Of a DNA stretch of 64,000 nt, positions 1 to 64,000 are shown one piece after another (position 1 is the stretch's first letter; every line of letters begins with the position of its first letter). A model generated the notes under the pieces. The model worked only from the letters and a program-made list of their open reading frames with translations, was not told where the DNA came from and did no database searches. The translations under genes and the position numbers were made by a program. This DNA comes from Vicingaceae bacterium (lineage in GTDB: Bacteria > Bacteroidota > Bacteroidia > Flavobacteriales_E > Vicingaceae): positions 17,629-81,628 of the forward strand of contig JAVVER010000001.1 in assembly GCA_032251145.1 (NCBI GenBank), read 5' to 3'.

Positions 1-128
1 TCAACCGCAAAATCTAATTTCGCTCCTTCAACATTATAAGTGGTACCTCCTTGATTAAAATACAAGTAAGCAGCAACAGCTACAGCAAGTAATAAAACTA
101 GAATAATTAATTTGTTGTTATTTTTCAT
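1..128 (-). CDS. 5' fragment of a membrane-anchored protein that continues beyond the window (possibly the DUF4340-type protein that often follows gldG)
   Basis: Minus-strand ATG at 126-128, open to position 1: MKNNNKLIILVLLLAVAVAAYLYFNQGGTTYNVEGAKLDFAV, with an N-terminal hydrophobic anchor. The family guess rests only on its position downstream of gldFG. Confidence 0.4.
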   Translation of the reverse strand, partial: MKNNNKLIILVLLLAVAVAAYLYFNQGGTTYNVEGAKLDFAV

Positions 129-247
129 AATTTATATTTTTATTTTCATTTAATAACGATGAGCTTCACTCATCGCTTTATAAATCACGCTCCTTCGGAG
201 CTTGTATTAATTTAGTATATTTTCATCAATTGTGAGGCTAAATTATA

Positions 248-358
248 ATGTTCGAGTTGGAGGCTTTCGCAGTTTTGAAAATCAGGAGTTTACTTTTGTA
301 AATAACTGGTTTTTAAAACAAGTATAACGAACAAATCGGACATTATAAATAGTCTCTA
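248..358. repeat. 111-nt intergenic repeat, copy A (copy B at 36773-36883), with a 22-bp interrupted hairpin
   Basis: Gapless alignment to 36773-36883 gives 98/111 identical bases. Hairpin arms are 272-293 and 298-319, with loop TTTT. The last 3 nt (356-358) are the gldG stop codon. Confidence 0.8.
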
Positions 359-2095
359 TTTGGTGTATTTTCTCTTTCTATAAAAGAAATGAGCAATACC
401 AAACAGCAACATTATTCCTACGGGTAAAACCGTATTGAAAATCTGCCAAGTAACTTTTTCTTCTTTAATAATAGTATGGTCTAAAAGTCTTATTTTAAAT
501 TTCTTTGTTCTTACACTCATCAATCCATTGTCGTTACACAAATAATTCATTACGTTCAGCATAAAATCTGCATTACCATATTGTTGTTTGGTATATCTAT
601 CTAACCCTAAAGGCATGTATTCATTGGTACTTGGATTTACTGCATTTCTAGCAATATCGCCATCGGCAATAACTATCATTTTGTTAGGCTTACTTTTTTC
701 TCTAAAAGCAATTTCGTTGGCTTCTAAAATTTGTGGCGGCACTCTGTTTTTAAATACCGATTCAAAACTACCTTCGAGCAATGCCGCTGCAACTTGATGT
801 CCTTTATTAAATTGACTTTGGTCGGGTTCAAACCTTAAAAACGATAGACTTACCCTAGTTGGAGCACTTGATACTTTGGTGTATTGAGATGATTTTAAAA
901 GTCCAATCTTTGTAATCCCTGCTTTATTAATCGTATCAATGGTACTAGTAAATTCTCCCTTAACAGCATTAAGGTTGTTTACTATTGGATGACTGTTTGC
1001 GGGAGTTAATAGCGGAAAGAAATACCAAGGAAAAAGTTCTGTTTTGGGCTGATTTCCCACAGTTCCAGTAACAATCGGTATGGGTGCCGATTGCAAATCC
1101 TGAATAAGGTTAGTATTCACCCTAACACCATAGGTAAATAATTGGTCGTCTAAATTCAAATCTTGAGGAATAGCCATGGTAACATCCGAAGTTCTAAGAC
1201 TATCCATGCTAGCAAAAACGGGGTCTATCATCCAAACTACTTTTCCGCCATACATAATGTATTGATCGATAATAAATTTATCTTTTTCAGTGAATTTCTG
1301 TGTTGGTTTCGCAATAATAATAGCGTCATACTTCGGACGAACAACAAACTCCTGAGTAGAATCTTTCATGGTTCTTTCGGTAAGACTGAATAACTCTCCA
1401 TTTATTTTAATTCTGTCTATGCTATAAAATTCTGCTAAGGAAGTAGATAAAGAAGCTACTTCATATTTATTCAATTCTCCATGCCCATCAATAAAAGCAA
1501 TTTTAGGCTTTAATTCTGTGGTAAGATTGTAAATGGCATTGGCGATTTCATACTCCAATCCTTCAATAGAGCTATTTATCATATTAATAGGATTACTGCC
1601 TAATTTACTTTTTAACAACTGAACAGGAATTTCTTTTCCTTTATAAAAAAAGATAGCTCCTGGCCAAATCAGTTTATTAGAAAAGCCATCGGTAGTTTTT
1701 TCGTTTAAGTCTGTAGGTTGTAGTCCTTGTTTAAAAAGCTGCTGATAAATTTCTTTGGTAATTTTTTCGTCACCACTTTCGGCAGGATTGATAAATTCAT
1801 AATCTAAATTATCGTTAGAATATGCCCTGAACTCATCCAACATCTCCCGCGTTTCATCACGCATTTTTTTGTAGGCAGCAGGAAAATCTCCTTCTAAGTA
1901 AACTTTTACATAAACAATATCATCTAAGTTTTTTACTAATTCTTTAGAAGCATTAGAAAGCGAATATCTCTTTTCAGAGGTAAGGTCAAAACGCTCAAAA
2001 AGCAATGACGCTGAGAAGTTGATAAAGACAATCAGCAAAATTCCTATTGCTAACGAAGATAAATCTCTGTTTCTATTTGCGTTGTTTTTTACCAT
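356..2095 (-). CDS. gldG: gliding motility-associated ABC transporter substrate-binding protein GldG
   Basis: 579-aa ORF with N- and C-terminal TM anchors and a GldG/ABC-type uncharacterised transport system-like sequence. It overlaps the gldF stop by 7 nt, the conserved gldF-gldG arrangement. Confidence 0.8.
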   Translation of the reverse strand: MVKNNANRNRDLSSLAIGILLIVFINFSASLLFERFDLTSEKRYSLSNASKELVKNLDDIVYVKVYLEGDFPAAYKKMRDETREMLDEFRAYSNDNLDYEFINPAESGDEKITKEIYQQLFKQGLQPTDLNEKTTDGFSNKLIWPGAIFFYKGKEIPVQLLKSKLGSNPINMINSSIEGLEYEIANAIYNLTTELKPKIAFIDGHGELNKYEVASLSTSLAEFYSIDRIKINGELFSLTERTMKDSTQEFVVRPKYDAIIIAKPTQKFTEKDKFIIDQYIMYGGKVVWMIDPVFASMDSLRTSDVTMAIPQDLNLDDQLFTYGVRVNTNLIQDLQSAPIPIVTGTVGNQPKTELFPWYFFPLLTPANSHPIVNNLNAVKGEFTSTIDTINKAGITKIGLLKSSQYTKVSSAPTRVSLSFLRFEPDQSQFNKGHQVAAALLEGSFESVFKNRVPPQILEANEIAFREKSKPNKMIVIADGDIARNAVNPSTNEYMPLGLDRYTKQQYGNADFMLNVMNYLCNDNGLMSVRTKKFKIRLLDHTIIKEEKVTWQIFNTVLPVGIMLLFGIAHFFYRKRKYTK

Positions 2096-2820
2096 TTTCT
2101 GCTTGCCAATATGGTTTTCGTTAATAATAAAAACAAAAAGATAACACTTAAAAAGTAAATTACATCTCTGGAATCGATTACTCCTCTACTCATTGATCGA
2201 TAATGTTCATTGATTCCCAATTTTATAATAAATGCATCAATAGTCCCGAAAAGCTCTAACGCACTAATAGCATCGAAACCTGCATAGCAAAAGAAGCATA
2301 AAAATACTGCTATTAAAAAAGAGATGATTTGATTGTTGGTAATGGCACTGGCAAATAAGCCTATGGCAACAAATACGCTTCCTAAAAACAACAAGCCGAA
2401 ATAAGAACCCCAAGTTGCTCCTGTATCAATATTTCCGGGAGGACTCCCTAATTGGTAAACAGAATAAAAATAAACTAAAGTGGGTAAAAGTGAGAAAAAC
2501 ACCAATGAAAAACCAGCAATGTATTTAGCCAACACAATTTGGAAATCTGTAATTGGCTTGGTTAAAAGCAATTCTATGGTTCCTGTGCGGCTTTCTTCAG
2601 AAAACAAGCGCATGGTAATGGCGGGAATTAAAAACATAAATACCCAAGGACCAATATAAAAAAGAGAACCAATGCTAGAAAAGCCGTTGTCCAAAACATT
2701 ATAGTCGCCAGGGAAAACCCACATAAAGAGACCAATAGTAGTAAGAAACACAGCAATAACAATGTATCCGACTAATGAGCCTAAAAAACTTCTAATTTCT
2801 TTGTTGATGAGCGTTAGCAT
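2089..2820 (-). CDS. gldF: gliding motility-associated ABC transporter permease GldF
   Basis: 243-aa polytopic ABC-2 type permease. The N-terminus MLTLINKEIRSFLGSLVGYIV resembles GldF, and it lies directly upstream of gldG. Confidence 0.8.
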   Translation of the reverse strand: MLTLINKEIRSFLGSLVGYIVIAVFLTTIGLFMWVFPGDYNVLDNGFSSIGSLFYIGPWVFMFLIPAITMRLFSEESRTGTIELLLTKPITDFQIVLAKYIAGFSLVFFSLLPTLVYFYSVYQLGSPPGNIDTGATWGSYFGLLFLGSVFVAIGLFASAITNNQIISFLIAVFLCFFCYAGFDAISALELFGTIDAFIIKLGINEHYRSMSRGVIDSRDVIYFLSVIFLFLLLTKTILASRKW

Positions 2821-2934
2821 CTATCTTATTTCAGGTTTTTGTTGAAAAAAATCAAAAGTACAATTTTTTATGCGACTTAAAATTTAAAATTTGTTAATGA
2901 TAAGCCCCTTTTCGGAAAGTTTTTAAACTAATGC

Positions 2935-2964
2935 TTTGTAAGTGATTAAAAAATTGTAAATTTG
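2935..2964 (+). promoter_or_regulatory. Bacteroidota sigma-A type promoter for the tRNA (-33 TTTG, -7 TAAATTTG)
   Basis: TTTG at 2935-2938 and TAAATTTG at 2957-2964 (TAnnTTTG consensus), spaced 18 nt, about 45 nt upstream of the tRNA 5' end. Confidence 0.5.
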
Positions 2965-3008
2965 CACTCCATTTAGGGAGAGCGAGACAACTTTATTTAA
3001 AAATATAT

Positions 3009-3081
3009 CGCGGGGTAGAGCAGTTGGTAGCTCATCGGGCTCATAACCCGAAGGTCGTCCGTTCGAGTCGGGCCCCCGCTA
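3009..3081 (+). tRNA. initiator tRNA-fMet (anticodon CAT)
   Basis: Cloverleaf folded by hand: acceptor CGCGGGG/CCCCGCT, anticodon CAT at 3042-3044, and three consecutive G:C pairs closing the anticodon stem (G3037-3039:C3047-3049). Position 1:72 is unpaired (C:U). Close to E. coli tRNA-fMet. CCA is not encoded. Confidence 0.9.
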
Positions 3082-3085
3082 CTAA

Positions 3086-3112
3086 AACCTCAGATTACTC
3101 TGAGGTTTTTTT
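3086..3112 (+). terminator. Rho-independent terminator after the tRNA
   Basis: AACCTCAGA-TTAC-TCTGAGGTT hairpin (9 bp) followed by a T7 run. Confidence 0.8.
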
Positions 3113-3171
3113 GTTTATTGAATTTACATCATAAATTTATAATGTAAATTTGGAGCTTAAATTCAAAAGTT

Positions 3172-4797
3172 ATGAAACACTTTTCACTAACGGTTTTTTT
3201 AATAGCAAACACACTTTTAGCTTGGTCGCAATACAAACAACCTAAATTGGTTGTGGGCATTGTAGTAGATCAAATGCGTTACGATTACATTACTCGTTTT
3301 TGGAATAAATTTAGTGATAATGGGTTTAAAAAATTAATAAATAATGGGTTTAACTGCGAACAAACCCATTTCAACTATATGCCTACCTATACTGCTCCTG
3401 GTCATGCCTCAATTTTTACAGGAACTACACCAGCAAATCATGGTATTATTGCCAATACTTGGTACAACAAAACCAATAAGAGCAATACTTATTGTACAAC
3501 TGACGAAAACTTCGTATCTGTTGGCACAAGTACTGATATGGGAAAAATGTCACCCAATAAATTGTTGGTTACTACTGTTGCGGATGAGTTAAAAACCGCT
3601 AATAATCAATCTAAAGTAATAGGAATTTCTATTAAGGATAGGGGAGCTATATTACCTGTTGGCCACCTTGCTGATGCTGCCTACTGGTATGCGGGTGAAA
3701 ATGAAGGAAAATGGGTTTCGAGTACTTACTACATGCAACAATTACCTAAGTGGTTAAATGAATTAAATAAAAAAAATACTGCGAATACCTATTTACAACA
3801 ACCGTGGGAAACACTTTTGCCCATAAACGATTATACTGAAAGTATTGCCGATAATAACATTTACGAAGAAGTTTTTGAAGGCGAAAAAACTCCTGTTTTT
3901 CCACATAATTTACCAGCATTAAGAAGAACAAATAAAAATTACGATTTAATAAAATCAACTCCTTTTGGAAACACCATTCTGAAAGAGTTGGCTTTTGAGG
4001 TTATTAAAAATGAACAATTAGGTAAAGACCATATTACTGATATGCTTACCATTAGCTTCTCTTCAACAGATTATATAGGACATCAGTTTGGACCTTATTC
4101 CGTAGAAATTCAAGATACATATTTACGTTTAGACAGAGAAATTGCGGAGTTATTATTTTTTTTGGAAAAACAAGTAGGCGAAAATGAATTTATGGTATTT
4201 CTAACTGCCGACCATGGCGTGGTTAACGTGCCTCAACTTGCTATTGATAATCAACTTCCTGGTGGTTATTTTGAAGAAAAAAAAACTTTAGAGAAAATAA
4301 ATACACTGTTTTTTGAAATGTTTAATGTGCAAAAATTAGTGGAAAACTTATCAAATTACCAACTATTTTTTAATCATGCATTAATTAAAGAACATCAATT
4401 AAATTTAATTGATATAGAAAATGCAGCCGTTAATTTTATGTTAACACAAGAAGGAATTGTAAAAGCAGTTTCCTCAACCAATTTAAAAGCAACAGAATTT
4501 TCCGATAAAATTATGGGAAATGTACAAAGAGGATTTCATCAGGTTCGTTCGGGAGATGTACTGTTTGTACTTGCTCCAGGTTGGATAAATAAATGGAACA
4601 CCAAAGGAACCACACACGGTTCGCCATATAACTACGATACTCACGTACCTTTGCTTTGGTATGGAACCAATATTAAAAAAGGTGTTCGAAAAGAGCAGTT
4701 AGCTATTACAGATATTGCAACCACACTCTCTGTGTTGCTAAACATTTCTTTGCCAAGCTCTTGCGATGGAAGTGTGATTGAAGAGCTAATTAAATAA
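3172..4797 (+). CDS. pafA: alkaline phosphatase / nucleotide pyrophosphatase family protein (PafA-like), secreted
   Basis: 541 aa with a signal peptide. LVVGIVVDQMRYDYITRFW and TAPGHASIFTGT motifs are typical of AP-superfamily PafA/NPP enzymes. A TAAATTTG -7 box lies at 3145-3152. Confidence 0.75.
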   Translation: MKHFSLTVFLIANTLLAWSQYKQPKLVVGIVVDQMRYDYITRFWNKFSDNGFKKLINNGFNCEQTHFNYMPTYTAPGHASIFTGTTPANHGIIANTWYNKTNKSNTYCTTDENFVSVGTSTDMGKMSPNKLLVTTVADELKTANNQSKVIGISIKDRGAILPVGHLADAAYWYAGENEGKWVSSTYYMQQLPKWLNELNKKNTANTYLQQPWETLLPINDYTESIADNNIYEEVFEGEKTPVFPHNLPALRRTNKNYDLIKSTPFGNTILKELAFEVIKNEQLGKDHITDMLTISFSSTDYIGHQFGPYSVEIQDTYLRLDREIAELLFFLEKQVGENEFMVFLTADHGVVNVPQLAIDNQLPGGYFEEKKTLEKINTLFFEMFNVQKLVENLSNYQLFFNHALIKEHQLNLIDIENAAVNFMLTQEGIVKAVSSTNLKATEFSDKIMGNVQRGFHQVRSGDVLFVLAPGWINKWNTKGTTHGSPYNYDTHVPLLWYGTNIKKGVRKEQLAITDIATTLSVLLNISLPSSCDGSVIEELIK

Positions 4798-4979
4798 AAA
4801 CAAAACCTCCTATTTTTTTTACTTTTTTTAAACGTAGGTGTAATAGAAACCAAATAAGTTTTGTTATAAAGTTTTCATGTATATTCTTTAAAATTAAAGA
4901 AGATGTTAATTATGAAAACTAGAAGAAAAATCCCTCAAAAAATCCTTAAAGTTTTTTAGGATAGTAGTACTTTTGGGGT

Positions 4980-6066
4980 ATGATAACACAAGAGCAATTA
5001 AAAAAATTAGCTGATCGCCTGGAAGCGTTAAGGGGGTATCTTTGACATACCTGGGAAAACAATACAATTAGAAGAAGAACAGCAAAAAACTGAAGATCCT
5101 AACTTTTGGGACAACCCTGATGAAGCGGAAAAGCAACTTAAGGTAGTTCGCAATATAAAAGTTTGGGTAGATGCTTTTAATGAGCTTAAAACCATGTTAG
5201 GCGATTTAGAGGTGCTTTATGAATTCCATAAAGAAGGCGAAGCTACTGAAGAAGAAATCGACAATCAATACAACCTTACATTAGAAAAATTTGAAGATGT
5301 TGAATTTAAAAACATGCTTAGTTCTGATGAAGATAAACTAAGTGCTGTGCTTCAAATTACGGCTGGTGCTGGTGGTACCGAAAGTTGCGATTGGGCTTCC
5401 ATTCTGCTACGAATGTATAAAATGTGGGCTGAAAAAAACAACTACAAACTTACTACACTAGATTACCAAGATGGAGATGTTGCTGGCATAAAAACCGTTA
5501 CCATAGAAATTGAAGGCGATTACGCATTTGGTTACCTTAAAGGTGAAAATGGTGTACACCGTTTGGTGCGTGTAAGTCCATTTAATGCTCAAGGTAAGCG
5601 TATGACTTCCTTTGTTTCTGTTTATGTTTACCCTTTAGTTGATGATACTATTGATATTGTAATCAATCCTGCAGATATTACTTGGGATTTCGCTCGTTCG
5701 GGAGGTGCCGGAGGGCAAAATGTAAACAAAGTAGAAACAAAAGTAATACTTAAACACCTGCCTACTGGCATTATGATTACTAATTCAGAAACCCGTTCTC
5801 AATTAAAAAACAGAGAAAAAGCCATGCAGTTATTGAAATCGCAACTTTATGAAATTGAAATGCGAAAAAAACTGGAAGCTCGTTCTGAAATTGAAGATAG
5901 TAAAATGAAAATTGAATGGGGAGCTCAAATAAGAAGTTATGTGTTAGACGACAGAAGAGTTAAAGACCATAGAACCAATTTTACAGTGAACGACCCCGAT
6001 AAAGTATTGTCTGGCGAATTAGACGGTTTCCTGAAAGCTTATTTAATGATGTTTGGAAAAAATTAA
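4980..6066 (+). CDS. prfB: peptide chain release factor 2, requires a programmed +1 frameshift
   Basis: Frame-0 ORF ATG 4980 ... AGG GGG TAT CTT TGA (stop at 5043-5045). The +1 frame from 5044 is the same frame as ORF 5194-6066, which carries GGQ ([12 protein letters not shown]). The track ORF starts at an internal Met only. Confidence 0.9.
5031..5046 (+). promoter_or_regulatory. prfB autoregulatory +1 frameshift site
   Basis: AGGGGG (internal SD-like) - TAT - CTT TGA C, the canonical RF2 recoding cassette. Confidence 0.9.
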
Positions 6067-6114
6067 ATCAACGTAAAACTGAGGAACATTGCAACAGAAT
6101 TGAAAAAAAAGTAA

Positions 6115-6152
6115 CTCACCCCCAAGTTATCGAAAGATAACTTGGGGGTGAG
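6115..6152. terminator. perfect 17-bp stem-loop downstream of prfB (terminator-like; the U-tract is only on the minus-strand side)
   Basis: CTCACCCCCAAGTTATC-GAAA-GATAACTTGGGGGTGAG. An A8 run precedes it on the + strand, which reads as a T8 run after it on the - strand. Confidence 0.6.
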
Positions 6153-6268
6153 TCGAAATAAATTAATGAACAAATGAAACAAGCCATACCTAACTTTAAA
6201 CACACTCGTCAATGATTATTGGGTTTGTGTATTTAGAGGAGCTTGAGAGAATTTATAAACTATAAATC

Positions 6269-6607
6269 ATGAAAATATACCACAATCCAAGATGTAGTAA
6301 AAGCAGGGAAACTTTACAAATTATTCAAGATAAAGGTGTAGATGTTGAAATAATTGAATATTTAAAAGACATTCCATCAAAAACAGAATTGTTGGATGTA
6401 CTCAAAAAGTTAAAGCTAAATGCTGAAGACATTACTCGTAAAACTGAAACAGACTACAAAGAAAACTTTAAAGGAAAAAAACTATCTAACGAACAATGGG
6501 TAGAGGCTATGATTAAATTTCCTAAGTTAATAGAAAGACCAATAGTGGTAAAAGGGGATAAAGCCGTTGTTGGACGACCACCTGAAAAAGTAATAGAATT
6601 AATGTAA
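6269..6607 (+). CDS. arsC: ArsC/Spx-family arsenate reductase (glutaredoxin-type) protein
   Basis: 112 aa with N-terminal IYHNPRCSKSR catalytic-Cys motif, as in ArsC/YfgD. Confidence 0.7.
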   Translation: MKIYHNPRCSKSRETLQIIQDKGVDVEIIEYLKDIPSKTELLDVLKKLKLNAEDITRKTETDYKENFKGKKLSNEQWVEAMIKFPKLIERPIVVKGDKAVVGRPPEKVIELM

Positions 6608-6612
6608 AAGAA

Positions 6613-6780
6613 TTATTTATCTTCTTCTAAACCAGCCAATTCTCTTATAAAACGAGGGGCGATTTTGTTGATAAAGAATAATTTAAGCGAACCTGGGATA
6701 ACAACTGTAAACAAAAACATTAACACCCACATTGCTAAAAAGAAAATGAAGAAAAAGAATATCCAACCTAATGTTTGCAT
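6613..6780 (-). CDS. small hydrophobic membrane protein (55 aa), below the ORF-track cutoff
   Basis: Hand translation: MQTLGWIFFFFIFFLAMWVLMFLFTVVIPGSLKLFFINKIAPRFIRELAGLEEDK. One clear TM helix plus a charged tail. It fills an otherwise empty 256-nt gap. Confidence 0.4.
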   Translation of the reverse strand: MQTLGWIFFFFIFFLAMWVLMFLFTVVIPGSLKLFFINKIAPRFIRELAGLEEDK

Positions 6781-6863
6781 AACTAATAAGAATTAAATTT
6801 GTGCGTGTAAAAGTAAAAAATTAACTGCTAATAAATAAAATATTCATTAAAAAAATAAAAAAA

Positions 6864-8264
6864 ATGGAATACAGAATTGAAAAAGACACTATGGGAGAGG
6901 TAAAAGTGCCTGCCGATAAGTATTGGGGAGCACAAACAGAGCGTTCAAGAAATAACTTTAAAATTGGACCAGCTGCCTCTATGCCCCTAGAAATTGTTTA
7001 TGGTTTTGCTTATCTAAAAAAAGCTGCTGCTCATGCTAATTGCGAATTGGGCGTTTTAGCTCAAGAAAAAAGAGACTTAATTAGTCAAGTATGCGATGAA
7101 ATTTTAGCAGGTAAGCACGATGATCAATTTCCATTGGTGATTTGGCAAACAGGTTCTGGTACACAAAGTAATATGAACGTAAATGAGGTAGTTGCGAATA
7201 GAGCTCAAGAATTAGCAGGAGGAAAAATTGGAGAAGGAGAAAAAGCCATTCAACCTAATGATGATGTGAATAAATCCCAATCCTCAAACGATACTTTTCC
7301 TACAGGAATGCATATTGCTTGCTATAAAATGGTGGTGGAAAGAACCATTCCAGGTGTAGAAAAACTAAGAAATACGCTAAAAGAAAAATCGGAAGCTTTT
7401 AAAGATGTAGTAAAAATAGGTAGAACGCACCTTATGGATGCTACCCCACTAACTATTGGACAAGAATTTTCGGGATATGTTTCTCAATTAGACCACGGAA
7501 TTAAAGCGTTGAATAACACCTTAGCACATTTAGCAGAATTAGCTTTAGGTGGTACTGCTGTTGGTACCGGATTAAATACTCCTGCCGGTTATGATGTTTT
7601 GGTTGCTAAAAAAATTGCTGAATTTTCGGGCTTACCATTTATCACTGCTGAAAATAAATTTGAAGCGTTAGCTGCACACGATTCTCTTGTTGAAACACAT
7701 GGTGCTTTAAAACAACTGGCTGTAGCCTTAAATAAAATTGCTAACGATATTAGAATGATGGCTTCAGGACCACGCTCCGGAATTGGGGAATTAATCATTC
7801 CTGCAAACGAGCCTGGTTCTTCTATTATGCCAGGAAAAGTGAACCCAACACAATGTGAAGCGTTGACTATGGTTTGTGCTCAGGTAATGGGTAATGATGT
7901 TGCTATTACCGTTGGCGGAACGCAAGGACATTATGAGCTAAACGTGTTCAAACCAATGATGGCTTATAACTTATTGCAAAGTGCTGAATTAATTGGAGAT
8001 GCCTGCGTATCGTTTAATGATAATTGTGCTGTTGGTATTGAGCCCAACTACCCTGTAATTGAAAAATTATTAAATAACTCATTAATGTTAGTTACGGCTT
8101 TAAATACCAAAATTGGTTATTACAAAGCTGCCGAAATTGCTAATACAGCACACCAAAACGGAACAACACTAAAAGAAGAAGCCATACGTTTAGGTTATGT
8201 TACAGCCGAACAATATAATGAGTGGGTTAAACCAGAAGATATGATAGGAAGCTTGAAAGAATAA
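6864..8264 (+). CDS. fumC: class II fumarate hydratase
   Basis: 466 aa with [15 protein letters not shown] signature and full-length FumC-like sequence. Confidence 0.95.
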
Positions 8265-8310
8265 ATTGAAGATAATAAACATAAATTTTTCTTCTTATTT
8301 TTACAACATT

Positions 8311-8880
8311 ATGAATGAAACAAAAAACAGTGCAGTCCAAATTACGGATTGGGTAAATCATTATTCGGATGATCTTTATTCTTGGGCATACCATAAAACC
8401 TCAAACAAAGAATTAGCCGAAGATTTGGTGCAAGAAACCTTTATGGCGGCTTTTAAAGGGGTTGATAATTTTGAAGGAAACAGTTCTCCAAAAACTTGGC
8501 TTTTTAGAATTCTTAATAATAAAATTATAGATTATTATCGTCAGAAAAAGAATTTTAACCACACCTCTATAGATGAAAATGAAAGCATAAAAAATACTGA
8601 TAAACTTTTTGACGAAAATGGTCATTGGGAAACTCCTACCTCCTTTTCCGATAAAGAAGAACACTTATTAGATAACCCCGATTTTAATAAAATTTTAAAA
8701 AAATGCATAGACATTTTGCCCGAAAACTGGGCGTTTGCTATACGATATAAATACATTGTAGATAAAAGTGCTGTAGAAATTTGTAAGGAATTAAATATTT
8801 CTACGTCCAATTATTGGCAAATCATACATAGAGCAAAATTACAGCTTAAAGTATGTTTAGAAAAAAACTGGACTAACTAA
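8311..8880 (+). CDS. ECF-type RNA polymerase sigma-70 factor
   Basis: Region 2 (DLVQETFMAAFKG) and region 4 (HTH near ISTSNYWQIIHRAKLQLK) are present. The track start at 8266 is TTG, abutting the fumC stop, so I prefer ATG at 8311 (MNETKNS). Confidence 0.8.
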   Translation: MNETKNSAVQITDWVNHYSDDLYSWAYHKTSNKELAEDLVQETFMAAFKGVDNFEGNSSPKTWLFRILNNKIIDYYRQKKNFNHTSIDENESIKNTDKLFDENGHWETPTSFSDKEEHLLDNPDFNKILKKCIDILPENWAFAIRYKYIVDKSAVEICKELNISTSNYWQIIHRAKLQLKVCLEKNWTN

Positions 8881-8886
8881 AAAACT

Positions 8887-9162
8887 ATGAGCTTCTTAAA
8901 ACTATCCTGTAAAAAAGCCACCGAAATGGTGGAACAAGAAAAGATAGAATCCCTTTCTTTTGTTGACAAAGTAAAATTAAAACTACATTTATCTGTTTGT
9001 AAGGCTTGTCAAGGATACCAAAAACAAAGCCAACTGATAGATTCTTTTTTTAGTAGAGAAAATCATGAATTACATGATAATGAACTTGGAAAAGACATTC
9101 CGCTAGAAGAAAATCCAAAACTTAAAGAAGATATATTAGCAAAACTAAATCAAAAATTATGA
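8887..9162 (+). CDS. soluble zinc-binding (ZAS, HxxxCxxC) anti-sigma factor
   Basis: 91 aa with no TM segment. C8 ... H34-x3-C38-x2-C41. Lies immediately downstream of the ECF sigma. Confidence 0.65.
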   Translation: MSFLKLSCKKATEMVEQEKIESLSFVDKVKLKLHLSVCKACQGYQKQSQLIDSFFSRENHELHDNELGKDIPLEENPKLKEDILAKLNQKL

Positions 9163-9992
9163 ATTGTAAATTTCAATTAATTGCCATTTTTATTGGCTTG
9201 TTCTTCTCTTGCTCCTCTCCGCAACCCGAAAATGAAGAACCAATAACTGAAAAACAAGAAGAAGTTAAAGAAACTCCTAAACGAAAGTTTCCCAATGCTC
9301 TTGAAAACGGAAAGTTTTTAACAGTTGATGACAAACGCATGATGTATGGAGGAGAAGATTCTACTTGGCATTTTGATGTTTCTAATTTAACCTTAAAAGA
9401 AGAAAACTTTCATTTTGGAATTGGAAGAGAAAGGTTTCATGCACTTATCAAACCCGAATATATTTCTATAGAAGAAGCCGAAAAAGATACCGCTATTACT
9501 GATTCTTCACGGTTCTTATTTGTAAATATTAATGGCGATGTTCGTGCTTACAGTGTTGATTTATTAACCCACCACGAAATTGTAAACGATGTAGTAGGCG
9601 GAGAACCAATTATGGCTGCTTATTGTGTTTTGGCGGATTTGGGAGCTATTTATACCCGTAAACTTGGTGGCAAAGTGTTTACATTTGCGTTAAGCGGTTA
9701 TACCTATTTTGATGAAGAAGTTTGGGATGGGTTAGATGGTTTTGTTTTTTGGGATAGAGAAACCGAAAGCACTTGGTGGCCACTTATCGGGAAAGCTGTT
9801 TCAGGACCTATGCTTGAAACCAACTTAATAGAATACAATAAAGAAAGTTGGGAAGACATCACTTGGGCAGCAATTAAAGCCAAAAACATTCCTGATGTAA
9901 AAGTGCTAAAAAGTGGTCAAACTATGGAGCCACCTAAAACCTGGAAAAAATTTACCGAAAAAGACATAAAGGAAATTAAAGCTACTCTATGA
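9159..9992 (+). CDS. lipoprotein, possibly DUF3179 family
   Basis: Lipobox LFFSC. ATGA overlap with the anti-sigma gene. The family call is from memory of similar Bacteroidota proteins and was not verified. Confidence 0.4.
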   Translation: MNCKFQLIAIFIGLFFSCSSPQPENEEPITEKQEEVKETPKRKFPNALENGKFLTVDDKRMMYGGEDSTWHFDVSNLTLKEENFHFGIGRERFHALIKPEYISIEEAEKDTAITDSSRFLFVNINGDVRAYSVDLLTHHEIVNDVVGGEPIMAAYCVLADLGAIYTRKLGGKVFTFALSGYTYFDEEVWDGLDGFVFWDRETESTWWPLIGKAVSGPMLETNLIEYNKESWEDITWAAIKAKNIPDVKVLKSGQTMEPPKTWKKFTEKDIKEIKATL

Positions 9993-10360
9993 GTGTGGAG
10001 TTAATTTTTATTTACAATGCAAAATCAGGTTCTGTAAATTCCCTTATCGATATTTCGCATAAAATAATTTCTCCTTCAACTTACCCATGTTCTTTATGCT
10101 CCATTACTCATGGTAATTTCGGAGCAAAAGAACAATGGAAAAACTTTTTAAATGAGTTGAACGTAAATGCTACTTTTTTATACAAAAACCAACTCCAAAA
10201 AATAAGTTTTAAACCCAATCAAGTGCCGTGCGTCTTACTTAAAACCGAGCAAGAAAATATTCAAGAAATTATCACTGCTGAAGAACTAAACAGTTTTTCA
10301 ACATTATCAGAATTGATAACTGTTTTAAAATTGAGTTTATCTAAATTAAATGCTGAATAG
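9989..10360 (+). CDS. hypothetical small protein with a CxxC motif
   Basis: 123 aa, contains PCSLCSITHG. ATGA overlap with the upstream gene. Confidence 0.5.
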   Translation: MSVELIFIYNAKSGSVNSLIDISHKIISPSTYPCSLCSITHGNFGAKEQWKNFLNELNVNATFLYKNQLQKISFKPNQVPCVLLKTEQENIQEIITAEELNSFSTLSELITVLKLSLSKLNAE

Positions 10361-11246
10361 AAACTTGAAACATTTCAATAAAATAACAACCGCATTTGTT
10401 TTAACTAGTTTTTTAATAAGCTCATTTTTTTCATGCAAAAATGCTGACCCAGAAAATACTGAAATGCACCGACTGTGTGGTGCAGATTTTTGTTCGGCAA
10501 ATGGAGGTTATGAATTAACAACCCTTTTAGAAGACTCATTTATTTATCCTCCTGTTAAATTTGCAGTTCAGTTAATAAATGCCACTTCCACTAACAACAA
10601 TACCATTAACCCTAAAAATATTGAAAGTGAATTGAATTATGTTTTTAAAGAGGCAAACCTTTCATTCTTTGTTAACCCACACATTCATTTCTTACAAACC
10701 AATCACAATATCGACACCATTTTTAATGACAACACTATTAGAGATGCCATTTTACAGCAGTTTAACACTAAAAACAACATCAATATTTATATAGTAGCAA
10801 AAGGAAAATCGCTAAACGGTTACACCAATGTGTTGACAGAAAATTTTAACAGGTACAAAAATTCTCCTTTTAATTATCTGTTTATTAATGAAAAAGCCTT
10901 GTTCAATGGGAATACCATTCAACATGAGGTGGGGCATTTTTTCGGATTACAACACACTTTTGGTAAAAGTCCGGTAGAATTAAGTACCGATGAATTGCCT
11001 GATGGAACTAACTGTAAAGAATCGGGTGATTATGTTTGTGACACTCCTTCCGACCCTAATGGAAAAATTGATCAAAATTGCAACTTTTTAGGACTACATG
11101 ATGGCTCTGAATATCCTGTTAATCCTGATATCCATAATTTCATGAGTTACTACCCTTCTCACTGCAAAATGAAATTTTCATCTCTACAATATAAACTGAT
11201 GCACAATTTTGCCAACAAATACCGTAAATATCTCTCTACTTTATAG
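10350..11246 (+). CDS. metzincin zinc metalloprotease lipoprotein (M43/pappalysin-like)
   Basis: HEVGHFFGLQH matches the HExxHxxGxxH motif. Lipobox FFSC, and a Cys-rich C-terminal part. Confidence 0.7.
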   Translation: MLNRNLKHFNKITTAFVLTSFLISSFFSCKNADPENTEMHRLCGADFCSANGGYELTTLLEDSFIYPPVKFAVQLINATSTNNNTINPKNIESELNYVFKEANLSFFVNPHIHFLQTNHNIDTIFNDNTIRDAILQQFNTKNNINIYIVAKGKSLNGYTNVLTENFNRYKNSPFNYLFINEKALFNGNTIQHEVGHFFGLQHTFGKSPVELSTDELPDGTNCKESGDYVCDTPSDPNGKIDQNCNFLGLHDGSEYPVNPDIHNFMSYYPSHCKMKFSSLQYKLMHNFANKYRKYLSTL

Positions 11247-11300
11247 ACTTTTGTAAGGAATTTAAATTTATATCGACTAATCTTTTAAACTTTTTTAATT

Positions 11301-11636
11301 ATGGCAAATAACTATTACGATTCATCCGATTTAAAAAAATTTGGCGAAATAACCGAATGGAGCGAAGAACTAGGAGATAAGTTTTTCGAATATTACGGTA
11401 AAGTATTTGAAGAAGGTGCTTTATCTGCTCGTGAAAAATCATTAATTGCCTTAGCAGTTTCGCATGTAGTACATTGTCCGTATTGCATAGATGCTTACAC
11501 CAAAGATGGTTTGCAGCGAGGCATTACTAAAGAAGAAATGATGGAAGCCGTGCATGTTGGAGCTGCCATTCAAAGTGGTGCAACATTGGTACACGGTGTT
11601 CAAATGATGAATAAACACAAAAAACTTTCGATGTAA
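11301..11636 (+). CDS. arsenosugar biosynthesis-associated AhpD/CMD peroxidase-like protein
   Basis: 111 aa, CMD fold with HCPYC. Lies directly upstream of the ArsS-type radical SAM gene. Confidence 0.7.
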   Translation: MANNYYDSSDLKKFGEITEWSEELGDKFFEYYGKVFEEGALSAREKSLIALAVSHVVHCPYCIDAYTKDGLQRGITKEEMMEAVHVGAAIQSGATLVHGVQMMNKHKKLSM

Positions 11637-11639
11637 TTT

Positions 11640-12695
11640 ATGGCTACAAAATCATTGTTTGCAAGAAATAATAAACTCTCCGAACCCAAAGAACAATTGC
11701 GGTTTCTTTCTAATGGCATTTTTGCCGATGGAAAATTACCCTTGTTTGCCGAAAAATTGAAATCAAGCAAACAATTTCCGCTAAAACCCAACACCATAGA
11801 AATTCTGCAAATCAATGTTGGCTATATGTGCAATCAGGTTTGTGCCCATTGCCATGTAGATGCTGGTCCCGACCGTAAAGAAATTATGACCCGTGAAACC
11901 ATGCAGCAATGTTTGGATGTGATAAAAAATACCGGAGCTCATACACTCGATTTAACTGGTGGAGCACCCGAAATGAACCCAAATTTTAGATGGTTTGTTG
12001 AGGAAGCCTCAAAAATTGGTGTTAAGGATTTTATTGTTCGCTCCAATTTAACCATTATTCGCTCCAACCCAAAGTATTACGATTTGCCGGAGTTTTTCAA
12101 AAAACACAACATTCATGTAGTTTCTTCCATGCCACATTATACGCAAGACATGACCGACAGACAAAGAGGTAGCGGTGTTTTTAAGCTATCCATTAAAGCG
12201 TTGGAAGAACTAAATGCTGTGGGTTATGGAAAAGAAGGTAGCGGCTTACAACTCGATTTAGTGTATAACCCAACAGGGGCTTTTCTTCCTGCCGACCAAC
12301 AAGCATTGGAAAACGATTTTAAAAAAGCTTTAAAACGAGATTTCAATATTGAGTTTAACAACCTTTTTGCCATTACTAACTTACCCATAAGTCGCTTTTT
12401 GGAATACTTAATTGCTTCCGATAATTATGAAGAGTATATGTATGCGTTGGTAGAAGCATTTAACCCAACGGCTGTTGCTAATGTAATGTGTAAAAATACC
12501 ATTTCAGTAAGTTGGGACGGTTATTTGTACGATTGCGATTTTAACCAAATGTTAGATTTAAAAGTGGCAAGCAAAGTGCAGCACATTTCAGCATACAACG
12601 AAAAAATGCTACAAAACAGAGAAATTATTACTTCGCAACATTGTTATGGTTGCACTGCCGGGGCTGGTAGTAGTTGCCAAGGGAGTGTTGCCTAA
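11640..12695 (+). CDS. arsS: arsenosugar biosynthesis radical SAM protein ArsS
   Basis: CNQVCAHC (CxxxCxxC) radical SAM cluster plus the Cys-rich C-terminus CYGCTAGAGSSCQGS typical of the rSAM/Cys-rich (TIGR04167-type) family. Confidence 0.75.
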   Translation: MATKSLFARNNKLSEPKEQLRFLSNGIFADGKLPLFAEKLKSSKQFPLKPNTIEILQINVGYMCNQVCAHCHVDAGPDRKEIMTRETMQQCLDVIKNTGAHTLDLTGGAPEMNPNFRWFVEEASKIGVKDFIVRSNLTIIRSNPKYYDLPEFFKKHNIHVVSSMPHYTQDMTDRQRGSGVFKLSIKALEELNAVGYGKEGSGLQLDLVYNPTGAFLPADQQALENDFKKALKRDFNIEFNNLFAITNLPISRFLEYLIASDNYEEYMYALVEAFNPTAVANVMCKNTISVSWDGYLYDCDFNQMLDLKVASKVQHISAYNEKMLQNREIITSQHCYGCTAGAGSSCQGSVA

Positions 12696-12773
12696 AGAAA
12701 CAAAACATTAAGAAGTTAAGGGACATTAAGAAAAACATTTCATCAACTTAATGCCTTAATGGTAAAAAGAAAA
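12696..12773 (+). repeat. TTAAG/CTTAA triple-palindrome intergenic repeat, copy R1
   Basis: AGAAACAAAACATTAAGAAGTTAAGGGACATTAAG...CTTAATGCCTTAATGGTAAAAAG. Related copies at 32894-32970, 40531-40680, 46604-46680, 47098-47172 and 47209-47244. Confidence 0.8.
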
Positions 12774-13271
12774 ATGAAAAGAATAACTTACATATTATTA
12801 TTCCTAATAAACATGCAACAAACCATGGCTCAAAATACAGCATTTAAAAAAGTGTTAGACGACCATATTGCTCAAACTGTTCCTGTTATTTCGGTGGATT
12901 CTTTACACCAACACTTTGCTGAATTCACCGTTTTAGATACTCGTGAAATAGAAGAATTTGAGGTAAGCCACATCAAAAATGCTATTCATGTTGGATACAA
13001 TAATTTTTCCATCAAAAAAGTAAGTAAAGAAATCTCAACCAATAAACCCATTGTAGTTTACTGCTCTATTGGTTACCGAAGCGAAAAAATAGGGGAACAA
13101 CTTCAGAAAAAAGGGTATAACGTATATAACTTATACGGAGGAATTTTTCATTGGACTAACCAAGGTTATGAAGTAGTAAATTCAACAAAAAAAACGACTA
13201 AAAAAGTGCATGGCTACGATAAAAATTGGGGGATATGGCTAACGAAATCGGAGGTAGTTTATGGAAAATAA
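12774..13271 (+). CDS. secreted rhodanese-domain protein
   Basis: Active-site loop VVYCSIGYRSE and a signal peptide. The track start at 12759 lies inside repeat R1, so I prefer ATG at 12774 (MKRITYILLFL). Confidence 0.7.
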   Translation: MKRITYILLFLINMQQTMAQNTAFKKVLDDHIAQTVPVISVDSLHQHFAEFTVLDTREIEEFEVSHIKNAIHVGYNNFSIKKVSKEISTNKPIVVYCSIGYRSEKIGEQLQKKGYNVYNLYGGIFHWTNQGYEVVNSTKKTTKKVHGYDKNWGIWLTKSEVVYGK

Positions 13272-13908
13272 AAACTTACTTGTCGTTTTTGTAAAAAACA
13301 TCCGACTTGGGAAGGTAAAAACGCGTCTTGCCCAAACCATTGGCAATGAAAACGCTTTTTTAATCTATAAAGAACTGGTGAAAATTACCGAAAAAGCTAC
13401 CCAACAGCTTCAAAATTGTACTATTCAAATTTATTTTTCTGATGAAATTGAAGAAACCCAATGGGATAATTGTAAAAAATTTATTCAACAAGGCAATGAT
13501 TTAGGCGAAAAAATGCAACATGCTTTTCAGCAAGGGTTTACATCAGGATATGAAAAAATTGTTTTAATCGGTTCTGATTTGCCTGCTATTTCTGCATCCA
13601 TTATTCAACAAGGATTTGATGCATTAAATAGCAACGACATTGTTTTTGGTCCTGCCGAAGATGGAGGGTATTACCTTGTTGGGATGAATAAACTTCATCC
13701 TACTATTTTCCAAAACAAACCATGGAGCAATGAAGAATTATTATCGGTAACACTAAAGGAATTGTCAGGTTATAAACTACAACTGCTTCCATTTTTAAAC
13801 GATATAGATGTATATGAAGACCTAAAAAAACACCCTTTATTACTTCAACTAATTGAAAACCCCGAAACTTTAAACTTTAAACTTCAAACCTCAAACAATA
13901 AAATATGA
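13261..13908 (+). CDS. DUF2064 / TIGR04282-type arsenosugar-associated glycosyltransferase-like protein
   Basis: 215 aa with a nucleotide-diphospho-sugar transferase-like N-terminus (LVVFVKNIRLGKVKTRLA) and a DGGYYL motif. Overlaps its neighbours on both sides. Confidence 0.6.
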   Translation: MENKNLLVVFVKNIRLGKVKTRLAQTIGNENAFLIYKELVKITEKATQQLQNCTIQIYFSDEIEETQWDNCKKFIQQGNDLGEKMQHAFQQGFTSGYEKIVLIGSDLPAISASIIQQGFDALNSNDIVFGPAEDGGYYLVGMNKLHPTIFQNKPWSNEELLSVTLKELSGYKLQLLPFLNDIDVYEDLKKHPLLLQLIENPETLNFKLQTSNNKI

Positions 13909-14873
13909 GTTATTTAGAAACTACCAAAAATGTATATAAAGATGCCGCATTAACTCCTGATGTAGGCTTATGCTGTACTACCAACCCTATTTGGGAATTG
14001 CCTGGTTTAAAAATCCCAGTAATTATGCAACAAATGAATTACGGTTGTGGAAGCACTGTGCATGCCCGAGATTTAACCAACAATCCTAAAATTTTATATG
14101 TTGGCGTTGGTGGCGGAATGGAATTATTGCAGTTCGCCTATTTCTCTAGGCAAAATGCCGGAGTGGTAGGTGTTGATGTGGTAGATGAAATGCTAGAAGC
14201 TTCTAAAAAGAATTTTGTGGAAGCCGAAGAACTTAATCCTTGGTTTAAAAAAGAATTTGTTGACTTACGAAAGGGCGATGCACTCAACTTACCGTTAGAA
14301 GACAATAGTATAGATGTTGCTGCACAAAATTGTTTGTTCAATATTTTTAAAACAGAAGACTTAAAAAAAGCCATTGCCGAAATGTACCGAGTACTTAAAC
14401 CTCACGGCAGGTTGGTAATGAGCGACCCTACTTGCGAACAAACCATGAACGAAACACTAAGAAACGATGATCGATTAAGAGCCTTGTGTTTAAGCGGCAG
14501 CCTTCCCATCAAAGAATATATAAAAATGCTTACCGATGCCGGTTTTGGTACCATAGAAATTAGAGCCAGAAAACCTTACCGAATTTTATCGCCCAACCAT
14601 TATCCTACCGAAGAAATCATTTACATTGAGTCGATTGAAGTAGCAGCCATAAAAGACCCTATGCCCCAAGATGGCCCTTGTGTTTTTACTGGAAAAACTG
14701 CTATTTATTTTGGCAATGAGGATTTTTTCGATGATAAAAAAGGACACGTATTAATGCAAAATCAACCCTTGGCAGTTTGCGATAAAACCGCCCAAGCACT
14801 AAAAGATTTAGGTAAAAACGATATTTTTATCAGCGAAGCTACTTTTCATTATGATGGTGGAGGATGTTGTTAA
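13905..14873 (+). CDS. arsM: SAM-dependent arsenite methyltransferase
   Basis: SAM motif I (ILYVGVGGGMEL), N-terminal Cys pair (GLCC), and further conserved Cys (NCLFN, DPTC). Sits in the arsS context. Confidence 0.7.
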   Translation: MSYLETTKNVYKDAALTPDVGLCCTTNPIWELPGLKIPVIMQQMNYGCGSTVHARDLTNNPKILYVGVGGGMELLQFAYFSRQNAGVVGVDVVDEMLEASKKNFVEAEELNPWFKKEFVDLRKGDALNLPLEDNSIDVAAQNCLFNIFKTEDLKKAIAEMYRVLKPHGRLVMSDPTCEQTMNETLRNDDRLRALCLSGSLPIKEYIKMLTDAGFGTIEIRARKPYRILSPNHYPTEEIIYIESIEVAAIKDPMPQDGPCVFTGKTAIYFGNEDFFDDKKGHVLMQNQPLAVCDKTAQALKDLGKNDIFISEATFHYDGGGCC

Positions 14874-14884
14874 AATAAAAAAAT

Positions 14885-15997
14885 ATGATTTTAATTACAC
14901 TAATTATAGCCGTTTTATTTCTCTCTTACAGTAATGGAGCAAACGACAATTTTAAAGGTGTTGCTACATTATTCGGAAGTAAAACTACTAGCTACAAAAA
15001 AGCTATTTCTTGGGCATCTGTAACTACGTTTGCAGGTTCTATAGCAGCCATATTTTTAGCCCAAACATTAGTAAAAAACTTCTCCGGAAAAGGGCTTGTC
15101 CCTGATGAACTTATCCAAAATCCTGCTTTTGCCATTTCTATTGCTTTAGGAGCTGCATTAACTGTTTTTATTGCGACTAAAATTGGCATGCCCATTTCTA
15201 CTACACACGCTTTAGTTGGAGGACTTTTTGGAAGTGGAGTAATGGCTATCGGAACAGCTTTTAACTTTGCTAAATTGGGAAATACTTTTTTAATGCCGTT
15301 AATCGTTAGTCCGCTATTAGCAGCTTCACTTAGTTTAATCGTATATTTAATTTTTCGTAAAGCCAGAGTTGCGTTGGGTATAACCAAAGAAAGTTGTGTT
15401 TGTGTGTCAGAAAAACAAACCGTAATTCAAACCAATGATTTAAGTATAGCTTCTTCTCCAAACAACCAAATTGAATTTGCAAGTTGCAAGAAAGTTACCT
15501 CAGAGTTTTACGAAGGAACCATTTTTGGCATTACTGCACAAAAAATATTAGACTTACTCCATTTTTTCAGCTCAGGAGTAGTAAGTTTTGCACGTGGATT
15601 AAACGATACCCCTAAAATTGTAGGGTTATTAGTTGTTGTAAATACAATTAATATAGAGCTGGGCATGTTCCTAGTCGCTGTTGTTATGGTAATAGGCGGA
15701 TTATTAAATGCCAAAAAAGTGGGTGTTTTAATGAGTAAAAAAATTACACCAATGAACCACGGTCAAGGATTTACTGCCAATATGATAACAGGATTGTTGG
15801 TAACTACTGCCAGTATTCACGGTTTACCCGTTTCTACAACACATGTTTCAGTAGGGTCAATTTTTGGTATTGGTACAGTTACAAAAAAAGCAGACCTAAA
15901 AGTAATTTACAAAATTTTATTATCTTGGTTGTTAACACTTCCGATTGCAGCATTGTTGAGTGCAGTTTGTTATTGGGCACTAAATAATTATTTTTAA
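14885..15997 (+). CDS. PiT-family inorganic phosphate (and possibly arsenate) transporter
   Basis: 370 aa, polytopic. GANDNFKGVAT and a second GLNDTPK signature, the duplicated PHO4 motif. Confidence 0.8.
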   Translation: MILITLIIAVLFLSYSNGANDNFKGVATLFGSKTTSYKKAISWASVTTFAGSIAAIFLAQTLVKNFSGKGLVPDELIQNPAFAISIALGAALTVFIATKIGMPISTTHALVGGLFGSGVMAIGTAFNFAKLGNTFLMPLIVSPLLAASLSLIVYLIFRKARVALGITKESCVCVSEKQTVIQTNDLSIASSPNNQIEFASCKKVTSEFYEGTIFGITAQKILDLLHFFSSGVVSFARGLNDTPKIVGLLVVVNTINIELGMFLVAVVMVIGGLLNAKKVGVLMSKKITPMNHGQGFTANMITGLLVTTASIHGLPVSTTHVSVGSIFGIGTVTKKADLKVIYKILLSWLLTLPIAALLSAVCYWALNNYF

Positions 15998-16821
15998 TGA
16001 TGAGGTTGTTTTTTATATCCTTTTTATTACCGATAACTTTAGTATTTCATGTTAAAGCCCAAAGCCCATGGACGAAAGAAAAAGGCAAAGCCTATATTCA
16101 GTTGGGAGCTTCGGGTATTTTTTTTAATAAGGCCCGAATAAATGGAGATAAAGTAACTTTAGGTGAAGATTTTTCTGACATCACGGTTCAAGCTTACACA
16201 GAATATGGTATTACCAACAAGTTAGAAGCTCAAGCTGTTTTGCCTTATAAATTTTTGTATTCCAAAAACAAAGCATCTTCTACTACCAACAATTACAACA
16301 ATTTAGGAAACATCACGTTAGGGTTAAAATATTTGCTTTCAGACAAAAAATGGAAGTTAAGTGCAGGAGTTCAATATTCTCCTAAAACAAGTTCTTTTGA
16401 TAACAATTCAGGCTTTAGCACAGGATTTAATGCACATACCGTTTTGCCTTATATTACGATTGGTTCAAGCAAAGGAAAATGGTATTATTTTGGAAATATC
16501 GGTTATGGTTATCTTAACAATAATTATTCAGATTATTTACGTTTAGTGCTTGAAGCTGGATATAAATTTTCGGAAAAAGGCTATTTAATTTTTGCTGTTG
16601 ACACTAGAAACATCATCAATAAAGAAGCAGCTTTTTTAAATGACACCAATCAATCTATTTTTTATCTCGATCAACAAAATTATTATGGTGTTGGGTTAAA
16701 AGTAAATTATGAGTTTAAAAAGGATAAATTTGGCATCAATTCTTCTGTTTTTGGAGGAATAGATAACGATAATGTTGCCTTAGCTCCATCTTTTAATTTT
16801 GGGGTTTATGTTAAACTGTAG
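15997..16821 (+). CDS. outer-membrane beta-barrel protein, unknown function
   Basis: Signal peptide and alternating Tyr/Gly-rich strands. ATGA overlap with the PiT gene. Confidence 0.5.
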   Translation: MMRLFFISFLLPITLVFHVKAQSPWTKEKGKAYIQLGASGIFFNKARINGDKVTLGEDFSDITVQAYTEYGITNKLEAQAVLPYKFLYSKNKASSTTNNYNNLGNITLGLKYLLSDKKWKLSAGVQYSPKTSSFDNNSGFSTGFNAHTVLPYITIGSSKGKWYYFGNIGYGYLNNNYSDYLRLVLEAGYKFSEKGYLIFAVDTRNIINKEAAFLNDTNQSIFYLDQQNYYGVGLKVNYEFKKDKFGINSSVFGGIDNDNVALAPSFNFGVYVKL

Positions 16822-16824
16822 CAA

Positions 16825-17706
16825 ATGAATAACTACATTGATATAATTTCCAATTCGTACTCAGGTTATTGGAATTACCTGAAAAACGAAATCATGCTCA
16901 AAAATTCGTGGGATAATTACTTCTATGGGTTAATTATTATTTCGGCTATAGTGTTCTTATTAGAATTAATCTTTCCATGGCGAAAAAATCAACCCGTTAT
17001 TCGTAAAGATTTTTGGCTTGATACCTTTTACATGTTTTTCAACTTCTTTTTACTGAATTTAATTGTTTTTATAGCTCTTTCCAATGTGGCTGAACAACTT
17101 TTTAACGATTTTTTAGGCTTTTTCGGGATAACAGTAAACAGCTTTCAACTCATAGATATTGATGCGTTACCTAAAGTAATTGGACTGTTTATTTTCTTTG
17201 TTGTTAGTGATTTTATGCAATGGAACACCCACCGTTTGCTGCACCAATTTAATTTTTTATGGAATTTTCATAAAGTGCATCATTCGGTAAAACAAATGGG
17301 GTTTGCTGCCCACCTTCGCTACCATTGGATGGAACCTGTTATGTATAAATCATTGTTGTACATTCCCATTGCTTTAATTGGTGGGTTTGACGCTCAAGAT
17401 GTTGCCATTGTTCACTTTTTTGCCATTACTATTGGTCATCTTAATCATGCCAATATTGGTTGGGATTATGGAATTTTTAAATACATTTTAAACAATCCAA
17501 AAATGCATATATGGCATCACGCCAAGCAGCTTCCGGAAAATTTTAAAACCGGAGTAAATTATGGTATTTCTTTAAGTATTTGGGATTACCTTTTTAAAAC
17601 CAATTATATTCCTCACAGCGGAAAAGACATCGAACTCGGTTTTGAAAATGACGAGCAATTTCCTACCGATTTTATTCATCAGGAACTTTATCCGATGAAA
17701 AAATAA
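16825..17706 (+). CDS. fatty acid hydroxylase / sterol desaturase family membrane protein
   Basis: Histidine boxes HRLLH, HKVHH and HIWHH, with four or more TM segments. Confidence 0.75.
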   Translation: MNNYIDIISNSYSGYWNYLKNEIMLKNSWDNYFYGLIIISAIVFLLELIFPWRKNQPVIRKDFWLDTFYMFFNFFLLNLIVFIALSNVAEQLFNDFLGFFGITVNSFQLIDIDALPKVIGLFIFFVVSDFMQWNTHRLLHQFNFLWNFHKVHHSVKQMGFAAHLRYHWMEPVMYKSLLYIPIALIGGFDAQDVAIVHFFAITIGHLNHANIGWDYGIFKYILNNPKMHIWHHAKQLPENFKTGVNYGISLSIWDYLFKTNYIPHSGKDIELGFENDEQFPTDFIHQELYPMKK

Positions 17707-17713
17707 CTTTATT

Positions 17714-17737
17714 TTATTTAAGCATTTGCTTAAATAA
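17714..17737. promoter_or_regulatory. perfect 11-2-11 palindrome, candidate ArsR/SmtB operator overlapping the promoter
   Basis: TTATTTAAGCA-TT-TGCTTAAATAA. TTTG at 17725-17728 (within the palindrome) and TATCTTTG at 17752-17759 form -33/-7 boxes upstream of the ATG at 17779. Confidence 0.5.
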
Positions 17738-17778
17738 TTAATTTATTTTTATATCTTTGCATTATAAAGCATATAAAA

Positions 17779-18153
17779 ATGGAAAAAAATCAGTCGTGTT
17801 CAAGAATATTTGCCGATGAAAAGCAAATCAACAATTGTAAAATAAAGTTGCAAACCAACTCAAATGCCTTTGAGCAATTAAGCAGTCTGTTGGCTCTTGC
17901 AGGAAATGAAGTTCGATTGAAAATTTTGTTTTTGTTAGAAGAAGAACATGAACTTTGTCCTTGCGATATTGCTGATATGTTGGAAATGAGTATTCCTGCT
18001 ATTTCGCAACACCTTCGTAAATTGAAAGATGGAAACGTATTGCAGACCAGACGCTCGGGGCAGACTATTTATTATTCGCTTAAAGCAGAAAACTTAGCAT
18101 TGTTACAACCTTTTTTTCAACATATCAAGAACCCTGAAAAAGTTGCACTATGA
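17779..18153 (+). CDS. ArsR/SmtB family metalloregulator
   Basis: 124 aa, winged HTH (ISQHLRKLKDGNVL). ELCPCD metal-sensing Cys pair in helix 3. Confidence 0.8.
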   Translation: MEKNQSCSRIFADEKQINNCKIKLQTNSNAFEQLSSLLALAGNEVRLKILFLLEEEHELCPCDIADMLEMSIPAISQHLRKLKDGNVLQTRRSGQTIYYSLKAENLALLQPFFQHIKNPEKVAL

Positions 18154-18752
18154 ATAACCAAAACAAAAAACCACAAAAAGGAGCATTAGCCACAGGGATT
18201 TTAGCTGCTTTAGCTGCTTCATCGTGCTGCATTCCTCCTGTAATTGCAGCTATAGCTGGAGTTGGTGGAGCTGCCGGAGCTTTATCATGGATGGAGCCAC
18301 TCCGCCCTTATTTAATCGGATTAGCCGTAATAGCCATTGGTTACGCTTGGTACAGTCATTTAAAACCCAAAAAAGATGATGATTGCGGTTGCGAAATCGA
18401 AAAGCCAAAATTTTACCAAACTAAAGGATTTTTGGTGGGAATAACTTTGTTCGCCACTTTATCCATTACCTTTCCTTATTATTCAGGCATATTTTATCCA
18501 GATAGTCAACAAGAAGCAATTATTTCGGAGAATAGCAACATCCAAAAAGTTAATATCAGGATAGATGGTATGACTTGCGATGCTTGTCAACATCATGTAA
18601 ATAGTGCAGTAAATGCTTTACCTGGAATAGTGGCTGTAAATTCTTCTTACGAAAAAGGAAATGCCGAAGTGAAATTTGACAATACACAAACTACGGTTGT
18701 GGAAATAGAAAAAGCCATTAATTCAACAGGATATAACGTAATAAAAAAATAA
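18150..18752 (+). CDS. merTP: mercuric transport protein MerTP (MerT-like membrane part fused to an HMA/MerP domain)
   Basis: TM1 contains SSCCIPP. The C-terminal HMA domain has GMTCDACQ. ATGA overlap with the regulator gene. Confidence 0.75.
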   Translation: MNNQNKKPQKGALATGILAALAASSCCIPPVIAAIAGVGGAAGALSWMEPLRPYLIGLAVIAIGYAWYSHLKPKKDDDCGCEIEKPKFYQTKGFLVGITLFATLSITFPYYSGIFYPDSQQEAIISENSNIQKVNIRIDGMTCDACQHHVNSAVNALPGIVAVNSSYEKGNAEVKFDNTQTTVVEIEKAINSTGYNVIKK

Positions 18753-18756
18753 GATA

Positions 18757-18963
18757 ATGAAAACAGAACTCCATTCAACCATAGCTTGTCCTAATTGCGG
18801 ACATCAAAAAGAAGAAACCATGCCCACCGATGCTTGTCAGTATTTTTACGAATGCGAAAACTGCAAAACGGTTCTAAAACCAATCAATAATGATTGTTGT
18901 GTGTATTGTAGTTATGGAACAGTTCCTTGTCCACCTATTCAAGAAAATAAAAAGTGTTGTTGA
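18757..18963 (+). CDS. GDCCVxC-domain small Cys-rich protein (mercury-operon associated)
   Basis: 68 aa: CPNCGH, CQYFYECENC, NDCCVYCSYG, and terminal CC. All are Cys codons, with no in-frame TGA. Confidence 0.7.
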   Translation: MKTELHSTIACPNCGHQKEETMPTDACQYFYECENCKTVLKPINNDCCVYCSYGTVPCPPIQENKKCC

Positions 18964-19115
18964 AAAAAATCTAAAAACCTAATTATTAAAATTATCCATT
19001 GCTATTCTTGGATAAAAACTTTAAAAAAGACTTGACGGGTGTAAAAAAACAACTTTTTTTCAAGATTTAATTTTATATCAAAGCGATTGCTTAGTTTTGT
19101 TTTAATTAATTTATA

Positions 19116-19697
19116 ATGTCACGAACAAAATCATATTCAGAAAATACTGTACTCGAAAATGCTATGCACGTATTTTGGGAAAATGGTTATGAAGCTACAT
19201 CGGTACGTTTGTTGGAAAAGGAAATGGGTATCAACCAATTTTCTATATATGCTTCTTTTAAAAACAAAAAAACACTATTTATTCGTTCTTTAAAGCAATA
19301 TAAAGAATATGTAAAAATTCATGTTTTTAAAAACCTTTTACAAGAAAATGCAGGGTTAACAGATTTAGAGTTTTTTTTATATCAAGCTGCAGAATCTGAC
19401 ATAACACATAAGAAAAAAATTGGTTGTTTCGTTGTAAATACAACCGCAGAATTAGGAAACAGTGATGAAGAAATTACTCAAGAACTCCAACAGTATTATC
19501 AGTTTATTTTTAACATGCTTAAAAATGTGTTAACCAATGCTATTCGAAAAAAAGAAATTCCTTCATCTACTAATATAGAACAACAGTCCAATTTTTTTAT
19601 AGGAGTAATGCAAAGTGTTTCTGTAGCTTCAAAAACAATGAATAAACAACAATTATCCGACTTTATAAAAATTGCAATTAATCAAGTAAAACAATAG
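19116..19697 (+). CDS. TetR/AcrR family transcriptional regulator
   Basis: N-terminal HTH (GYEATSVRLLEKEMGINQFSIYASFKNK). A TAGTTTTG -7 box lies at 19092-19099. Confidence 0.8.
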   Translation: MSRTKSYSENTVLENAMHVFWENGYEATSVRLLEKEMGINQFSIYASFKNKKTLFIRSLKQYKEYVKIHVFKNLLQENAGLTDLEFFLYQAAESDITHKKKIGCFVVNTTAELGNSDEEITQELQQYYQFIFNMLKNVLTNAIRKKEIPSSTNIEQQSNFFIGVMQSVSVASKTMNKQQLSDFIKIAINQVKQ

Positions 19698-19718
19698 ATA
19701 AATCAAAAATTAAAAAAC

Positions 19719-20282
19719 ATGGCAGAATTTAAATTACACACCTTTGAAACAGCTCCTGAAGCATCAAAACCATTATTAGAAGAAGCGATAAATCAAAATG
19801 GCTTTATTCCTAATTTATACGGAATTATGGCAGAATCGCCTGAGTTATTAAAAGCTTATCGTCAAATGGCAGATTTGTTTAATGCAACTTCTTTTAGCCC
19901 AGTTGAAAAAAATATAGTTTGGCTAACTATTAGTTACCAAAACAAATGTCATTATTGTATGACCATTCATTCAATGGTTGCAAATATGTTTAAATTACCT
20001 GAAAGTATGGTTGATGCTTTGCGTAACAACAAACCACTAACTGATACAAAACTAGAATCGTTAAGAAAATTTACCATATTACTTGTTGAAAAAAGAGGTT
20101 GGGCTTCTGATGAAGATGTACAGGAATTTTTATCGGCAGGATATTCAAAAAAAAATGTATTAGAATTAGTTGTTGGTGTAGGTCAAAAAATCATTAGTAA
20201 CTATGTAAATCATTTAGCAAACACTCCTCTTGACGATAAAATAGTTGATTTTAAATGGGAAGCAAACACCGTTACCAATTAA
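19719..20282 (+). CDS. carboxymuconolactone decarboxylase / AhpD-like family protein
   Basis: 187 aa with a CHYC motif in a CMD-like helix context. Confidence 0.7.
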   Translation: MAEFKLHTFETAPEASKPLLEEAINQNGFIPNLYGIMAESPELLKAYRQMADLFNATSFSPVEKNIVWLTISYQNKCHYCMTIHSMVANMFKLPESMVDALRNNKPLTDTKLESLRKFTILLVEKRGWASDEDVQEFLSAGYSKKNVLELVVGVGQKIISNYVNHLANTPLDDKIVDFKWEANTVTN

Positions 20283-20346
20283 TTGTTTTATTTTTTAGTA
20301 AATGGATAAACAATTATTCATAAAAGTAGAAGCTAACTTATTTTGA

Positions 20347-20384
20347 CCTTTCTTTGAAAATCACATCTTATTTTCAAAGAAAGG
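20347..20384. terminator. bidirectional terminator hairpin between convergent genes
   Basis: CCTTTCTTTGAAAAT-(8 nt)-ATTTTCAAAGAAAGG, a 15-bp perfect stem. Confidence 0.65.
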
Positions 20385-20425
20385 ACGATAAGAAAAATAC
20401 CACATCACTAAATAATAAAAACCCA

Positions 20426-21445
20426 CTAATATAGATATTTTAAATACTGTTTTTTGATGGTATTTTCTGCAGGTTTGTTTTGTGGAGTAAACCTATTATT
20501 TGAAGTACCTCCTGCTATACTATAATTGGCATACCATTTCCACATAAACCCGCCTAAAAACCATTTCTCATCCCAAAACTGATTAAATAAGGCTTGTAAG
20601 GCAGAAGACTGCAGCAGAAGATTTACTTCGCCTTCTTTTCTATCTGAACTCCATGGTTCTTTGGTTGAAAAATTAATACTTCTATAACCAAACTCTGTAA
20701 ACAATACAGGTTTTTTGGTAATCTTAACAACTTGTTCTATTGATTTTTTATGTGCTTTCCATCCTTTTTCAATTTCAGAAACCGATGGGTTTTTCTTTTC
20801 ACTCAATGGAAAATAAGCATCAATACCTACAATATCTAACTGATTCCACATTAAAATTTTATCAAACTCATCCCAATTGGCAGCGTAAGTTAATTTGCCT
20901 TTATAAATTTTTCTTACTTCAACAACTAAGTTATTCCAATAAGACGGGCGGTATTTTACAAAATTCATTAACTCAGTACCTACACAAAATAGCTCGACAT
21001 TTAACTCTTGAGCCAACCGAGCATAGTTTAATATAAATTTCGAATACGAATTTTCTAAGGTTTTCCAATCTTGCTCGTTCGACATTTCAATAAAACCAGT
21101 GTATTTACCATGCCCTACCCATAGTTGAGGCTTTAACATTACTCTTAATTTTTGTGATTTTAATAGGCTAATGTATTGCGTAATACCTACACTAGTTTCT
21201 CCAAACCATTGTCTTTGAGCATTAAAGTAAATCTGAGGTTGGTTTACATCTTTAACAAACCCAAACGGACTAACCGCTACAAAATTAGCATGTATATTTT
21301 TTATTGGTAAAAGTTGTTCAACCTGAAGCGAATCGTTTGAAGAAACTAAACTAATCCCATTAATTTTTTTAGTTTGAGCATTTATATTACTGATAAAAAA
21401 AACAGTAAATAAACAACCAACTAGAGCATGTTTTAAAATTATCAA
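20426..21445 (-). CDS. secreted TIM-barrel glycoside hydrolase-like protein (clan GH-A-like; family uncertain)
   Basis: 339 aa with a signal peptide. The pattern NWDEF ... LFTEFGY resembles the acid/base and nucleophile Glu strands of GH-A enzymes. Confidence 0.45.
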   Translation of the reverse strand: MIILKHALVGCLFTVFFISNINAQTKKINGISLVSSNDSLQVEQLLPIKNIHANFVAVSPFGFVKDVNQPQIYFNAQRQWFGETSVGITQYISLLKSQKLRVMLKPQLWVGHGKYTGFIEMSNEQDWKTLENSYSKFILNYARLAQELNVELFCVGTELMNFVKYRPSYWNNLVVEVRKIYKGKLTYAANWDEFDKILMWNQLDIVGIDAYFPLSEKKNPSVSEIEKGWKAHKKSIEQVVKITKKPVLFTEFGYRSINFSTKEPWSSDRKEGEVNLLLQSSALQALFNQFWDEKWFLGGFMWKWYANYSIAGGTSNNRFTPQNKPAENTIKKQYLKYLY

Positions 21446-21459
21446 GTTAACCAGTTTTT

Positions 21460-22353
21460 TTAAATTAACAAATACCTAACACCAAAATTATACGACTCTC
21501 CTAAACCTGCTCCTCTAGCTTGGAAAAAATTAGAATAAGACATTTCTAAGGTAATATTATTAAATAATTGCATTTTAAAACCTAACCCAGCTAAGGTATA
21601 GCCTTGTGCAAAATTATTTCCTAAATCTATTAGTTCAAAATGCTGAAGATAGATTAAAGCAGTATATTTTGACGTAATAAAATAACTTAAAAATGCACTT
21701 ACTGGAATACCTAAGCTATTGTTTGCATAACGCTCACCAACATTCTGAAATTGGTTAGCATCTTTAGCTTTTCCTCCAAAATTAAAAGCAAAATCAATTT
21801 CACTAAAAAGTTGAAATTTTCTACCAGGAAAAGTTTTATCATAAAAAAGTCTGTTTTCAAAAACATAACTTCTTTTATCTAAAAAAAAACGGGGTTGATC
21901 TTCAAAAATAGGGGCAAAAAATGAAGTTTGAACCGTGAAATTTTTAACCTCTTTGTTGGGTTGCCATTTTAAACTAATACCAACACTAGTTAATGCTCTT
22001 GCTGAATTGTTTTTATTATCAATAAATTTAAGCGGACTCCAACGGTTTTCATTAATGGTATTAGATTTAAAGTTAAAAATAAAACCAAGGTTGGCATTAG
22101 ATTTTTGAGAAACACCAGTAAATACCTCAAAAGTGGTAGTGAAAAAATTAGAGCGAGGTTCATTTATTATTACTCCGTTATCTTCTCTCTTGTTTTGAGT
22201 AAACAAACTATTAAAAACTTTGATATCCCAATTTTGGTCTTTAATTAATTGCGATGGTGTAAATTTTTGCAAATTACTTTGTGAAGTATCTGCTTGAGCA
22301 AATCCATAAAAAGAAATACTCCAAAATAATACTACTAATAAAGATTGTTTCAT
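21460..22353 (-). CDS. outer-membrane beta-barrel protein, unknown function
   Basis: Signal peptide, alternating strand pattern and an aromatic-rich C-terminus. Confidence 0.5.
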   Translation of the reverse strand: MKQSLLVVLFWSISFYGFAQADTSQSNLQKFTPSQLIKDQNWDIKVFNSLFTQNKREDNGVIINEPRSNFFTTTFEVFTGVSQKSNANLGFIFNFKSNTINENRWSPLKFIDNKNNSARALTSVGISLKWQPNKEVKNFTVQTSFFAPIFEDQPRFFLDKRSYVFENRLFYDKTFPGRKFQLFSEIDFAFNFGGKAKDANQFQNVGERYANNSLGIPVSAFLSYFITSKYTALIYLQHFELIDLGNNFAQGYTLAGLGFKMQLFNNITLEMSYSNFFQARGAGLGESYNFGVRYLLI

Positions 22354-22493
22354 TATTAATTAAACGCTGTAAGGTTAAAATTAAAGACTTTTTTATATAA
22401 TTACCAAATATACAATTAGTCGTAAAAACAATAAATCCTTACATATTGTCAGTTTAGCTTTTGGTAATCGTCTTTTAAGGAAACTCATCTAAT

Positions 22494-23249
22494 ATGAAAA
22501 AACAAAAAATAACTTTTACCAACAAAAAAGGACTAGAGTTAGCAGCCCTAATAGAAATACCAGAAAACGATATTAAAGGGTTTGCTGTATTTGCTCATTG
22601 TTTTACTTGCAACAAGAACCTAACTGCAGTAACCAACATAGGTAGAGCTTTAAACGCTAACGGAATAGCCGTTTTGCGATTCGATTTTACTGGATTGGGT
22701 GAGAGCGAAGGCGAGTTTGAAAACACCAATTTTTCGTCAAATGTGGATGATTTAATTTCAGCAGCAGAATATCTAGAAAAAAATTATGAAGCTCCAAGTA
22801 TTTTAATAGGACATTCATTAGGCGGTGCAGCTGTTATTTTTGCAGCTAAACAATTACCAGGTATTAAAGCTGTTGCTACTGTTGGAGCACCTTCCAACCC
22901 AAAGCATGTTGCTCATTTATTCAAATCGGGTATAGATGAAATTAACCAAAAAGGAGAAGCTCTTTTATCTATAGGGGGAAGAGATTTTAAAATTCAAAAG
23001 CATTTTTTGGAAGATATTAACGAGCAAAACATGGCACAAACTGTAAAAGATATGAATAAGGCCTTGTTGGTACTTCACTCACCACAAGATACTACCGTTG
23101 GAATAGAAAATGCAGCTCAAATTTATCAGGCAGCTTGGCATCCAAAAAGTTTTATTTCATTAGATGGAGCCGACCACTTATTGTCTAAAAAAGAAGATTC
23201 GCAATACGTTGGACAAATGATAGCCAATTGGTCGGTAAGATACATATAA
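22494..23249 (+). CDS. alpha/beta hydrolase
   Basis: GHSLGG nucleophile elbow and a late DH (GADHLL) catalytic His. Confidence 0.75.
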   Translation: MKKQKITFTNKKGLELAALIEIPENDIKGFAVFAHCFTCNKNLTAVTNIGRALNANGIAVLRFDFTGLGESEGEFENTNFSSNVDDLISAAEYLEKNYEAPSILIGHSLGGAAVIFAAKQLPGIKAVATVGAPSNPKHVAHLFKSGIDEINQKGEALLSIGGRDFKIQKHFLEDINEQNMAQTVKDMNKALLVLHSPQDTTVGIENAAQIYQAAWHPKSFISLDGADHLLSKKEDSQYVGQMIANWSVRYI

Positions 23250-23259
23250 AAACAAAAAA

Positions 23260-24183
23260 ATGAACGCTTTAGTAATTTCTGGTGGAGGTAGTAAAGGAGC
23301 TTTTGCAGGTGGCATAGCAGAATACCTTATTAACACAAAAAAAAATCAATACGATATTTTTGTAGGAAGCTCTGTAGGAAGTTTGTTAATTAGTCAGTTA
23401 GCAATCAACAACATTGATAAGATAAAAAAAACCTTTACCAGTATTTCTAACAGTGATATTTTTAATATTTCTCCTTTCATCGTTAATAAAAAAGAAGAAA
23501 TTCCAAGCATACGAATAAACCATTTTAATACTTTAAGAGCGTTTTTAAAGGGGTGCAATACCTTTGGCGAGAGCAAAAACTTAAGAAAGTTAATTGAAAA
23601 AGTACATTCCGAAAGCGAATTTGATTTACTTAAGAAGTCAAAAAAAGTATTTTTTACTGTTTCTAACCTTACAGAAAATAAAGTAGAATATATTGATGCA
23701 TCTACTTGTACATACAACGATTATTGCGACTGGATGTGGGCTTCTGCTAATTACGTTCCGTTTATGAGTTTGATGACAAAAAACGGCAAACAATATGCCG
23801 ATGGTGGTTTCGCGTGTCATGTTCCAGTATTACAGGCAATTAATAATGGAGCAACCAATATAGACGTGATTATTTTAGACGAAGAAATTAACGAAAATAT
23901 AACCCATCCTGCTTACAACAATCCTTTCCAATCGTTAATGGGAGTTTTTACGTTTATGACAAATCAAATTGCACTAAAAGATATTTTGATAACAAAACTC
24001 GAAGGGCGACAATCTCAAATTGATATAAAATTTTGGTATCCGCCTAAAAACATAACCAATAACCCACTTTATTTCAACTCCAAATTAATGACAAAATGGT
24101 GGGATGATGGCTATGAAAGAGCTAAAACTACTCCGCCAATTTGTTACTGTTTTATGGATAACGGAGATTTAAAAATTATGTAA
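23260..24183 (+). CDS. patatin-like phospholipase
   Basis: GGGSKG oxyanion motif, GSSVG (GxSxG) and DGG catalytic Asp. Confidence 0.8.
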   Translation: MNALVISGGGSKGAFAGGIAEYLINTKKNQYDIFVGSSVGSLLISQLAINNIDKIKKTFTSISNSDIFNISPFIVNKKEEIPSIRINHFNTLRAFLKGCNTFGESKNLRKLIEKVHSESEFDLLKKSKKVFFTVSNLTENKVEYIDASTCTYNDYCDWMWASANYVPFMSLMTKNGKQYADGGFACHVPVLQAINNGATNIDVIILDEEINENITHPAYNNPFQSLMGVFTFMTNQIALKDILITKLEGRQSQIDIKFWYPPKNITNNPLYFNSKLMTKWWDDGYERAKTTPPICYCFMDNGDLKIM

Positions 24184-24215
24184 TCAATACAACTAAATAA
24201 TCAAATAAATAAAAC

Positions 24216-25721
24216 ATGAAAGTAAGAGAAACATTTATCCTATTATCAATAATTATAATTGCCTCAATTGTAGGTTTATCTTTTGTTTGGCAACCCATTC
24301 TGTGGAGTTTTATTCTTTTTGGACCACTAATTTTGTTGGGTTACTCTGATATTCTTCAAAACAAACAAACCATAAAAAAGAATTTTCCAGTTATTGGTCA
24401 TTTTAGGTATATTTTAGAAAAGATACGACCTGAAATTATGCAATATTTTGTTGAAACAGATACCGAAGGAACTCCCATAAACAGAATTTTTAGGTCATTA
24501 ATTTATCAACGATCAAAAAAAGTAAATGATACTACGCCTTTTGGAACAAGGATGGATGTTTATAGAACAGGCTATGAATGGATGGATCATTCTGTTTATG
24601 CAAAAAGCGGACATGATTTAGACAACTCCCCAAGAGTATTAGTTGGAGGAAAAGATTGTAAAAAACACTATTCGGCAAGTATTTTAAATATCTCAGCCAT
24701 GAGTTTTGGTGCGTTAAGTCAAAATGCTGTACTGGCAATGAATACTGGAGCAAAAATGGGTGGGTTTGCTCACAATACAGGAGAAGGCGGAATTAGTCCC
24801 TACCACAAAAAACCAGGCGGAGATTTAATTTGGCAAATTGGTACGGGTTATTTTGGTTGTAGAACAAAAGAAGGCAATTTTTGCCCAGATACATTCCAAA
24901 AAAATGCGACTATAGAGAATGTAAAAATGATAGAAATAAAACTATCTCAAGGAGCAAAACCAGGGCATGGGGGAATTTTACCGGCAAGTAAAAATACCGA
25001 AGAAATTGCTGCTATAAGACACGTAGCACCTTTTACTGATGTTCATTCGCCTCCTGGACATAAAGCTTTTAATAATGCAGAAGGTTTAATGCTCTTTATC
25101 AAACAATTAAGAGATTTGTCGGGTGGAAAACCTATCGGATTCAAATTATGTGTTGGTAAAAAGCAAGAATTTATCGACTTTTGTGAGGCAATGCTAAAAA
25201 CAGGCATTAAACCTGATTTTATTACAGTTGATGGCGGAGAAGGAGGAACTGGAGCTGCTCCTGTTGAGTTTTCTAACTCATTAGGAATGCCGCTTAGAGA
25301 TGGATTAGCATTTGTTGTTGATACTCTTAAGAAATACAATTTAAAAGAAGAAATTAAAGTAGTTGCTTCTGGAAAAATATTCACAGGATTTCATATTGCT
25401 AGAGTAATTGCTTTAGGAGCAGATATGGTAAACAGTGCAAGAGCTATGATGATGGCAGTGGGTTGTATTCAAGCTTTACAATGTAACACCAACACTTGTC
25501 CGGTTGGTGTTGCCACACAAAACAAAAGCCTAATGAAAGGGTTAAATGTAAATGATAAATCGGTAAGGGTGGCTAATTTTCATGCTGAAACCGTAAAAAG
25601 TTTTGTAGAATTACTAGCTGCTTCGGGCTTATCAAAACCTGAAGAATTATCAAGGGTACATATAAACAGAAGAGTTTCTGAAACTAAAGTGATGAAATAC
25701 AGCGAAATATATCCTGAATAA
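24216..25721 (+). CDS. FMN-binding glutamate synthase family protein (GltB domain-2-like), membrane-anchored
   Basis: 501 aa, N-terminal TM helices, with ITVDGGEGGTGAAP and QGAKPGHGG motifs. Confidence 0.8.
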   Translation: MKVRETFILLSIIIIASIVGLSFVWQPILWSFILFGPLILLGYSDILQNKQTIKKNFPVIGHFRYILEKIRPEIMQYFVETDTEGTPINRIFRSLIYQRSKKVNDTTPFGTRMDVYRTGYEWMDHSVYAKSGHDLDNSPRVLVGGKDCKKHYSASILNISAMSFGALSQNAVLAMNTGAKMGGFAHNTGEGGISPYHKKPGGDLIWQIGTGYFGCRTKEGNFCPDTFQKNATIENVKMIEIKLSQGAKPGHGGILPASKNTEEIAAIRHVAPFTDVHSPPGHKAFNNAEGLMLFIKQLRDLSGGKPIGFKLCVGKKQEFIDFCEAMLKTGIKPDFITVDGGEGGTGAAPVEFSNSLGMPLRDGLAFVVDTLKKYNLKEEIKVVASGKIFTGFHIARVIALGADMVNSARAMMMAVGCIQALQCNTNTCPVGVATQNKSLMKGLNVNDKSVRVANFHAETVKSFVELLAASGLSKPEELSRVHINRRVSETKVMKYSEIYPE

Positions 25722-25742
25722 AAATCAGTAAAAATCTAATTT

Positions 25743-26894
25743 ATGAGCAATTCCCTTTTAACAGAAGTAGAAAAACACGTTTTTAACTTGTTTAAGCAAG
25801 GCAGCAATGCTAAACTAGTTTACCACAACTTTAAACACACCAACGAGGTGGTTAAAAATGTAAAAGAAATTGCTGCTGCAGAAAAAATTAGTGACGAAGA
25901 GTTGGAATTGGTTTTAATTGCGGCTTGGTTTCATGATATTGGTTACCTAACCACTTGCGAAAATCATGAGCAATTGGGGGTAGAAGAAGCTACTCGTTTT
26001 TTACAACAACAAAATTTTTCCTCAGAAAAAATAAAAGTGGTTGCTGATTGCATATTGGCTACTAAGTTAGGCACCGAACCTACTAATTTATTACAAGAAA
26101 TTATATGTGATGCCGATATGACTGGATTGTCAAAATCGGATTACTCCGAGCGTACTCAACTTTTAAGAGCCGAATGTTGTGTAATTAAAAATGAAGAATT
26201 TGAAGAAGATGAATGGTTAAAAAAAGAAATAGTCTTTTTGTCTAACCATAAATACTACACCAAATATGCACTATTAAATTTTAATGAACCTAAATATAAA
26301 AACCTACTACAAAAAGAAAAAGAATTAGATAAAATAGAAAAAAAGCTGAGCAAAGTAGAATCTCCTGAAAAAGGAATTGAAACCATGTTTAGAACGGCAC
26401 TAAAAAACCACATGGAATTGAGTGCTATTGCCGATAACAAAGCCAATATTATGCTAAGTATTAATGCTTTAGTAATTTCAATAGTGGTTTCATCCTTAAT
26501 CTCAAAATTTGATAAGCATCCTGAGTTTATTGTTCCAACAGTCCTTATGCTTGTTGTATGTCTAATTGCTATTGTTTTAGCAACCCTTTCCACCAAACCT
26601 AAAATTACGGAAGGAAAATTTACTACTGATGATGTGAAAAAGAGAAAGGCAAACTTATTGTTTTTTGGAAATTTTCACAGCATGGAGTTAACAGACTACG
26701 AGTGGGGAATGAAAGAAATTATGAAAGATAAAGAGTATTTGTACTCTTCATTAATCAGAGATTTATACTTTTTAGGCGTTGTGTTAGCAAAAAAATACAC
26801 CTATCTCAGGTGGTGTTATACCGTTTTTATGTACGGAATGATTTTAAGCGTTGGAGTTTATGCGGTTGCTATTTTATTTACCAATCATCATTAA
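25743..26894 (+). CDS. HD-domain phosphohydrolase fused to a PycTM/DUF5706-like membrane module
   Basis: H...HD...D (FKHTNE, WFHDIGY, CDADM) in the N-terminal half. C-terminal half: MFRTALKNHMELSAIADNKANIMLSINALVISIVVS followed by further TM helices. Confidence 0.65.
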   Translation: MSNSLLTEVEKHVFNLFKQGSNAKLVYHNFKHTNEVVKNVKEIAAAEKISDEELELVLIAAWFHDIGYLTTCENHEQLGVEEATRFLQQQNFSSEKIKVVADCILATKLGTEPTNLLQEIICDADMTGLSKSDYSERTQLLRAECCVIKNEEFEEDEWLKKEIVFLSNHKYYTKYALLNFNEPKYKNLLQKEKELDKIEKKLSKVESPEKGIETMFRTALKNHMELSAIADNKANIMLSINALVISIVVSSLISKFDKHPEFIVPTVLMLVVCLIAIVLATLSTKPKITEGKFTTDDVKKRKANLLFFGNFHSMELTDYEWGMKEIMKDKEYLYSSLIRDLYFLGVVLAKKYTYLRWCYTVFMYGMILSVGVYAVAILFTNHH

Positions 26895-27958
26895 TTCTCT
26901 CGCTCTAATATACCTTTAAAATTATTGATAGATTTGGTAAACGATTTTCGCATTGCTTCTTTAAACATTCTATTTAAGAAGGTGTTTTTAAAGAAAATAT
27001 CCATAGAAAGTTTTACCGTATGTTCATTAATAGGCTCAATAGTGAAAACATGGCTTGAGGTTGGTAAAAAACCTCCATTAATAACCCTTTCGGCATAAAT
27101 AATTTTGTTGTCTTGGGTGGCTTTGTTTTCTGAGGTAATTATGTTTAATGAATTAAAAGGCAATAAACATTCGTGTTGTGTTCCAATTCGAGGTACTTTA
27201 GTTTGGTCAAACTTTACTTTTTTTAACCCAACAATCCATTCTTTTTTTCGGTTGAGGTCTTTTAGTAGTTCATGTGCTTTTTCTAAAGAGGTTTGTATAT
27301 TGGTTTCAATATGAACAATAGGGTTGTCTATTGCTATTTCTGGTCTTGGAGCTGGTTCTGGAATTCTGTTCAAAAGTTCTTTTAAATAAGAAAAAAAATA
27401 GTTTACCTCTCCCAAATCTTCATAAAACGAATTGCCTTTAGAAAAATTTTTCCAATTATTAGCTTCGCCATTATCTATTAAACTTTCGGTAATTAATAAA
27501 TATTCGTGTACCTCTAAATCATTCTTCATCAGCTTATGCACTTTGGTTACATCTGGTCCCATTAATTGCAGATGACCCACAATATGTCGTTCTACAATGT
27601 TGCCATAATGCACCACAAATTTTAAAGTAAGTTCTTGGGTATGAGAACAAGATCCACAATCACAAATTCGATCTCTTTCATAAAGTTTTAGGTGTTGGTG
27701 AAATGCCAAAAACATCTTTTCGCACTGGTCGTAAATTTCTTTTACAGATGGTTTTTTACCAACGCGATAAAAAAGTACCGCATCGCCTTCAATTTCGGCA
27801 ACTTTAAGCCCTAATGTATTGTTTTTAATAATAATTTCGAGCAGCTCAGCTACAATGTGTGTTGCATGAATAATCTCAGTATCGTTTACAAAACGAGTAA
27901 AACCACTAATATCAGGTATTAGGAGTAAGGATTTCTTTAAAGTATCGTCTATTTGCAA
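26891..27958 (-). CDS. class III nucleotidyl cyclase-like (DUF2652-type) domain fused to a C-terminal SRPBCC-like domain
   Basis: PDISGFTRF (DIxGFT metal Asp) and EIEGDAVLFY (GDA metal Asp), then VHYGNIV...MGPDVTKVHKL. Its stop codon overlaps the stop of the convergent HD gene (TTAA, 26891-26894). Confidence 0.6.
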   Translation of the reverse strand: MQIDDTLKKSLLLIPDISGFTRFVNDTEIIHATHIVAELLEIIIKNNTLGLKVAEIEGDAVLFYRVGKKPSVKEIYDQCEKMFLAFHQHLKLYERDRICDCGSCSHTQELTLKFVVHYGNIVERHIVGHLQLMGPDVTKVHKLMKNDLEVHEYLLITESLIDNGEANNWKNFSKGNSFYEDLGEVNYFFSYLKELLNRIPEPAPRPEIAIDNPIVHIETNIQTSLEKAHELLKDLNRKKEWIVGLKKVKFDQTKVPRIGTQHECLLPFNSLNIITSENKATQDNKIIYAERVINGGFLPTSSHVFTIEPINEHTVKLSMDIFFKNTFLNRMFKEAMRKSFTKSINNFKGILEREN

Positions 27959-28068
27959 AAGAAAAGAGATTAGTTTTAAGTAACAAATTTAAGCTTATTT
28001 CAACTATATAAATGTAATATTGATAGTGAAAAATCATTAATATATTATAATAAATAAAATTAACTATA

Positions 28069-30099
28069 ATGAACAAATATTTCGACCGAGAATTAAGTTG
28101 GTTATCATTTAATTACAGGGTTTTACAAGAAGCCATCAATCCTAAAGTTCCACTAATTGAGCGTATTCGGTTTTTGGCAATATTTTCTTCCAATTTAGAT
28201 GAGTTTTATCGGGTTCGTGTAGCGTCTTATATGCATTTGCTTAAATTACAAGAAATTGAAGGTGTGCCTAAAGACGAAAAAGCAAAAAAACTACTCAAAA
28301 AAATTAAAAAGACGGTAAAAAAACAACAGGTTGAATTTGGTCATATTTACAGAAATGAACTCATTCCGCTTTTACAAAAAGAAAATATTTTTATTATTAA
28401 TGATAAAGACGTAACAAAAGAGCAGCAAAAGTTTTTAGCTCCTTATTTTAACGAAAAAATTAAACCCTTTCTTCAAGTAACAGAGTTAGATGCTAGTGCT
28501 ACTACATTTTTAAAAGATAAAGGCTTGTACCTTACTGTTAGTAGCCAGAATGCCCACAACACTTTTTATTTAATTAATTTACCAACCGATAAAACAGAGC
28601 GTTTTATTAAACTACCCACAAACACCAATCAAGAAATTATTATTTTACTTTCTGATGTGATACGTGTTTTTATTAACGAACTTATTCCAAATTTAAAGAA
28701 TCCTAATTGTTTTGCCATTAAATTAAGTAGAGATGCCGAATTGTATTTAGAGGAAGAAATTGCAGAAACCGTAAAAGGAAAAATATTAAACAGCTTAAAC
28801 AAACGAAAAATTGGCGACCCCTCTCGTTTTCTATACGATGAAAGCATGCCCAAGGAAACCCTAAAGGTATTGCGAAAATATTTAGGACTAAAAAAAGATG
28901 AACTGGTTCCTGGTGGTAGATACCATAATTTTAATGATTTTTTTAAACTTCCTATTAAAGGAAATCCTTCACTTTTTTATGACGATTTGCCTACGTTAAA
29001 ACACCATGAATTAGATAATTACCCCTCCATTTTTGAAGCCCTTCAGCAAAAAGAATTTGCATTGCATTTTCCATATCAACAATACGACTATGTGCTCAAT
29101 TTTGTTGAACAAGCCAGTATCGACAATGCGGTGCTTGAAATAAACATTACCCTTTACCGTGTTGCCAAAGAATCTCGAATTTGTAAAGCATTGATTGTAG
29201 CTGCCAAAAATGGAAAAAAAGTTACGGTTTTTAGTGAATTAAAAGCCCGATTTGATGAAGAGTTAAATATGAAATGGGCAAGTGAAATGAAAGCAGCAGG
29301 TGTTAGTGTTATTTATAGTTTTGAGGAGTTGAAAGTACACTCTAAAATTTGTTTAATTAAACGACAAGAAGGTAAAAAAGTAGTGAACTACGCCTATTTT
29401 GGAACAGGTAACTTTAATGAAGATACTTCAAAAATTTATTGCGATCATGCTTTATTAACTTCTGATAGTCAATTAACCAGCGAACTAGGAAATGTTTTTA
29501 GCTTCTTAAAAGGAGAAATTAAACAGCCTACTTTTAATCATTTGCTAGTTGCCCCGTTTAATTTACGCCAAGAGTTTGAACACCTAATAGATGCTGAAAT
29601 TGAACACGTTAAAAACGGAAAAATTGGCAAAATGGTGCTTAAAATGAATAGCTTGGAAGATAAACAAATGATTAAAAAACTATACGAGGCAAGTAATGCA
29701 GGAGTTAAAATAATCATTATTGTAAGAGGTATTTGTTGTTTAATTCCAGGTGTAGATGGCATGAGCAAAAACATTAAAGTAATTAGTATAATTGACCGAT
29801 ATTTAGAGCATGGAAGAATTTATTTGTTTCATAACAATGGCGATGAAAAACTGTATTTGGCTTCGGCAGATTGGATGAAAAGAAACTTAAGTCACAGGGT
29901 AGAAGTGGCTTTTCCTGTTTACAACACAACGCTAAAAAATGAGATAAAGAAATTAATCTCACTTCAACTAAAAGACAATGTAAAAGCAAGAAACCTGAAT
30001 AGAACACAAAGCAATCCTTATAAAAAATCTACATCAACAACCAGCGTGAGAGCTCAATACGATTTTTATGATTATTTAAAGCCCCAATTCCTTTCGTAA
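28069..30099 (+). CDS. ppk1: polyphosphate kinase 1
   Basis: 676 aa. The N-terminus FDRELSWLSFNYRVLQEA and the two PLD-like HxK regions (VHSKICLI, LEHGRIYLF) are typical of PPK1. Confidence 0.95.
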   Translation: MNKYFDRELSWLSFNYRVLQEAINPKVPLIERIRFLAIFSSNLDEFYRVRVASYMHLLKLQEIEGVPKDEKAKKLLKKIKKTVKKQQVEFGHIYRNELIPLLQKENIFIINDKDVTKEQQKFLAPYFNEKIKPFLQVTELDASATTFLKDKGLYLTVSSQNAHNTFYLINLPTDKTERFIKLPTNTNQEIIILLSDVIRVFINELIPNLKNPNCFAIKLSRDAELYLEEEIAETVKGKILNSLNKRKIGDPSRFLYDESMPKETLKVLRKYLGLKKDELVPGGRYHNFNDFFKLPIKGNPSLFYDDLPTLKHHELDNYPSIFEALQQKEFALHFPYQQYDYVLNFVEQASIDNAVLEINITLYRVAKESRICKALIVAAKNGKKVTVFSELKARFDEELNMKWASEMKAAGVSVIYSFEELKVHSKICLIKRQEGKKVVNYAYFGTGNFNEDTSKIYCDHALLTSDSQLTSELGNVFSFLKGEIKQPTFNHLLVAPFNLRQEFEHLIDAEIEHVKNGKIGKMVLKMNSLEDKQMIKKLYEASNAGVKIIIIVRGICCLIPGVDGMSKNIKVISIIDRYLEHGRIYLFHNNGDEKLYLASADWMKRNLSHRVEVAFPVYNTTLKNEIKKLISLQLKDNVKARNLNRTQSNPYKKSTSTTSVRAQYDFYDYLKPQFLS

Positions 30100-30975
30100 C
30101 AAACTGTCTTTTACTGCATTTTTTGTCCAATAAGCATTTTTTAGCGTGTTGATTTTGGTTGCTTTGGTGGTTAATTTTTCGGCTTTATCGCCCCAACCAC
30201 TCACATAAGTTTCTTCCCAACTTTCTATGGCGTAGGGAAATACATTTTGATAATGAATGGTTAGCGTTCTTTCCAGCTCAGGATAATAAATGCTGTAAAT
30301 GGTAAGGTTTTTTTCGATTGCAGTAGAAATTTCTGCACGATAAGCTTTAAGCTCTTTGTGCATTAATCTCACATAAAAAAGAGAAGGAATAAGTTTTGTT
30401 TTTCCTGTTGGCAACATTTCAGGGTTGGTTCTTATTCTCAACCAAATTTCATCTTCCAATACATCATTCGGGATAGAAGAAGTGTTATCGCCTTCACTTT
30501 CAAAATAAGAAAATGAATTAACATTCCATTTATTTTTTCTTTGGTTGAGTTGAGTAAAAGCATGTCCGCACCACTCTTGAGCCGAACTGGTTGCTTTAAT
30601 AAGCGGTTTGCTTAAATCATCAATAGGGAGAAATAAGGAATTCATCATAGAATACGGGTAAATTCCGGTATTGAATTTCTTGGTAAAATTTAGTTTTAAT
30701 ACCAAAAAATCGTTTGGTGTTGGATTATCGGCTTTTACTTGTTTTTCTTTTGAAAACGGTTCGGTAACATAAATTAATACGGCATTTCCCTGTCGGATTT
30801 CTCCGTAACGAGCTTGTTCCAATTTATAGGAAGTAATTTCTGCTTCGTTGTTAAACCAATAGTTGTTAAAAGCGGTTGATGTTTTTTCAATAATTTCAGT
30901 TTGCTTTTCGGGATTAGTAAAGCTACAAGCCGATAACAAGCCTATGATAGTAATAAATTTTAGTGTTGATTTCAT
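30076..30975 (-). CDS. lipoprotein, unknown function (last gene of the giant-OMP operon)
   Basis: Lipobox LLSAC. Its 3' end overlaps ppk1 by 24 nt, convergently. Confidence 0.55.
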   Translation of the reverse strand: MKSTLKFITIIGLLSACSFTNPEKQTEIIEKTSTAFNNYWFNNEAEITSYKLEQARYGEIRQGNAVLIYVTEPFSKEKQVKADNPTPNDFLVLKLNFTKKFNTGIYPYSMMNSLFLPIDDLSKPLIKATSSAQEWCGHAFTQLNQRKNKWNVNSFSYFESEGDNTSSIPNDVLEDEIWLRIRTNPEMLPTGKTKLIPSLFYVRLMHKELKAYRAEISTAIEKNLTIYSIYYPELERTLTIHYQNVFPYAIESWEETYVSGWGDKAEKLTTKATKINTLKNAYWTKNAVKDSLLRKELGL

Positions 30976-30989
30976 AAAAAATGGTTAGA

Positions 30990-31964
30990 TTATATTTTCA
31001 AAATTAAGCCTAAACTTCCGTAATAAAAATGCCTTCCTCTGGTAGTTTCTGCAGTAATTAAATGGTGCCTAAAAAAAGTGGTAAATCTTTTTCTCGAAAA
31101 ATTAATAGCTGCGGAAACATCTACATTTACTCGGTGCATACCTTCTGTATTCATGTTATTATTTTCTCCAAAAAATCGTCCTTGTATGGTTGCTTTGTAG
31201 CCCCAAGTTACCAAATGAGCCCCGAAATCTAAAAAAAATTCACTTTCCGGTGGCGTGTCATTATGTGTTAAGTTGGTATTGTAAAAAAAGGTATTTTCTA
31301 TGCTGTTAAACTTTCCGAAACGCCCCATAAAACCTTGTTTAAAATAAGTAGCTTGCGTTCCCAAACTGGCACTTGTTTGCGAATGAATGTCAAATTTTCC
31401 AAACGATAGTAAAGGAAGATTAAACCCTACTCCAATGTTTGCTGCCACTTCATTTTGCACTTGGTTGTCCCATGCTTCAAACTTGGGATTGTTAATTAAC
31501 ACATGAAAATTATCTTGTAATTTTTCAGCTCCTGAAGCAGGTCCTAAAATGCCAATAGTTAAACTAATAAACGTAAGTGATTTTTGATTAGCGATAGTAA
31601 TTTTATTCTCGGCAAATAACCAACCTGCATACGGTCTGTCAAATTCTACAAAAACACCATTTACTTTTTTATCACGATCTTGGTCGGAGGTGTAGCCTTC
31701 TATTCCTGCATGCCAGTTTACTATTACTTTTTCTAAATTCGGTTTTAGTTTTTTAGCTAATTCAACTATTTTGCTATCATTTTTAGCTAGTTTTCTATAA
31801 TCGAAATGCAATCCAAAAGAGTAATACCTGTCGGCAACTTTTCGTTTAAAAGTTAAAATATCATTGTCTTTTTGAAGCTGAATTTCTTGGTCGTACATTT
31901 TCTTCTGAGCCCACAAATCAGAGCTGAGTAATAAGAGTAAGATGCCAATAAATCTAAATTTCAT
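30990..31964 (-). CDS. LpxR-like (DUF2219) outer-membrane lipid A deacylase family protein
   Basis: Signal peptide, N-terminal DNDILTF...DRYYSFG motif like LpxR family proteins, and a beta-barrel pattern. Confidence 0.5.
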   Translation of the reverse strand: MKFRFIGILLLLLSSDLWAQKKMYDQEIQLQKDNDILTFKRKVADRYYSFGLHFDYRKLAKNDSKIVELAKKLKPNLEKVIVNWHAGIEGYTSDQDRDKKVNGVFVEFDRPYAGWLFAENKITIANQKSLTFISLTIGILGPASGAEKLQDNFHVLINNPKFEAWDNQVQNEVAANIGVGFNLPLLSFGKFDIHSQTSASLGTQATYFKQGFMGRFGKFNSIENTFFYNTNLTHNDTPPESEFFLDFGAHLVTWGYKATIQGRFFGENNNMNTEGMHRVNVDVSAAINFSRKRFTTFFRHHLITAETTRGRHFYYGSLGLILKI

Positions 31965-31983
31965 TTTTTATCTAAATATATAT

Positions 31984-32871
31984 TTACAGTTTCCAATTTA
32001 ATGTTAACCCTGTAGCATTTCCATACCTAAATGGAGCAACAGACAAATTAGATTCTTTGTTTTTCTTTTTATGTAAATGTGGCACTAACCAACCCACAGA
32101 AGCACCAATGGCATAGCCAACAATTACATCGGAAGGAAAATGGTTTCCGGCATCTACCCTAAGATAAGCCATAGCGGCTGGAAGTGTTAAAGCAACTGTC
32201 CAAATTCCAACGCCAACTCCTTTTCTCATGTTAGGATGATAATCATGAATTACCTTAGCCATAAAAACAGAGAAAGCTGCGGTTTGTGCCGTATGTCCCG
32301 AAAAAAAAGATAACCTGCTGTTAGATGCTGTTCTAGCATCAAAAGAAAATTTGTCGCTATAAACTAATGGTCGGGTTCTGTTAAAGGTATATTTTGCATT
32401 CATGGTTAGCCCAGATGTTATGGCAAATACTTCAACTGCCATTATTCCAAGTCGTCCAATATCTTTTCCAGTGTGGTGATTGCTAAAAAAGAATAGAGGT
32501 AAGGCTAATTCCGAATAGAGTAAAATATCACTTAGTTTTTTAGAGCTTTTATCATCATTGTAAATAGCAACTCTGTCAAAACGATTTACTTCATCAGGAT
32601 TTAATTGGTTCAGCTCATTAAGAGTAAAAGCTGATTTTCCGTTATATTCTCTTAAAATTAACCCAGAACTAAGTAAACCTATACCAGCAACAAAAAATGG
32701 AATTTCTTTTTTAAAATTTATCTCATAAGGCGATTCGTTGGTGTGTTCGCCATTGACGCAATAGTTACAAATATGACCTGTTTTATTCAAGTTTACATCC
32801 TGAGCTTTTAGCTGACTAAAAAGCGTTAAAATAGACGTAAGTGTTAAAATTATTTTTTTAATTCTATACAT
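31984..32871 (-). CDS. PAP2 family lipid phosphatase
   Basis: KYTFNRTRP, SGHTA and RVDAGNHFPSDV match KxxxxxxRP / SGH / SRxxxxxHxxxD. The track start at 32907 lies inside a repeat, so I prefer ATG at 32871 (MYRIKKIILTL signal peptide). Confidence 0.8.
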   Translation of the reverse strand: MYRIKKIILTLTSILTLFSQLKAQDVNLNKTGHICNYCVNGEHTNESPYEINFKKEIPFFVAGIGLLSSGLILREYNGKSAFTLNELNQLNPDEVNRFDRVAIYNDDKSSKKLSDILLYSELALPLFFFSNHHTGKDIGRLGIMAVEVFAITSGLTMNAKYTFNRTRPLVYSDKFSFDARTASNSRLSFFSGHTAQTAAFSVFMAKVIHDYHPNMRKGVGVGIWTVALTLPAAMAYLRVDAGNHFPSDVIVGYAIGASVGWLVPHLHKKKNKESNLSVAPFRYGNATGLTLNWKL

Positions 32872-32893
32872 AGTTATTATAGTTTTACTATTT

Positions 32894-32970
32894 CTTTTTC
32901 CTACCATTTAGGCATTAAGATTATTAAGGTTTGTTTTTAATGGTTCTTAATTTCTTAATGGTTATTTAAT
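32894..32970 (-). repeat. TTAAG/CTTAA triple-palindrome intergenic repeat, copy R4
   Basis: The reverse complement aligns with 46604-46680 along its length. The right half AACCTTAATAATCTTAATGCCTAAATGG is almost identical. Confidence 0.8.
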
Positions 32971-35900
32971 TTAAAACAAAAATCCCATTTTAAGTATAAA
33001 TAAATTTTCTTCTGACGAAACAGCGTAAGAAGCATTAATTACCAACATATCAAAAGGACTCATCCAAACACCGCCACCAACACTGTTGTGCCATTTGGTT
33101 GATGTATCGTTGCTTGTCCAAACTCTACCTAAATCAAAAAAACCAAGTACGCCCAATTGACCAGGAAATAAATACGATTTAAAATTGGTGAGTTTTATGC
33201 GTAAATCCTGATTAAAAGTTAAACTACTTCTTCCCGAAAAGCGATCTCTTCTAAACCCTCTTAAATCGCCATTACGGTGGTTCCTGTTTTGAGCCCCAAT
33301 GGTTGCTGCTTGAAAAAATTCAAATTTATCCACCAAATGAACGCCTTTTACATTGGAAGAAAAAACCACATTTTTTCCGAAAGGCAAATACATGGCAAAT
33401 TGCGACTCTAACCTTCCAAAATGTAAACTTGCATTTTCTGCTTCTCTTTCCCAACTTCCGCTAACATGAAAATTAATTCCTCGTGTAGGGATTACTTTAC
33501 TATCGGTATTATTGAAAGAATATTGTAATTCCATGCCTAAATAATTTCGTGCTGAAAGGCTGCTTACATAATTGGAAGCTAAATCGCTTGTTATAAATCT
33601 ATCTTCAGACGCCTCTACATCAATGTGTTGGTATTTTGGTCCAAATTTAATTTCATTAAATTTCCCTACATTATGCACCAACATTGGTTGAAATTTAATT
33701 TCGTTAAATCGCACTAAGTGAAATGAGTTGTCTTCGCCATTTACTACTTGAGTTTCGTTACCTAAACCATAAAAATTAGTGGTACTATTGGGGGCGTTTA
33801 CAGACGCATCAATATCTAAGTCTAATTTTTTAATTAAATCAACAAATTTTCCATCATATTCAATATTAAAGCTATTGGTCTTCAACGCTCTATTGGCAAC
33901 AAACCGATTAAAATGAGCATAAGGTTTTTTTCTAAATCCGTGTTTGGTAATGGCAACTCCACCACCTAAAAACAAGCCATCATCAATATTATAACCTACA
34001 AATAATTGTGGAATAAGCATATCGTATTTAAACTCTTTCCTGTCGTATTCGTTAATCATTTTTTGATGCGAAACCAAGTTTTTTAATTCGTTGTTTTTTT
34101 CGCAAACTACTATGTTTTCTTCTTTTTTAGTATCATAATATTTTGTTTTTTTACGAAGTCCTTTTACGTTAGAAATGTCGGTAATTTCATCGTTGCCTTC
34201 TCCGCCAATTATTCGCACTAAAATTCCTTTGTTCACTTCTCCTTCTATGGTAAAAACATCTTTTCCGCCCAAGCCATAAATGCGTATTTCTTTGGTTTCA
34301 AAACGATTAAAATCTCTGCTGTAATACAAACTGCCTTTTTCTCCTTTTTTTAGGTGATATACTTTTACAGAAGTGATGGTATCATTTACTCTAACAATTT
34401 CAAATTTTTCAGCTTTATTACTTCCCACCACATTTACGTGTTTTGCCAGTACATAATAATATCTTTCGGCAAATTCTTGTAATTTATCTCTTCTCGAAAG
34501 CAATTTTGCAGTAATTTCTTCGCCATCAAGTTTATAAATGGTATCGGGCCAGAGTTTAATGGCATTAATAATCACACTATCGGTTAAGTTTTGTTGCATT
34601 TCGGCAGCCAAATCAAGCCATTCTTGTTTGTCTAACCGAGTTAAAAATGAACGGTCGATGTATCTTCCATTAAAATTCATCCCACTAATATCACGAATAT
34701 CGTAATCGAAATGCTGGAGTTTCCGAACCACCCATTTTCTTCCTGCCAAACGAGGAATTAAGCCATCAAACTTTACAAAAGCTTGGTCTCTATCTCTCGG
34801 AATTGGAATGTAGTATTTGTTGTTATCAATTAAATGGCTGCAATGCTCATGGTTTTCTTTTGCACAAGTATATTCAGCCCAACGCCATTGGTCTTCGTGC
34901 CTGTCCCAATCGCCAATAAGCATATCAAACAAACGATTTCGGAGCATTTCTTCCTCATCAACAACAAAATTATGATCATCTAACACCTTATGAATTAATT
35001 TTTGAGAATTGATGGCATTGGTGGTGTAACCAAAGTTTCCGGTTGAAGAAACATCTTTGGCAGCACGTTGCTCAAACAACATGAGTTGGTTGGCAAAATC
35101 TTCACGATATTCCAACAAGTGAGGGTCGTTTGGCACAGCAACTAGCTGTGGTTTAGAATGTAAAATACCCACTGCTTCTGCCATTGGCGGAATAACAAAA
35201 GCACTGTAAGGATGAGCAGTAGAAATTTGATCTTGCACCACTTCGGCAGCTGCGGTATTTCTTAATTCTTCGGGCAATGCTGCTGATGGGTCTTTTTGTA
35301 TGGATCGAAAAACATATTCGTTGCCATTTTCGGCTTTTAATCGGAGCGATTTAGTTTGTTGTCCGCCACCTCGCTGAATTGGTGTTAAACCTCCATAGGT
35401 ATTATGAATGTCAATTGTTGGCACTTCAACAGGAGTTTGCCATGCTTTTCGGTAATGTTCGCCCAGCAAAAACTTTTTCATAAAACTTGCTTCATAGTTT
35501 TCACCTGGGATTAATGTCATTGTTTTTGGAATACTTAATGTATCGGTAATATCAACATCTTCTTTACTTTCTTTTTGCTTTGCTTCAACCAAAATTTTGC
35601 TAAAAATAAGTTCCGATTTTTCGTTGGAAATTTGCCACGTTTCCATTAAAACAGCACCAGAATTAAGTACAATTAATTTAAAAAAACCTTTTTCTTCGGC
35701 AGAAAAATCAGGTGTTTTTAGTTGCTTAACGGGTGTTGTTTTACTTCCCGAACCACTTACAATATAATGGTGGTTTTGTTGTTCTGTTTTATCAAAATAT
35801 TGCAAATTATGTTCATGCCCGGCAGCATAAATCAGGTTTGGATGAAATTTAAAAACGTGCTGCAGTTCGCTAATCATTTCTTGGTATTCGGCATGGTTTA

Positions 35901-36699
35901 CATCTTGCAGATTGCCAATTTTTTTGCGATACAAAGGATAAATTGATCCTAAAATAGGCAGCGGAAGGTATAAATTTTTATTAAGATTAGTAAGTGGAAA
36001 AAGATGATCGGAAAAAGTAGCATAACCATTGTGTTCGCCTTTAGTCATTAACGGATGATGCCCTACAATTAAAACGGTTTTGTCCGTATTTTCTTCTAAA
36101 ATGTCTTTAATACTTGCAATTACATCGGCTTTGGTTTCTTCATCACAAGCTCCAGTTTCTATAGGCCCTTTTTCGTATTGATGCAGCCACCACTGTGTGT
36201 CAATGGCAATAATCACCATTTTTTTACTTATTTTTACTTTGTATGGGCCTGGACAGCCTCTTTCGGGAATTAACACGTCTTTTACATTAAAAGCATTTTC
36301 TAAATATTTTTGTTGATGATTGATATAGCTCAATCCGTTGCGATTACCTTGGTTCCAATCGTGATTGCCTGGAATAAAATAAATGGTTGACTTTAGCTCT
36401 TTTAACCGATTGATTTGATAATCAATTATCGCTTTAGCTTGTTCGTGATTTTTTTTGTTTTTTGGCGGAATTCCATTTGGATAAACATTATCTCCCAAAA
36501 AGAAAATGGTGCTTTTTTCTTCAATGGTTTTTGCTTGTTGAATTAATTCATTAAAAACGGCTTGTGTTTTTTCTTTTGGTTCACCAGCATCGCCTACTAA
36601 AAAGATAACATGATCAATACTGTCTTTATGTTGAGTAAAGGCTTTGCTAATTAGTAAAAAACTAAAAAAGAGGAGTGTGATATGATGTTTCGTGTTCAA
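32971..36699 (-). CDS. giant OM protein, paralog 3: metallophosphoesterase (intact motifs) + DRHxDNW module + Omp85-type barrel
   Basis: 1242 aa. TTG start is forced, since there is an in-frame stop 12 nt upstream and no earlier ATG. Signal peptide present. GDAG, GDNVYPNG, GNHDW, GHHP, GHEH. Central LIGDWDRHEDQWRW and PRDRDQAF. C-terminus RGFRRDRFSG ... GGGVWM ... MGFLF. Confidence 0.75.
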   Translation of the reverse strand: MNTKHHITLLFFSFLLISKAFTQHKDSIDHVIFLVGDAGEPKEKTQAVFNELIQQAKTIEEKSTIFFLGDNVYPNGIPPKNKKNHEQAKAIIDYQINRLKELKSTIYFIPGNHDWNQGNRNGLSYINHQQKYLENAFNVKDVLIPERGCPGPYKVKISKKMVIIAIDTQWWLHQYEKGPIETGACDEETKADVIASIKDILEENTDKTVLIVGHHPLMTKGEHNGYATFSDHLFPLTNLNKNLYLPLPILGSIYPLYRKKIGNLQDVNHAEYQEMISELQHVFKFHPNLIYAAGHEHNLQYFDKTEQQNHHYIVSGSGSKTTPVKQLKTPDFSAEEKGFFKLIVLNSGAVLMETWQISNEKSELIFSKILVEAKQKESKEDVDITDTLSIPKTMTLIPGENYEASFMKKFLLGEHYRKAWQTPVEVPTIDIHNTYGGLTPIQRGGGQQTKSLRLKAENGNEYVFRSIQKDPSAALPEELRNTAAAEVVQDQISTAHPYSAFVIPPMAEAVGILHSKPQLVAVPNDPHLLEYREDFANQLMLFEQRAAKDVSSTGNFGYTTNAINSQKLIHKVLDDHNFVVDEEEMLRNRLFDMLIGDWDRHEDQWRWAEYTCAKENHEHCSHLIDNNKYYIPIPRDRDQAFVKFDGLIPRLAGRKWVVRKLQHFDYDIRDISGMNFNGRYIDRSFLTRLDKQEWLDLAAEMQQNLTDSVIINAIKLWPDTIYKLDGEEITAKLLSRRDKLQEFAERYYYVLAKHVNVVGSNKAEKFEIVRVNDTITSVKVYHLKKGEKGSLYYSRDFNRFETKEIRIYGLGGKDVFTIEGEVNKGILVRIIGGEGNDEITDISNVKGLRKKTKYYDTKKEENIVVCEKNNELKNLVSHQKMINEYDRKEFKYDMLIPQLFVGYNIDDGLFLGGGVAITKHGFRKKPYAHFNRFVANRALKTNSFNIEYDGKFVDLIKKLDLDIDASVNAPNSTTNFYGLGNETQVVNGEDNSFHLVRFNEIKFQPMLVHNVGKFNEIKFGPKYQHIDVEASEDRFITSDLASNYVSSLSARNYLGMELQYSFNNTDSKVIPTRGINFHVSGSWEREAENASLHFGRLESQFAMYLPFGKNVVFSSNVKGVHLVDKFEFFQAATIGAQNRNHRNGDLRGFRRDRFSGRSSLTFNQDLRIKLTNFKSYLFPGQLGVLGFFDLGRVWTSNDTSTKWHNSVGGGVWMSPFDMLVINASYAVSSEENLFILKMGFLF

Positions 36700-36772
36700 G
36701 GTTTCAAGTTATTTTAAGTTTCTTCATTTTATAATTTATTCGCTTAATTCGTTCTCAAAAGACTGAACTAAT

Positions 36773-36883
36773 ATGTTAGAGTTCGAGGCTTTCGTAGTTT
36801 TGGAAATCAGGAGTTTACTTTCGTAAATGACTGGTTTTCAAAACAAGAATAACGAAGAAATCGGACATATTAGACAGTCTCTA
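36773..36883. repeat. 111-nt intergenic repeat, copy B
   Basis: 98/111 identical to 248-358. Hairpin arms are 36797-36818 and 36823-36844. The last 3 nt are the stop codon of paralog 2. Confidence 0.8.
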
Positions 36884-39800
36884 ATTAAAAGATTTTCCGA
36901 GACTAAACAATACAAAAACATTTTCTTCGTCAGAATGAGCTACCGATAAATTAAAAGTAAACTGTTCGTCTAAAAATCCCCAATAAATTCCACCACCGTA
37001 GGCACTGTGCCATTTGTTGGACAAATCTAAATCATCATAAATTCTACCGGTATCAAAAAAAGCTTTTATTCCCATTTTCATGGGTAAAAATGAAGTGGTA
37101 AAGTTAGCCAATTGTATGCGTAGTTCATTGTTTAAAAACAGGGTAGATTTCCCTGTAAATCTGTTTCTTCTAAACCCTCGCAAATTGTTGTTGCTACCCA
37201 AAAAAACCATATTGTAAAAAGGAATGTTTCCTTCGCTTATGGAACCTCCAGCTTTTGTGGCTAAAGTGATGGGAGATGGAATTCTTGCAGTTAAATAATG
37301 TTCTATAAATCCTTTAAAAATGTGGTAATCGGTTTTTTCGGAAACTACTTGTCCGTTTTGGTATTCGCTAACCAGTCGAACTCCCGACTCTGGAAGGTTA
37401 GAACGGTCTCTAAAATCTAAATCTAATCCTGCGGTGCTAACAATAATATCATTTCCTCTTGTTCCAAAAATGAGTGAAGAACTGTTTTCATCGGTTGCAG
37501 TAAAAAGTGTATTATCAGAAATTTGTGCAGAGTTGTACTCGTATTGAGTGGAGATATAAAAACTGCTTTTTTTACGAAAATCTCTAATTAAACCAAGGTG
37601 TGCCGAATAAGTGTTGTAAGTGGTTTTGTAATAATCAGCCGCACTCAAACTATCATCCTTTACCGTGTTGTTTCCTAAACCATAAAAGCTAGTTAGTTTG
37701 TTGTGGTTAGCTACTAACCCACCAACATTTACATCCCATTTGTGTAATACATGTCGGAACCTGCTGCTGTATTCAAAAATATTATTTTGTTCGGTGCTTA
37801 CTTCTAAATTAAATTTGTGCTTGGTAGAATAATCGGTGTTTTTGTAGTTTTCCCGTTGAGTAAAAACAACTCCTACACTAGTTCCAAAGCCATTGTCGGC
37901 ATTGTAGTTAAGCGAAAACAAAGGTAAATACCTGTTGTATTTAAATTTGGTGGGTTGGAAATCGTATAAATCTTCATTCCAAGTATTTATTTGCTTTGCT
38001 TCTGTTCCTAAAAACGAGTTTTCGTTAGTAGATTTCTCATAAACATAGGTTTGTTTACCAAGTGTTTTTACAGAAGAGCTATCCAAAATAACATCATCAC
38101 CTTTTCCGCCAACAATAATGATGGGTATGGATTTTTTCGCTTTACCTTTTAGCACAAAAATATCTTTACTGCCTAATCCATAAAGTCTAATTTCTTTGGT
38201 TTCTGATGGAAAAAATGTACGATGATAAAGTTGTTTCGTGCCTTTATGATGATTATCAACATCAAATATCCCAACATCAACCGTACCTGACGGATTTCTA
38301 GTAATTTCAAAAAATTCTTTTTCGTTCGTTCCAACAACATCTACTTGTTTGGCTAAAAGAAGATAATATTCTTCGGCATATTTATCCAAATCTTTTATTC
38401 TACTTTTTAATTTTTCGGCTATGGTTTTTCCCGATAGTTCATAAATTTCTTTGGGCAATGTTTGAGCAGCAATATCAATTAAACTATCGTTTAGCGAATG
38501 TTGAATGTAATCGCTTGCTTCCAGCCAATCTTTTCGGGTCATTTCGTTGGTTAACAACCTATCTTGTGGGGTTGCTACAAACATCAAACTTTTAACATCA
38601 TTAATTTTATATCCAAAATTTTCTCCTGCTTCTAGTATCCATTTTCTATCTAACAACCAAGGAATTATTCCATCCCATTGAACAAAAACTAGATCTCTAT
38701 CTCTTGGAATTGGTCGATAAAAAACGCCTGTATCGGTTTTGTAACCTGCCCATTTCCAATTGTCTTGATGTTTACCATGGTCGCCCACCAAAATATCAAA
38801 AACCCTGGCTTTGGTATATTCTTTTGCATCAATTTTATGATTTTGCTTGTCGTAGCGTTTTTTGTTTAACTCATGACTTTGGAGCAAGTAATCAGCATTA
38901 GCGAAAGCATTTTTTATCTTTTTAGGATTTTTTTGGTGATCTTCTAACGTACCTAACATTCCGCTATATTTATTGTAAATACCCAATTTAGGATGAGAAG
39001 GCAATACAAAAAGCTCAGGCTGAGCATGCAAAATAGAAGTGTTATCTAATAGTTTGCTTACAATTAATCCTCCGTAAGGATGCTGCATAGAAACATTATC
39101 TTGCAATTGGCGAGCTAATAAGGAGTGTTTTAGTTCGGCACTTAATCCTCTGGTAGCATCTTTATTTACCGAACGAAAAGTATAAGCAAAACCATCATTT
39201 CCAATCATTTTTACAGAAGTGGTTTGGTGTCCGCCACCTCTGTCGTAAGCAACTAATCCGTTTTTGGTGGTATCCATGTTTAAAATGGGCACTTCAACAA
39301 AAGTATTCCAACTTTTACGGTAATGTGTTCCTATAATAAACTTTCTAAAACGAGAGGCGTCATAATTTCCTGCATTAACTAAAGCTACATCTTCATTTTC
39401 AGGAAAATAAGTAGAAGACACATCTTTTAAACAACTTTTGTTGGCATAGTTTTCAGGAATGTCGTTTTTGCTCGAATCTAAAAGCGATTTGTAAAGCATT
39501 ACGCTTTTATCTAGCTCAAATTTTTCGTTTGTATAGTGGTAATTATGACTAACCACCGAGCCATCAATATTGTAATTTACTTTAGTGATGCTTGGTTTAG
39601 AAGTAGAATAAACGGCAAACCTTGTTTTTCTACCTTTTTTAGATGATTCTGGTAAACCGTTATTGATAAAATAGTTGTCAAAATCCTTAATTATTTGCGT
39701 GTTGTATTCGTGTGCCGAAAAATAAATTACCCCACTTTTTACCGACATCCTATTTAAAATTTTTTCTCTTATGGGATTAAAATGGGAGTTAATGATGTCT

Positions 39801-40525
39801 TTTTTTCCTCCAATATTTTGATGGTAATAGGTTTTAAAACTTCCATAAACAGGTGGAAATAAATGATTTGTAAAAGGCAGGTTTCCTTGTTCTACTAAAG
39901 GGAAATGCCCGGCTATAATTAAGTTTTTATCTTCGGTTTCTGCCAAGGCATTTTCTATCTCAATAATAAAATCTTTGGGGGTGTTTATATCGCAATTGGC
40001 ATTTACTACTTCTGGTTTTTTATAAGGATGATTCCACCATTGGGTATTGATTACCATCAACAACAAATTACTATCTAGCTCAATAAGTTCTGGACCGGGA
40101 CAACCCTTATCCAACACCCATTTAATGTTTTTAAATCCTTTGTATTCAACTAAATTTTCTAAGTATTTCACTTTTTTAATTCCTTTTTTACCCGAGTTAT
40201 CCCAATCTCTATCGCCAGCAACAACAATGGTTTGTGTGTTTGGAATTCCAGACAATTCGTTCAAAAAATTATACAACGGTAAGGAATCATTTTTTAAAAA
40301 TGCTGAACCATTTTTTTTGATTAAATCGCCATTTAAGATTAAAAGGGCAGGTAATTTTTCTTGAGCAATCAATGTTTTTAAAGCTGCTGCATAAGTAGGT
40401 TTATTTTTAATATCAACCACATTACCGATATTAATTACCTGATAATAAGGAACAACTTCAGTACTTTGCGAAAAAATACTTTTAGCAAAAAGGGATAGCA
40501 GCAATATTATAAAAAGTTGTTTCAT
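36881..40525 (-). CDS. giant OM protein, paralog 2: degenerate metallophosphoesterase + DRHxDNW-like module + Omp85-type barrel
   Basis: Same layout as paralog 3, but with motifs GDRDW, GHFP, AHEY and GDHGKHQDNWKW. The track start at 40543 lies inside a repeat, so I prefer ATG at 40525 (MKQLFIILLLSLF signal peptide). Confidence 0.75.
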   Translation of the reverse strand: MKQLFIILLLSLFAKSIFSQSTEVVPYYQVINIGNVVDIKNKPTYAAALKTLIAQEKLPALLILNGDLIKKNGSAFLKNDSLPLYNFLNELSGIPNTQTIVVAGDRDWDNSGKKGIKKVKYLENLVEYKGFKNIKWVLDKGCPGPELIELDSNLLLMVINTQWWNHPYKKPEVVNANCDINTPKDFIIEIENALAETEDKNLIIAGHFPLVEQGNLPFTNHLFPPVYGSFKTYYHQNIGGKKDIINSHFNPIREKILNRMSVKSGVIYFSAHEYNTQIIKDFDNYFINNGLPESSKKGRKTRFAVYSTSKPSITKVNYNIDGSVVSHNYHYTNEKFELDKSVMLYKSLLDSSKNDIPENYANKSCLKDVSSTYFPENEDVALVNAGNYDASRFRKFIIGTHYRKSWNTFVEVPILNMDTTKNGLVAYDRGGGHQTTSVKMIGNDGFAYTFRSVNKDATRGLSAELKHSLLARQLQDNVSMQHPYGGLIVSKLLDNTSILHAQPELFVLPSHPKLGIYNKYSGMLGTLEDHQKNPKKIKNAFANADYLLQSHELNKKRYDKQNHKIDAKEYTKARVFDILVGDHGKHQDNWKWAGYKTDTGVFYRPIPRDRDLVFVQWDGIIPWLLDRKWILEAGENFGYKINDVKSLMFVATPQDRLLTNEMTRKDWLEASDYIQHSLNDSLIDIAAQTLPKEIYELSGKTIAEKLKSRIKDLDKYAEEYYLLLAKQVDVVGTNEKEFFEITRNPSGTVDVGIFDVDNHHKGTKQLYHRTFFPSETKEIRLYGLGSKDIFVLKGKAKKSIPIIIVGGKGDDVILDSSSVKTLGKQTYVYEKSTNENSFLGTEAKQINTWNEDLYDFQPTKFKYNRYLPLFSLNYNADNGFGTSVGVVFTQRENYKNTDYSTKHKFNLEVSTEQNNIFEYSSRFRHVLHKWDVNVGGLVANHNKLTSFYGLGNNTVKDDSLSAADYYKTTYNTYSAHLGLIRDFRKKSSFYISTQYEYNSAQISDNTLFTATDENSSSLIFGTRGNDIIVSTAGLDLDFRDRSNLPESGVRLVSEYQNGQVVSEKTDYHIFKGFIEHYLTARIPSPITLATKAGGSISEGNIPFYNMVFLGSNNNLRGFRRNRFTGKSTLFLNNELRIQLANFTTSFLPMKMGIKAFFDTGRIYDDLDLSNKWHSAYGGGIYWGFLDEQFTFNLSVAHSDEENVFVLFSLGKSFN

Positions 40526-40530
40526 TATTT

Positions 40531-40680
40531 GTTTTTCTATCATTAAGGCATTAAGGTTATTAAGTGTTTGTTCTTAATGTTTCTTAACTTCTTAATGGTT
40601 TAATTATTTGTTTACTATTTTTTTCCACCATTAAGGCATTAAGTTTATTAAGGTTTTTTTCTTAATTCGTAATTCTCAAA
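40531..40680 (-). repeat. two tandem copies (R5, R6) of the TTAAG/CTTAA intergenic repeat
   Basis: 40531-40613 and about 40614-40680. Both contain CATTAAGGCATTAAG(G/T)TTATTAAGG, the reverse complement of the conserved right half. Confidence 0.75.
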
Positions 40681-40688
40681 TCGTACAT

Positions 40689-43600
40689 TTATATGATTAA
40701 TCCCAGTCCAATTTTTAAGAAAGCCTTTTGCTCATCAGAATATTCTACATTAACTTGTATGGTTATGTAATCTTTACTGATGGGTGTTAAATAAATTCCT
40801 CCGCCATAACCGTTGTGCCATTTTTTTTCTGTGAAGCTTTCATTTTCAACTATCTGACCAACATCTAAAAACGCATTTAAGCCGTAATACATAGGCAAAA
40901 AGCTCGATTTACTTTTTCCTAAATGGAAACGCAAATCGGTATTAACATAGTTGGTTGCCTCACCCGAAAACCGATTTTGTAAATATCCACGCAAGTGATA
41001 CGATTGCCCTATGCTGGCTAAATGATAAAAAGGAATGTTTTTGCCAAAAGTTCTTTCTGTTCCAGCTTTAACACCGAGTGTAATAGGAATAACAATGCGT
41101 GTAGTACTGTAATAACTAATTTCTGCACTTGTTTTGCCAAATGCTTTAGACGTTGTAAAAAGCGATTTATTTTCTAAAGTAACCCGAATACCTTTAGTGG
41201 TAAAGCTTGGGCTATCTCTAAAATCGAGGTCGAATTTTATTTCTCCACCTGTAGCATTGGTTGGTTCTAATTGTGGATTAGGAAACACATCAAAAAACGA
41301 TTGGTCGGAATGTCCTTTACTCAATAATTCGCTAACTGCATTAAGGGATATAAAGCTTCTTCGTAAAAAACGATAGGTAATTCCTCCCTTTAAAATAGCA
41401 CCTTGATACCTGGCTTTGTAATACCCTGCATCTTCCAGCGAATCTACTAAAACGGTTTTGTTGCCTACGCCATAAAAACTATAAAAAGGAAAGAAAGCAC
41501 CTAACTCAGCATTTCCGTTGAGGTAAAAATCGGAGTTACCAATATTTCTTTCAGTTTGCAAGGAAAAATAATTACTTCCGCCTGTGGTAGAAAATAGCTT
41601 CACATCGTGCAAGGTTTTGTATAATTTGTTGGCATAGCCAAAGCGTTTCATTTGCAAATTTATTCCACCACCAAAACCATCGTCAGGGTTTACTACTAAT
41701 AATGGAATTGGCAAGTAAGTATTGTATTTAAATGCGTCTTGATCAAATTCGTTTAACCTACTTTTTTCAGATAAAATGGTTCGAGTTTCTTTGCTTTTTT
41801 CGGTAAGCACATTGTTAGGATAATCGTAAATTAATGTTTTTTTAGTACCAAAACGCACGTTGGATTCGTCAATTACATTGTCATTACCATCGCCTCCCAT
41901 AATTCTTACTAAAATACTCTTGTTGCTTGTTCCATATACATAAAAACTATCGGCTTTAGCTAACCCAAACAAACGAATTTCTTTGGTTTCGTTAGGATAA
42001 AAAGTTCTGTTTAATAACACATTAGAAGTATCTTCTTTAGCGTACATACTCACTTCAACAGCTCCTGAAGGTAACCGATTTATCTTAAAAAACTCTGCTT
42101 TATTGGTGCCAACAATGTCAACTTCTTTAGAAAGTAACAAGTAATGTTTTTCTACAGCTTTATTTAATTCTGTTTTTCGTTTCTTCAATTTTTCGGCAAT
42201 TTCTTTTCCCGATTTTTCTTGCAGCGGCTCAGGAAAAGCAAGTTTGGCATCATCAATAACTTCGTCAGTAATTTGTGCATTAATGGTTTTAGCAGCTTTT
42301 AGCCAAGCTTGTTTATCCATACCCGATAAAAGCAGCCTATCTAAATGAGAACCTTTAATGGTTAAGCTTTTTATGCCAGTAAAGTGGTTGTTAAAATTTT
42401 CCCGAAAAGGAATTGCCCAATCTCTATCAGCCAAATAATAAAAGAAGCCATTCATTCTTGAAAAAGCGTGGTCTCTATCTTTCGGGTAAGGTTTGTAGGT
42501 GGTAATGCCTTGTTCGTTTTTATAGCCTATCCATTTCCAATTGTCTTGATGCCTGTCCCAATCGCCAATTAAAATATCAACAACTCTGGCTTCGGCATAT
42601 TGCATGGTATCAATATTGGTTTTTGGCGATTTATAAATTTTTTGAAGTAAACTCAAACTGCTTTTCACTTGGTCGGCTTGTTGGTAGCTTTTTGTTATAT
42701 CGTCTAATTCGGTAGGTTTGGGTTCTAACATTCCATACATTCCCGAAAACTGACTTCTAAAATCACCTAATTTTTCTGAGTCGGGCATAATGTAAAGTTT
42801 AGGAGTACCGTGATAAAGATTGGTTGCGTCTAGCAACTTTGCAACAAACAATGCACCGTATGGATGTTGAGTGGCAGTCATATCTTGCATAATGTTTGCC
42901 ACTAAATCAATCCGCAATTCAAAAGGAATGGCTTTTATGGGGGTTTTGTCGATAGAACGGAAAGCATATTTTCTTCCATCTTTATCAACAAATTGAAGCG
43001 AAATGGTTTGTAAACCACCTCCTTTTTTTAGAGGAGTAAGTCCGCCAAAGGTGGTGTCTAAATCAAGTGTTGGAATAGTTACGGGTGTTGTCCACGCATC
43101 GCGATATAAAGAACCGAAAAAAAGTTGTTTAAATTTTGATGCTTTGTAATCTCCTGCAACAATACTGTCGTTGGTAAAGTGTTTTAATTCGGCATTAGAT
43201 TTTATTTTATTTTTAAAAATATGTGTTTTCTTTTTACTTTCCAGCACAACACTTTTTGCTAACTCAAAGTTGTTTTCTTTTTTATCTAACACAAAAAACT
43301 TACTTACAATTGGCGTATTTTTTTGAATTTCTAACTTAACAAAACCAGTATTGTTGGTTTTAAAAATGGTGTTTTCTAAAGCACTAACTTGAGCACTTTT
43401 TACCAAGTTTCCTGAAATGATTTGATAGTTATAGTTCAAATTTAGCAACTGCATATCGTATTCGTGAGCCGAGCACATCACTACATTTTCGTGTTTTAAT
43501 AATACATCTTTAATTTCTTTGATGTAAAGCTGATATTGGTCGTTGCTTAAATCTTGAACAGAACCTATATTTTGACGATAGCAATGATAAAACGTACCAT

Positions 43601-44336
43601 ATAAAGGAATGAAAGTTTTATTATCAGGGTCGCTATGCGAAAACGGGAAAAATTGCCCCATAAAATTGGAGTTGCCACCATAAACTCCACCCGAAGTAAC
43701 GGGATGATGTGTTATAAAAATTACCTTTCTGTTTCCAGCATTTTCTATAGCAGCATCTAGTTCGTCTAAAATTTCAATTTTTAAAATCTCTTTACATTCA
43801 GAATCTATAGGAAGCACTTTTCGGTAAGGGTGTAGCCACCACTGAGAGTTAATGGCAATTATTCTAATATCATCTCCAATATCTTTTACATAAGGTCCTG
43901 GACAATCATTTTTTGGAAAAAAGATATTTTCGCCAAGTAGTTTTTTATAGGATTTCTGTAACGAACTTACTGTGTCTAAACCGTAATAACCAGAATTATC
44001 CCAATCTAAATCTCCAGTAACGGCTATGATTTCTGCCCCTTTTTCTTTTACTTTTTTAAGAAAATCGGATAGTATTTTGGTGTTTTCGGGCAAATCTTGA
44101 CGAACATCTCCTAAAAGCAGTAGTGTGAAAGGTTTTCCGTTTTGTTCTTGATGTAAAAAGCCTTCAAATTGTGTTAATCTTTCGGGGAGTTTAGTTCCAT
44201 TAAGATTACCTAAAACATAAATGTTGTTTTGAGCAATAACCAAATTTATAGATAGTATTAATACTACAAAGCTTAGTAAAAAGTGATGCAATTTATGAAT
44301 TACATTAATATTAATTTTGAAAGCAGAATTCTTCAT
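40689..44336 (-). CDS. giant OM protein, paralog 1: degenerate metallophosphoesterase + DRHxDNW module + Omp85-type barrel
   Basis: 1215 aa with a signal peptide. GDLDW, THHP, AHEY. LIGDWDRHQDNWKW and PKDRDHAF. C-terminus RGYLQNRFSG ... GGGIYL. Its ATG overlaps the stop of the upstream PAP2_3 gene (TAATG). Confidence 0.75.
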   Translation of the reverse strand: MKNSAFKININVIHKLHHFLLSFVVLILSINLVIAQNNIYVLGNLNGTKLPERLTQFEGFLHQEQNGKPFTLLLLGDVRQDLPENTKILSDFLKKVKEKGAEIIAVTGDLDWDNSGYYGLDTVSSLQKSYKKLLGENIFFPKNDCPGPYVKDIGDDIRIIAINSQWWLHPYRKVLPIDSECKEILKIEILDELDAAIENAGNRKVIFITHHPVTSGGVYGGNSNFMGQFFPFSHSDPDNKTFIPLYGTFYHCYRQNIGSVQDLSNDQYQLYIKEIKDVLLKHENVVMCSAHEYDMQLLNLNYNYQIISGNLVKSAQVSALENTIFKTNNTGFVKLEIQKNTPIVSKFFVLDKKENNFELAKSVVLESKKKTHIFKNKIKSNAELKHFTNDSIVAGDYKASKFKQLFFGSLYRDAWTTPVTIPTLDLDTTFGGLTPLKKGGGLQTISLQFVDKDGRKYAFRSIDKTPIKAIPFELRIDLVANIMQDMTATQHPYGALFVAKLLDATNLYHGTPKLYIMPDSEKLGDFRSQFSGMYGMLEPKPTELDDITKSYQQADQVKSSLSLLQKIYKSPKTNIDTMQYAEARVVDILIGDWDRHQDNWKWIGYKNEQGITTYKPYPKDRDHAFSRMNGFFYYLADRDWAIPFRENFNNHFTGIKSLTIKGSHLDRLLLSGMDKQAWLKAAKTINAQITDEVIDDAKLAFPEPLQEKSGKEIAEKLKKRKTELNKAVEKHYLLLSKEVDIVGTNKAEFFKINRLPSGAVEVSMYAKEDTSNVLLNRTFYPNETKEIRLFGLAKADSFYVYGTSNKSILVRIMGGDGNDNVIDESNVRFGTKKTLIYDYPNNVLTEKSKETRTILSEKSRLNEFDQDAFKYNTYLPIPLLVVNPDDGFGGGINLQMKRFGYANKLYKTLHDVKLFSTTGGSNYFSLQTERNIGNSDFYLNGNAELGAFFPFYSFYGVGNKTVLVDSLEDAGYYKARYQGAILKGGITYRFLRRSFISLNAVSELLSKGHSDQSFFDVFPNPQLEPTNATGGEIKFDLDFRDSPSFTTKGIRVTLENKSLFTTSKAFGKTSAEISYYSTTRIVIPITLGVKAGTERTFGKNIPFYHLASIGQSYHLRGYLQNRFSGEATNYVNTDLRFHLGKSKSSFLPMYYGLNAFLDVGQIVENESFTEKKWHNGYGGGIYLTPISKDYITIQVNVEYSDEQKAFLKIGLGLII

Positions 44337-45133
44337 TAGGATATTTTTCTTAACCCGAGTTTGCTTGAATTTACAAGCTGTAAATTTATCACTTTAACTT
44401 TCTTAGCTAGGTATAAAAAAGGATATGGTAAGAGCACTACAATTCCTCCTACAATAGCATCCATAAAAAAATGATTGCCGGTAACAACTATTACCAAAAG
44501 CACAAATATAGGGTAAAGGAGCAACAACCAAGTAGTAATTTTATTTTTAGTTAAAAAAGCAACAACAACACCAATAAGCAAAGCATTTCCAAAGTGCATG
44601 GATGGTACTGCGGCATATTGATTAAATAATCCAGAAAAAACACCCGAATAAAGATTTACATCACTTATTTTAAGTAAGGTATCGGTAAAACCAATATCAT
44701 TCAACATTCTGGGAGGGGCACACGGAAAATTAACATAAAAATACAAGGTAAGTGTATTGGCTAGTAAAAAGCCATTTCTCACAAATTTATAGTGAGTCTT
44801 TTTTTGATGATACAGCCAAACGAAAAAAGCTATAGTAATCGGTAAATGAGCTGTTACGTAAAATTTATTTAATATGGTTACTAATAAATGAGAATTAAGA
44901 AAATATTGTTGAATATCAATTTCATAAAAGATGCCTAACATCATTTCAATGTCCACTAAAAAATGAGCATTATGAAAAGCAGTTTGCTCATCACCAATGG
45001 CAAAATACCTAGATATTTTATAAAAGACCAAAAACAATAAAAAAATTAGTAACTCCTTTAATCCTTTATTTTTCAAAGATAAATACAAATATTTTGAATA
45101 GAATTCGTTGATGGTTTGATGTGAAAAAGTCAT
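44336..45133 (-). CDS. PAP2_3 (Aur1/inositol-phosphorylceramide synthase-like) membrane phospho-headgroup transferase
   Basis: AAVPSMHFG and TGNHFFMDAIVGG motifs, polytopic. The track start at 45316 would overlap the divergent gene at 45254, so I prefer ATG at 45133 (MTFSHQ). Confidence 0.65.
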   Translation of the reverse strand: MTFSHQTINEFYSKYLYLSLKNKGLKELLIFLLFLVFYKISRYFAIGDEQTAFHNAHFLVDIEMMLGIFYEIDIQQYFLNSHLLVTILNKFYVTAHLPITIAFFVWLYHQKKTHYKFVRNGFLLANTLTLYFYVNFPCAPPRMLNDIGFTDTLLKISDVNLYSGVFSGLFNQYAAVPSMHFGNALLIGVVVAFLTKNKITTWLLLLYPIFVLLVIVVTGNHFFMDAIVGGIVVLLPYPFLYLAKKVKVINLQLVNSSKLGLRKIS

Positions 45134-45253
45134 ATTAAATGCAAATAAATTTTTGAAAAGATAGACGATTGAAAATACTTTCCTGACATTAAAATCAAAT
45201 TTTGTAAGGTTTTCCGCTTTATTGCGACTAATTTTGGGAAACAAATTTTTTCT

Positions 45254-46603
45254 ATGAGTAAAGAACATATTGTCATTATTGGAAATGGTATTTCGGGAGT
45301 TTCTGCCGCACGTCATATCAGAAAGCTATCCGATAAAAAAATTACCATTATTTCTGCCGAAACTGATTACTTCTTTTCAAGAACAGCTTTGATGTATGTT
45401 TACATGGGACACATGAAGTTTGAACACACACAACCCTACGAACCTTGGTTTTGGAAGAAAAATAACATTGAGCTTAAAAAAGCTTTTGTGAAAACGGTTG
45501 ATACTGCAAACAAAACACTTGTTTTTGATACCGCTGAAACCATGAGTTATGATAAATTAATTATTGCTACGGGTTCAAAACCGAACAAATTTGGTTGGCC
45601 TGGACAAGATGCTGACGGGGTAATGGGCATGTATCATAAACAAGATTTAGAAAATTTAGAAAAATATGCTCCAAACAATAAAGCATGTAAAAGAGCGGTA
45701 ATTGTTGGCGGTGGATTAATAGGTATTGAACTAGCCGAAATGCTTGTTAGCCGAGCTATTCCCGTAACTTTTTTGGTAAGAGAAAACAGTTTTTGGAGCA
45801 AAGTACTTCCAAAAGAAGAATCAGCAATGATTAATAAACATATTCTTGAGCATCATATCGATTTACGGCTAAATACTAATCTTAAAGAAATTAAAGCTGA
45901 TGAAAACGGCAAAGTAAAATCCGTAATTATTGAAGAAACTGGTGAAGAACTGCCTTGCAATGTGGTTGGACTTACAGCTGGAGTTTCACCCAATATTGAT
46001 TTTTTAAAAGATTCGGGAATAACCTTAGGAAGAGGCGTCAAAGTAAACCGATTTTTAGAAACCAATGTGCCAGATGTTTTTGCTATTGGTGATTGTGCCG
46101 AACAACACGAACCTATTGGAGAAAGAAGAGCCATTGAAGCAGTTTGGTACACTGGAAGAATGATGGGTGAAACAGTAGCTCAAACCATTTGTGGAAATAA
46201 ATTGGCTTACCAACCCGGACATTGGTTTAATTCGGCTAAATTTTTAGATATTGAATATCAAACTTACGGTTGGGTATGGGCGGAACCTAAAGAAAACGAA
46301 AAACATTTTTATTGGGAACACGAAAGCGGTAAAAAATCTATTCGTTTGAGTTATGATAAAAACACCCACGAATTTATTGGTGTAAACAATTTTGGAATTA
46401 GAATGCGACACGAGTTCTTTGACAAAATGCTTACCGAAAAACAATCTGTGGAGTATGTGTTGGAACATTTAGCTGATGCCAACTTCGACCCCGAATTTTA
46501 CCAATTGCACGAGGCGGAAATTGTTGCCAAATTCAATAAAGAAAACAATACCAATATTACATTGAAAAAGAAAAATTGGAAACGAATTTTTTCGATGTCT
46601 TAA
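45254..46603 (+). CDS. NAD(P)/FAD-dependent (pyridine nucleotide-disulfide type) oxidoreductase
   Basis: Two Rossmann motifs (IVIIGNGISG, AVIVGGGLIGIE) and a GD motif (AIGDCAE). Confidence 0.8.
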   Translation: MSKEHIVIIGNGISGVSAARHIRKLSDKKITIISAETDYFFSRTALMYVYMGHMKFEHTQPYEPWFWKKNNIELKKAFVKTVDTANKTLVFDTAETMSYDKLIIATGSKPNKFGWPGQDADGVMGMYHKQDLENLEKYAPNNKACKRAVIVGGGLIGIELAEMLVSRAIPVTFLVRENSFWSKVLPKEESAMINKHILEHHIDLRLNTNLKEIKADENGKVKSVIIEETGEELPCNVVGLTAGVSPNIDFLKDSGITLGRGVKVNRFLETNVPDVFAIGDCAEQHEPIGERRAIEAVWYTGRMMGETVAQTICGNKLAYQPGHWFNSAKFLDIEYQTYGWVWAEPKENEKHFYWEHESGKKSIRLSYDKNTHEFIGVNNFGIRMRHEFFDKMLTEKQSVEYVLEHLADANFDPEFYQLHEAEIVAKFNKENNTNITLKKKNWKRIFSMS

Positions 46604-46680
46604 AGAAACAAATCATTAAGAAATTAAGGAACATTAAGAATTAAAACCTTAATAATCTTAATGCCTTAATGGTAAAAAAG
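46604..46680 (+). repeat. TTAAG/CTTAA triple-palindrome intergenic repeat, copy R2
   Basis: Starts directly after the stop codon, as R1 does (TAAAGAAACAAA). Three ATTAAG units are mirrored by three CTTAAT units. Confidence 0.85.
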
Positions 46681-46688
46681 AAAAATTA

Positions 46689-47093
46689 ATGACAAAAAAA
46701 GAAGTAACACAATTATCTTATGAAATAATAGGTTGTGCAATAACCGTTCATAAAGAACTTGGTCCAGGGTTATTAGAAAGTGTATATGAACAATGTTTGA
46801 AATATGAATTAATTAAAAATGGATATAAAGTAACGCAGCAATTAATCGTTCCAGTAATTTATAATGAACTCGAAATGGAGGTTAATTTAAGAGTTGATTT
46901 ATTAGTTAATGATGTTGTTGTTATAGAATTAAAAGCAGTAGAAAATATTCTTCCTGTTCATGAAGCTCAATTATTAACCTATATGAAATTATTAAAAAAA
47001 CCTCAGGGGTTATTAATAAATTTTTACACTGATAATATTGCAAAATCTAAAAAACCATTTGTTAATGAGTATTTTTCTCAATTGCCTGATTAA
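46689..47093 (+). CDS. GxxExxY family protein (PD-(D/E)xK nuclease-like fold)
   Basis: 134 aa with GPGLLESVYEQCL (GxxExxY) and a later DLLV...IELK block. Confidence 0.75.
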   Translation: MTKKEVTQLSYEIIGCAITVHKELGPGLLESVYEQCLKYELIKNGYKVTQQLIVPVIYNELEMEVNLRVDLLVNDVVVIELKAVENILPVHEAQLLTYMKLLKKPQGLLINFYTDNIAKSKKPFVNEYFSQLPD

Positions 47094-47097
47094 AAAT

Positions 47098-47244
47098 AGA
47101 AAACCATTGAGAAATTAAGAAAAATTAAGAGCTAAAACCTTAATAATCTTAATGCCTTAATGGTGAAAAAAGATGATAAATTGAAACCTTTTATAAAGTA
47201 AGAACAATAACCTTAATCAACTTAATTCCTTAATGGTAAAAAAA
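47098..47244 (+). repeat. TTAAG/CTTAA repeat copy R3 (47098-47172) plus right-half copy R3b (47209-47244)
   Basis: The R3 right half AAAACCTTAATAATCTTAATGCCTTAATGGT is identical to R2. R3b is AACCTTAATCAACTTAATTCCTTAATGGTAAAAAAA. Confidence 0.8.
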
Positions 47245-47255
47245 TAAAAAAAACT

Positions 47256-48233
47256 ATGAAATCAATTAGCTTAACTCTTATCCTTTTTGGATTTATCAGT
47301 TGCGGAAATAGCAACAATACACACCAAGAATCAAACACTACTAACACAACTGAAAATATTGTGTCTGAACAACCTATTGAAGCTGCTCAAGAAGTTGAAG
47401 CAACAAAAGAAGAAGAACTTGTTACCGAAGTTACAGAAGAAGAAACAGTTGAAAGTTTGAAACCAGAAACTTCAAGTCCTAAACCTCAAACTCCAAACAA
47501 AAAACCTGTAACTGAAGCTAAACCTCAACCAACTATTGAAGAAACACTTCCTGAACCTGAAAAAGAAATTGTGGTAAACGACAAACCCAATCATCAAGCA
47601 TGGGATGAACTCGCTAAAAAATACGTTACGGCAAATGGAAAAGTAAATTACAACGGCTTTAAATCTGAATTAGATAAATTAAAAAAATACATTGATTATT
47701 TGGGTGAAAATCCTGTAAAATCTACTTGGAGTAAAAACGAAGAGTTGGCTTATTGGTTTAATCTTTACAATGCTTCAACGGTTTATTTAATTGCTTCTAA
47801 TTATCCAACTTCTAGCATTACCAAGTTGGAAAAAGGCAAACCTTGGGACAAAAAATTCATTAAATCGGGCGATAAAACCTACTCGCTCAACGACATTGAA
47901 AATGTTATTGTTCGTCCGAAATTCAACGAACCCCTAGTGCATGTTGCTTTCAACTGTGCAGCAGTTTCTTGCCCTATTTTGCTCAATGAAGCTTTTGTTG
48001 CCGAAAAACTAACTACTCAGCTTACTAAACAAGCAAAAAATTGGGTAAATGATGCATCAAAAAATGAACTTTCTGCCGACAAAATTAAAGTAAGCCAAAT
48101 TTTCGATTGGTACAAAGCTGATTTCGATAAAGTGGGCGGTGTAATTGGTTTTATCAATAAATACAGCACAACGAAAATAAACGAAAACGCAAAAATTTCT
48201 TACTTAGAATACAACTGGAATTTAAACGAATAA
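47256..48233 (+). CDS. DUF547-domain lipoprotein with an acidic/Pro-rich linker
   Basis: Lipobox FISC. AYWFNLYNAS and HVAFNCAAVSCPIL are typical DUF547 motifs. Confidence 0.75.
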   Translation: MKSISLTLILFGFISCGNSNNTHQESNTTNTTENIVSEQPIEAAQEVEATKEEELVTEVTEEETVESLKPETSSPKPQTPNKKPVTEAKPQPTIEETLPEPEKEIVVNDKPNHQAWDELAKKYVTANGKVNYNGFKSELDKLKKYIDYLGENPVKSTWSKNEELAYWFNLYNASTVYLIASNYPTSSITKLEKGKPWDKKFIKSGDKTYSLNDIENVIVRPKFNEPLVHVAFNCAAVSCPILLNEAFVAEKLTTQLTKQAKNWVNDASKNELSADKIKVSQIFDWYKADFDKVGGVIGFINKYSTTKINENAKISYLEYNWNLNE

Positions 48234-48237
48234 TATA

Positions 48238-49830
48238 ATGAAGAGTATCAAAACCATAGGATTAATTATATTTTTAATAGCACTGAGCATTTTTACCGCT
48301 CTACTTTTTATTGGAAAATACGAACTTTCTGAAAACACCTTTACCAACTTTATTGAAAACAAAGGCATTAAAAGTGAGCTATTTATACAAAGCATAGAGC
48401 AAAAAGTGGTTGGAAACGAATTTTCCAGTCAATTTGCCATGTCGGGTGCAATTATTCATTCGTTAGAAGAAGCTAACAACACGCACAAAACCAATCAAGA
48501 ATGGGATAAAGTAATTTGGGACAAACCACATAATTTATCTTACGAGCTCATAAAACCATCTGGAAAAGGATTTGTTTATGAGAATAAAGGCTTGTTTTGG
48601 CTGCTCACTTTCGGGTTAGGAATTATTGGAGCGTTACTTTTTATTCTTCCCAATGTAATTTTAATGGGAGGTCCTGGAATTAAAAATAATGGTATTTATC
48701 ATAGTACTGCTACCAACAGAGGTTGGATAGGAATATTGGCTTTTATTTATTTAGTTGGCTTTTATGTGTTGCTATATTTTAATGCCGATTATGTAGTCAA
48801 TTGGACGTATGTTGTTGACCCCATCAGTTTGGGCCTTAGCGGAAATTTAGCCAGTCAGTGGTTTTTATACGGCTTTTTGTATTGCACAGTAATGACAGTT
48901 ATGGCGGTTCGTATGTACATCAAATACCGCCACAACAAATATCAAATAGTGCGAACTACTTCAGTGTTGTTTTTTCAGATAGGGTTTGCTTTTTTAATTC
49001 CAGAAATTTTAGTTCGTTTCAACCAACCTTATGTTGATTTTAAAAATGCCTTTCCATTAGACTACGATTTCTTTTTCGATTGGAATCTCAACAACTTAAT
49101 GGCAAGCGGCAACATGGGTATTTTTATTTTGGTTTGGGGCTTGGCACTTACCTTGATTATTGTTCCTGTATTGGTTTATTTTTACGGTAAAAGATGGTAT
49201 TGCTCTTGGGTTTGTGGTTGCGGAGGATTAGCCGAAACATTGGGAGATCCTTACCGTCAACTTTCAAGCAAAAAAATGGTTGCTTGGAAAATTGAACGAT
49301 GGTTAGTGCATGGTGTGTTGGTTTTTGCTCTTTTGATGACCATTTTTTCGCTTTACTCTTATTTTTCGGGGGCAGATAGTTTAATGGGAATTAAAACCAA
49401 AGATGTAGAATATTATTACGGATTTTTAATAGGCTCTATATTCGCAGGCGTAATTGGAACAGGTTTTTACCCCATTTTAGGCAACAGAGTTTGGTGCCGA
49501 TTTGGCTGTCCGCTTGCCGCATATATGGGCTTAGTACAGCGTTTTAAATCTCGTTTTAGAATTACCACCAATGGCGGACAATGTATTTCTTGTGGAAATT
49601 GCTCAACCTATTGCGAACAAGGAATTGATGTGAGGGCTTATGCTCAAAAAGGAGAAAATATTATCCGTGCAAGCTGTGTAGGTTGTGGCGTTTGTGCTGC
49701 TGTTTGTCCTCGTGGCGTATTAAAATTAGAAAACGGACCAGAAGAAGGTAGAATAAAGTCTGTTGAAATTCCTTTAGGAAACGATATTGATTTAATAAAA
49801 ATGATGAATGATAGAAAAAATGCTTCGTAG
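48238..49830 (+). CDS. polytopic membrane 4Fe-4S (polyferredoxin-like) protein
   Basis: CSWVCGCG, CRFGCP, CISCGNCSTYC and CVGCGVCAAVCP motifs, with multiple TM helices. Confidence 0.75.
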   Translation: MKSIKTIGLIIFLIALSIFTALLFIGKYELSENTFTNFIENKGIKSELFIQSIEQKVVGNEFSSQFAMSGAIIHSLEEANNTHKTNQEWDKVIWDKPHNLSYELIKPSGKGFVYENKGLFWLLTFGLGIIGALLFILPNVILMGGPGIKNNGIYHSTATNRGWIGILAFIYLVGFYVLLYFNADYVVNWTYVVDPISLGLSGNLASQWFLYGFLYCTVMTVMAVRMYIKYRHNKYQIVRTTSVLFFQIGFAFLIPEILVRFNQPYVDFKNAFPLDYDFFFDWNLNNLMASGNMGIFILVWGLALTLIIVPVLVYFYGKRWYCSWVCGCGGLAETLGDPYRQLSSKKMVAWKIERWLVHGVLVFALLMTIFSLYSYFSGADSLMGIKTKDVEYYYGFLIGSIFAGVIGTGFYPILGNRVWCRFGCPLAAYMGLVQRFKSRFRITTNGGQCISCGNCSTYCEQGIDVRAYAQKGENIIRASCVGCGVCAAVCPRGVLKLENGPEEGRIKSVEIPLGNDIDLIKMMNDRKNAS

Positions 49831-50314
49831 TTTACTATTTAAAAAATCCTTACTTTTTTTATTGTTTTTAATGTGCTTTTCGGTGTTAAAAGCTCAAAAG
49901 ATCTATGAAATAAACTATTTTAATAACGGCAATGTAAAATCGCATGGCTGGATAAATAATGGAATAAAGGATGGTTATTGGAAATTCTATTACGAAAATG
50001 GCTATTTAAAACATGAAGGTCATTTTTCTCAAAATCAAAAACACAATTACTGGTTTTATTATGAAACTAACGGCAAAAAAGTTAAAGAAGGACATTATGA
50101 TAGTGGGAAAAAGACAAAATGGTGGAGTTTCTATAATAATAAAGGATTGGTATCTCATAAATGCCAATATTCAAAAGATAAAAAAAACGGATACAGTATA
50201 ATTTATCTCAACAATAAACCTATAAAGGTGGAATATTATGAAGATGATAATAAAACAAACGAATGGGATGATTATTTTTCATTTCGCAAAGATAATCCAG
50301 TTATAAATCTTTAA
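49808..50314 (+). CDS. MORN-repeat variant (YwqK-like) secreted protein
   Basis: Repeated G-W-x-Y/F-Y-x-N-G-x-K-x-E-G-H units. An alternative start at 49820 is possible. Confidence 0.6.
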   Translation: MIEKMLRSLLFKKSLLFLLFLMCFSVLKAQKIYEINYFNNGNVKSHGWINNGIKDGYWKFYYENGYLKHEGHFSQNQKHNYWFYYETNGKKVKEGHYDSGKKTKWWSFYNNKGLVSHKCQYSKDKKNGYSIIYLNNKPIKVEYYEDDNKTNEWDDYFSFRKDNPVINL

Positions 50315-50322
50315 AAACGTAA

Positions 50323-51015
50323 ATGAACCCAATTATAAAAGTAATTATCCCAGCTTTTAATGAGCAAAATTCCATTGCTCATGTTATTAACGATATTCCA
50401 AATTCGGTTAATGAAGTCATTGTGGTGAACAATAATTCGTCAGATAAAACGGGTGAAAATGCAAAAAATGCTGGAGCAACCGTACTATCTGAAAACAATC
50501 CTGGTTACGGATATGCTTGTTTAAAAGGTATGGATTACATCGCAAAGCAAACTCAACAGCCCGATATAGTTGTTTTTTTAGATGGCGATTATTCCGATTA
50601 TCCCGAGCAACTTACTCAAATTGTAGCTCCAATAATTCATAACGATATTGATTTTGTGATTGGTGCAAGAGTTAAACACTTAAGAGAAGCTGGTTCCATG
50701 ACTCCTCAACAAGTTTTTGGAAATTGGTTAGCCACTTTTTTAATGAAATGGTTCTTCCGTTCTACTTTTACCGATTTAGGCCCTTTTAGAGCCATAAAAT
50801 ATGAAAAATTACTTGCTCTTAATATGCAAGACAAAACCTACGGTTGGACAGTAGAAATGCAACTCAAAGCATTGAAACAAAAAATGAGTTATACAGAAAT
50901 ACCCGTGAAATATAGAAACCGAATTGGCGTATCAAAAGTTTCGGGAACGGTTAAAGGGTCTGTTATGGCAGGAATAAAAATATTAAGTTGGATTTTTAAA
51001 TACAGTTTTAAATAA
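50323..51015 (+). CDS. GT2 glycosyltransferase (polyprenol-phosphate glycosyltransferase-like)
   Basis: VIIPAFNE, FLDGDYSD (DxD). 230 aa. Confidence 0.7.
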   Translation: MNPIIKVIIPAFNEQNSIAHVINDIPNSVNEVIVVNNNSSDKTGENAKNAGATVLSENNPGYGYACLKGMDYIAKQTQQPDIVVFLDGDYSDYPEQLTQIVAPIIHNDIDFVIGARVKHLREAGSMTPQQVFGNWLATFLMKWFFRSTFTDLGPFRAIKYEKLLALNMQDKTYGWTVEMQLKALKQKMSYTEIPVKYRNRIGVSKVSGTVKGSVMAGIKILSWIFKYSFK

Positions 51016-52509
51016 ATGATAATAGCAACAATCATCATTATTATATACACATTGGCTTTGCTGCTCATCTTTTTTTATGCGTTGGCTCAGCTCAATTTGT
51101 TGTTTAATTACATCAAATACAAAAAAGAAACTAAACATCAAGTTAAACTTGAGTTGTCTGTTTTTAAAGAATTGCCTATGGTTACCATTCAGCTTCCGGT
51201 TTATAACGAAATGTATGTAATGGAACGGTTACTCAACAATATTGCTCAAATAGATTATCCAAAAGATAAATTGGAAATACAAGTATTGGATGATTCAACT
51301 GATGAATCTTTAGAAACTACCAAAACACAAATTGAGGCACTGCAAAAAACTGGCTTAGACATTCAACACATTACTAGAAAAGACAGAAAAAACTTTAAAG
51401 CTGGAGCATTAAAAGAAGGTTTAGTAACAGCAAAAGGCGAATTTATTGCCATTTTTGATGCTGATTTTCTCCCTCAAAAAGATTGGTTAAAACTCACTCT
51501 CCCCTATTTTATTGATGAGAAGATTGGCGTAGTGCAAACCCGATGGGGACATCTGAATAAAGATTATTCTATGCTCACAAAAGTACAAGCTTTTGCATTG
51601 GATTTACATTTTACTTTAGAACAGGTTGGCAGAAACAGTCAGCAGCATTTTATCAACTTTAACGGTACTGCTGGTATTTGGCGTAAAAGCTGCATTTTAG
51701 ATGCTGGAAATTGGCAAGGCGACACCCTAACCGAGGATTTAGATTTAAGCTACAGAGCCCAACTCAACAAATGGAAGTTCAAATATTTAGAAGATGTAGA
51801 AACACCTGCCGAATTACCAATTATTATTAGTGCTGCTCGCTCGCAGCAATTTAGGTGGAACAAAGGTGGTGCTGAAAATTACCAAAAAATGATTAGGAAA
51901 GTTTTTGCTTCTAACAACATCTCATTAAAAACAAAATGGCATGCTGCTTTTCATTTACTCAACAGCACCATGTTTTTTACCATTTTAGTTATTGCTTTAT
52001 TAAGCGTTCCCATTTTATATATTAAAGCTTGGTATCCAGAGTTGAAGTATGTATTTTACATCATGGCATTTTTCCTGATGAGTACGCTTATTTTCTTTTG
52101 TTGTTATTGGGAAATGTTTAAACAAATTTATGGCGGTGGTTGGAAAAAGTTTTTTGTATTTATTGGTCGATTTTTTGCCTTTTTTTCCATTGCTATGGGC
52201 TTTTCGTGGAACAATACCGTTGCCATTTTAGAAGGTCATTTGGGTAAAAAAAGTGCCTTTATTCGCACCCCAAAATTTAATATCAATGCTGTTTCCGATA
52301 AATGGACCGGTAACAAATACATTACCAACAAAATTTCGCTTAACACCATTATAGAAGGATTATTGATGCTCTATTTTGCTTTTGGCTTATACAGTGCCTT
52401 TGTTGTAAAACCCGAAGGACAAGATTTTGGTATGTTCCCCTTTCATTTGATGTTGTTTGCAGGATTTGCGTATGTGTTTTTTAGCTCTGTTTTTAGTCGT
52501 GTTAAATGA
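51016..52509 (+). CDS. processive GT2 beta-glycan synthase-like membrane glycosyltransferase
   Basis: LDDSTD, FDADF, TEDLDLS and QQFRW (the D,D,D,QxxRW set), with N- and C-terminal TM helices. Confidence 0.75.
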   Translation: MIIATIIIIIYTLALLLIFFYALAQLNLLFNYIKYKKETKHQVKLELSVFKELPMVTIQLPVYNEMYVMERLLNNIAQIDYPKDKLEIQVLDDSTDESLETTKTQIEALQKTGLDIQHITRKDRKNFKAGALKEGLVTAKGEFIAIFDADFLPQKDWLKLTLPYFIDEKIGVVQTRWGHLNKDYSMLTKVQAFALDLHFTLEQVGRNSQQHFINFNGTAGIWRKSCILDAGNWQGDTLTEDLDLSYRAQLNKWKFKYLEDVETPAELPIIISAARSQQFRWNKGGAENYQKMIRKVFASNNISLKTKWHAAFHLLNSTMFFTILVIALLSVPILYIKAWYPELKYVFYIMAFFLMSTLIFFCCYWEMFKQIYGGGWKKFFVFIGRFFAFFSIAMGFSWNNTVAILEGHLGKKSAFIRTPKFNINAVSDKWTGNKYITNKISLNTIIEGLLMLYFAFGLYSAFVVKPEGQDFGMFPFHLMLFAGFAYVFFSSVFSRVK

Positions 52510-53846
52510 ATATAAAAAACAATTCCATTCTATTTTACACCTTAACTGGTTTAAGTGCAATAGGCTACTTTCTATTTGCTTATCATACCCAACGAGCCGA
52601 TTTTGCTAATGTTTTTGTTATCTACGCTGCTTTGTTTTTGTTGTTTGTTGGAATGTATCAAACTCAAAAAAACAATTTTTTAACCTTAGCTGGTGTTGGT
52701 ATTTTATTCCGAATTATTTTTTTTGTTGCCATACCTAATTTATCCCAAGATTTTTATCGATTTATTTGGGATGGAAGAATGCTTTTAAATGGATTTAATC
52801 CCTATTTATTTACCCCCGAATCGTTTATACAAAGTGGAGAATTGCCTATCAACCAAGCCCAAGAACTTTATGAAGGAATGGGTCAACTAAACGGCAGTAA
52901 CTTCACCAACTATCCGCCTATCAATCAGCTTTGTTTTGTGTTGGCAAATTTGTTTGGCACCAATTCTATTTTAGGAAGTGTTATTGGGCTTCGTTTCCAA
53001 ATTATTTTAGCAGATATTGGTATTTTATATTTCGGAAAAAAATTACTCGAAAAACTTCATTTACCTGTTTCTGCTATTTTCCTGTATTTTCTAAACCCTT
53101 TTATTATTATTGAACTTACAGGCAATTTACATTTTGAAGGGGTGATGCTCTTTTTTTTAGTCTGGTCGTTGTATTTATTACATACCCAAAAATGGAAATG
53201 GGCGGCAATAGTATTAGCACTTTCTGTTTCGGTAAAGCTCATACCATTAATTTTTCTACCCTTGTTTTATCAACGATTTAAACTCAAGCAACTACTTGTT
53301 TTTTATGGAATCACGCTTATTGCTATTGCCCTACTTTTTATTCCTTTTTTTAATACGGTTTTTATTGCCAATTATTCGCAGAGCGTGGGTTTATGGTTTA
53401 GATCTTTTGAATTTAATGCCAGTTTTTATTATTTAGCACGAGCCATTGGCTATCAAATTAGCGGATATAATCAAATTGCTATAATTGGTAAAATAATTCC
53501 TTTAGTTGTTATTTTAATTGTTTTAATATTTTCATTCTTTCGAGAAAATAAAACTTCCCAGCAACTTATTACAGTTATGTTGCTAAGTTTGAGTGTTTAT
53601 TTCTTTTTAAGTACCACCGTTCATCCTTGGTATGTTGCTACGTTGGTTTTGTTAAGTGTATTTTCCAAATATAGGTTTGCTTTGGTATGGAGTTTCGCTG
53701 TTATTTTAAGTTATTCTGCTTATACTAACAATCAGTTTAACGAAAATTTGTGGTTAGTTGCCTTAGAATATTCGTTGGTACTGGGATGGTTTATTTGGGA
53801 GTTGTTTTTAAGTAATAAACACAGCCACATTGCTTATAAACAGTAA
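52506..53846 (+). CDS. polytopic GT-C-like membrane protein (DUF2029/mannosyltransferase-like)
   Basis: 446 aa with about 11 TM helices. ATGA overlap with the GT2 synthase gene. Confidence 0.5.
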   Translation: MNIKNNSILFYTLTGLSAIGYFLFAYHTQRADFANVFVIYAALFLLFVGMYQTQKNNFLTLAGVGILFRIIFFVAIPNLSQDFYRFIWDGRMLLNGFNPYLFTPESFIQSGELPINQAQELYEGMGQLNGSNFTNYPPINQLCFVLANLFGTNSILGSVIGLRFQIILADIGILYFGKKLLEKLHLPVSAIFLYFLNPFIIIELTGNLHFEGVMLFFLVWSLYLLHTQKWKWAAIVLALSVSVKLIPLIFLPLFYQRFKLKQLLVFYGITLIAIALLFIPFFNTVFIANYSQSVGLWFRSFEFNASFYYLARAIGYQISGYNQIAIIGKIIPLVVILIVLIFSFFRENKTSQQLITVMLLSLSVYFFLSTTVHPWYVATLVLLSVFSKYRFALVWSFAVILSYSAYTNNQFNENLWLVALEYSLVLGWFIWELFLSNKHSHIAYKQ

Positions 53847-53943
53847 GGCACTCAGTTTTTTTCCTTAATAATAAAAAATAAAATGTAAGGAAATAAAAAA
53901 CCTTTCGTCTGTTCATCCAAACAAAATTAAAATAAAAAAAAAG

Positions 53944-54423
53944 ATGAACTCAACAACCAAAAAAAGATTAAAAATAATTGCATTTCTTGGCCTAGGCGGA
54001 ATTGTAATTGCTGCAGGCATAGTAATTTATTTATTTAACATGCCTCACAGAGATGTAAAAGCAACTGCTGCAGACTATAGTATTAATGCCGAAGAAATTG
54101 TAGCAGAGTATTTAAAAGATGCTTTGGCAGCAAATGAAAAATATCTTGATGCAGAAGGAGAATCTAAAATATTAGCTGTTAATGGAGTAATAAATGAAAT
54201 TACAGAGGATTTTAATGGAGATAAAGTAGTGTTGTTGAAATCGGACCAAATGGAAGCAGGAGTTAGCTGTACATTTACCCCAGAAACCAACACGCAAGCA
54301 GCCAATTTTAAAGTTGGTGACAAAGTAATTATTAAAGGAGTTATTCGCTCGGGAGCAAGTTACGATGAAGATTTGGAAATGTACGAGCACGTAATTATGG
54401 AAAAAAGTAGTATTCAACAATAA
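53944..54423 (+). CDS. membrane-anchored OB-fold (tRNA_anti-like) protein
   Basis: N-terminal TM helix, 159 aa. The family call is tentative. Confidence 0.4.
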   Translation: MNSTTKKRLKIIAFLGLGGIVIAAGIVIYLFNMPHRDVKATAADYSINAEEIVAEYLKDALAANEKYLDAEGESKILAVNGVINEITEDFNGDKVVLLKSDQMEAGVSCTFTPETNTQAANFKVGDKVIIKGVIRSGASYDEDLEMYEHVIMEKSSIQQ

Positions 54424-54459
54424 TAAATAATAATAAAAACCATTTAAAAATTAAAAATC

Positions 54460-55017
54460 ATGAAAAAAACAATGCTAACCATTATGGCTGTAGCTGCAAT
54501 CAGTTTAACTGCCATGTCGCAAAAATTAGTAACTTCAAAATCTAACATCAAGTTTCACTCGCATACCGCAGCAGAAGATATTGAAGCAAACAACACTAAA
54601 GCTGTTGGAACGATAGATACAAAAACAGGAGAAGTGGTGTTTTCAGTACCAATGCAAGCTTTTGAATTTGAAAAATCATTGATGCAAAAACATTACAACA
54701 GCCCTAAATTTTTGGACACAAAACAATTTCCTAAAGCAAAATTAACAGGTAAAATAACTAATTTATCAAGTGTAAATTTTACAAAAGATGGTACTTATAC
54801 AGTAACAGTAAAAGGAGAGATGGACATGCACGGAGTTAAGAATCCAATTGAAGAACAAGCAACCATTACTATTAAAAATGGAGTAGTTTCGGTAGATACA
54901 AAATTTAAAATTGTATTGGCAGATTATAAAGTTGCATTTGAAAAAGGTAAGCCTTCAACTAACATCGCAAAAGAAGTTGAAGTAACAGTTAGTGCTGATT
55001 ATCAAGCTAAAAGCTAA
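54460..55017 (+). CDS. YceI family periplasmic protein
   Basis: Signal peptide, 185 aa. IKFHSHT ... GEMDMHGV is typical of YceI. Confidence 0.7.
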   Translation: MKKTMLTIMAVAAISLTAMSQKLVTSKSNIKFHSHTAAEDIEANNTKAVGTIDTKTGEVVFSVPMQAFEFEKSLMQKHYNSPKFLDTKQFPKAKLTGKITNLSSVNFTKDGTYTVTVKGEMDMHGVKNPIEEQATITIKNGVVSVDTKFKIVLADYKVAFEKGKPSTNIAKEVEVTVSADYQAKS

Positions 55018-55026
55018 TTCTAAAAC

Positions 55027-55072
55027 AACCCATTAAGCAAATTGTATTAATTATTTGTTTAGTGGGTTTTTA
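55027..55072 (+). terminator. Rho-independent terminator
   Basis: 16-bp stem (55027-55042 / 55053-55068, including two G:U pairs) followed by TTTT. Confidence 0.65.
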
Positions 55073-55086
55073 AAACCTTAAAAACC

Positions 55087-55545
55087 ATGAAGAACTTGAT
55101 TTACCCCATAATTATACTAGCCATTGCAAGCATTTTATTTTTTGCTTTTAAAAGCCCTAATGTAGATTTCAACAAAGATTCTCATGAAGGAATTCAATTC
55201 TATAAAGGAGCTTGGCAAGAAGCACTAGAAAAAGCTGAAAAAGAAAATAAAATTATTTTTCTTGATGTTTATGCAACTTGGTGTGGTCCATGTAAAAAGC
55301 TAAAAGCTTATACTTTTTCTGATGCTACAGTAGGTAGTTTTTATAACAATAACTTTATAAATGTGGCAGTTGATGGTGAAAAAGGCGAGGGCATTGAATT
55401 AGCAAAGAAATATAGTGTAAGAGCTTATCCGACACTTTTGTTTATAAATTCTTCAGGAGAAATAGTTCATAGAACAGCTGGTTATCATAAAGCAAATGAT
55501 TTTAATGAATTAGGTGAACTGGTAGTAAAAAACATTAAAAGATAA
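55087..55545 (+). CDS. exported thioredoxin-family protein
   Basis: WCGPC active site and an N-terminal anchor. Confidence 0.8.
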   Translation: MKNLIYPIIILAIASILFFAFKSPNVDFNKDSHEGIQFYKGAWQEALEKAEKENKIIFLDVYATWCGPCKKLKAYTFSDATVGSFYNNNFINVAVDGEKGEGIELAKKYSVRAYPTLLFINSSGEIVHRTAGYHKANDFNELGELVVKNIKR

Positions 55546-55552
55546 CTAAACT

Positions 55553-56191
55553 ATGAAATTAACATTAGTAAATACCGCCATTATATTATTAATTATGATA
55601 GGATCAGGAAATATTTTCGGACAGGGTAAAAATAAAGAGAAAAAAGAACCGCAAGGATTAGCCATTGGTGATACAGTTGCAAACTTTACAACCATAGATG
55701 CAGATAGTAATTTGTATGTTTTTGAAAATATGATTAAAAAAGGACCAATAGTGGTTATTTTTATTCGTGGTCAGTGGTGTCCTATTTGTAACCGACACAT
55801 GAGTCAGCTACAAGATAGTCTGCAAGCGGTTTACAAAAAAGGAGCTAACGTTGTGGTAATCTCTCCAGAAAAACCCGAATATATTAATAAAACAATTGAA
55901 AAAACCAGAGCTCAATTTACCATACTTTACGATGAAAACCAAAAAATTTCAGACGCGTTTGATGTAACTTTTGAACCCAGTGGAAAAGACAAAATGATTT
56001 ACAATACTGTACTTGGAGCCAAACTAAAAGATGCTCATACTGATGATTCTGAAAGACTTCCTGTACCTGCCACATTTATAATTGATACCAATAAAAAAAT
56101 TGTTTGGAGACATTTTGACACCAACTATAAAAATCGTTCTACTGTAAAAGAAATTTTAGAAAACATTCCCGAAAAAAAGATTAAAAACTAA
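55553..56191 (+). CDS. exported AhpC/TSA-redoxin family protein
   Basis: WCPICN motif and a signal peptide. Confidence 0.7.
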   Translation: MKLTLVNTAIILLIMIGSGNIFGQGKNKEKKEPQGLAIGDTVANFTTIDADSNLYVFENMIKKGPIVVIFIRGQWCPICNRHMSQLQDSLQAVYKKGANVVVISPEKPEYINKTIEKTRAQFTILYDENQKISDAFDVTFEPSGKDKMIYNTVLGAKLKDAHTDDSERLPVPATFIIDTNKKIVWRHFDTNYKNRSTVKEILENIPEKKIKN

Positions 56192-56198
56192 CTAATTT

Positions 56199-56729
56199 AT
56201 GGAAAGGCCAACTCAAGGAAATAACGTTGTTGATTTTGAAATGGAGGATTATTATGGGAAAATGATAAACCTTTCCGATTTTAAAGGTAAAAAAATTTAC
56301 TTAAGCTTTTTTAGAGAAGCATCATGCCCGTTTTGTAATCTAAGGGTTCATCAACTTATTAAAAGATACCAAGAGTTTAAAGATAAAAACATTGTGATTA
56401 TCACTTTTTTTGCCTCATCAAAAGAAGAAATTGCAAATTATGCAGGAAAACAACAAGTACCTTTTATTATTATTCCTGATGCAGATTCATTAATGTATAA
56501 AAAATACAATATAAAACAATCTTCATTAGGAATGATTAAAACCATGACAAATCCAATTAAAATGTTAGAAGTTATGTTTAGTAAGTATTTTAATCTAAAT
56601 GCCCTGAAATCAAAACCAATTTTACCAGCAGATTTTTTAATTGATGAAAATCAACAAATTTATAGAGCATTTTATGGCAAAGATTTCGGAGATCATCTTA
56701 CTTTTGAAGAAATTTTAAATTGGAAGTAA
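56199..56729 (+). CDS. peroxiredoxin-like family protein
   Basis: SCPFCN motif in an AhpC/TSA-like context. Confidence 0.65.
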   Translation: MERPTQGNNVVDFEMEDYYGKMINLSDFKGKKIYLSFFREASCPFCNLRVHQLIKRYQEFKDKNIVIITFFASSKEEIANYAGKQQVPFIIIPDADSLMYKKYNIKQSSLGMIKTMTNPIKMLEVMFSKYFNLNALKSKPILPADFLIDENQQIYRAFYGKDFGDHLTFEEILNWK

Positions 56730-57286
56730 TGTCAAAAATTAAAGTAATACAACACGAGGAAGCCACTGGAAGGCTTAAAGAAATTTATGATGAATTGGTT
56801 GGTAAAAGAGGCAAACTAGCTGAGGTTCATAAAATACAAAGTTTACGACCAGAAAGCATTGTTAAACATATAGACCTTTATTTGGAAATTATGTTTACAA
56901 AATCTGAACTGTCTCGTGCCGAAAGAGAAATGATGGCTGTGGTTGTTTCTGCAGCTAATAACTGCTATTACTGTCAAATACACCATGCCGAAGCACTTAA
57001 CCATTACTGGAAAGATGAGCAAAAAGTAGAGCTTTTTAGAATAAGTTACAACTCGGTACCACTTTCTAAAAAAGAAAAATTATTGTGTGATTATGCAAAA
57101 GAATTAACATTACAACCAGCTATTGATAGTGGAATTGTTGAAGAATTGAAACAATTAGGGTTATCTGATTCAGCTATTTTAGACGCTACTTTGGTAGTGG
57201 CATATTTTAATTTTGTTAATCGAATTGTGCTTTCTTTAGGGGTTAATTTAGAAGAAAAAAACAATGCAGTTGGATATAAATATTAA
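56729..57286 (+). CDS. CMD-domain peroxidase-related enzyme (AhpD-like)
   Basis: NCYYCQIHH motif. The track start at 56720 is TTG, so I prefer ATG at 56729, which overlaps the upstream stop (TAATG). Confidence 0.7.
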   Translation: MSKIKVIQHEEATGRLKEIYDELVGKRGKLAEVHKIQSLRPESIVKHIDLYLEIMFTKSELSRAEREMMAVVVSAANNCYYCQIHHAEALNHYWKDEQKVELFRISYNSVPLSKKEKLLCDYAKELTLQPAIDSGIVEELKQLGLSDSAILDATLVVAYFNFVNRIVLSLGVNLEEKNNAVGYKY

Positions 57287-57288
57287 AC

Positions 57289-57801
57289 ATGAAGTTTTAT
57301 AATTACTACATATTATTAATCTTACCCTTATTTCTTGGCTTTTCAAACCCAACCAAAAACAACAATGCATCTTTGTTTAAAATTGAAAGAAGCAAAGATG
57401 CGAATCAAATATTTTATGATGTTCATTTTATTGAAAAAAACAAGCTAGATTTAAAAAATCCTATTAGCATATATTGGATTAGAAATACTGAAGGTGGCAA
57501 AATAAAACCGCTAACTTGGATTCAACAAAACTATGCTTATGGGTTAGAATTTACAAAAACTTCTGAGAAAATGGCTCAATTTCATTTTGTATCTTATGAC
57601 AAAAGAAGTTTTACACTAAAACAAGTTGGAAAAGAATGTTTTAAAGTTTTTACACAACTAAATGATAAAGAAGTTATTGTAAATCGTATTTTTATACAAA
57701 TAGATGGTGGCACATTTTGGTTTCCAAAAATTTCTAAAGTAGAATTACATACACAAGACCCTACAACAAAAAAAGAAATTGTTGAAATAATTAACCCTTA
57801 A
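57289..57801 (+). CDS. secreted small protein (possibly DUF4833)
   Basis: Signal peptide, 170 aa. The family call is from memory only. Confidence 0.4.
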   Translation: MKFYNYYILLILPLFLGFSNPTKNNNASLFKIERSKDANQIFYDVHFIEKNKLDLKNPISIYWIRNTEGGKIKPLTWIQQNYAYGLEFTKTSEKMAQFHFVSYDKRSFTLKQVGKECFKVFTQLNDKEVIVNRIFIQIDGGTFWFPKISKVELHTQDPTTKKEIVEIINP

Positions 57802-57815
57802 GAATATATACTCTA

Positions 57816-59267
57816 ATGAAACTACCTTTTTCAGCCATAGACACTAAAATGGAAGCAAACAAAAAAGATATTATTTTAACTAAACTGTTTAAACATATTG
57901 AAAATGAAGTTAAAGAATCATTTTTAGATGACACACTTGTTGTAAACTATCAAGAACCTCAATCTCTCAGAGAAAAAATTAATTTTTCAGTACAAAGAAG
58001 CGGAACTTCTGATGAAGAGTTTATTGAACTAATGAATAGTTATATGAACTATTCAGTAAAAACCAACCACAAACAGTTTTTTAATCAACTTTTTTCTGGG
58101 TTTAATTTTCCGGCATTTATAGGAGAAGTAATTACTACATTAACAAACACATCAATGTACACCTATGAGGTTGCTCCAGTAGCAACATTAATAGAGCAAG
58201 AAATGGTTAAGTTAATGAATTATTATACTGGTTATGAAAATGGAGATGGCATTTTTTTAAGTGGAGGAAGTAATGCCAATTTAATAGCAATGTTTTCAGC
58301 TCGAAATCACGCATTGTCTGAAATAAAAAACAACGGAGTTAATGCGTCAAACAAGCAATTAGTAGCATTTGTAAACGAACAAGCTCACTACTCTTTTGAG
58401 GTTGCTGGTAATTTATTGGGCATAGGGGTTAAAAACATAAAAAAAATACAAGCAGATAACTATGGAAGAATGATTCCTGAAAAACTTGAAGAAGCTATCA
58501 ATCTTTCTTTATCAAACAACGAACACCCATTCTTTGTGGCAGCTACCTGCGGAACAACAATCTTAGGAGCTTATGACCCTTTAAATGAATTGGCAGCTAT
58601 ATGTAAAAAACACCAAATTTGGCTACATGCCGATGGTTCTTTTGGCGGCTCTATAATTTTATCTAACCAACATAAATATTTAATTGAGGGTATAGAAAAA
58701 ACAGATTCTTTCACATGGAACCCTCATAAGCTAATGAATATTCCGTTAATCTGTTCCGCCTTATTGGTAAACAAAAAAGGGGTGTTAGAAGAGAATATTA
58801 CAGACATGGATACCAATTATATTTTTCATAACGAAAGCGATATTCAAGATTTGGGCAAAAAATCTGTACAATGTGGTAGGAGGGTAGATGCAGTTAAACT
58901 ATGGTTTGCATGGAAATATTTTGGATTAGAAGGTTATGAAAACCAAATTAATCAATTAATTGATTTAGCTACTTATGCCGAAAATTATGTAAATATTCAT
59001 CCTAACTTAGAGTTAATGTTTACTCGTCAATCTTTTACAGTATGTTTTAGATATACTTCTAATAAAATTACAAATAGTAATAACTTCAATCTTTTATTGA
59101 GAGAACAACTTCGTAAAAAAGGATTATCTGCTGTAAACTATGCCACAATTAACAATCAACTTTTTATAAGGTGGGTAATAACCAACCCTAGCTTAGAGTA
59201 TAAGGATATTGATGTGTTTTTTAACAATTTTTTAAAAGAAGCTAACGAACTTGAAAAGCAATATTAA
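57816..59267 (+). CDS. group II PLP-dependent amino-acid decarboxylase (GAD/CSAD/DDC-like)
   Basis: SFTWNPHKLMN (PLP lysine), SGGSNANL and HADGSFGG motifs. 483 aa. Confidence 0.8.
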   Translation: MKLPFSAIDTKMEANKKDIILTKLFKHIENEVKESFLDDTLVVNYQEPQSLREKINFSVQRSGTSDEEFIELMNSYMNYSVKTNHKQFFNQLFSGFNFPAFIGEVITTLTNTSMYTYEVAPVATLIEQEMVKLMNYYTGYENGDGIFLSGGSNANLIAMFSARNHALSEIKNNGVNASNKQLVAFVNEQAHYSFEVAGNLLGIGVKNIKKIQADNYGRMIPEKLEEAINLSLSNNEHPFFVAATCGTTILGAYDPLNELAAICKKHQIWLHADGSFGGSIILSNQHKYLIEGIEKTDSFTWNPHKLMNIPLICSALLVNKKGVLEENITDMDTNYIFHNESDIQDLGKKSVQCGRRVDAVKLWFAWKYFGLEGYENQINQLIDLATYAENYVNIHPNLELMFTRQSFTVCFRYTSNKITNSNNFNLLLREQLRKKGLSAVNYATINNQLFIRWVITNPSLEYKDIDVFFNNFLKEANELEKQY

Positions 59268-59901
59268 ACATAACGGATTTGCTATTGCCATTGCATGGCC
59301 AGAGACTTTATGCAAACAAGCTGGTGCTTGGTACGATGGTTTAATGAATAGTTTAAAGATAAGCAAGAATAATTACTACAAAGTAGGGCATGCTGCAGTA
59401 GTATTAATTAATGCTCAAACAAACAAATGTCATTATTTCGATTTTGGCAGATACCATACTCCTTATGGCTATGGCAGAGTGCGAGATGAAATTACTGATC
59501 ATGATTTAATTCTGAAAACGTCTCCTGTAATTAAAAGCAATACTATTGAAAATATAGATTCCATTTTAAACGAATTATTAAACAATCCTTCTTGTCATGG
59601 TAACGGGTATTTATTAGCTTCTTATACTTCGGTAACATTTGAAAAAGCTTATGCAAAAGCTAAACAAATGCAACAAAAAGGAGTAATAAAATATGGCCCT
59701 TTTGAGCCAAACGGCACGAATTGCTCTAGGTTTGTTAGGTCGGTAGTTTTATCGGGTAAACCAAAATTCACTTACCAACTTAAATTATTAACCCCTTATT
59801 CTGTTAGCCCAACACCAAAAACAAATGTATTGTCGCTTTCAAATAAACTCATATTATTTCCCGAAGAAAGTACCCTTTTTAAAAATATTGCAATAGCATG
59901 A
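59251..59901 (+). CDS. hypothetical protein with permuted NlpC/P60 (LRAT/YiiX-like) motif order
   Basis: VGHAAVVLI and a second His 14 residues later come first, then GTNCSRFV (compare DCSGFV / NCEHFV) about 110 aa downstream. TTG start overlaps the decarboxylase gene by 17 nt. The next in-frame ATG is at codon 32. Confidence 0.45.
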   Translation: MKSNIKHNGFAIAIAWPETLCKQAGAWYDGLMNSLKISKNNYYKVGHAAVVLINAQTNKCHYFDFGRYHTPYGYGRVRDEITDHDLILKTSPVIKSNTIENIDSILNELLNNPSCHGNGYLLASYTSVTFEKAYAKAKQMQQKGVIKYGPFEPNGTNCSRFVRSVVLSGKPKFTYQLKLLTPYSVSPTPKTNVLSLSNKLILFPEESTLFKNIAIA

Positions 59902-60191
59902 GTTTACAATCTACCTTATTACCGCCCCAAAAACCTCAACATATCCCTGCCGAAAGCCAATGGTTAGCAGGAGAAGGAGCTGGTTCGTGGTTTTGTATTG
60001 AATTACAAAACAACCAATATAAAGTTACTCGCTATTCTCCCGAAGGAAATATAGAATGTGAAGGATTTTTTAGTTGCAAAACAACGGGTTTTGATATTAT
60101 TAAAACCTATGAATTTGTACACTTATCTCATTGTCAAAACGTTACTATCCATCAAAACAGTGTTGTTTTTTCTTTTGAAAGAATAAATTAG
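59898..60191 (+). CDS. hypothetical small protein
   Basis: 97 aa. ATGA overlap with the upstream gene. No motif recognised. Confidence 0.45.
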   Translation: MSLQSTLLPPQKPQHIPAESQWLAGEGAGSWFCIELQNNQYKVTRYSPEGNIECEGFFSCKTTGFDIIKTYEFVHLSHCQNVTIHQNSVVFSFERIN

Positions 60192-60198
60192 TTGTAAA

Positions 60199-61344
60199 CT
60201 ATATCAAACTTTCAGCAAAAGCTCTGGTTTGTTTATCAGTTGCTACATAATCCTCATAAGTTGGTTGAGCGATGAAAGTAACCTGTTCCATGCACTTTTG
60301 ATTGATTTCGGCAATGTCTAAAAACTTAATTTTGTCTTTTAGGAAAGCTTCAACAGCTACTTCATTAGCGGCATTTAAAATACAAGCCATATTGCCTCCT
60401 TTTTCCAAGGCATTAAATGCCAATTGTAAGTTTAAAAATGTTTCGGCATCAGGTTTTTCAAAGGTTAATTCAGGGTAATCCATAAAATTAAACCTTGGCG
60501 ATTTTGAGCTTAATCGTTGAGGAAACGAAAGCGCATATTGTATAGGATGTTTCATGTCGGGCAAGCCAAGCTGAGCTTTCATGCTGCCATCTTCAAATTG
60601 AACTAAAGAATGTACAATAGATTGCGGATGAACGATAACATCAATTTGTTCGGGTTTTAAGTTAAATAACCATTTGGCTTCTATTACTTCTAAGCCTTTA
60701 TTCATCAATGTTGCTGAATCTATGGTGATTTTTGCTCCCATATCCCAGTTGGGATGTTTTAAGGCTTGCTCTTTGGTAATATGTTGTAGTTCATGACGTT
60801 TTTTTCCTCTAAACGGTCCACCCGAAGCAGTTAAATAAATTTTCTCAATTTTATTTTGAAACTCCCCTACCAAACACTGAAAAATAGCCGAATGTTCTGA
60901 ATCTACAGGCAAAATAGCTACCTTGTTTTCAATGGCTAATTTATTGATTAACTCTCCGGCAACTACCAAGGTTTCTTTGTTAGCCAACGCGATGGTTTTT
61001 TTAGCTTTTATAGCATTAATAGTGGGCAATAATCCTGCATAACCTACCAAAGCTGTCAAAACAACATCAATGTCGTCCATTTCTACTACCTGAGCCAATG
61101 CGGCTGTTCCTGCATAAGTCTTAATATCGTGTTCCCAAAGGGCTTCTTCTACTTTTTTATACTTAGCTTCATCGGCAATAACTACCACATTAGGTTTAAA
61201 TTTTATGGCTTGTGCTATTAATAAATCTGCATTGCCATTGGCAGTAAGCACTTCTACCTGAAACTTATCAGCATGTTCTTCTATAACTTCAAGGGCTTGA
61301 GTTCCTATAGAACCAGTAGAACCTAAAATGGCAATTTTTTTCAT
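60199..61344 (-). CDS. dxr: 1-deoxy-D-xylulose-5-phosphate reductoisomerase
   Basis: 381 aa. ILGSTGSIG NADPH motif and LANKE, DSEHSAIFQ, NKGLE signatures. Confidence 0.95.
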   Translation of the reverse strand: MKKIAILGSTGSIGTQALEVIEEHADKFQVEVLTANGNADLLIAQAIKFKPNVVVIADEAKYKKVEEALWEHDIKTYAGTAALAQVVEMDDIDVVLTALVGYAGLLPTINAIKAKKTIALANKETLVVAGELINKLAIENKVAILPVDSEHSAIFQCLVGEFQNKIEKIYLTASGGPFRGKKRHELQHITKEQALKHPNWDMGAKITIDSATLMNKGLEVIEAKWLFNLKPEQIDVIVHPQSIVHSLVQFEDGSMKAQLGLPDMKHPIQYALSFPQRLSSKSPRFNFMDYPELTFEKPDAETFLNLQLAFNALEKGGNMACILNAANEVAVEAFLKDKIKFLDIAEINQKCMEQVTFIAQPTYEDYVATDKQTRAFAESLI

Positions 61345-61390
61345 ATTTTTCTAACCAAGACGCAAGGATGCAGTTTTTTCAATTATAAAC

Positions 61391-62716
61391 TTACTTTTTT
61401 AACGATTTTTGCTTTATTTCGTTAAGTAATGTTTCTTTTGCTTGTCTATAAGATTTTATGTTAAGGTAACTTCCATTACCAAGTTCAGCAATAGTTAACA
61501 TTGATTTTTCAGTCCATTTTTCATTTTTTACACCAACAACCGAAACATTAATTCCATTGCTTGTGTTTTGTTCAACATTCGCTTTATCTTTTTTACTTAG
61601 GTTAAATACACCGTCTGTTGCTATAATAATAAGGTTATTTCCTTCGGTAAGTTTGTTTTGATATGCTATTTCATAGGCTTTTTCAAGACCTTGAGCTCCT
61701 TCTGTTCTCCCTCCAGCAGATAAATCTTGGATAATTTCGGTAATTTGGGCTTTGTCTTTTACAAATTGAGAAGCTAAAACAACATCAACAGTTGAGGCGT
61801 AAGTTACAATTGCCAACCTGTCAATAGAACGTAATCCGTTTAACAATTCTATCATAGCAGCTTTAAGCAAATCCATTCTACCCTCTAACTTCATCGAAAC
61901 AGAAGCATCTATTAAAAAAACGATGTTGTTTTCGGCATATAATCCAACCGGCATTGCTGATGTTGAAATAGTATCTTCAGGTTCTGGGGTAAATTCAGGC
62001 TCAACAATAACATCAGCCTGTTCAACAATTATAGGTTCTTCAGAAGGTTCTCCCAAATAGAAAATGATTTCTTTTAAATTATCTTGATGCACTTCAACAG
62101 CTTGTTCGCTATAACCGTACCCGTTGGCACTTGCCACTATATAATATACATCATTTTTTAAGGTTTGATTGGTTTCTCCGGCTCTGTTTGTTCTTAGTTC
62201 TTTGTAAATTAATCCATCCCAAATAATTTCTACCAATGCATTAGGAATAGGTTGTTTGGTAGTATTATCAATTACTTTTATAGCAATTTCAGTATGGATA
62301 TCTTCGGGTTGTTTGATCGTTTCAAAATCAGGACATTCTAAGGATTCATTTATATCAGCTGTTTTGGCAATACCTTCAATAGTAAATGTAATCGGATGGT
62401 TCTGAACACTTGTCCAAACGGGAATATCAGCCTTATAAGCTCCTTTTCTTTTGGGCGTATATTTTATTCTGATAATTACTGAGCTATCGGGCTGAATGGT
62501 TTTAGTAGTTACTTTTACATCCACACCATAAGGTTCTTCAATTTTGGTAATTTCAGCCGCAACTTTTCCGGCATTAGTAACTGTAAAATCAATATATTTT
62601 TTATCCTCTTTATTAATTTCACCGAAATTATGCGTGGATTTATCGAACACCAACTGAGCAACAGCAGCCTGAATACTAAATAAAAAAATAATATGTAATA
62701 AAAGTGCCTTTCTCAT
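61391..62716 (-). CDS. secreted multidomain protein: DUF1573-like + carboxypeptidase-regulatory-like + VWA domain
   Basis: HNFGEI...FTVTNAG in the N-terminal domain. VWA MIDAS motif DASVSM ... TDG. Confidence 0.65.
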   Translation of the reverse strand: MRKALLLHIIFLFSIQAAVAQLVFDKSTHNFGEINKEDKKYIDFTVTNAGKVAAEITKIEEPYGVDVKVTTKTIQPDSSVIIRIKYTPKRKGAYKADIPVWTSVQNHPITFTIEGIAKTADINESLECPDFETIKQPEDIHTEIAIKVIDNTTKQPIPNALVEIIWDGLIYKELRTNRAGETNQTLKNDVYYIVASANGYGYSEQAVEVHQDNLKEIIFYLGEPSEEPIIVEQADVIVEPEFTPEPEDTISTSAMPVGLYAENNIVFLIDASVSMKLEGRMDLLKAAMIELLNGLRSIDRLAIVTYASTVDVVLASQFVKDKAQITEIIQDLSAGGRTEGAQGLEKAYEIAYQNKLTEGNNLIIIATDGVFNLSKKDKANVEQNTSNGINVSVVGVKNEKWTEKSMLTIAELGNGSYLNIKSYRQAKETLLNEIKQKSLKK

Positions 62717-62956
62717 TGGTTAACAATTGCTTTTAATAAGCCCATTTTTAAACTAAAAGTTTGCCAAAGTTACAATTTGTTTTTTAGTTAAATTGGGTTT
62801 AAGATAACTTAGAATTTATAAAAAATAGTATTTCTGTTTATGTATTATGAAAAATAAAAATCACTAAGCTGAAGCGTTAAAATTTTAATAGAGAGCTAAG
62901 TAATTGCCGAGAAAAACAGCTAATTTCCAATTTCTAACCTCCAATAATTAATTTCC

Positions 62957-63574
62957 CTAATCTTTACTAAAATGTTTGTGATAATCTTGTTGGCTTCTTT
63001 TTATTACCTCCAACGCTTCTTCTTTTCCATAAACATGGCTAATTTCTACATTGGCTTTTTCCTCTCCGGGAATAGATTTATAAGTCAAAAAATAGTGTTT
63101 TAGTCGGTTGATTAATGATGGAGGACATGCTAAAATATCGTTCCATTTGGCATACACCTCATCACCTTTAAGAATGGCTATAATTTTATCATCCGCTTCG
63201 TTGTTGTCTATCATTCTGAATCCGCCTATAGGAATAGCAGGAACAATAATATTTCCATGCGTAATGTTTCTTTCGGTTAACACACAAATATCTAAGGGGT
63301 CTCCATCTCCTAAAACGCTGGTTTTGCCTGTTTTTTCCATACAAAAAGCAGCTACCTGCTCAGCACAATACGTTTGCGGAACAAACCCATACAAAGCCGG
63401 AACAATGTTCGAGAACTTTTGTGGTCGGTCAACTTTTAAAAATCCAGAAGCTTTATCTACTTCATATTTTACTGAATCACTAGGTGTCATTTCTATAAAC
63501 GACATTACCATTTCAGGAGCTTGTTCTCCAATAAAAATCCCGTGCCACGGGTGTGCTTGATATTTTTTTTTCAT
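62957..63574 (-). CDS. ppa: family I inorganic pyrophosphatase
   Basis: 205 aa. DGDPLD and YE.D-type acidic clusters are typical of soluble PPase. Confidence 0.75.
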   Translation of the reverse strand: MKKKYQAHPWHGIFIGEQAPEMVMSFIEMTPSDSVKYEVDKASGFLKVDRPQKFSNIVPALYGFVPQTYCAEQVAAFCMEKTGKTSVLGDGDPLDICVLTERNITHGNIIVPAIPIGGFRMIDNNEADDKIIAILKGDEVYAKWNDILACPPSLINRLKHYFLTYKSIPGEEKANVEISHVYGKEEALEVIKRSQQDYHKHFSKD

Positions 63575-63581
63575 TCTAATT

Positions 63582-64000
63582 CTACTCTAAAATTTTGATT
63601 ATTTTTAATTCATTCCTTCTGTTTACAGCATAAAGCCGTTCTTTTTCATCCGAACTTTCTGTTTTAGAAATAAGCTCCTCTGAAATTATTGGTTGTTCTT
63701 CACCATAGCCTTTAAAGGTTAATCTTGATGAATCTATTCCTAATGAAATTAGTTTTCTTACAATACTTTCTGCTCTTTTTTCTGATAATTTTAAGTTATA
63801 CTCACTAGATCCTCTTGAATCGGTGTGACTACCAACTTCAATAATTAAATTAGGATGTTGATTCATAAATATAACTATACTATCAATAATAGTATCTTCA
63901 ACATTATTTCCCAACCTAAAGCAAGTACTATAATCTAAAGGAGCAATTCTATGAATAGCTCCAACAACAAAATCTTTATCGCTGTATTCAAAAGTAACTT
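63582..64000 (-). CDS. OmpA-family (peptidoglycan-associated) protein, 3' part; continues beyond the window
   Basis: GSHTDSRGSSEYNLKLSEKRA OmpA C-terminal domain signature. The frame stays open upstream of the track TTG start, out to position 64000. Confidence 0.75.
   Translation of the reverse strand, partial: VTFEYSDKDFVVGAIHRIAPLDYSTCFRLGNNVEDTIIDSIVIFMNQHPNLIIEVGSHTDSRGSSEYNLKLSEKRAESIVRKLISLGIDSSRLTFKGYGEEQPIISEELISKTESSDEKERLYAVNRRNELKIIKILE

Follow-up and report, generated by a model that had tools for sequence, protein, structure and literature searches.

A local family of ATTAAG hairpin repeats in the operon gaps around a GxxExxY gene

Seven repeat copies in the window

The DNA analysed here (the window, i.e., the whole stretch of 64,000 nucleotides) belongs to an assembly, G000, of 3.38 Mb in 223 contigs, which is 97% complete and has 32% G+C. 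Between its genes lie seven copies of a repeat of ~80 nt, five of them full, one with a degenerate left arm and one reduced to the right arm, and two of these copies stand on either side of a small gene of the GxxExxY family. The original prediction had placed seven copies in this stretch, and a covariance model relocated all of them. They are given below with the GxxExxY gene (bit scores are those of the covariance model; dG in kcal/mol).

12696..12775, + strand: copy 1, between an ArsS-type radical SAM gene (stop 12693-12695) and a rhodanese gene (ATG 12776); 78.4 bits; dG -11.1, z -2.7
32891..32970, - strand: copy 2, between Omp85/metallophosphatase paralogue 3 (stop near 32971) and a PAP2 gene; 81.2 bits; dG -12.5, z -3.6
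40527..40607, - strand: copy 3, immediately 5' of the start of Omp85-type paralogue 2 (ATG at 40524); 87.7 bits; dG -14.5, z -8.1
40615..40692, - strand: copy 4; 70.3 bits; fold z -1.2 (40613-40690)
46604..46685, + strand: copy 5, beginning at the stop of an FAD oxidoreductase gene and ending 8 nt 5' of the GxxExxY start codon; 87.3 bits; dG -16.2, z -4.8
46689..47093, + strand: GxxExxY gene, 134 aa; PF13366 E 3e-39, TIGR04256 E 3e-41
47095..47176, + strand: copy 6; 88.1 bits; dG -20.0, z -7.9
47178..47249, + strand: copy 7, a weak match, 21 nt 5' of the start of a DUF547 lipoprotein gene (47256); 29.2 bits, E 0.002; fold z +1.1

Each arm of the element is an array of three 6-7-nt words at a spacing of 8-10 nt, ATTAAG on the left and CTTAAT on the right. 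The parts follow one another as an A-rich lead-in, (A/T)CCATTAAG, AA, (A/G)TTAAG, 3-4 nt, CATTAAG and a ~9-nt A-rich loop, past which come CTTAAT, AAN, CTTAAT, GC, CTTAATGG and a tail, e.g., TAAAAAAGAAAA; the arms close as ACC...GGT, and the A-rich tail is next. As the original prediction had pointed out, two copies start with the same TAAAGAAACAAA directly after stop codons (12693-12695 and 46601-46603). The right-arm unit nearest the loop is degenerate in copy 1 (TTTCAT). Copy 4 stands in tandem with copy 3 and has a degenerate left arm and an intact right arm; its tail, ATAGTAAACAAATAAT, recurs after copy 3. The sole direct repeat is the right arm with its leader, which is duplicated in the tandem copies. 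Copy 6 begins 1 nt past the GxxExxY stop codon, and ~31 nt of its right half are the same as in copy 5. Of copy 7 just the right arm is present (47209-47244), with an A-rich leader behind it.

The five full copies are predicted to fold into a three-stem hairpin (dG -11 to -20 kcal/mol, z -2.7 to -8.1). The pairing of the two halves as three stems, as first described, holds for these five, but neither copy 4 (z -1.2) nor the half copy 7 (z +1.1) forms such a hairpin. All seven copies lie between genes of the same strand and share the orientation of those genes, which bears out the placement reported at the outset, and they end 12-35 nt before the next start codon.

That the resemblance among the copies is a coincidence of AT-rich, low-complexity DNA is scarcely credible. 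The genome does have only 32% G+C, and CTTAAT and ATTAAG occur ~1,500 times each. Nevertheless, 6 matches to the triple-CTTAAT pattern were counted in the window where 100 dinucleotide-preserving shuffles give an expectation of 0.00, nhmmer retrieves the seven copies with the profile made from them at E-values of 4e-16 to 8e-10, the model scores reach 70-88 bits, and copies 82-86% identical to those of G000 are found in other genomes. The shuffle test, the nhmmer E-values and the model scores refute coincidence. The family is real; its first description was correct and the scale assigned to it was wrong.

As regards that scale, this is not a family dispersed through the whole genome: nhmmer --max over the entire 3.38-Mb assembly gave only the seven copies, all of them within 35 kb (G000:C1:30320-64876), with the proviso that in an assembly of 223 contigs further unassembled copies are possible. 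The chance that five independent sites fall within such a span is ~5e-8. Of the 11 genus genomes searched with the model, G001 and G007 gave one copy each and G005 a weak match, and the 87 genomes of the family added only G091 and G076; G001, G007, G091 and G076 each hold one copy, without a clade-matched GxxExxY gene. In Belliella, all 7 model matches lie within ~1.2 kb of a GxxExxY gene, and in Ferruginibacter three tandem copies stand beside a GxxExxY gene, with one other place matching on both strands. The idea of a genome-wide REP family was rejected on the strength of nhmmer --max and of the model searches of the 11 genus and 87 family genomes. The ATTAAG hairpin family is a gene-proximal repeat, and its 35-kb spread in G000 is the widest seen.

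Gaps in relatives, orientation and RNA structure

The gene order of the window is kept in G007, with proteins 85-93% identical. All five gaps that are occupied in G000 differ in G007 and G010, where the contents include G+C-richer hairpins, e.g., CCCCTCCGAAGGAGGGG, CCCAATTGCGAATAATTGGG and AAACCTCCAAGGTTTTTAAAACCTTGGAGGTTT, and the GxxExxY block is absent from its gap in both genomes. At the copy 2 gap, G007 has an unrelated hairpin and L119 a ~10-nt spacer alone; more distant relatives (L119 and others) show a TAATG stop/start overlap and a ~10-nt spacer at two gaps. The one CTTAAT copy of G007 lies in the gap between paralogues 2 and 3, where G000 holds an unrelated 111-nt repeat, and the copy 7 gap holds a CTTAAT hairpin of two units in G076, a genome of a different genus. 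The flanking genes of metagenome contig L116 (RRYU01018423.1) are 96-98% identical to those of the window; at the site of copies 3 and 4 this contig carries the G007-type 124-nt spacer and the copies are absent, and at this gap, between paralogues 1 and 2, the swap between G000 and L116 runs exactly from stop codon to start codon. No target-site duplication was seen between filled and empty gaps (G000 compared with L116 and G007, and the cassette gaps described below).

The copies are therefore polymorphic between relatives, as the original prediction had allowed for, the gaps differing in G007, G010 and L116. Because orthologous gaps in congeners and in a strain 96-98% identical hold unrelated spacers, the repeats are neither conserved operators nor riboswitch-like elements. 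The stop/start overlap, the ~10-nt spacers and the strain-variable gaps further mean that the elements are later additions to a once tightly packed operon, varying between close strains. Identity among the G000 copies is only 75-90%, and they lie about as far from those of G007 and G001, which means that they are not a fresh burst; the nearest relatives of copy 3 are the G001 and G007 copies. Given these identities and the affinities of copy 3, the difference between G000 and L116 may reflect allelic recombination as much as fresh insertion, since allelic recombination between strains could yield a whole-spacer swap as easily as insertion could.

Two minor observations belong to the same gaps. 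Omp85-type paralogue 2 starts with ATG in G000 (window 40524) and with TTG in L116 (L116:1379) and G007 (L030 ~6235); the ATG adjoins the CTTAAT element and the TTG adjoins the older spacer, the swap taking in the first base of the start codon. The unrelated 111-nt repeat lies at window 36773-36883, and in L116 (L116:5045-5100) this repeat has an extra 53-nt insert containing ATTCGTGAGTTCAC.

The strain comparison also bears on whether the repeats form an operator array, i.e., whether a TTAAG-recognising factor co-regulates the arsenosugar, lipid-phosphatase and Omp85 cluster. All copies do lie in one 35-kb neighbourhood, and words recurring every 8-10 bp resemble multi-site operators. Even so, we regard this as very improbable: G007, G010 and L116, the last 96-98% identical, lack the copies or have something else at the orthologous gaps, the copies sit between cistrons and close to start codons, where no promoter is expected, and in other orders the element flanks GxxExxY genes in unrelated contexts.

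Relative to the genes that follow, the tails after the stem are 70-85% A in the sense strand (TAAAAAAG-type) and carry no T-tract, in agreement with the original report that no U-tract follows the hairpin in this direction; a stem-loop with a U-tract directly behind it, as in an intrinsic terminator, is thus not found in the sense direction. In the antisense direction, the 8 nt past the stem hold 5-7 T. A scan for terminators and promoters over 32000-48000 called none at the elements, which for terminators is attributable to the AT-rich stems. Over the whole genome, A makes up 45% and G 9% of the 20 nt preceding start codons, and such A-rich upstream regions match the Shine-Dalgarno-free, A-dependent initiation described in Flavobacterium (PMC6847099).

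An RNA-level role, as stabiliser or processing site, had been among the first suggestions. In its fuller form, the hairpins would be host RNA elements within polycistronic mRNA, serving as a stabiliser of the upstream 3' end, as a 5' stabiliser or as an insulator of the downstream A-rich initiation region, and the GxxExxY genes would be secondary passengers in or next to them. The strict gene orientation, the fixed position before the start codon and the predicted stability of the hairpins speak for this, as does the fact that unrelated hairpins fill the same gaps in relatives, as if a hairpin were wanted there. Cells with G·U outnumber those with A·C by 11:4 in an alignment of 21 copies and by 31:11 in one of 27, which leans to the sense strand; this excess is inherited and not independent. 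Conserved pairing, proposed as a check on the family, was not borne out by covariation: among 27 copies from several orders, 0 pairs had changed on both sides, and the covariation score fell below the shuffled mean. About 90% of cells pair in the 21- and 27-copy alignments, and likewise after shuffling, and copies from different orders share an uncompensated CATGAAG/CTTAAT mismatch. Moreover, two window copies without a left arm retain the right arm, and the gaps are almost empty in more distant relatives. Rfam gave no family at the elements, the only hit at gathering score in the window being a tRNA, and by E-value nothing below ~0.9 in 46500-47350. The alignments thus lend no support to a selected RNA structure, and with 0 compensatory pairs in 27 copies the stabiliser or processing role is left unsupported by covariation. 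We consider a host RNA element unlikely.

The GxxExxY gene and its flanking words

The gene at 46689-47093 gave nothing beyond PF13366 and TIGR04256 in searches of Pfam and NCBIfam. PF13366/GxxExxY is a very large family whose function is listed as unknown (PMC3424549). A word-indexed search found at least ~8,000 relatives of the window protein, many of them at 75-88% identity in distant Bacteroidota, and an exact-sequence look-up of the protein returned no record. Since a sequence search of the PDB found no solved relative, a predicted structure was used instead (pLDDT 93.4, pTM 0.86). Its best structural match in the PDB was Cas4 SSO0001 (4IC1; TM 0.57-0.59 normalised to the query), followed by lambda exonuclease, the Cas4-family ACE1 and RecB-type nuclease domains. 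Residues D70, E80 and K82 and those of the GxxE motif are invariant in 28 homologues. On this model, the protein is predicted to be a minimal RecB/Cas4-like PD-(D/E)XK nuclease with its catalytic D70/E80/K82 intact. The original prediction had looked to a REP-associated tyrosine transposase or other partner elsewhere in the genome; a protein-coding partner does lie between the copies, but it is a GxxExxY gene and not such a transposase. We propose this gene as the putative cognate partner of the repeats.

To what extent the word follows the protein can be seen from the relatives of the gene. All eight close homologues (75-88% identity), i.e., those of G017 (Vicingaceae, 75%), Belliella aquatica, Owenweeksia hongkongensis, Ferruginibacter, Saprospiraceae, Weeksellaceae and two metagenome contigs (names per assembly labels), are bracketed by ACCATTAAG...CTTAATGGT hairpins. 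These have the form ACCATTAAG-AAGTTAAG-NNCAT(T/G)AAG ... CTTAAT-CTTAAT-CTTAATGGT, often as tandem arrays, and all the repeats beside the homologues are co-oriented with the GxxExxY gene. The homologues from other orders sit in unrelated gene contexts with the same flanking element. By comparison, ATTAAG is missing from the arms of all 29 remaining GxxExxY paralogues in the genus, which carry other words; in a G005 paralogue of 60% identity the architecture is unchanged, but each of the six word positions is filled by CACAGAG/CTCTGTG. These results show that the pairing of gene and repeat recurs in several Bacteroidota orders, and that the link between word and protein clade is strict, one-to-one and kept across orders. 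The earlier idea of a target for a TTAAG-recognising protein would be compatible with such a strict link between word and GxxExxY clade. A full-text literature search found no published link of GxxExxY/PF13366 to repeats.

Inverted word arrays bracket 19 of the 30 PF13366 genes in the genus, against 4 of 297 size-matched controls (bracketing being an alignment score of 29 or more, with two GxxExxY genes in the control sample excluded). The words of the arms vary by gene, with ACCACAGAG, ACCGCAAAG, CTCGCAAAG, GCCACGAAT, GCCACAGAT, CCCGCAGAT and ACCACATAG found elsewhere and ACCATTAAG in the window, while the layout stays constant at 2-3 tandem 7-nt words per inverted arm with an 8-10-nt period. 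The window locus fits this layout, having matching words on both sides of its PF13366 gene and being co-oriented with the downstream gene, and co-orientation of the GxxExxY gene with the downstream gene was seen in 33 of 33 cases examined. PF13366 is wholly absent from 3 of the 11 genus genomes, and three other G000 cassettes (on C8, C19 and C22) are missing at the same gaps in G004, G006 and G007. In the C8 cassette, the right arm and the leader of the downstream gene are present on both sides of the ORF.

Several further observations were made on these cassettes and on arms that lack a gene. One side of the C19 cassette (G000:C19 ~11050-12000, L088) carries a single arm in triplicate and the other side four arm-like units, and the cassette also contains a duplicated fragment of the GxxExxY 3' end, a layout that points to tandem partial duplications at the arms. 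At the gap of the C22 cassette, L101 (G007:C208, ~6300-6450) has an 8-nt microsatellite, TTGTTA[TC]A, of ~7 units, and in G006 a left arm, AACCGCAAAGAAGCAAAGGTTTCGCAAAG, stands alone, with no gene. Solo arms of the form TGCGTCTTTGCGTCTTTGCGAGAG are dispersed in intergenic DNA of G000 (C11, C19, C20, C24, C35, C47, C49 and others); CTTTGCGAG has 35 matches in G000, and solo arms often lie beside microrepeats like ATTAGAGATTAGAAATT. Solo arms of the CTTTGCG type in G000 are co-oriented with the neighbouring genes in 13 cases and anti-oriented in 1, the numbers in the other G000 word families being too small for orientation statistics.

Proposed explanation and comparison with known systems

Taken together, the co-location of the repeats with the gene, the match of words in all eight close homologues and the gene-proximal clustering lead us to read the elements as gene-less copies of the cognate repeat of one GxxExxY nuclease clade, to which we assign a probability of about 0.6. 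As in REP/RAYT and NTS/Ssn, the nuclease would recognise the words of its own array, probably on DNA that is single-stranded or folded into a hairpin. Arms, either alone or together with the gene, might then be copied into gaps close by, through breaks made by the nuclease or through arm-to-arm recombination. Only the sense orientation would survive in operons, since it presents an AT-rich hairpin followed by an A-rich leader, and that leader would resemble the Shine-Dalgarno-free initiation regions of Bacteroidota. Antisense copies, by contrast, would put a terminator-like hairpin with a T-run, and a T-rich leader, before the next gene, and selection in operons probably removes them owing to this terminator-like appearance and T-rich leader. 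Most likely, the repeats ride the operon gaps in a harmless orientation. Points against the cognate-repeat reading are the single copies in G001, G007, G091 and G076, where no clade-matched gene accompanies them, the divergence among the G000 copies, and the filled gaps, which showed neither a target-site duplication nor a scar.

The nearest parallels are with known nuclease-plus-repeat systems. Repeats of the NTS/SRM type are the cleavage sites of Ssn (GIY-YIG) ssDNA nucleases and number hundreds of copies per genome, and in Neisseria the NTS repeats with the SsnA nuclease are reported to modulate recombination, transformation or repair (PMC11893778). The locus described here resembles NTS/Ssn in having a stand-alone nuclease gene with hairpin repeats 5' and 3', and in having gene-less repeats as well; for NTS/Ssn the association extends across phyla. 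Unlike the GIY-YIG enzymes, the protein encoded here has a predicted PD-(D/E)XK fold, and whereas cleavage has been demonstrated for Ssn, GxxExxY is a candidate nuclease from its sequence and predicted structure. This likeness raises the question of whether the repeats, as cognate targets of the nuclease, form with it a pair that serves the host in recombination, transformation or repair near particular genes. The layout, with a small nuclease gene and hairpin repeats on both sides, is as in NTS/Ssn (PMC11893778), and the clade is highly conserved, at 75-88% identity across orders. However, the copies are few and all near the gene, as opposed to hundreds around many genes for NTS, and the occurrence in congeners is patchy, with PF13366 missing from 3 of 11 genomes. 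A service to the host is thus rather improbable.

In REPIN/RAYT systems, REP doublets forming hairpins are found with a REP-associated tyrosine transposase (PMC3116915, PMC2817692, PMC6006769). The present repeat shares with them an extragenic hairpin doublet of inverted short repeats (the fold of the five full copies), a small nuclease-type gene flanked by repeats, a lineage-specific repeat and singlet arms. It differs in its partner, PD-(D/E)XK (RecB/Cas4-like) here and an HUH Y1 transposase (PF01797) there; in its arms, with three 6-7-nt words here and a 20-40-bp palindrome with a GTAG/CGTC head there; and in number, with few gene-proximal copies here and hundreds dispersed through the genome there. 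REP super-families have a conserved GTAG or CGTC tetranucleotide at the end of the palindrome (PMC3733652). No GTAG/CGTC head was found in the aligned copies, whose arms close as (A)CCATTAAG ... CTTAATGG(T).

Bacterial MITEs such as Correia/NEMIS, RUP, ERIC and RPE are another point of comparison. Like MITEs, the elements are small and non-coding, have inverted ends, are co-transcribed with their neighbours and are polymorphic between strains; unlike MITEs, they show no target-site duplication, have no parent insertion sequence with a transposase and have a low local copy number. The only gene found between matching ends was that of the 134-aa PF13366 nuclease. The original label of a REP/BIME- or MITE-like element is accordingly apt for the hairpin doublets, the polymorphism of the gaps and the presence of a cognate gene, but not for a RAYT partner, a genome-wide distribution or a target-site duplication, none of which was found.

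A literature search found no published description of the pairing of a GxxExxY gene with hairpins. The strict link between clade and word offers a directly testable guess at the substrate of a GxxExxY nuclease, and the paralogues of 60% identity with another word provide a natural series of altered specificities; word-specific GxxExxY enzymes could also serve as tools, as Ssn did. The cognate-repeat reading would further account for a frequent origin of odd hairpins between the cistrons of Bacteroidota operons, and such hairpins should not be annotated as terminators or riboswitches. A broader proposal, which we put forward tentatively as possible but doubtful, is that GxxExxY proteins in general act as sequence-specific nucleases, with a 6-7-nt word particular to every clade and read as an array on a hairpin, and that the unit of gene and array spreads by local copying and by horizontal transfer between Bacteroidota orders. 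If true, such word-reading units would be a third kind of nuclease-plus-repeat system, structurally unrelated to HUH/REP and GIY-YIG/NTS, with a specificity that shifts with the protein, from ATTAAG at 75% identity or more to CACAGAG at 60%.

Other small-gene loci in the same genome were compared with the GxxExxY cassettes. A RAYT was considered as partner of the repeats and rejected: the four PF01797 genes of G000 lie on other contigs with flanking repeats of their own, and no ATTAAG/CTTAAT arrays were found at these four Y1_Tnp genes, which have at most 2 stray hexamers. One of them, the Y1_Tnp (PF01797) gene at G000:C63:11815-12153, has palindromes of its own on both sides (GCGATGAGCTAACACTCATCGC and AGCTCCGAAGGAGCG types), a classical REP/RAYT-like arrangement present alongside the GxxExxY cassettes. 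Intervening sequences of 23S rRNA with an ORF (23S_rRNA_IVP, PF05635) have inverted flanks that form a long stem with the ORF in the loop. The GxxExxY cassettes are alike in having inverted flanks that form a long stem and a small ORF in the loop, and unlike in that they lie in mRNA gaps and carry a different ORF family. At G000:C32:7956-8337, a 23S_rRNA_IVP gene (PF05635, E 1e-30) is bracketed by inverted TAACGATTAACAA-type word arrays, and by virtue of this bracketing a second small-ORF family in G000 shows the same hairpin-in-gap habit as GxxExxY.

Follow-up and report, generated by a model that had tools for sequence, protein, structure and literature searches.

Why does a gene for an acidic amino acid decarboxylase overlap the gene for a permuted NlpC/P60-like enzyme in a member of the Vicingaceae, and do the two proteins belong to one pathway? 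We examined this question in a 64,000-nt stretch of DNA (the window) and in a synteny sample of 79-80 species-level Bacteroidota loci which contain a TseH-like gene. An earlier note on the same DNA had described four co-directional ORFs as an operon and had proposed that an amine produced by the decarboxylase is N-acylated or deacylated by its neighbour.

Gene content and organisation of the locus

The four ORFs and their spacings of +14, -17 and -4 nt (the last being an ATGA overlap) were confirmed exactly. However, they do not form an operon of their own but are the last four genes of a co-directional array of ten in the window, beginning at 53944 and ending at 60191, with the following members in order:

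53944..54423, + strand: array gene 1, exported OB-fold protein (PF12869, tRNA_anti-like, E=2.2e-16)
54460..55017, + strand: YceI-like exported lipid/isoprenoid-binding protein (cluster c5; orthologs assigned Pfam YceI)
55087..55545, + strand: exported thioredoxin, WCGPC (Pfam Thioredoxin_2 and Thioredoxin)
55553..56191, + strand: exported AhpC/TSA-redoxin (Pfam AhpC-TSA, E=1.3e-24)
56199..56729, + strand: cytoplasmic AhpC/TSA peroxiredoxin-like protein (Pfam AhpC-TSA, E=2.2e-20)
56720..57286, + strand: CMD/AhpD-like peroxidase-related protein (Pfam CMD; NCBIfam TIGR01926, 141.6 bits against a cut-off of 81.8)
57289..57801, + strand: DUF4833 protein, 170 aa, with a hydrophobic N-terminus (PF16117, E=5.7e-36)
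57816..59267, + strand: CSAD/GADL1-type group II PLP decarboxylase, 483 aa, as judged from its sequence (PF00282, E=6.6e-87)
59251..59901, + strand: TseH-like permuted NlpC/P60 Cys-His enzyme, catalytic half, 216 aa, TTG start (PF25218, E=6.5e-48)
59898..60191, + strand: DUF6695 C-terminal domain (DUF6695-C), 97 aa (PF20405, E=8e-28)

The gaps between these genes are 36, 69, 7, 7, -10, 2, 14, -17 and -4 nt, and a convergent dxr ends 7 nt from the last of them (DUF6695-C, 60191). The set found at 53944-60191, with one cassette or another in the slot of the decarboxylase, recurs in identical order in three other loci (L058, L068 and L196) and partially in dozens more. Among 80 TseH-like loci, the thioredoxin cluster was found in 47, YceI (c5) in 43, the PF12869 OB-fold cluster in 42, AhpC in 40, DUF4833 in 33 and CMD in 22. 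The array is a Bacteroidota-wide oxidant/thiol-stress operon which is undescribed in print.

The first of the four ORFs had been called a secreted small protein. It is a DUF4833 protein, and its hydrophobic N-terminus fits either export, as was claimed, or membrane anchoring. Its AlphaFold model is all-beta (pLDDT 88.7) and has no solved relative in the PDB (Foldseek, best E=0.045). A paralog of this protein sits within an inositol-lipid cluster of the host genus.

In 31 loci the stress cluster is headed by an ECF sigma factor followed by a 91-aa CxxC protein (c8), and DUF3179 (c11) is a frequent member of the cluster elsewhere in Bacteroidota. In the window the sigma pair lies 45 kb upstream of the ten-gene array, and the relevant features are:

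8266..8880, + strand: ECF sigma factor (58% identical to cluster c9, whose representative is Pfam Sigma70_r2/r4_2)
8887..9162, + strand: small Cys-containing (CKAC) anti-sigma-like protein (matches cluster c8)
9159..9992, + strand: DUF3179 protein (tblastn match to cluster c11, whose representative is Pfam DUF3179)
53889..53909, + strand: candidate ECF-type promoter, GGAAAT-N11-CGTC, in the 97-nt gap preceding array gene 1

The array in the window may be controlled by an ECF sigma factor. Three Vicingaceae-type loci have words of the form TGT(C/A)AGGAA(A/C)-N11-12-CG(A/T)CT ahead of the ortholog of array gene 1, with weak enrichment over all loci, and no motif emerged from an unbiased search of the regions which precede the sigma genes.

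Identity of the decarboxylase

The best solved relatives of the decarboxylase were mouse CSAD (4.9e-99) and human CSAD (1e-95), followed by GADL1 and GAD65/67. The NPHK PLP-lysine motif reported previously is present (TWNPHKLM), and the assignment to the GAD/CSAD class was borne out and could be narrowed to the CSAD/GADL1 type by these relatives and by the specificity residue. At this position (Phe94 of mouse CSAD) Phe is found in CSAD, Tyr in GADL1 and Ser in GAD (bioRxiv 10.1101/2020.09.25.308866). The decarboxylase of the window shows the pattern F-x19-S-x-Y, with Phe at the Phe94 position and its NQLFSG aligned with FFNQLFSG of 6zek, and all 14 cluster decarboxylases have either Phe (the window) or Tyr (13 of 13 homologs). 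Judged from its sequence, the enzyme is of the CSAD/GADL1 type and is predicted to convert cysteine sulfinate to hypotaurine, with cysteate or aspartate as possible substrates.

We rejected the NCBIfam models for DABA decarboxylase (NF052646, 207.6 vs 900 bits) and PanP (TIGR03799, 155.2 vs 606.1 bits), as the scores were far under the equivalog cut-offs. The host genome encodes its own PanD, so beta-alanine from the decarboxylase is not needed, and the presence of the decarboxylase gene in 3 of the 11 genus genomes marks it as an accessory gene. CDO_I (PF05995) had no match in the host genome or in any of the genus's 11 genomes (the host and 10 others). This leaves the source of cysteine sulfinate unexplained, which counts against the hypotaurine route, and makes taurine from cysteate the fallback product.

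The TseH-like enzyme and its C-terminal domain

The 216-aa protein matched PF25218 over residues 11-169 (163.2 bits, cut-off 27) and also showed sequence similarity to 6v98, the crystal structure of TseH (E=3.7e-4), although this similarity covers only ~90 residues in the N-terminal His region, where H47 (VGHAA) aligns with a His of 6v98. Both motifs which had been pointed out earlier, VGHAAVVLI and GTNCSRFV, are present and their H47 and C158 are invariant; the second His of that proposal, H61, 14 residues on, did not hold up: some homologs have F, N or Y there. Unlike H61, H69 (GRYH) is invariant across 20 TseH-like homologs, as are H47, C158, C21 and H116, and C115 is nearly so. The Pfam TseH match, the His...His...Cys order, the invariant residues and the match to 6v98 all agree with the earlier reading of this protein as a permuted papain-like (NlpC/P60) enzyme. 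The LRAT/PLAAT and Tox-Act1 families gave no direct sequence match, and the protein has no signal peptide.

The 97-aa protein, previously listed as an unknown, is the DUF6695 C-terminal domain. It forms one protein with the TseH-like domain in 36 of 79 loci (~45%) and is split from it in 43, with -4 nt overlaps common when split, and among 1.84 billion representatives it was seen solely free or on TseH-like fusions and on no other domain. Because of the fusions and this exclusive association, we conclude that a single cytoplasmic Cys-His enzyme of the TseH-like type is encoded here in two pieces, the 216-aa and the 97-aa protein. The model of DUF6695-C is a small 7-strand beta domain (pLDDT 86.5) with no match in the PDB, and its invariant features are a WLxGxGxGSWF motif, R45, E53-C54 and S77-H78-C79. 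Conservation of C21 and C115-H116 in the catalytic half, and of C54 and H78-C79 in the C-terminal domain, hints at metal or redox chemistry which is not covered by an acyl model.

Synteny and cassette exchange in Bacteroidota

The gene immediately upstream of the TseH-like gene was TANGO2, accompanied by a DinB-like gene, in 49 of 79 Bacteroidota loci, and the decarboxylase, as an overlapping neighbour, in 13; 5 loci had the TseH-like gene without either cassette and 5 more had the DinB-like gene without TANGO2. The upstream gene abuts or overlaps the TseH-like gene (-50 to +19 nt) in 62 other loci, so the tight junction in the window is not due to chance. Adjacency of the decarboxylase and the permuted enzyme recurs in several Bacteroidota orders. 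None of the outcomes which the earlier note had set beforehand as contrary to its proposal (a non-papain fold, unconserved His and Cys, absent synteny) came about. The pairing of the decarboxylase with the TseH-like gene is real and recurrent, and the slot before the TseH-like gene is filled elsewhere by CDO plus decarboxylase or by DinB-like gene plus TANGO2. On the TseH-like tree the TANGO2 and decarboxylase modules were exchanged at least 7 times, and the decarboxylase association arose at least 7 times. Cys2 was kept in 49 of 50 TANGO2-like partners, and the DinB-like partners keep their His cluster.

Of 14 related genome loci, 9 have an Arg-type CDO directly upstream of the decarboxylase; among 80 metagenome loci, a CDO accompanies the decarboxylase in 24. 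When metagenome loci were anchored on the decarboxylase, the TseH-like gene followed CDO-decarboxylase in 15 of 18 evaluable loci, compared to 7 of 41 in other contexts.

One exchange can be seen at nucleotide level. The near-isogenic operon L196, whose TseH-like protein is 92-94% identical to that of the window, contains a DinB-like gene and TANGO2 where the window has the decarboxylase. Using blastn, 53859-57801 aligned to L196 at 80-81% and 59265-60192 at 90.6%, with no alignment between them:

57802..59264, + strand: replaced cassette, the one part of the operon which shares no DNA homology with the TANGO2-type operon L196

The replacement is exact at gene boundaries, and the juxtaposition of decarboxylase and TseH-like gene in the window looks recent, since identity to a TANGO2-type operon reaches 90.6% in the TseH/DUF6695 segment, compared to 80-81% in the backbone. 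TANGO2 itself was not found in the window or the host genome. In two genus relatives (G007 and G010) the decarboxylase is the last gene and the TseH-like gene is absent from the genome; as each gene occurs without the other, here and in the 5 cassette-free loci, the two steps can act separately. In one Cyclobacteriaceae locus the TseH-like gene is flanked by genes for LpxR and an MMPL transporter.

Possible functions of the system

Our verdict is that this is a conserved, undescribed system, putatively a sulfur-amine/acyl pathway, and not a toxin. Its existence is strongly supported, while what it does is a matter of inference. The reading we prefer, to which we give a probability of about 40%, is that within a stress operon with interchangeable cassettes an amine made by the decarboxylase enters amide chemistry carried out by the TseH-like/DUF6695 enzyme, giving an antioxidant conjugate. 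The decarboxylase would make a small amine derived from an acidic amino acid, most likely hypotaurine from cysteine sulfinate, and the TseH-like/DUF6695 enzyme would make or break an N-acyl (amide) bond on this amine through acyl-thioester chemistry at Cys158. The sulfinate-bearing conjugate, once formed or recycled, could act as a sacrificial antioxidant under oxidant stress, and TANGO2 (with an amidase fold) and the His-rich DinB-like metalloprotein may provide another route to the same kind of amine. N-acylation of the amine, as suggested in the earlier note, would be a plausible second step. In a bolder version, which we regard as improbable, the decarboxylase with or without CDO and DinB-like protein with TANGO2 would be interchangeable suppliers of a small sulfur amine (hypotaurine- or cysteamine-like), which the TseH-like/DUF6695 enzyme would N-acylate or de-acylate to give a new sulfinate conjugate or aminolipid acting against oxidants.

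Adjacency in a stress regulon may reflect co-regulation alone. It is possible, if on balance improbable, that the genes are co-regulated and chemically independent, with hypotaurine or taurine serving as antioxidant or osmolyte and the TseH-like/DUF6695 enzyme being a phospholipase or acyltransferase which repairs or remodels oxidised membrane lipids. Such independence is consistent with the cleavage of phospholipids in vitro by TseH and Tox-Act1, with the many envelope redox and lipid-binding proteins of the stress cluster (such as YceI, AhpC and Trx), with the separate occurrence of the decarboxylase (G007, G010) and of the TseH-like gene without a cassette in some loci, and with the lipid context of the DUF4833 paralog in the genus and of the Cyclobacteriaceae locus with LpxR and MMPL. 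However, it leaves unexplained why one of just two cassettes occupies the overlapping upstream slot in 62 of 79 loci, and why the TseH-like gene goes with CDO-decarboxylase so much more often than with other contexts (15/18 vs 7/41). We think it unlikely that the TseH-like/DUF6695 enzyme instead catalyses the first step, as an amidase whose substrate is a low-molecular-weight thiol containing cysteine, or a thiol S-conjugate, and whose product would pass to CDO and decarboxylase, or to DinB-like protein and TANGO2, in a mercapturate-like detoxification. Thiol S-transferases are known among DinB-fold proteins and gamma-glutamyl-type amidases among Ntn hydrolases, both of which would fit, as would the thiol-stress neighbours (Trx, AhpC and CMD, with MerT/MerC and a CoaB-like ligase in several loci) and the many invariant Cys and His residues in both enzyme halves. 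Nevertheless, no thiol-biosynthesis genes were tied to the cluster in our analysis, the gene order (cassette first, TseH-like gene last) lends no support, and the downstream steps would be incomplete in the window because neither CDO nor DinB/TANGO2 was found there.

Two further explanations have much lower probability. A role of the decarboxylase in ordinary biosynthesis (beta-alanine for CoA, or 1,3-diaminopropane for a polyamine or siderophore) among incidental neighbours is very improbable: the models for DABA decarboxylase and PanP are the nearest in NCBIfam and aspartate is also decarboxylated by GADL1-type enzymes, but the sub-cut-off scores, the host's own PanD, the occurrence in 3 of 11 genus genomes and the CDO partner in most relatives all speak against it. 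Most remote is an antibacterial TseH-type toxin (the 216-aa protein) with its immunity protein (the 97-aa protein), which Pfam TseH membership would suggest; the TseH clade (then Pfam DUF6695) was placed in conflict contexts in a 2026 paper. The similarity to TseH is confined to the N-terminal His region, and we rejected a toxin/immunity pair as the 97-aa domain is fused to the supposed toxin in 36 of 79 loci, the TssC (PF05943) sheath and Hcp (PF05638) were not found in the host genome (97% complete), PADLOC gave no defence-system match, and VgrG, PAAR and secretion genes were not among the recurrent neighbour clusters of the 80 TseH-like loci, where redox genes recur instead.

If the coupling of the decarboxylase and the TseH-like/DUF6695 enzyme is metabolic, it would add a third step, phylum-wide, beyond the cysteine-to-hypotaurine route, and would mean that the TseH branch of permuted NlpC/P60 enzymes, at present filed in print under 'biological conflict', has a function in normal physiology other than that of a toxin. 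The repeated, boundary-exact swap of CSAD and TANGO2 cassettes amounts to a natural experiment, suggesting that they do equivalent jobs for one downstream enzyme. If they are indeed interchangeable suppliers, TANGO2 would be an amidase that sets such an amine free, and a human disease protein would thereby gain a concrete function. What TANGO2 does is an old question in human metabolic disease, for which a bacterial operon would be a simple genetic and biochemical system.

Comparison with known systems

The closest known pathway is the CDO-CSAD taurine route of bacteria and animals, and bacterial CDO-CSAD operons were reportedly described by Agnello et al. 2013 (ACS Chem Biol 8:2264). The locus shares with it a CSAD-like group II PLP decarboxylase, with CDO upstream in 9 of 14 relatives, but here the decarboxylase stands without CDO inside a thiol-stress operon and is coupled to a third, uncharacterised enzyme outside the described pathway. 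That enzyme belongs to the same family as TseH of Vibrio cholerae (VCA0285, a T6SS effector; 6v98; PF25218) and shares its His-before-Cys permutation and conserved catalytic His and Cys. In contrast to TseH, it is cytoplasmic, occurs in a housekeeping/stress setting in a genome without a T6SS and carries an obligatory extra domain, DUF6695-C; its C21 has no counterpart in TseH, and C115/H116 lie outside the aligned stretch.

LRAT/PLAAT (H-RAS-like suppressor) proteins and Tox-Act1 are members of the same permuted NlpC/P60 superfamily, from which the enzyme of the window differs in having no membrane anchor. PLAAT proteins have N-acyltransferase activity, in which an acyl group is moved to amines. 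Phospholipase activity has been described for Tox-Act1 and TseH, and LRAT/PLAAT are acyltransferases (PMC12994826). TANGO2, a human disease protein, has a Cys N-terminal-nucleophile hydrolase fold which matches that of amidases and acyltransferases whose substrates are N-acyl small amines, taurine conjugates among them (PMC13044924). In most relatives of the locus a TANGO2 homolog with conserved Cys2 holds the slot of the decarboxylase, and the relation between the two is one of displacement, not homology.

Gene layout of the operon

All four open reading frames described in the earlier note were recovered at the positions it claimed and with the same spacings (+14, −17 and −4 nt), followed by a convergent dxr gene which ends 7 nt past the last stop codon:

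57289-57801, + strand, DUF4833 protein, 170 aa (Pfam E = 5.7e−36)
57816-59267, + strand, decarboxylase, 483 aa (Pfam Pyridoxal_deC, E = 6.6e−87)
59251-59901, + strand, TseH-like protein, 216 aa, TTG start (Pfam TseH, PF25218, E = 6.5e−48)
59898-60191, + strand, DUF6695 C-terminal domain protein (DUF6695-C), 97 aa (PF20405, E = 8.3e−28)

Six further co-directional genes precede the DUF4833 gene, with gaps of 36, 69, 7, 7, −10 and 2 nt, which makes the whole a ten-gene array (53944-60191). Their products are an OB-fold protein (PF12869), YceI, a thioredoxin, a pair of AhpC/redoxins and a protein resembling CMD/AhpD. The predicted structures of the DUF4833 protein (all-beta) and of DUF6695-C (a seven-strand beta domain) were both confident, and a structure search found no significantly similar solved structure for either.

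The TseH-like and DUF6695-C proteins

The 216-aa protein had been described as permuted NlpC/P60-like on the basis of its VGHAA and GTNCSRF motifs, both of which were confirmed. Across 20 aligned homologs, H47 (VGHAA), H69 (GRYH) and C158 (GTNCSRF) were invariant; the second His motif which had been proposed, H61, 14 residues past H47, varies among these homologs and so did not hold. When the TseH-like family profile was compared with the PDB the sole match was 6v98, with no match to LRAT or YiiX.

The majority of the 1,017 homologs of this protein are 203-230 aa long and contain PF25218 alone, and a minority (310-348 aa) contain PF25218 plus PF20405. Among species-representative genomes the TseH-like and DUF6695-C parts were split in 43/79 loci and fused in 36/79, a 4-nt overlap being frequent among the split pairs, as in the window (ATGA). 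In an exhaustive profile search, DUF6695-C was found as a free protein of ~100 aa or as the C-terminal part of ~300-357-aa proteins, and never on any other catalytic domain. Its invariant residues are WLxGxGxGSWF, R45, E53-C54, S77-H78-C79 and Q86. This distribution and this exclusivity indicate that no frameshift lies behind the split and that the 97-aa protein does not serve as an immunity protein. A frameshift artefact is countered by the split relatives, which often have the same ATGA overlap, and also by the closest relative, which is 94% identical and is split likewise in many contigs. On the sequence evidence, the two small genes at the end of the operon encode a single enzyme, the split being a normal architecture.

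The TseH clade (then Pfam DUF6695) has been stated to sit in conflict contexts (PMC12994826). We found no T6SS sheath or Hcp genes in the window's genome (97% complete), no recurrent secretion or conflict genes in 80 loci and no match with PADLOC; the statement therefore fails for this Bacteroidota branch. A T6SS toxin/immunity pair was rejected because sheath and Hcp genes are lacking and because the 97-aa domain is fused to the enzyme in so many loci and to no other catalytic domain, and anti-phage defence was rejected on the PADLOC result.

Synteny across Bacteroidota

PF25218 was present in 3/41 relatives and 6/301 Bacteroidota genomes sampled at random. As random sampling of the phylum was too sparse, 80 loci around TseH-like genes were taken from species genomes and their neighbours were clustered. 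The recurrent order was ECF sigma, a 91-aa Cys-containing anti-sigma-like protein, PF12869, YceI, thioredoxin, AhpC, CMD, DUF4833, one of two cassettes and TseH-like/DUF6695. The immediate upstream neighbour of the TseH-like gene was TANGO2 in 49/79 loci, itself preceded by a ~168-aa DinB-like protein, and a decarboxylase of the window's type in 13/79, with nearly all junctions overlapping or abutting. A second kind of decarboxylase was not seen among the 80 loci. The decarboxylase was preceded by an Arg-type cysteine dioxygenase (CDO; PF05995; SYGR and HNH motifs) in 9/14 decarboxylase loci; in the four Vicingaceae-type decarboxylase loci, of which the window is one, DUF4833 takes that place. 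In a reciprocal test using 80 metagenome loci anchored on the decarboxylase, a TseH-like gene followed it in 15/18 evaluable loci with CDO preceding and in 7/41 loci with another gene preceding. A few loci have a TseH-like gene without either cassette.

Three such loci from Cytophagales/Roseivirgaceae (L051, L060 and L079) have a fused TseH-like gene, which lies directly after DUF4833 in L060 and L079; downstream are a 536-aa FMN protein (Rieske plus glutamate-synthase-like) and a 267-aa protein that is conserved but has no Pfam match. In TANGO2-type clusters (loci L050, L061, L071, L086, L092, L094, L097 and others) the genes for YceI and DUF4833 repeatedly enclose one for a stand-alone 224-aa CoaB-like protein (phosphopantothenate-cysteine ligase domain, PF04127), a hint of cysteine-ligation or pantetheine chemistry. 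On contig C131 of genome G010 (loci L020/L022, about 4685-4900), a C-terminal remnant of DUF4833 (about 50 aa; an in-frame TAA lies close by) directly precedes the decarboxylase, and an intact CMD-DUF4833 pair is found at the end of another contig of the same MAG; the remnant reflects either a break in the assembly or a copy that was rearranged.

Exchange of the cassettes

The TseH-like protein of one widespread marine relative shares 92-94% identity with that of the window; this relative has the same ten-gene backbone, but with DinB-like and TANGO2 genes in the decarboxylase slot. DNA homology between the two runs from 53859 to 57801 (the DUF4833 stop) at 80-81%, is absent over the entire decarboxylase gene and resumes at 59265, 14 nt inside the TseH-like gene, continuing to 60192 at 90.6% DNA identity (7012-7939 of L196, the near-isogenic TANGO2-type operon of this relative). 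Judged from this alignment, the difference is a boundary-exact cassette replacement. Because the TseH/DUF6695 segment is 90.6% identical and the backbone only 80-81%, the comparison suggests that the two-gene segment was exchanged recently between lineages.

In the maximum-likelihood tree built for the TseH-like domain, the label "decarboxylase upstream" required 9 changes, at least 7 of them forced by well-supported branches, and the sister of the window was a TANGO2-type locus (support 98/94). The displaced partners look like active enzymes from their conserved residues: Met-Cys2 is kept in 49/50 TANGO2-like proteins, which also share an (S/N)RDE motif, and the DinB-like proteins have five invariant His. 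TANGO2 was not found in the window's genome. The Draconibacterium sp. JTS-AC346 MAG has both CDO-decarboxylase-TseH-like and DinB-like-TANGO2-TseH-like loci (L073, L098), with closely related TseH-like genes, so that one genome can hold both cassettes.

Identity of the decarboxylase

The nearest solved relatives of the window decarboxylase were mouse cysteine sulfinic acid decarboxylase (CSAD; 4.9e−99), human CSAD (1e−95) and GADL1, followed by GAD65/67. The position of mouse CSAD Phe94, which governs cysteine-sulfinate binding and is occupied by Tyr in GADL1 and by Ser in GAD (bioRxiv 10.1101/2020.09.25.308866), is Phe in the window decarboxylase and Tyr in 13 cluster homologs; a downstream S-x-Y is common to all but one of the cluster decarboxylases. 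Scores against the NCBIfam DABA-decarboxylase and PanP models were well under their cut-offs, and a pyruvoyl PanD is encoded separately in the window's genome, so that beta-alanine supply does not require this enzyme. DABA decarboxylase, PanP or beta-alanine supply were rejected as its main role on these grounds. The gene is accessory, being found in 3/11 genus genomes.

Regulation and lipid contexts

The wider cluster's sigma/anti-sigma-like pair, DUF3179 and MerT/MerC lie within the window, 35-45 kb upstream of the operon, from which they are split by giant outer-membrane protein genes:

8266-9992, ECF sigma, 91-aa CxxC anti-sigma-like protein and DUF3179 (three overlapping or abutting genes)
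about 18159-18948, MerT/MerC-like genes (members of the same conserved cluster in other loci)

A candidate promoter word pair, GGAAAT-N11-CGTC (53889-53909), is shared by three Vicingaceae-type loci in their orthologous promoter regions, and the motif GGAA(A/C)-N10-13-CG(A/T)C was weakly enriched across loci. A scan for sigma-70 promoters and terminators gave nothing above chance, and bipartite motifs sought upstream of 31 ECF sigma genes did no better than shuffles.

There is a second, near-universal DUF4833 paralog (190 aa; genome G000, contig C33:15129-18649, outside the window; also loci L005-L014). It has a CDP-alcohol phosphatidyltransferase of the PIP-synthase type on one side and a PAP2_3 (AUR1-like) protein on the other, and myo-inositol-1-phosphate synthase adjoins. 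This is the inositol-lipid cluster of Bacteroidota, the published description of which makes no mention of DUF4833, and the arrangement is kept in every genus genome with flanks available. The link between DUF4833 and lipids was not confirmed in two more distant genomes, G036 and G037. One Cyclobacteriaceae locus (L067) offers an anecdotal lipid context: genes for an LpxR-family lipid A deacylase and an MMPL/RND-type transporter flank the TseH-like pair.

Discussion

The earlier note had proposed that an amine is made and then N-acylated or deacylated, and the account which we find best supported is of this kind: the decarboxylase would make a small amine, most likely hypotaurine, and the two-piece Cys-His enzyme would form or cleave an amide on it via an acyl-thioester on C158. 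We give this a probability of about 0.4. Three lines converge on it. The permuted NlpC/P60 enzymes that have been characterised hydrolyse or transfer lipid acyl groups (PMC12994826), the TANGO2 fold is that of amidases/acyltransferases whose substrates are N-acyl small amines, taurine conjugates among them (PMC13044924), and the position ahead of the enzyme is repeatedly taken by one of only two cassettes, always directly coupled to it. CDO was absent from the window's genome and from all 11 genus genomes, which limits the metabolic reading as regards the source of cysteine sulfinate, and cysteate or aspartate are possible substrates. The reading is limited, too, by two genus relatives in which the decarboxylase is the last operon gene, one of these genomes having no TseH-like gene at all, by the few loci with a TseH-like gene and neither cassette, and by the lack of TANGO2 in the window's genome.

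Rather unlikely, in our judgement, is that the genes are co-regulated and functionally independent, serving as a soluble antioxidant plus lipid repair. We think it less likely still that the TseH-like/DUF6695 enzyme is an upstream amidase in a thiol-conjugate route.

In the literature searched, no paper linked TseH with hypotaurine, linked TANGO2 with CSAD or DinB, or named DUF4833. New here are the boundary-exact near-isogenic replacement, the reciprocal-anchor counts and the switch count on the tree, as well as the exclusivity of DUF6695-C and the absence of CDO in the genus.
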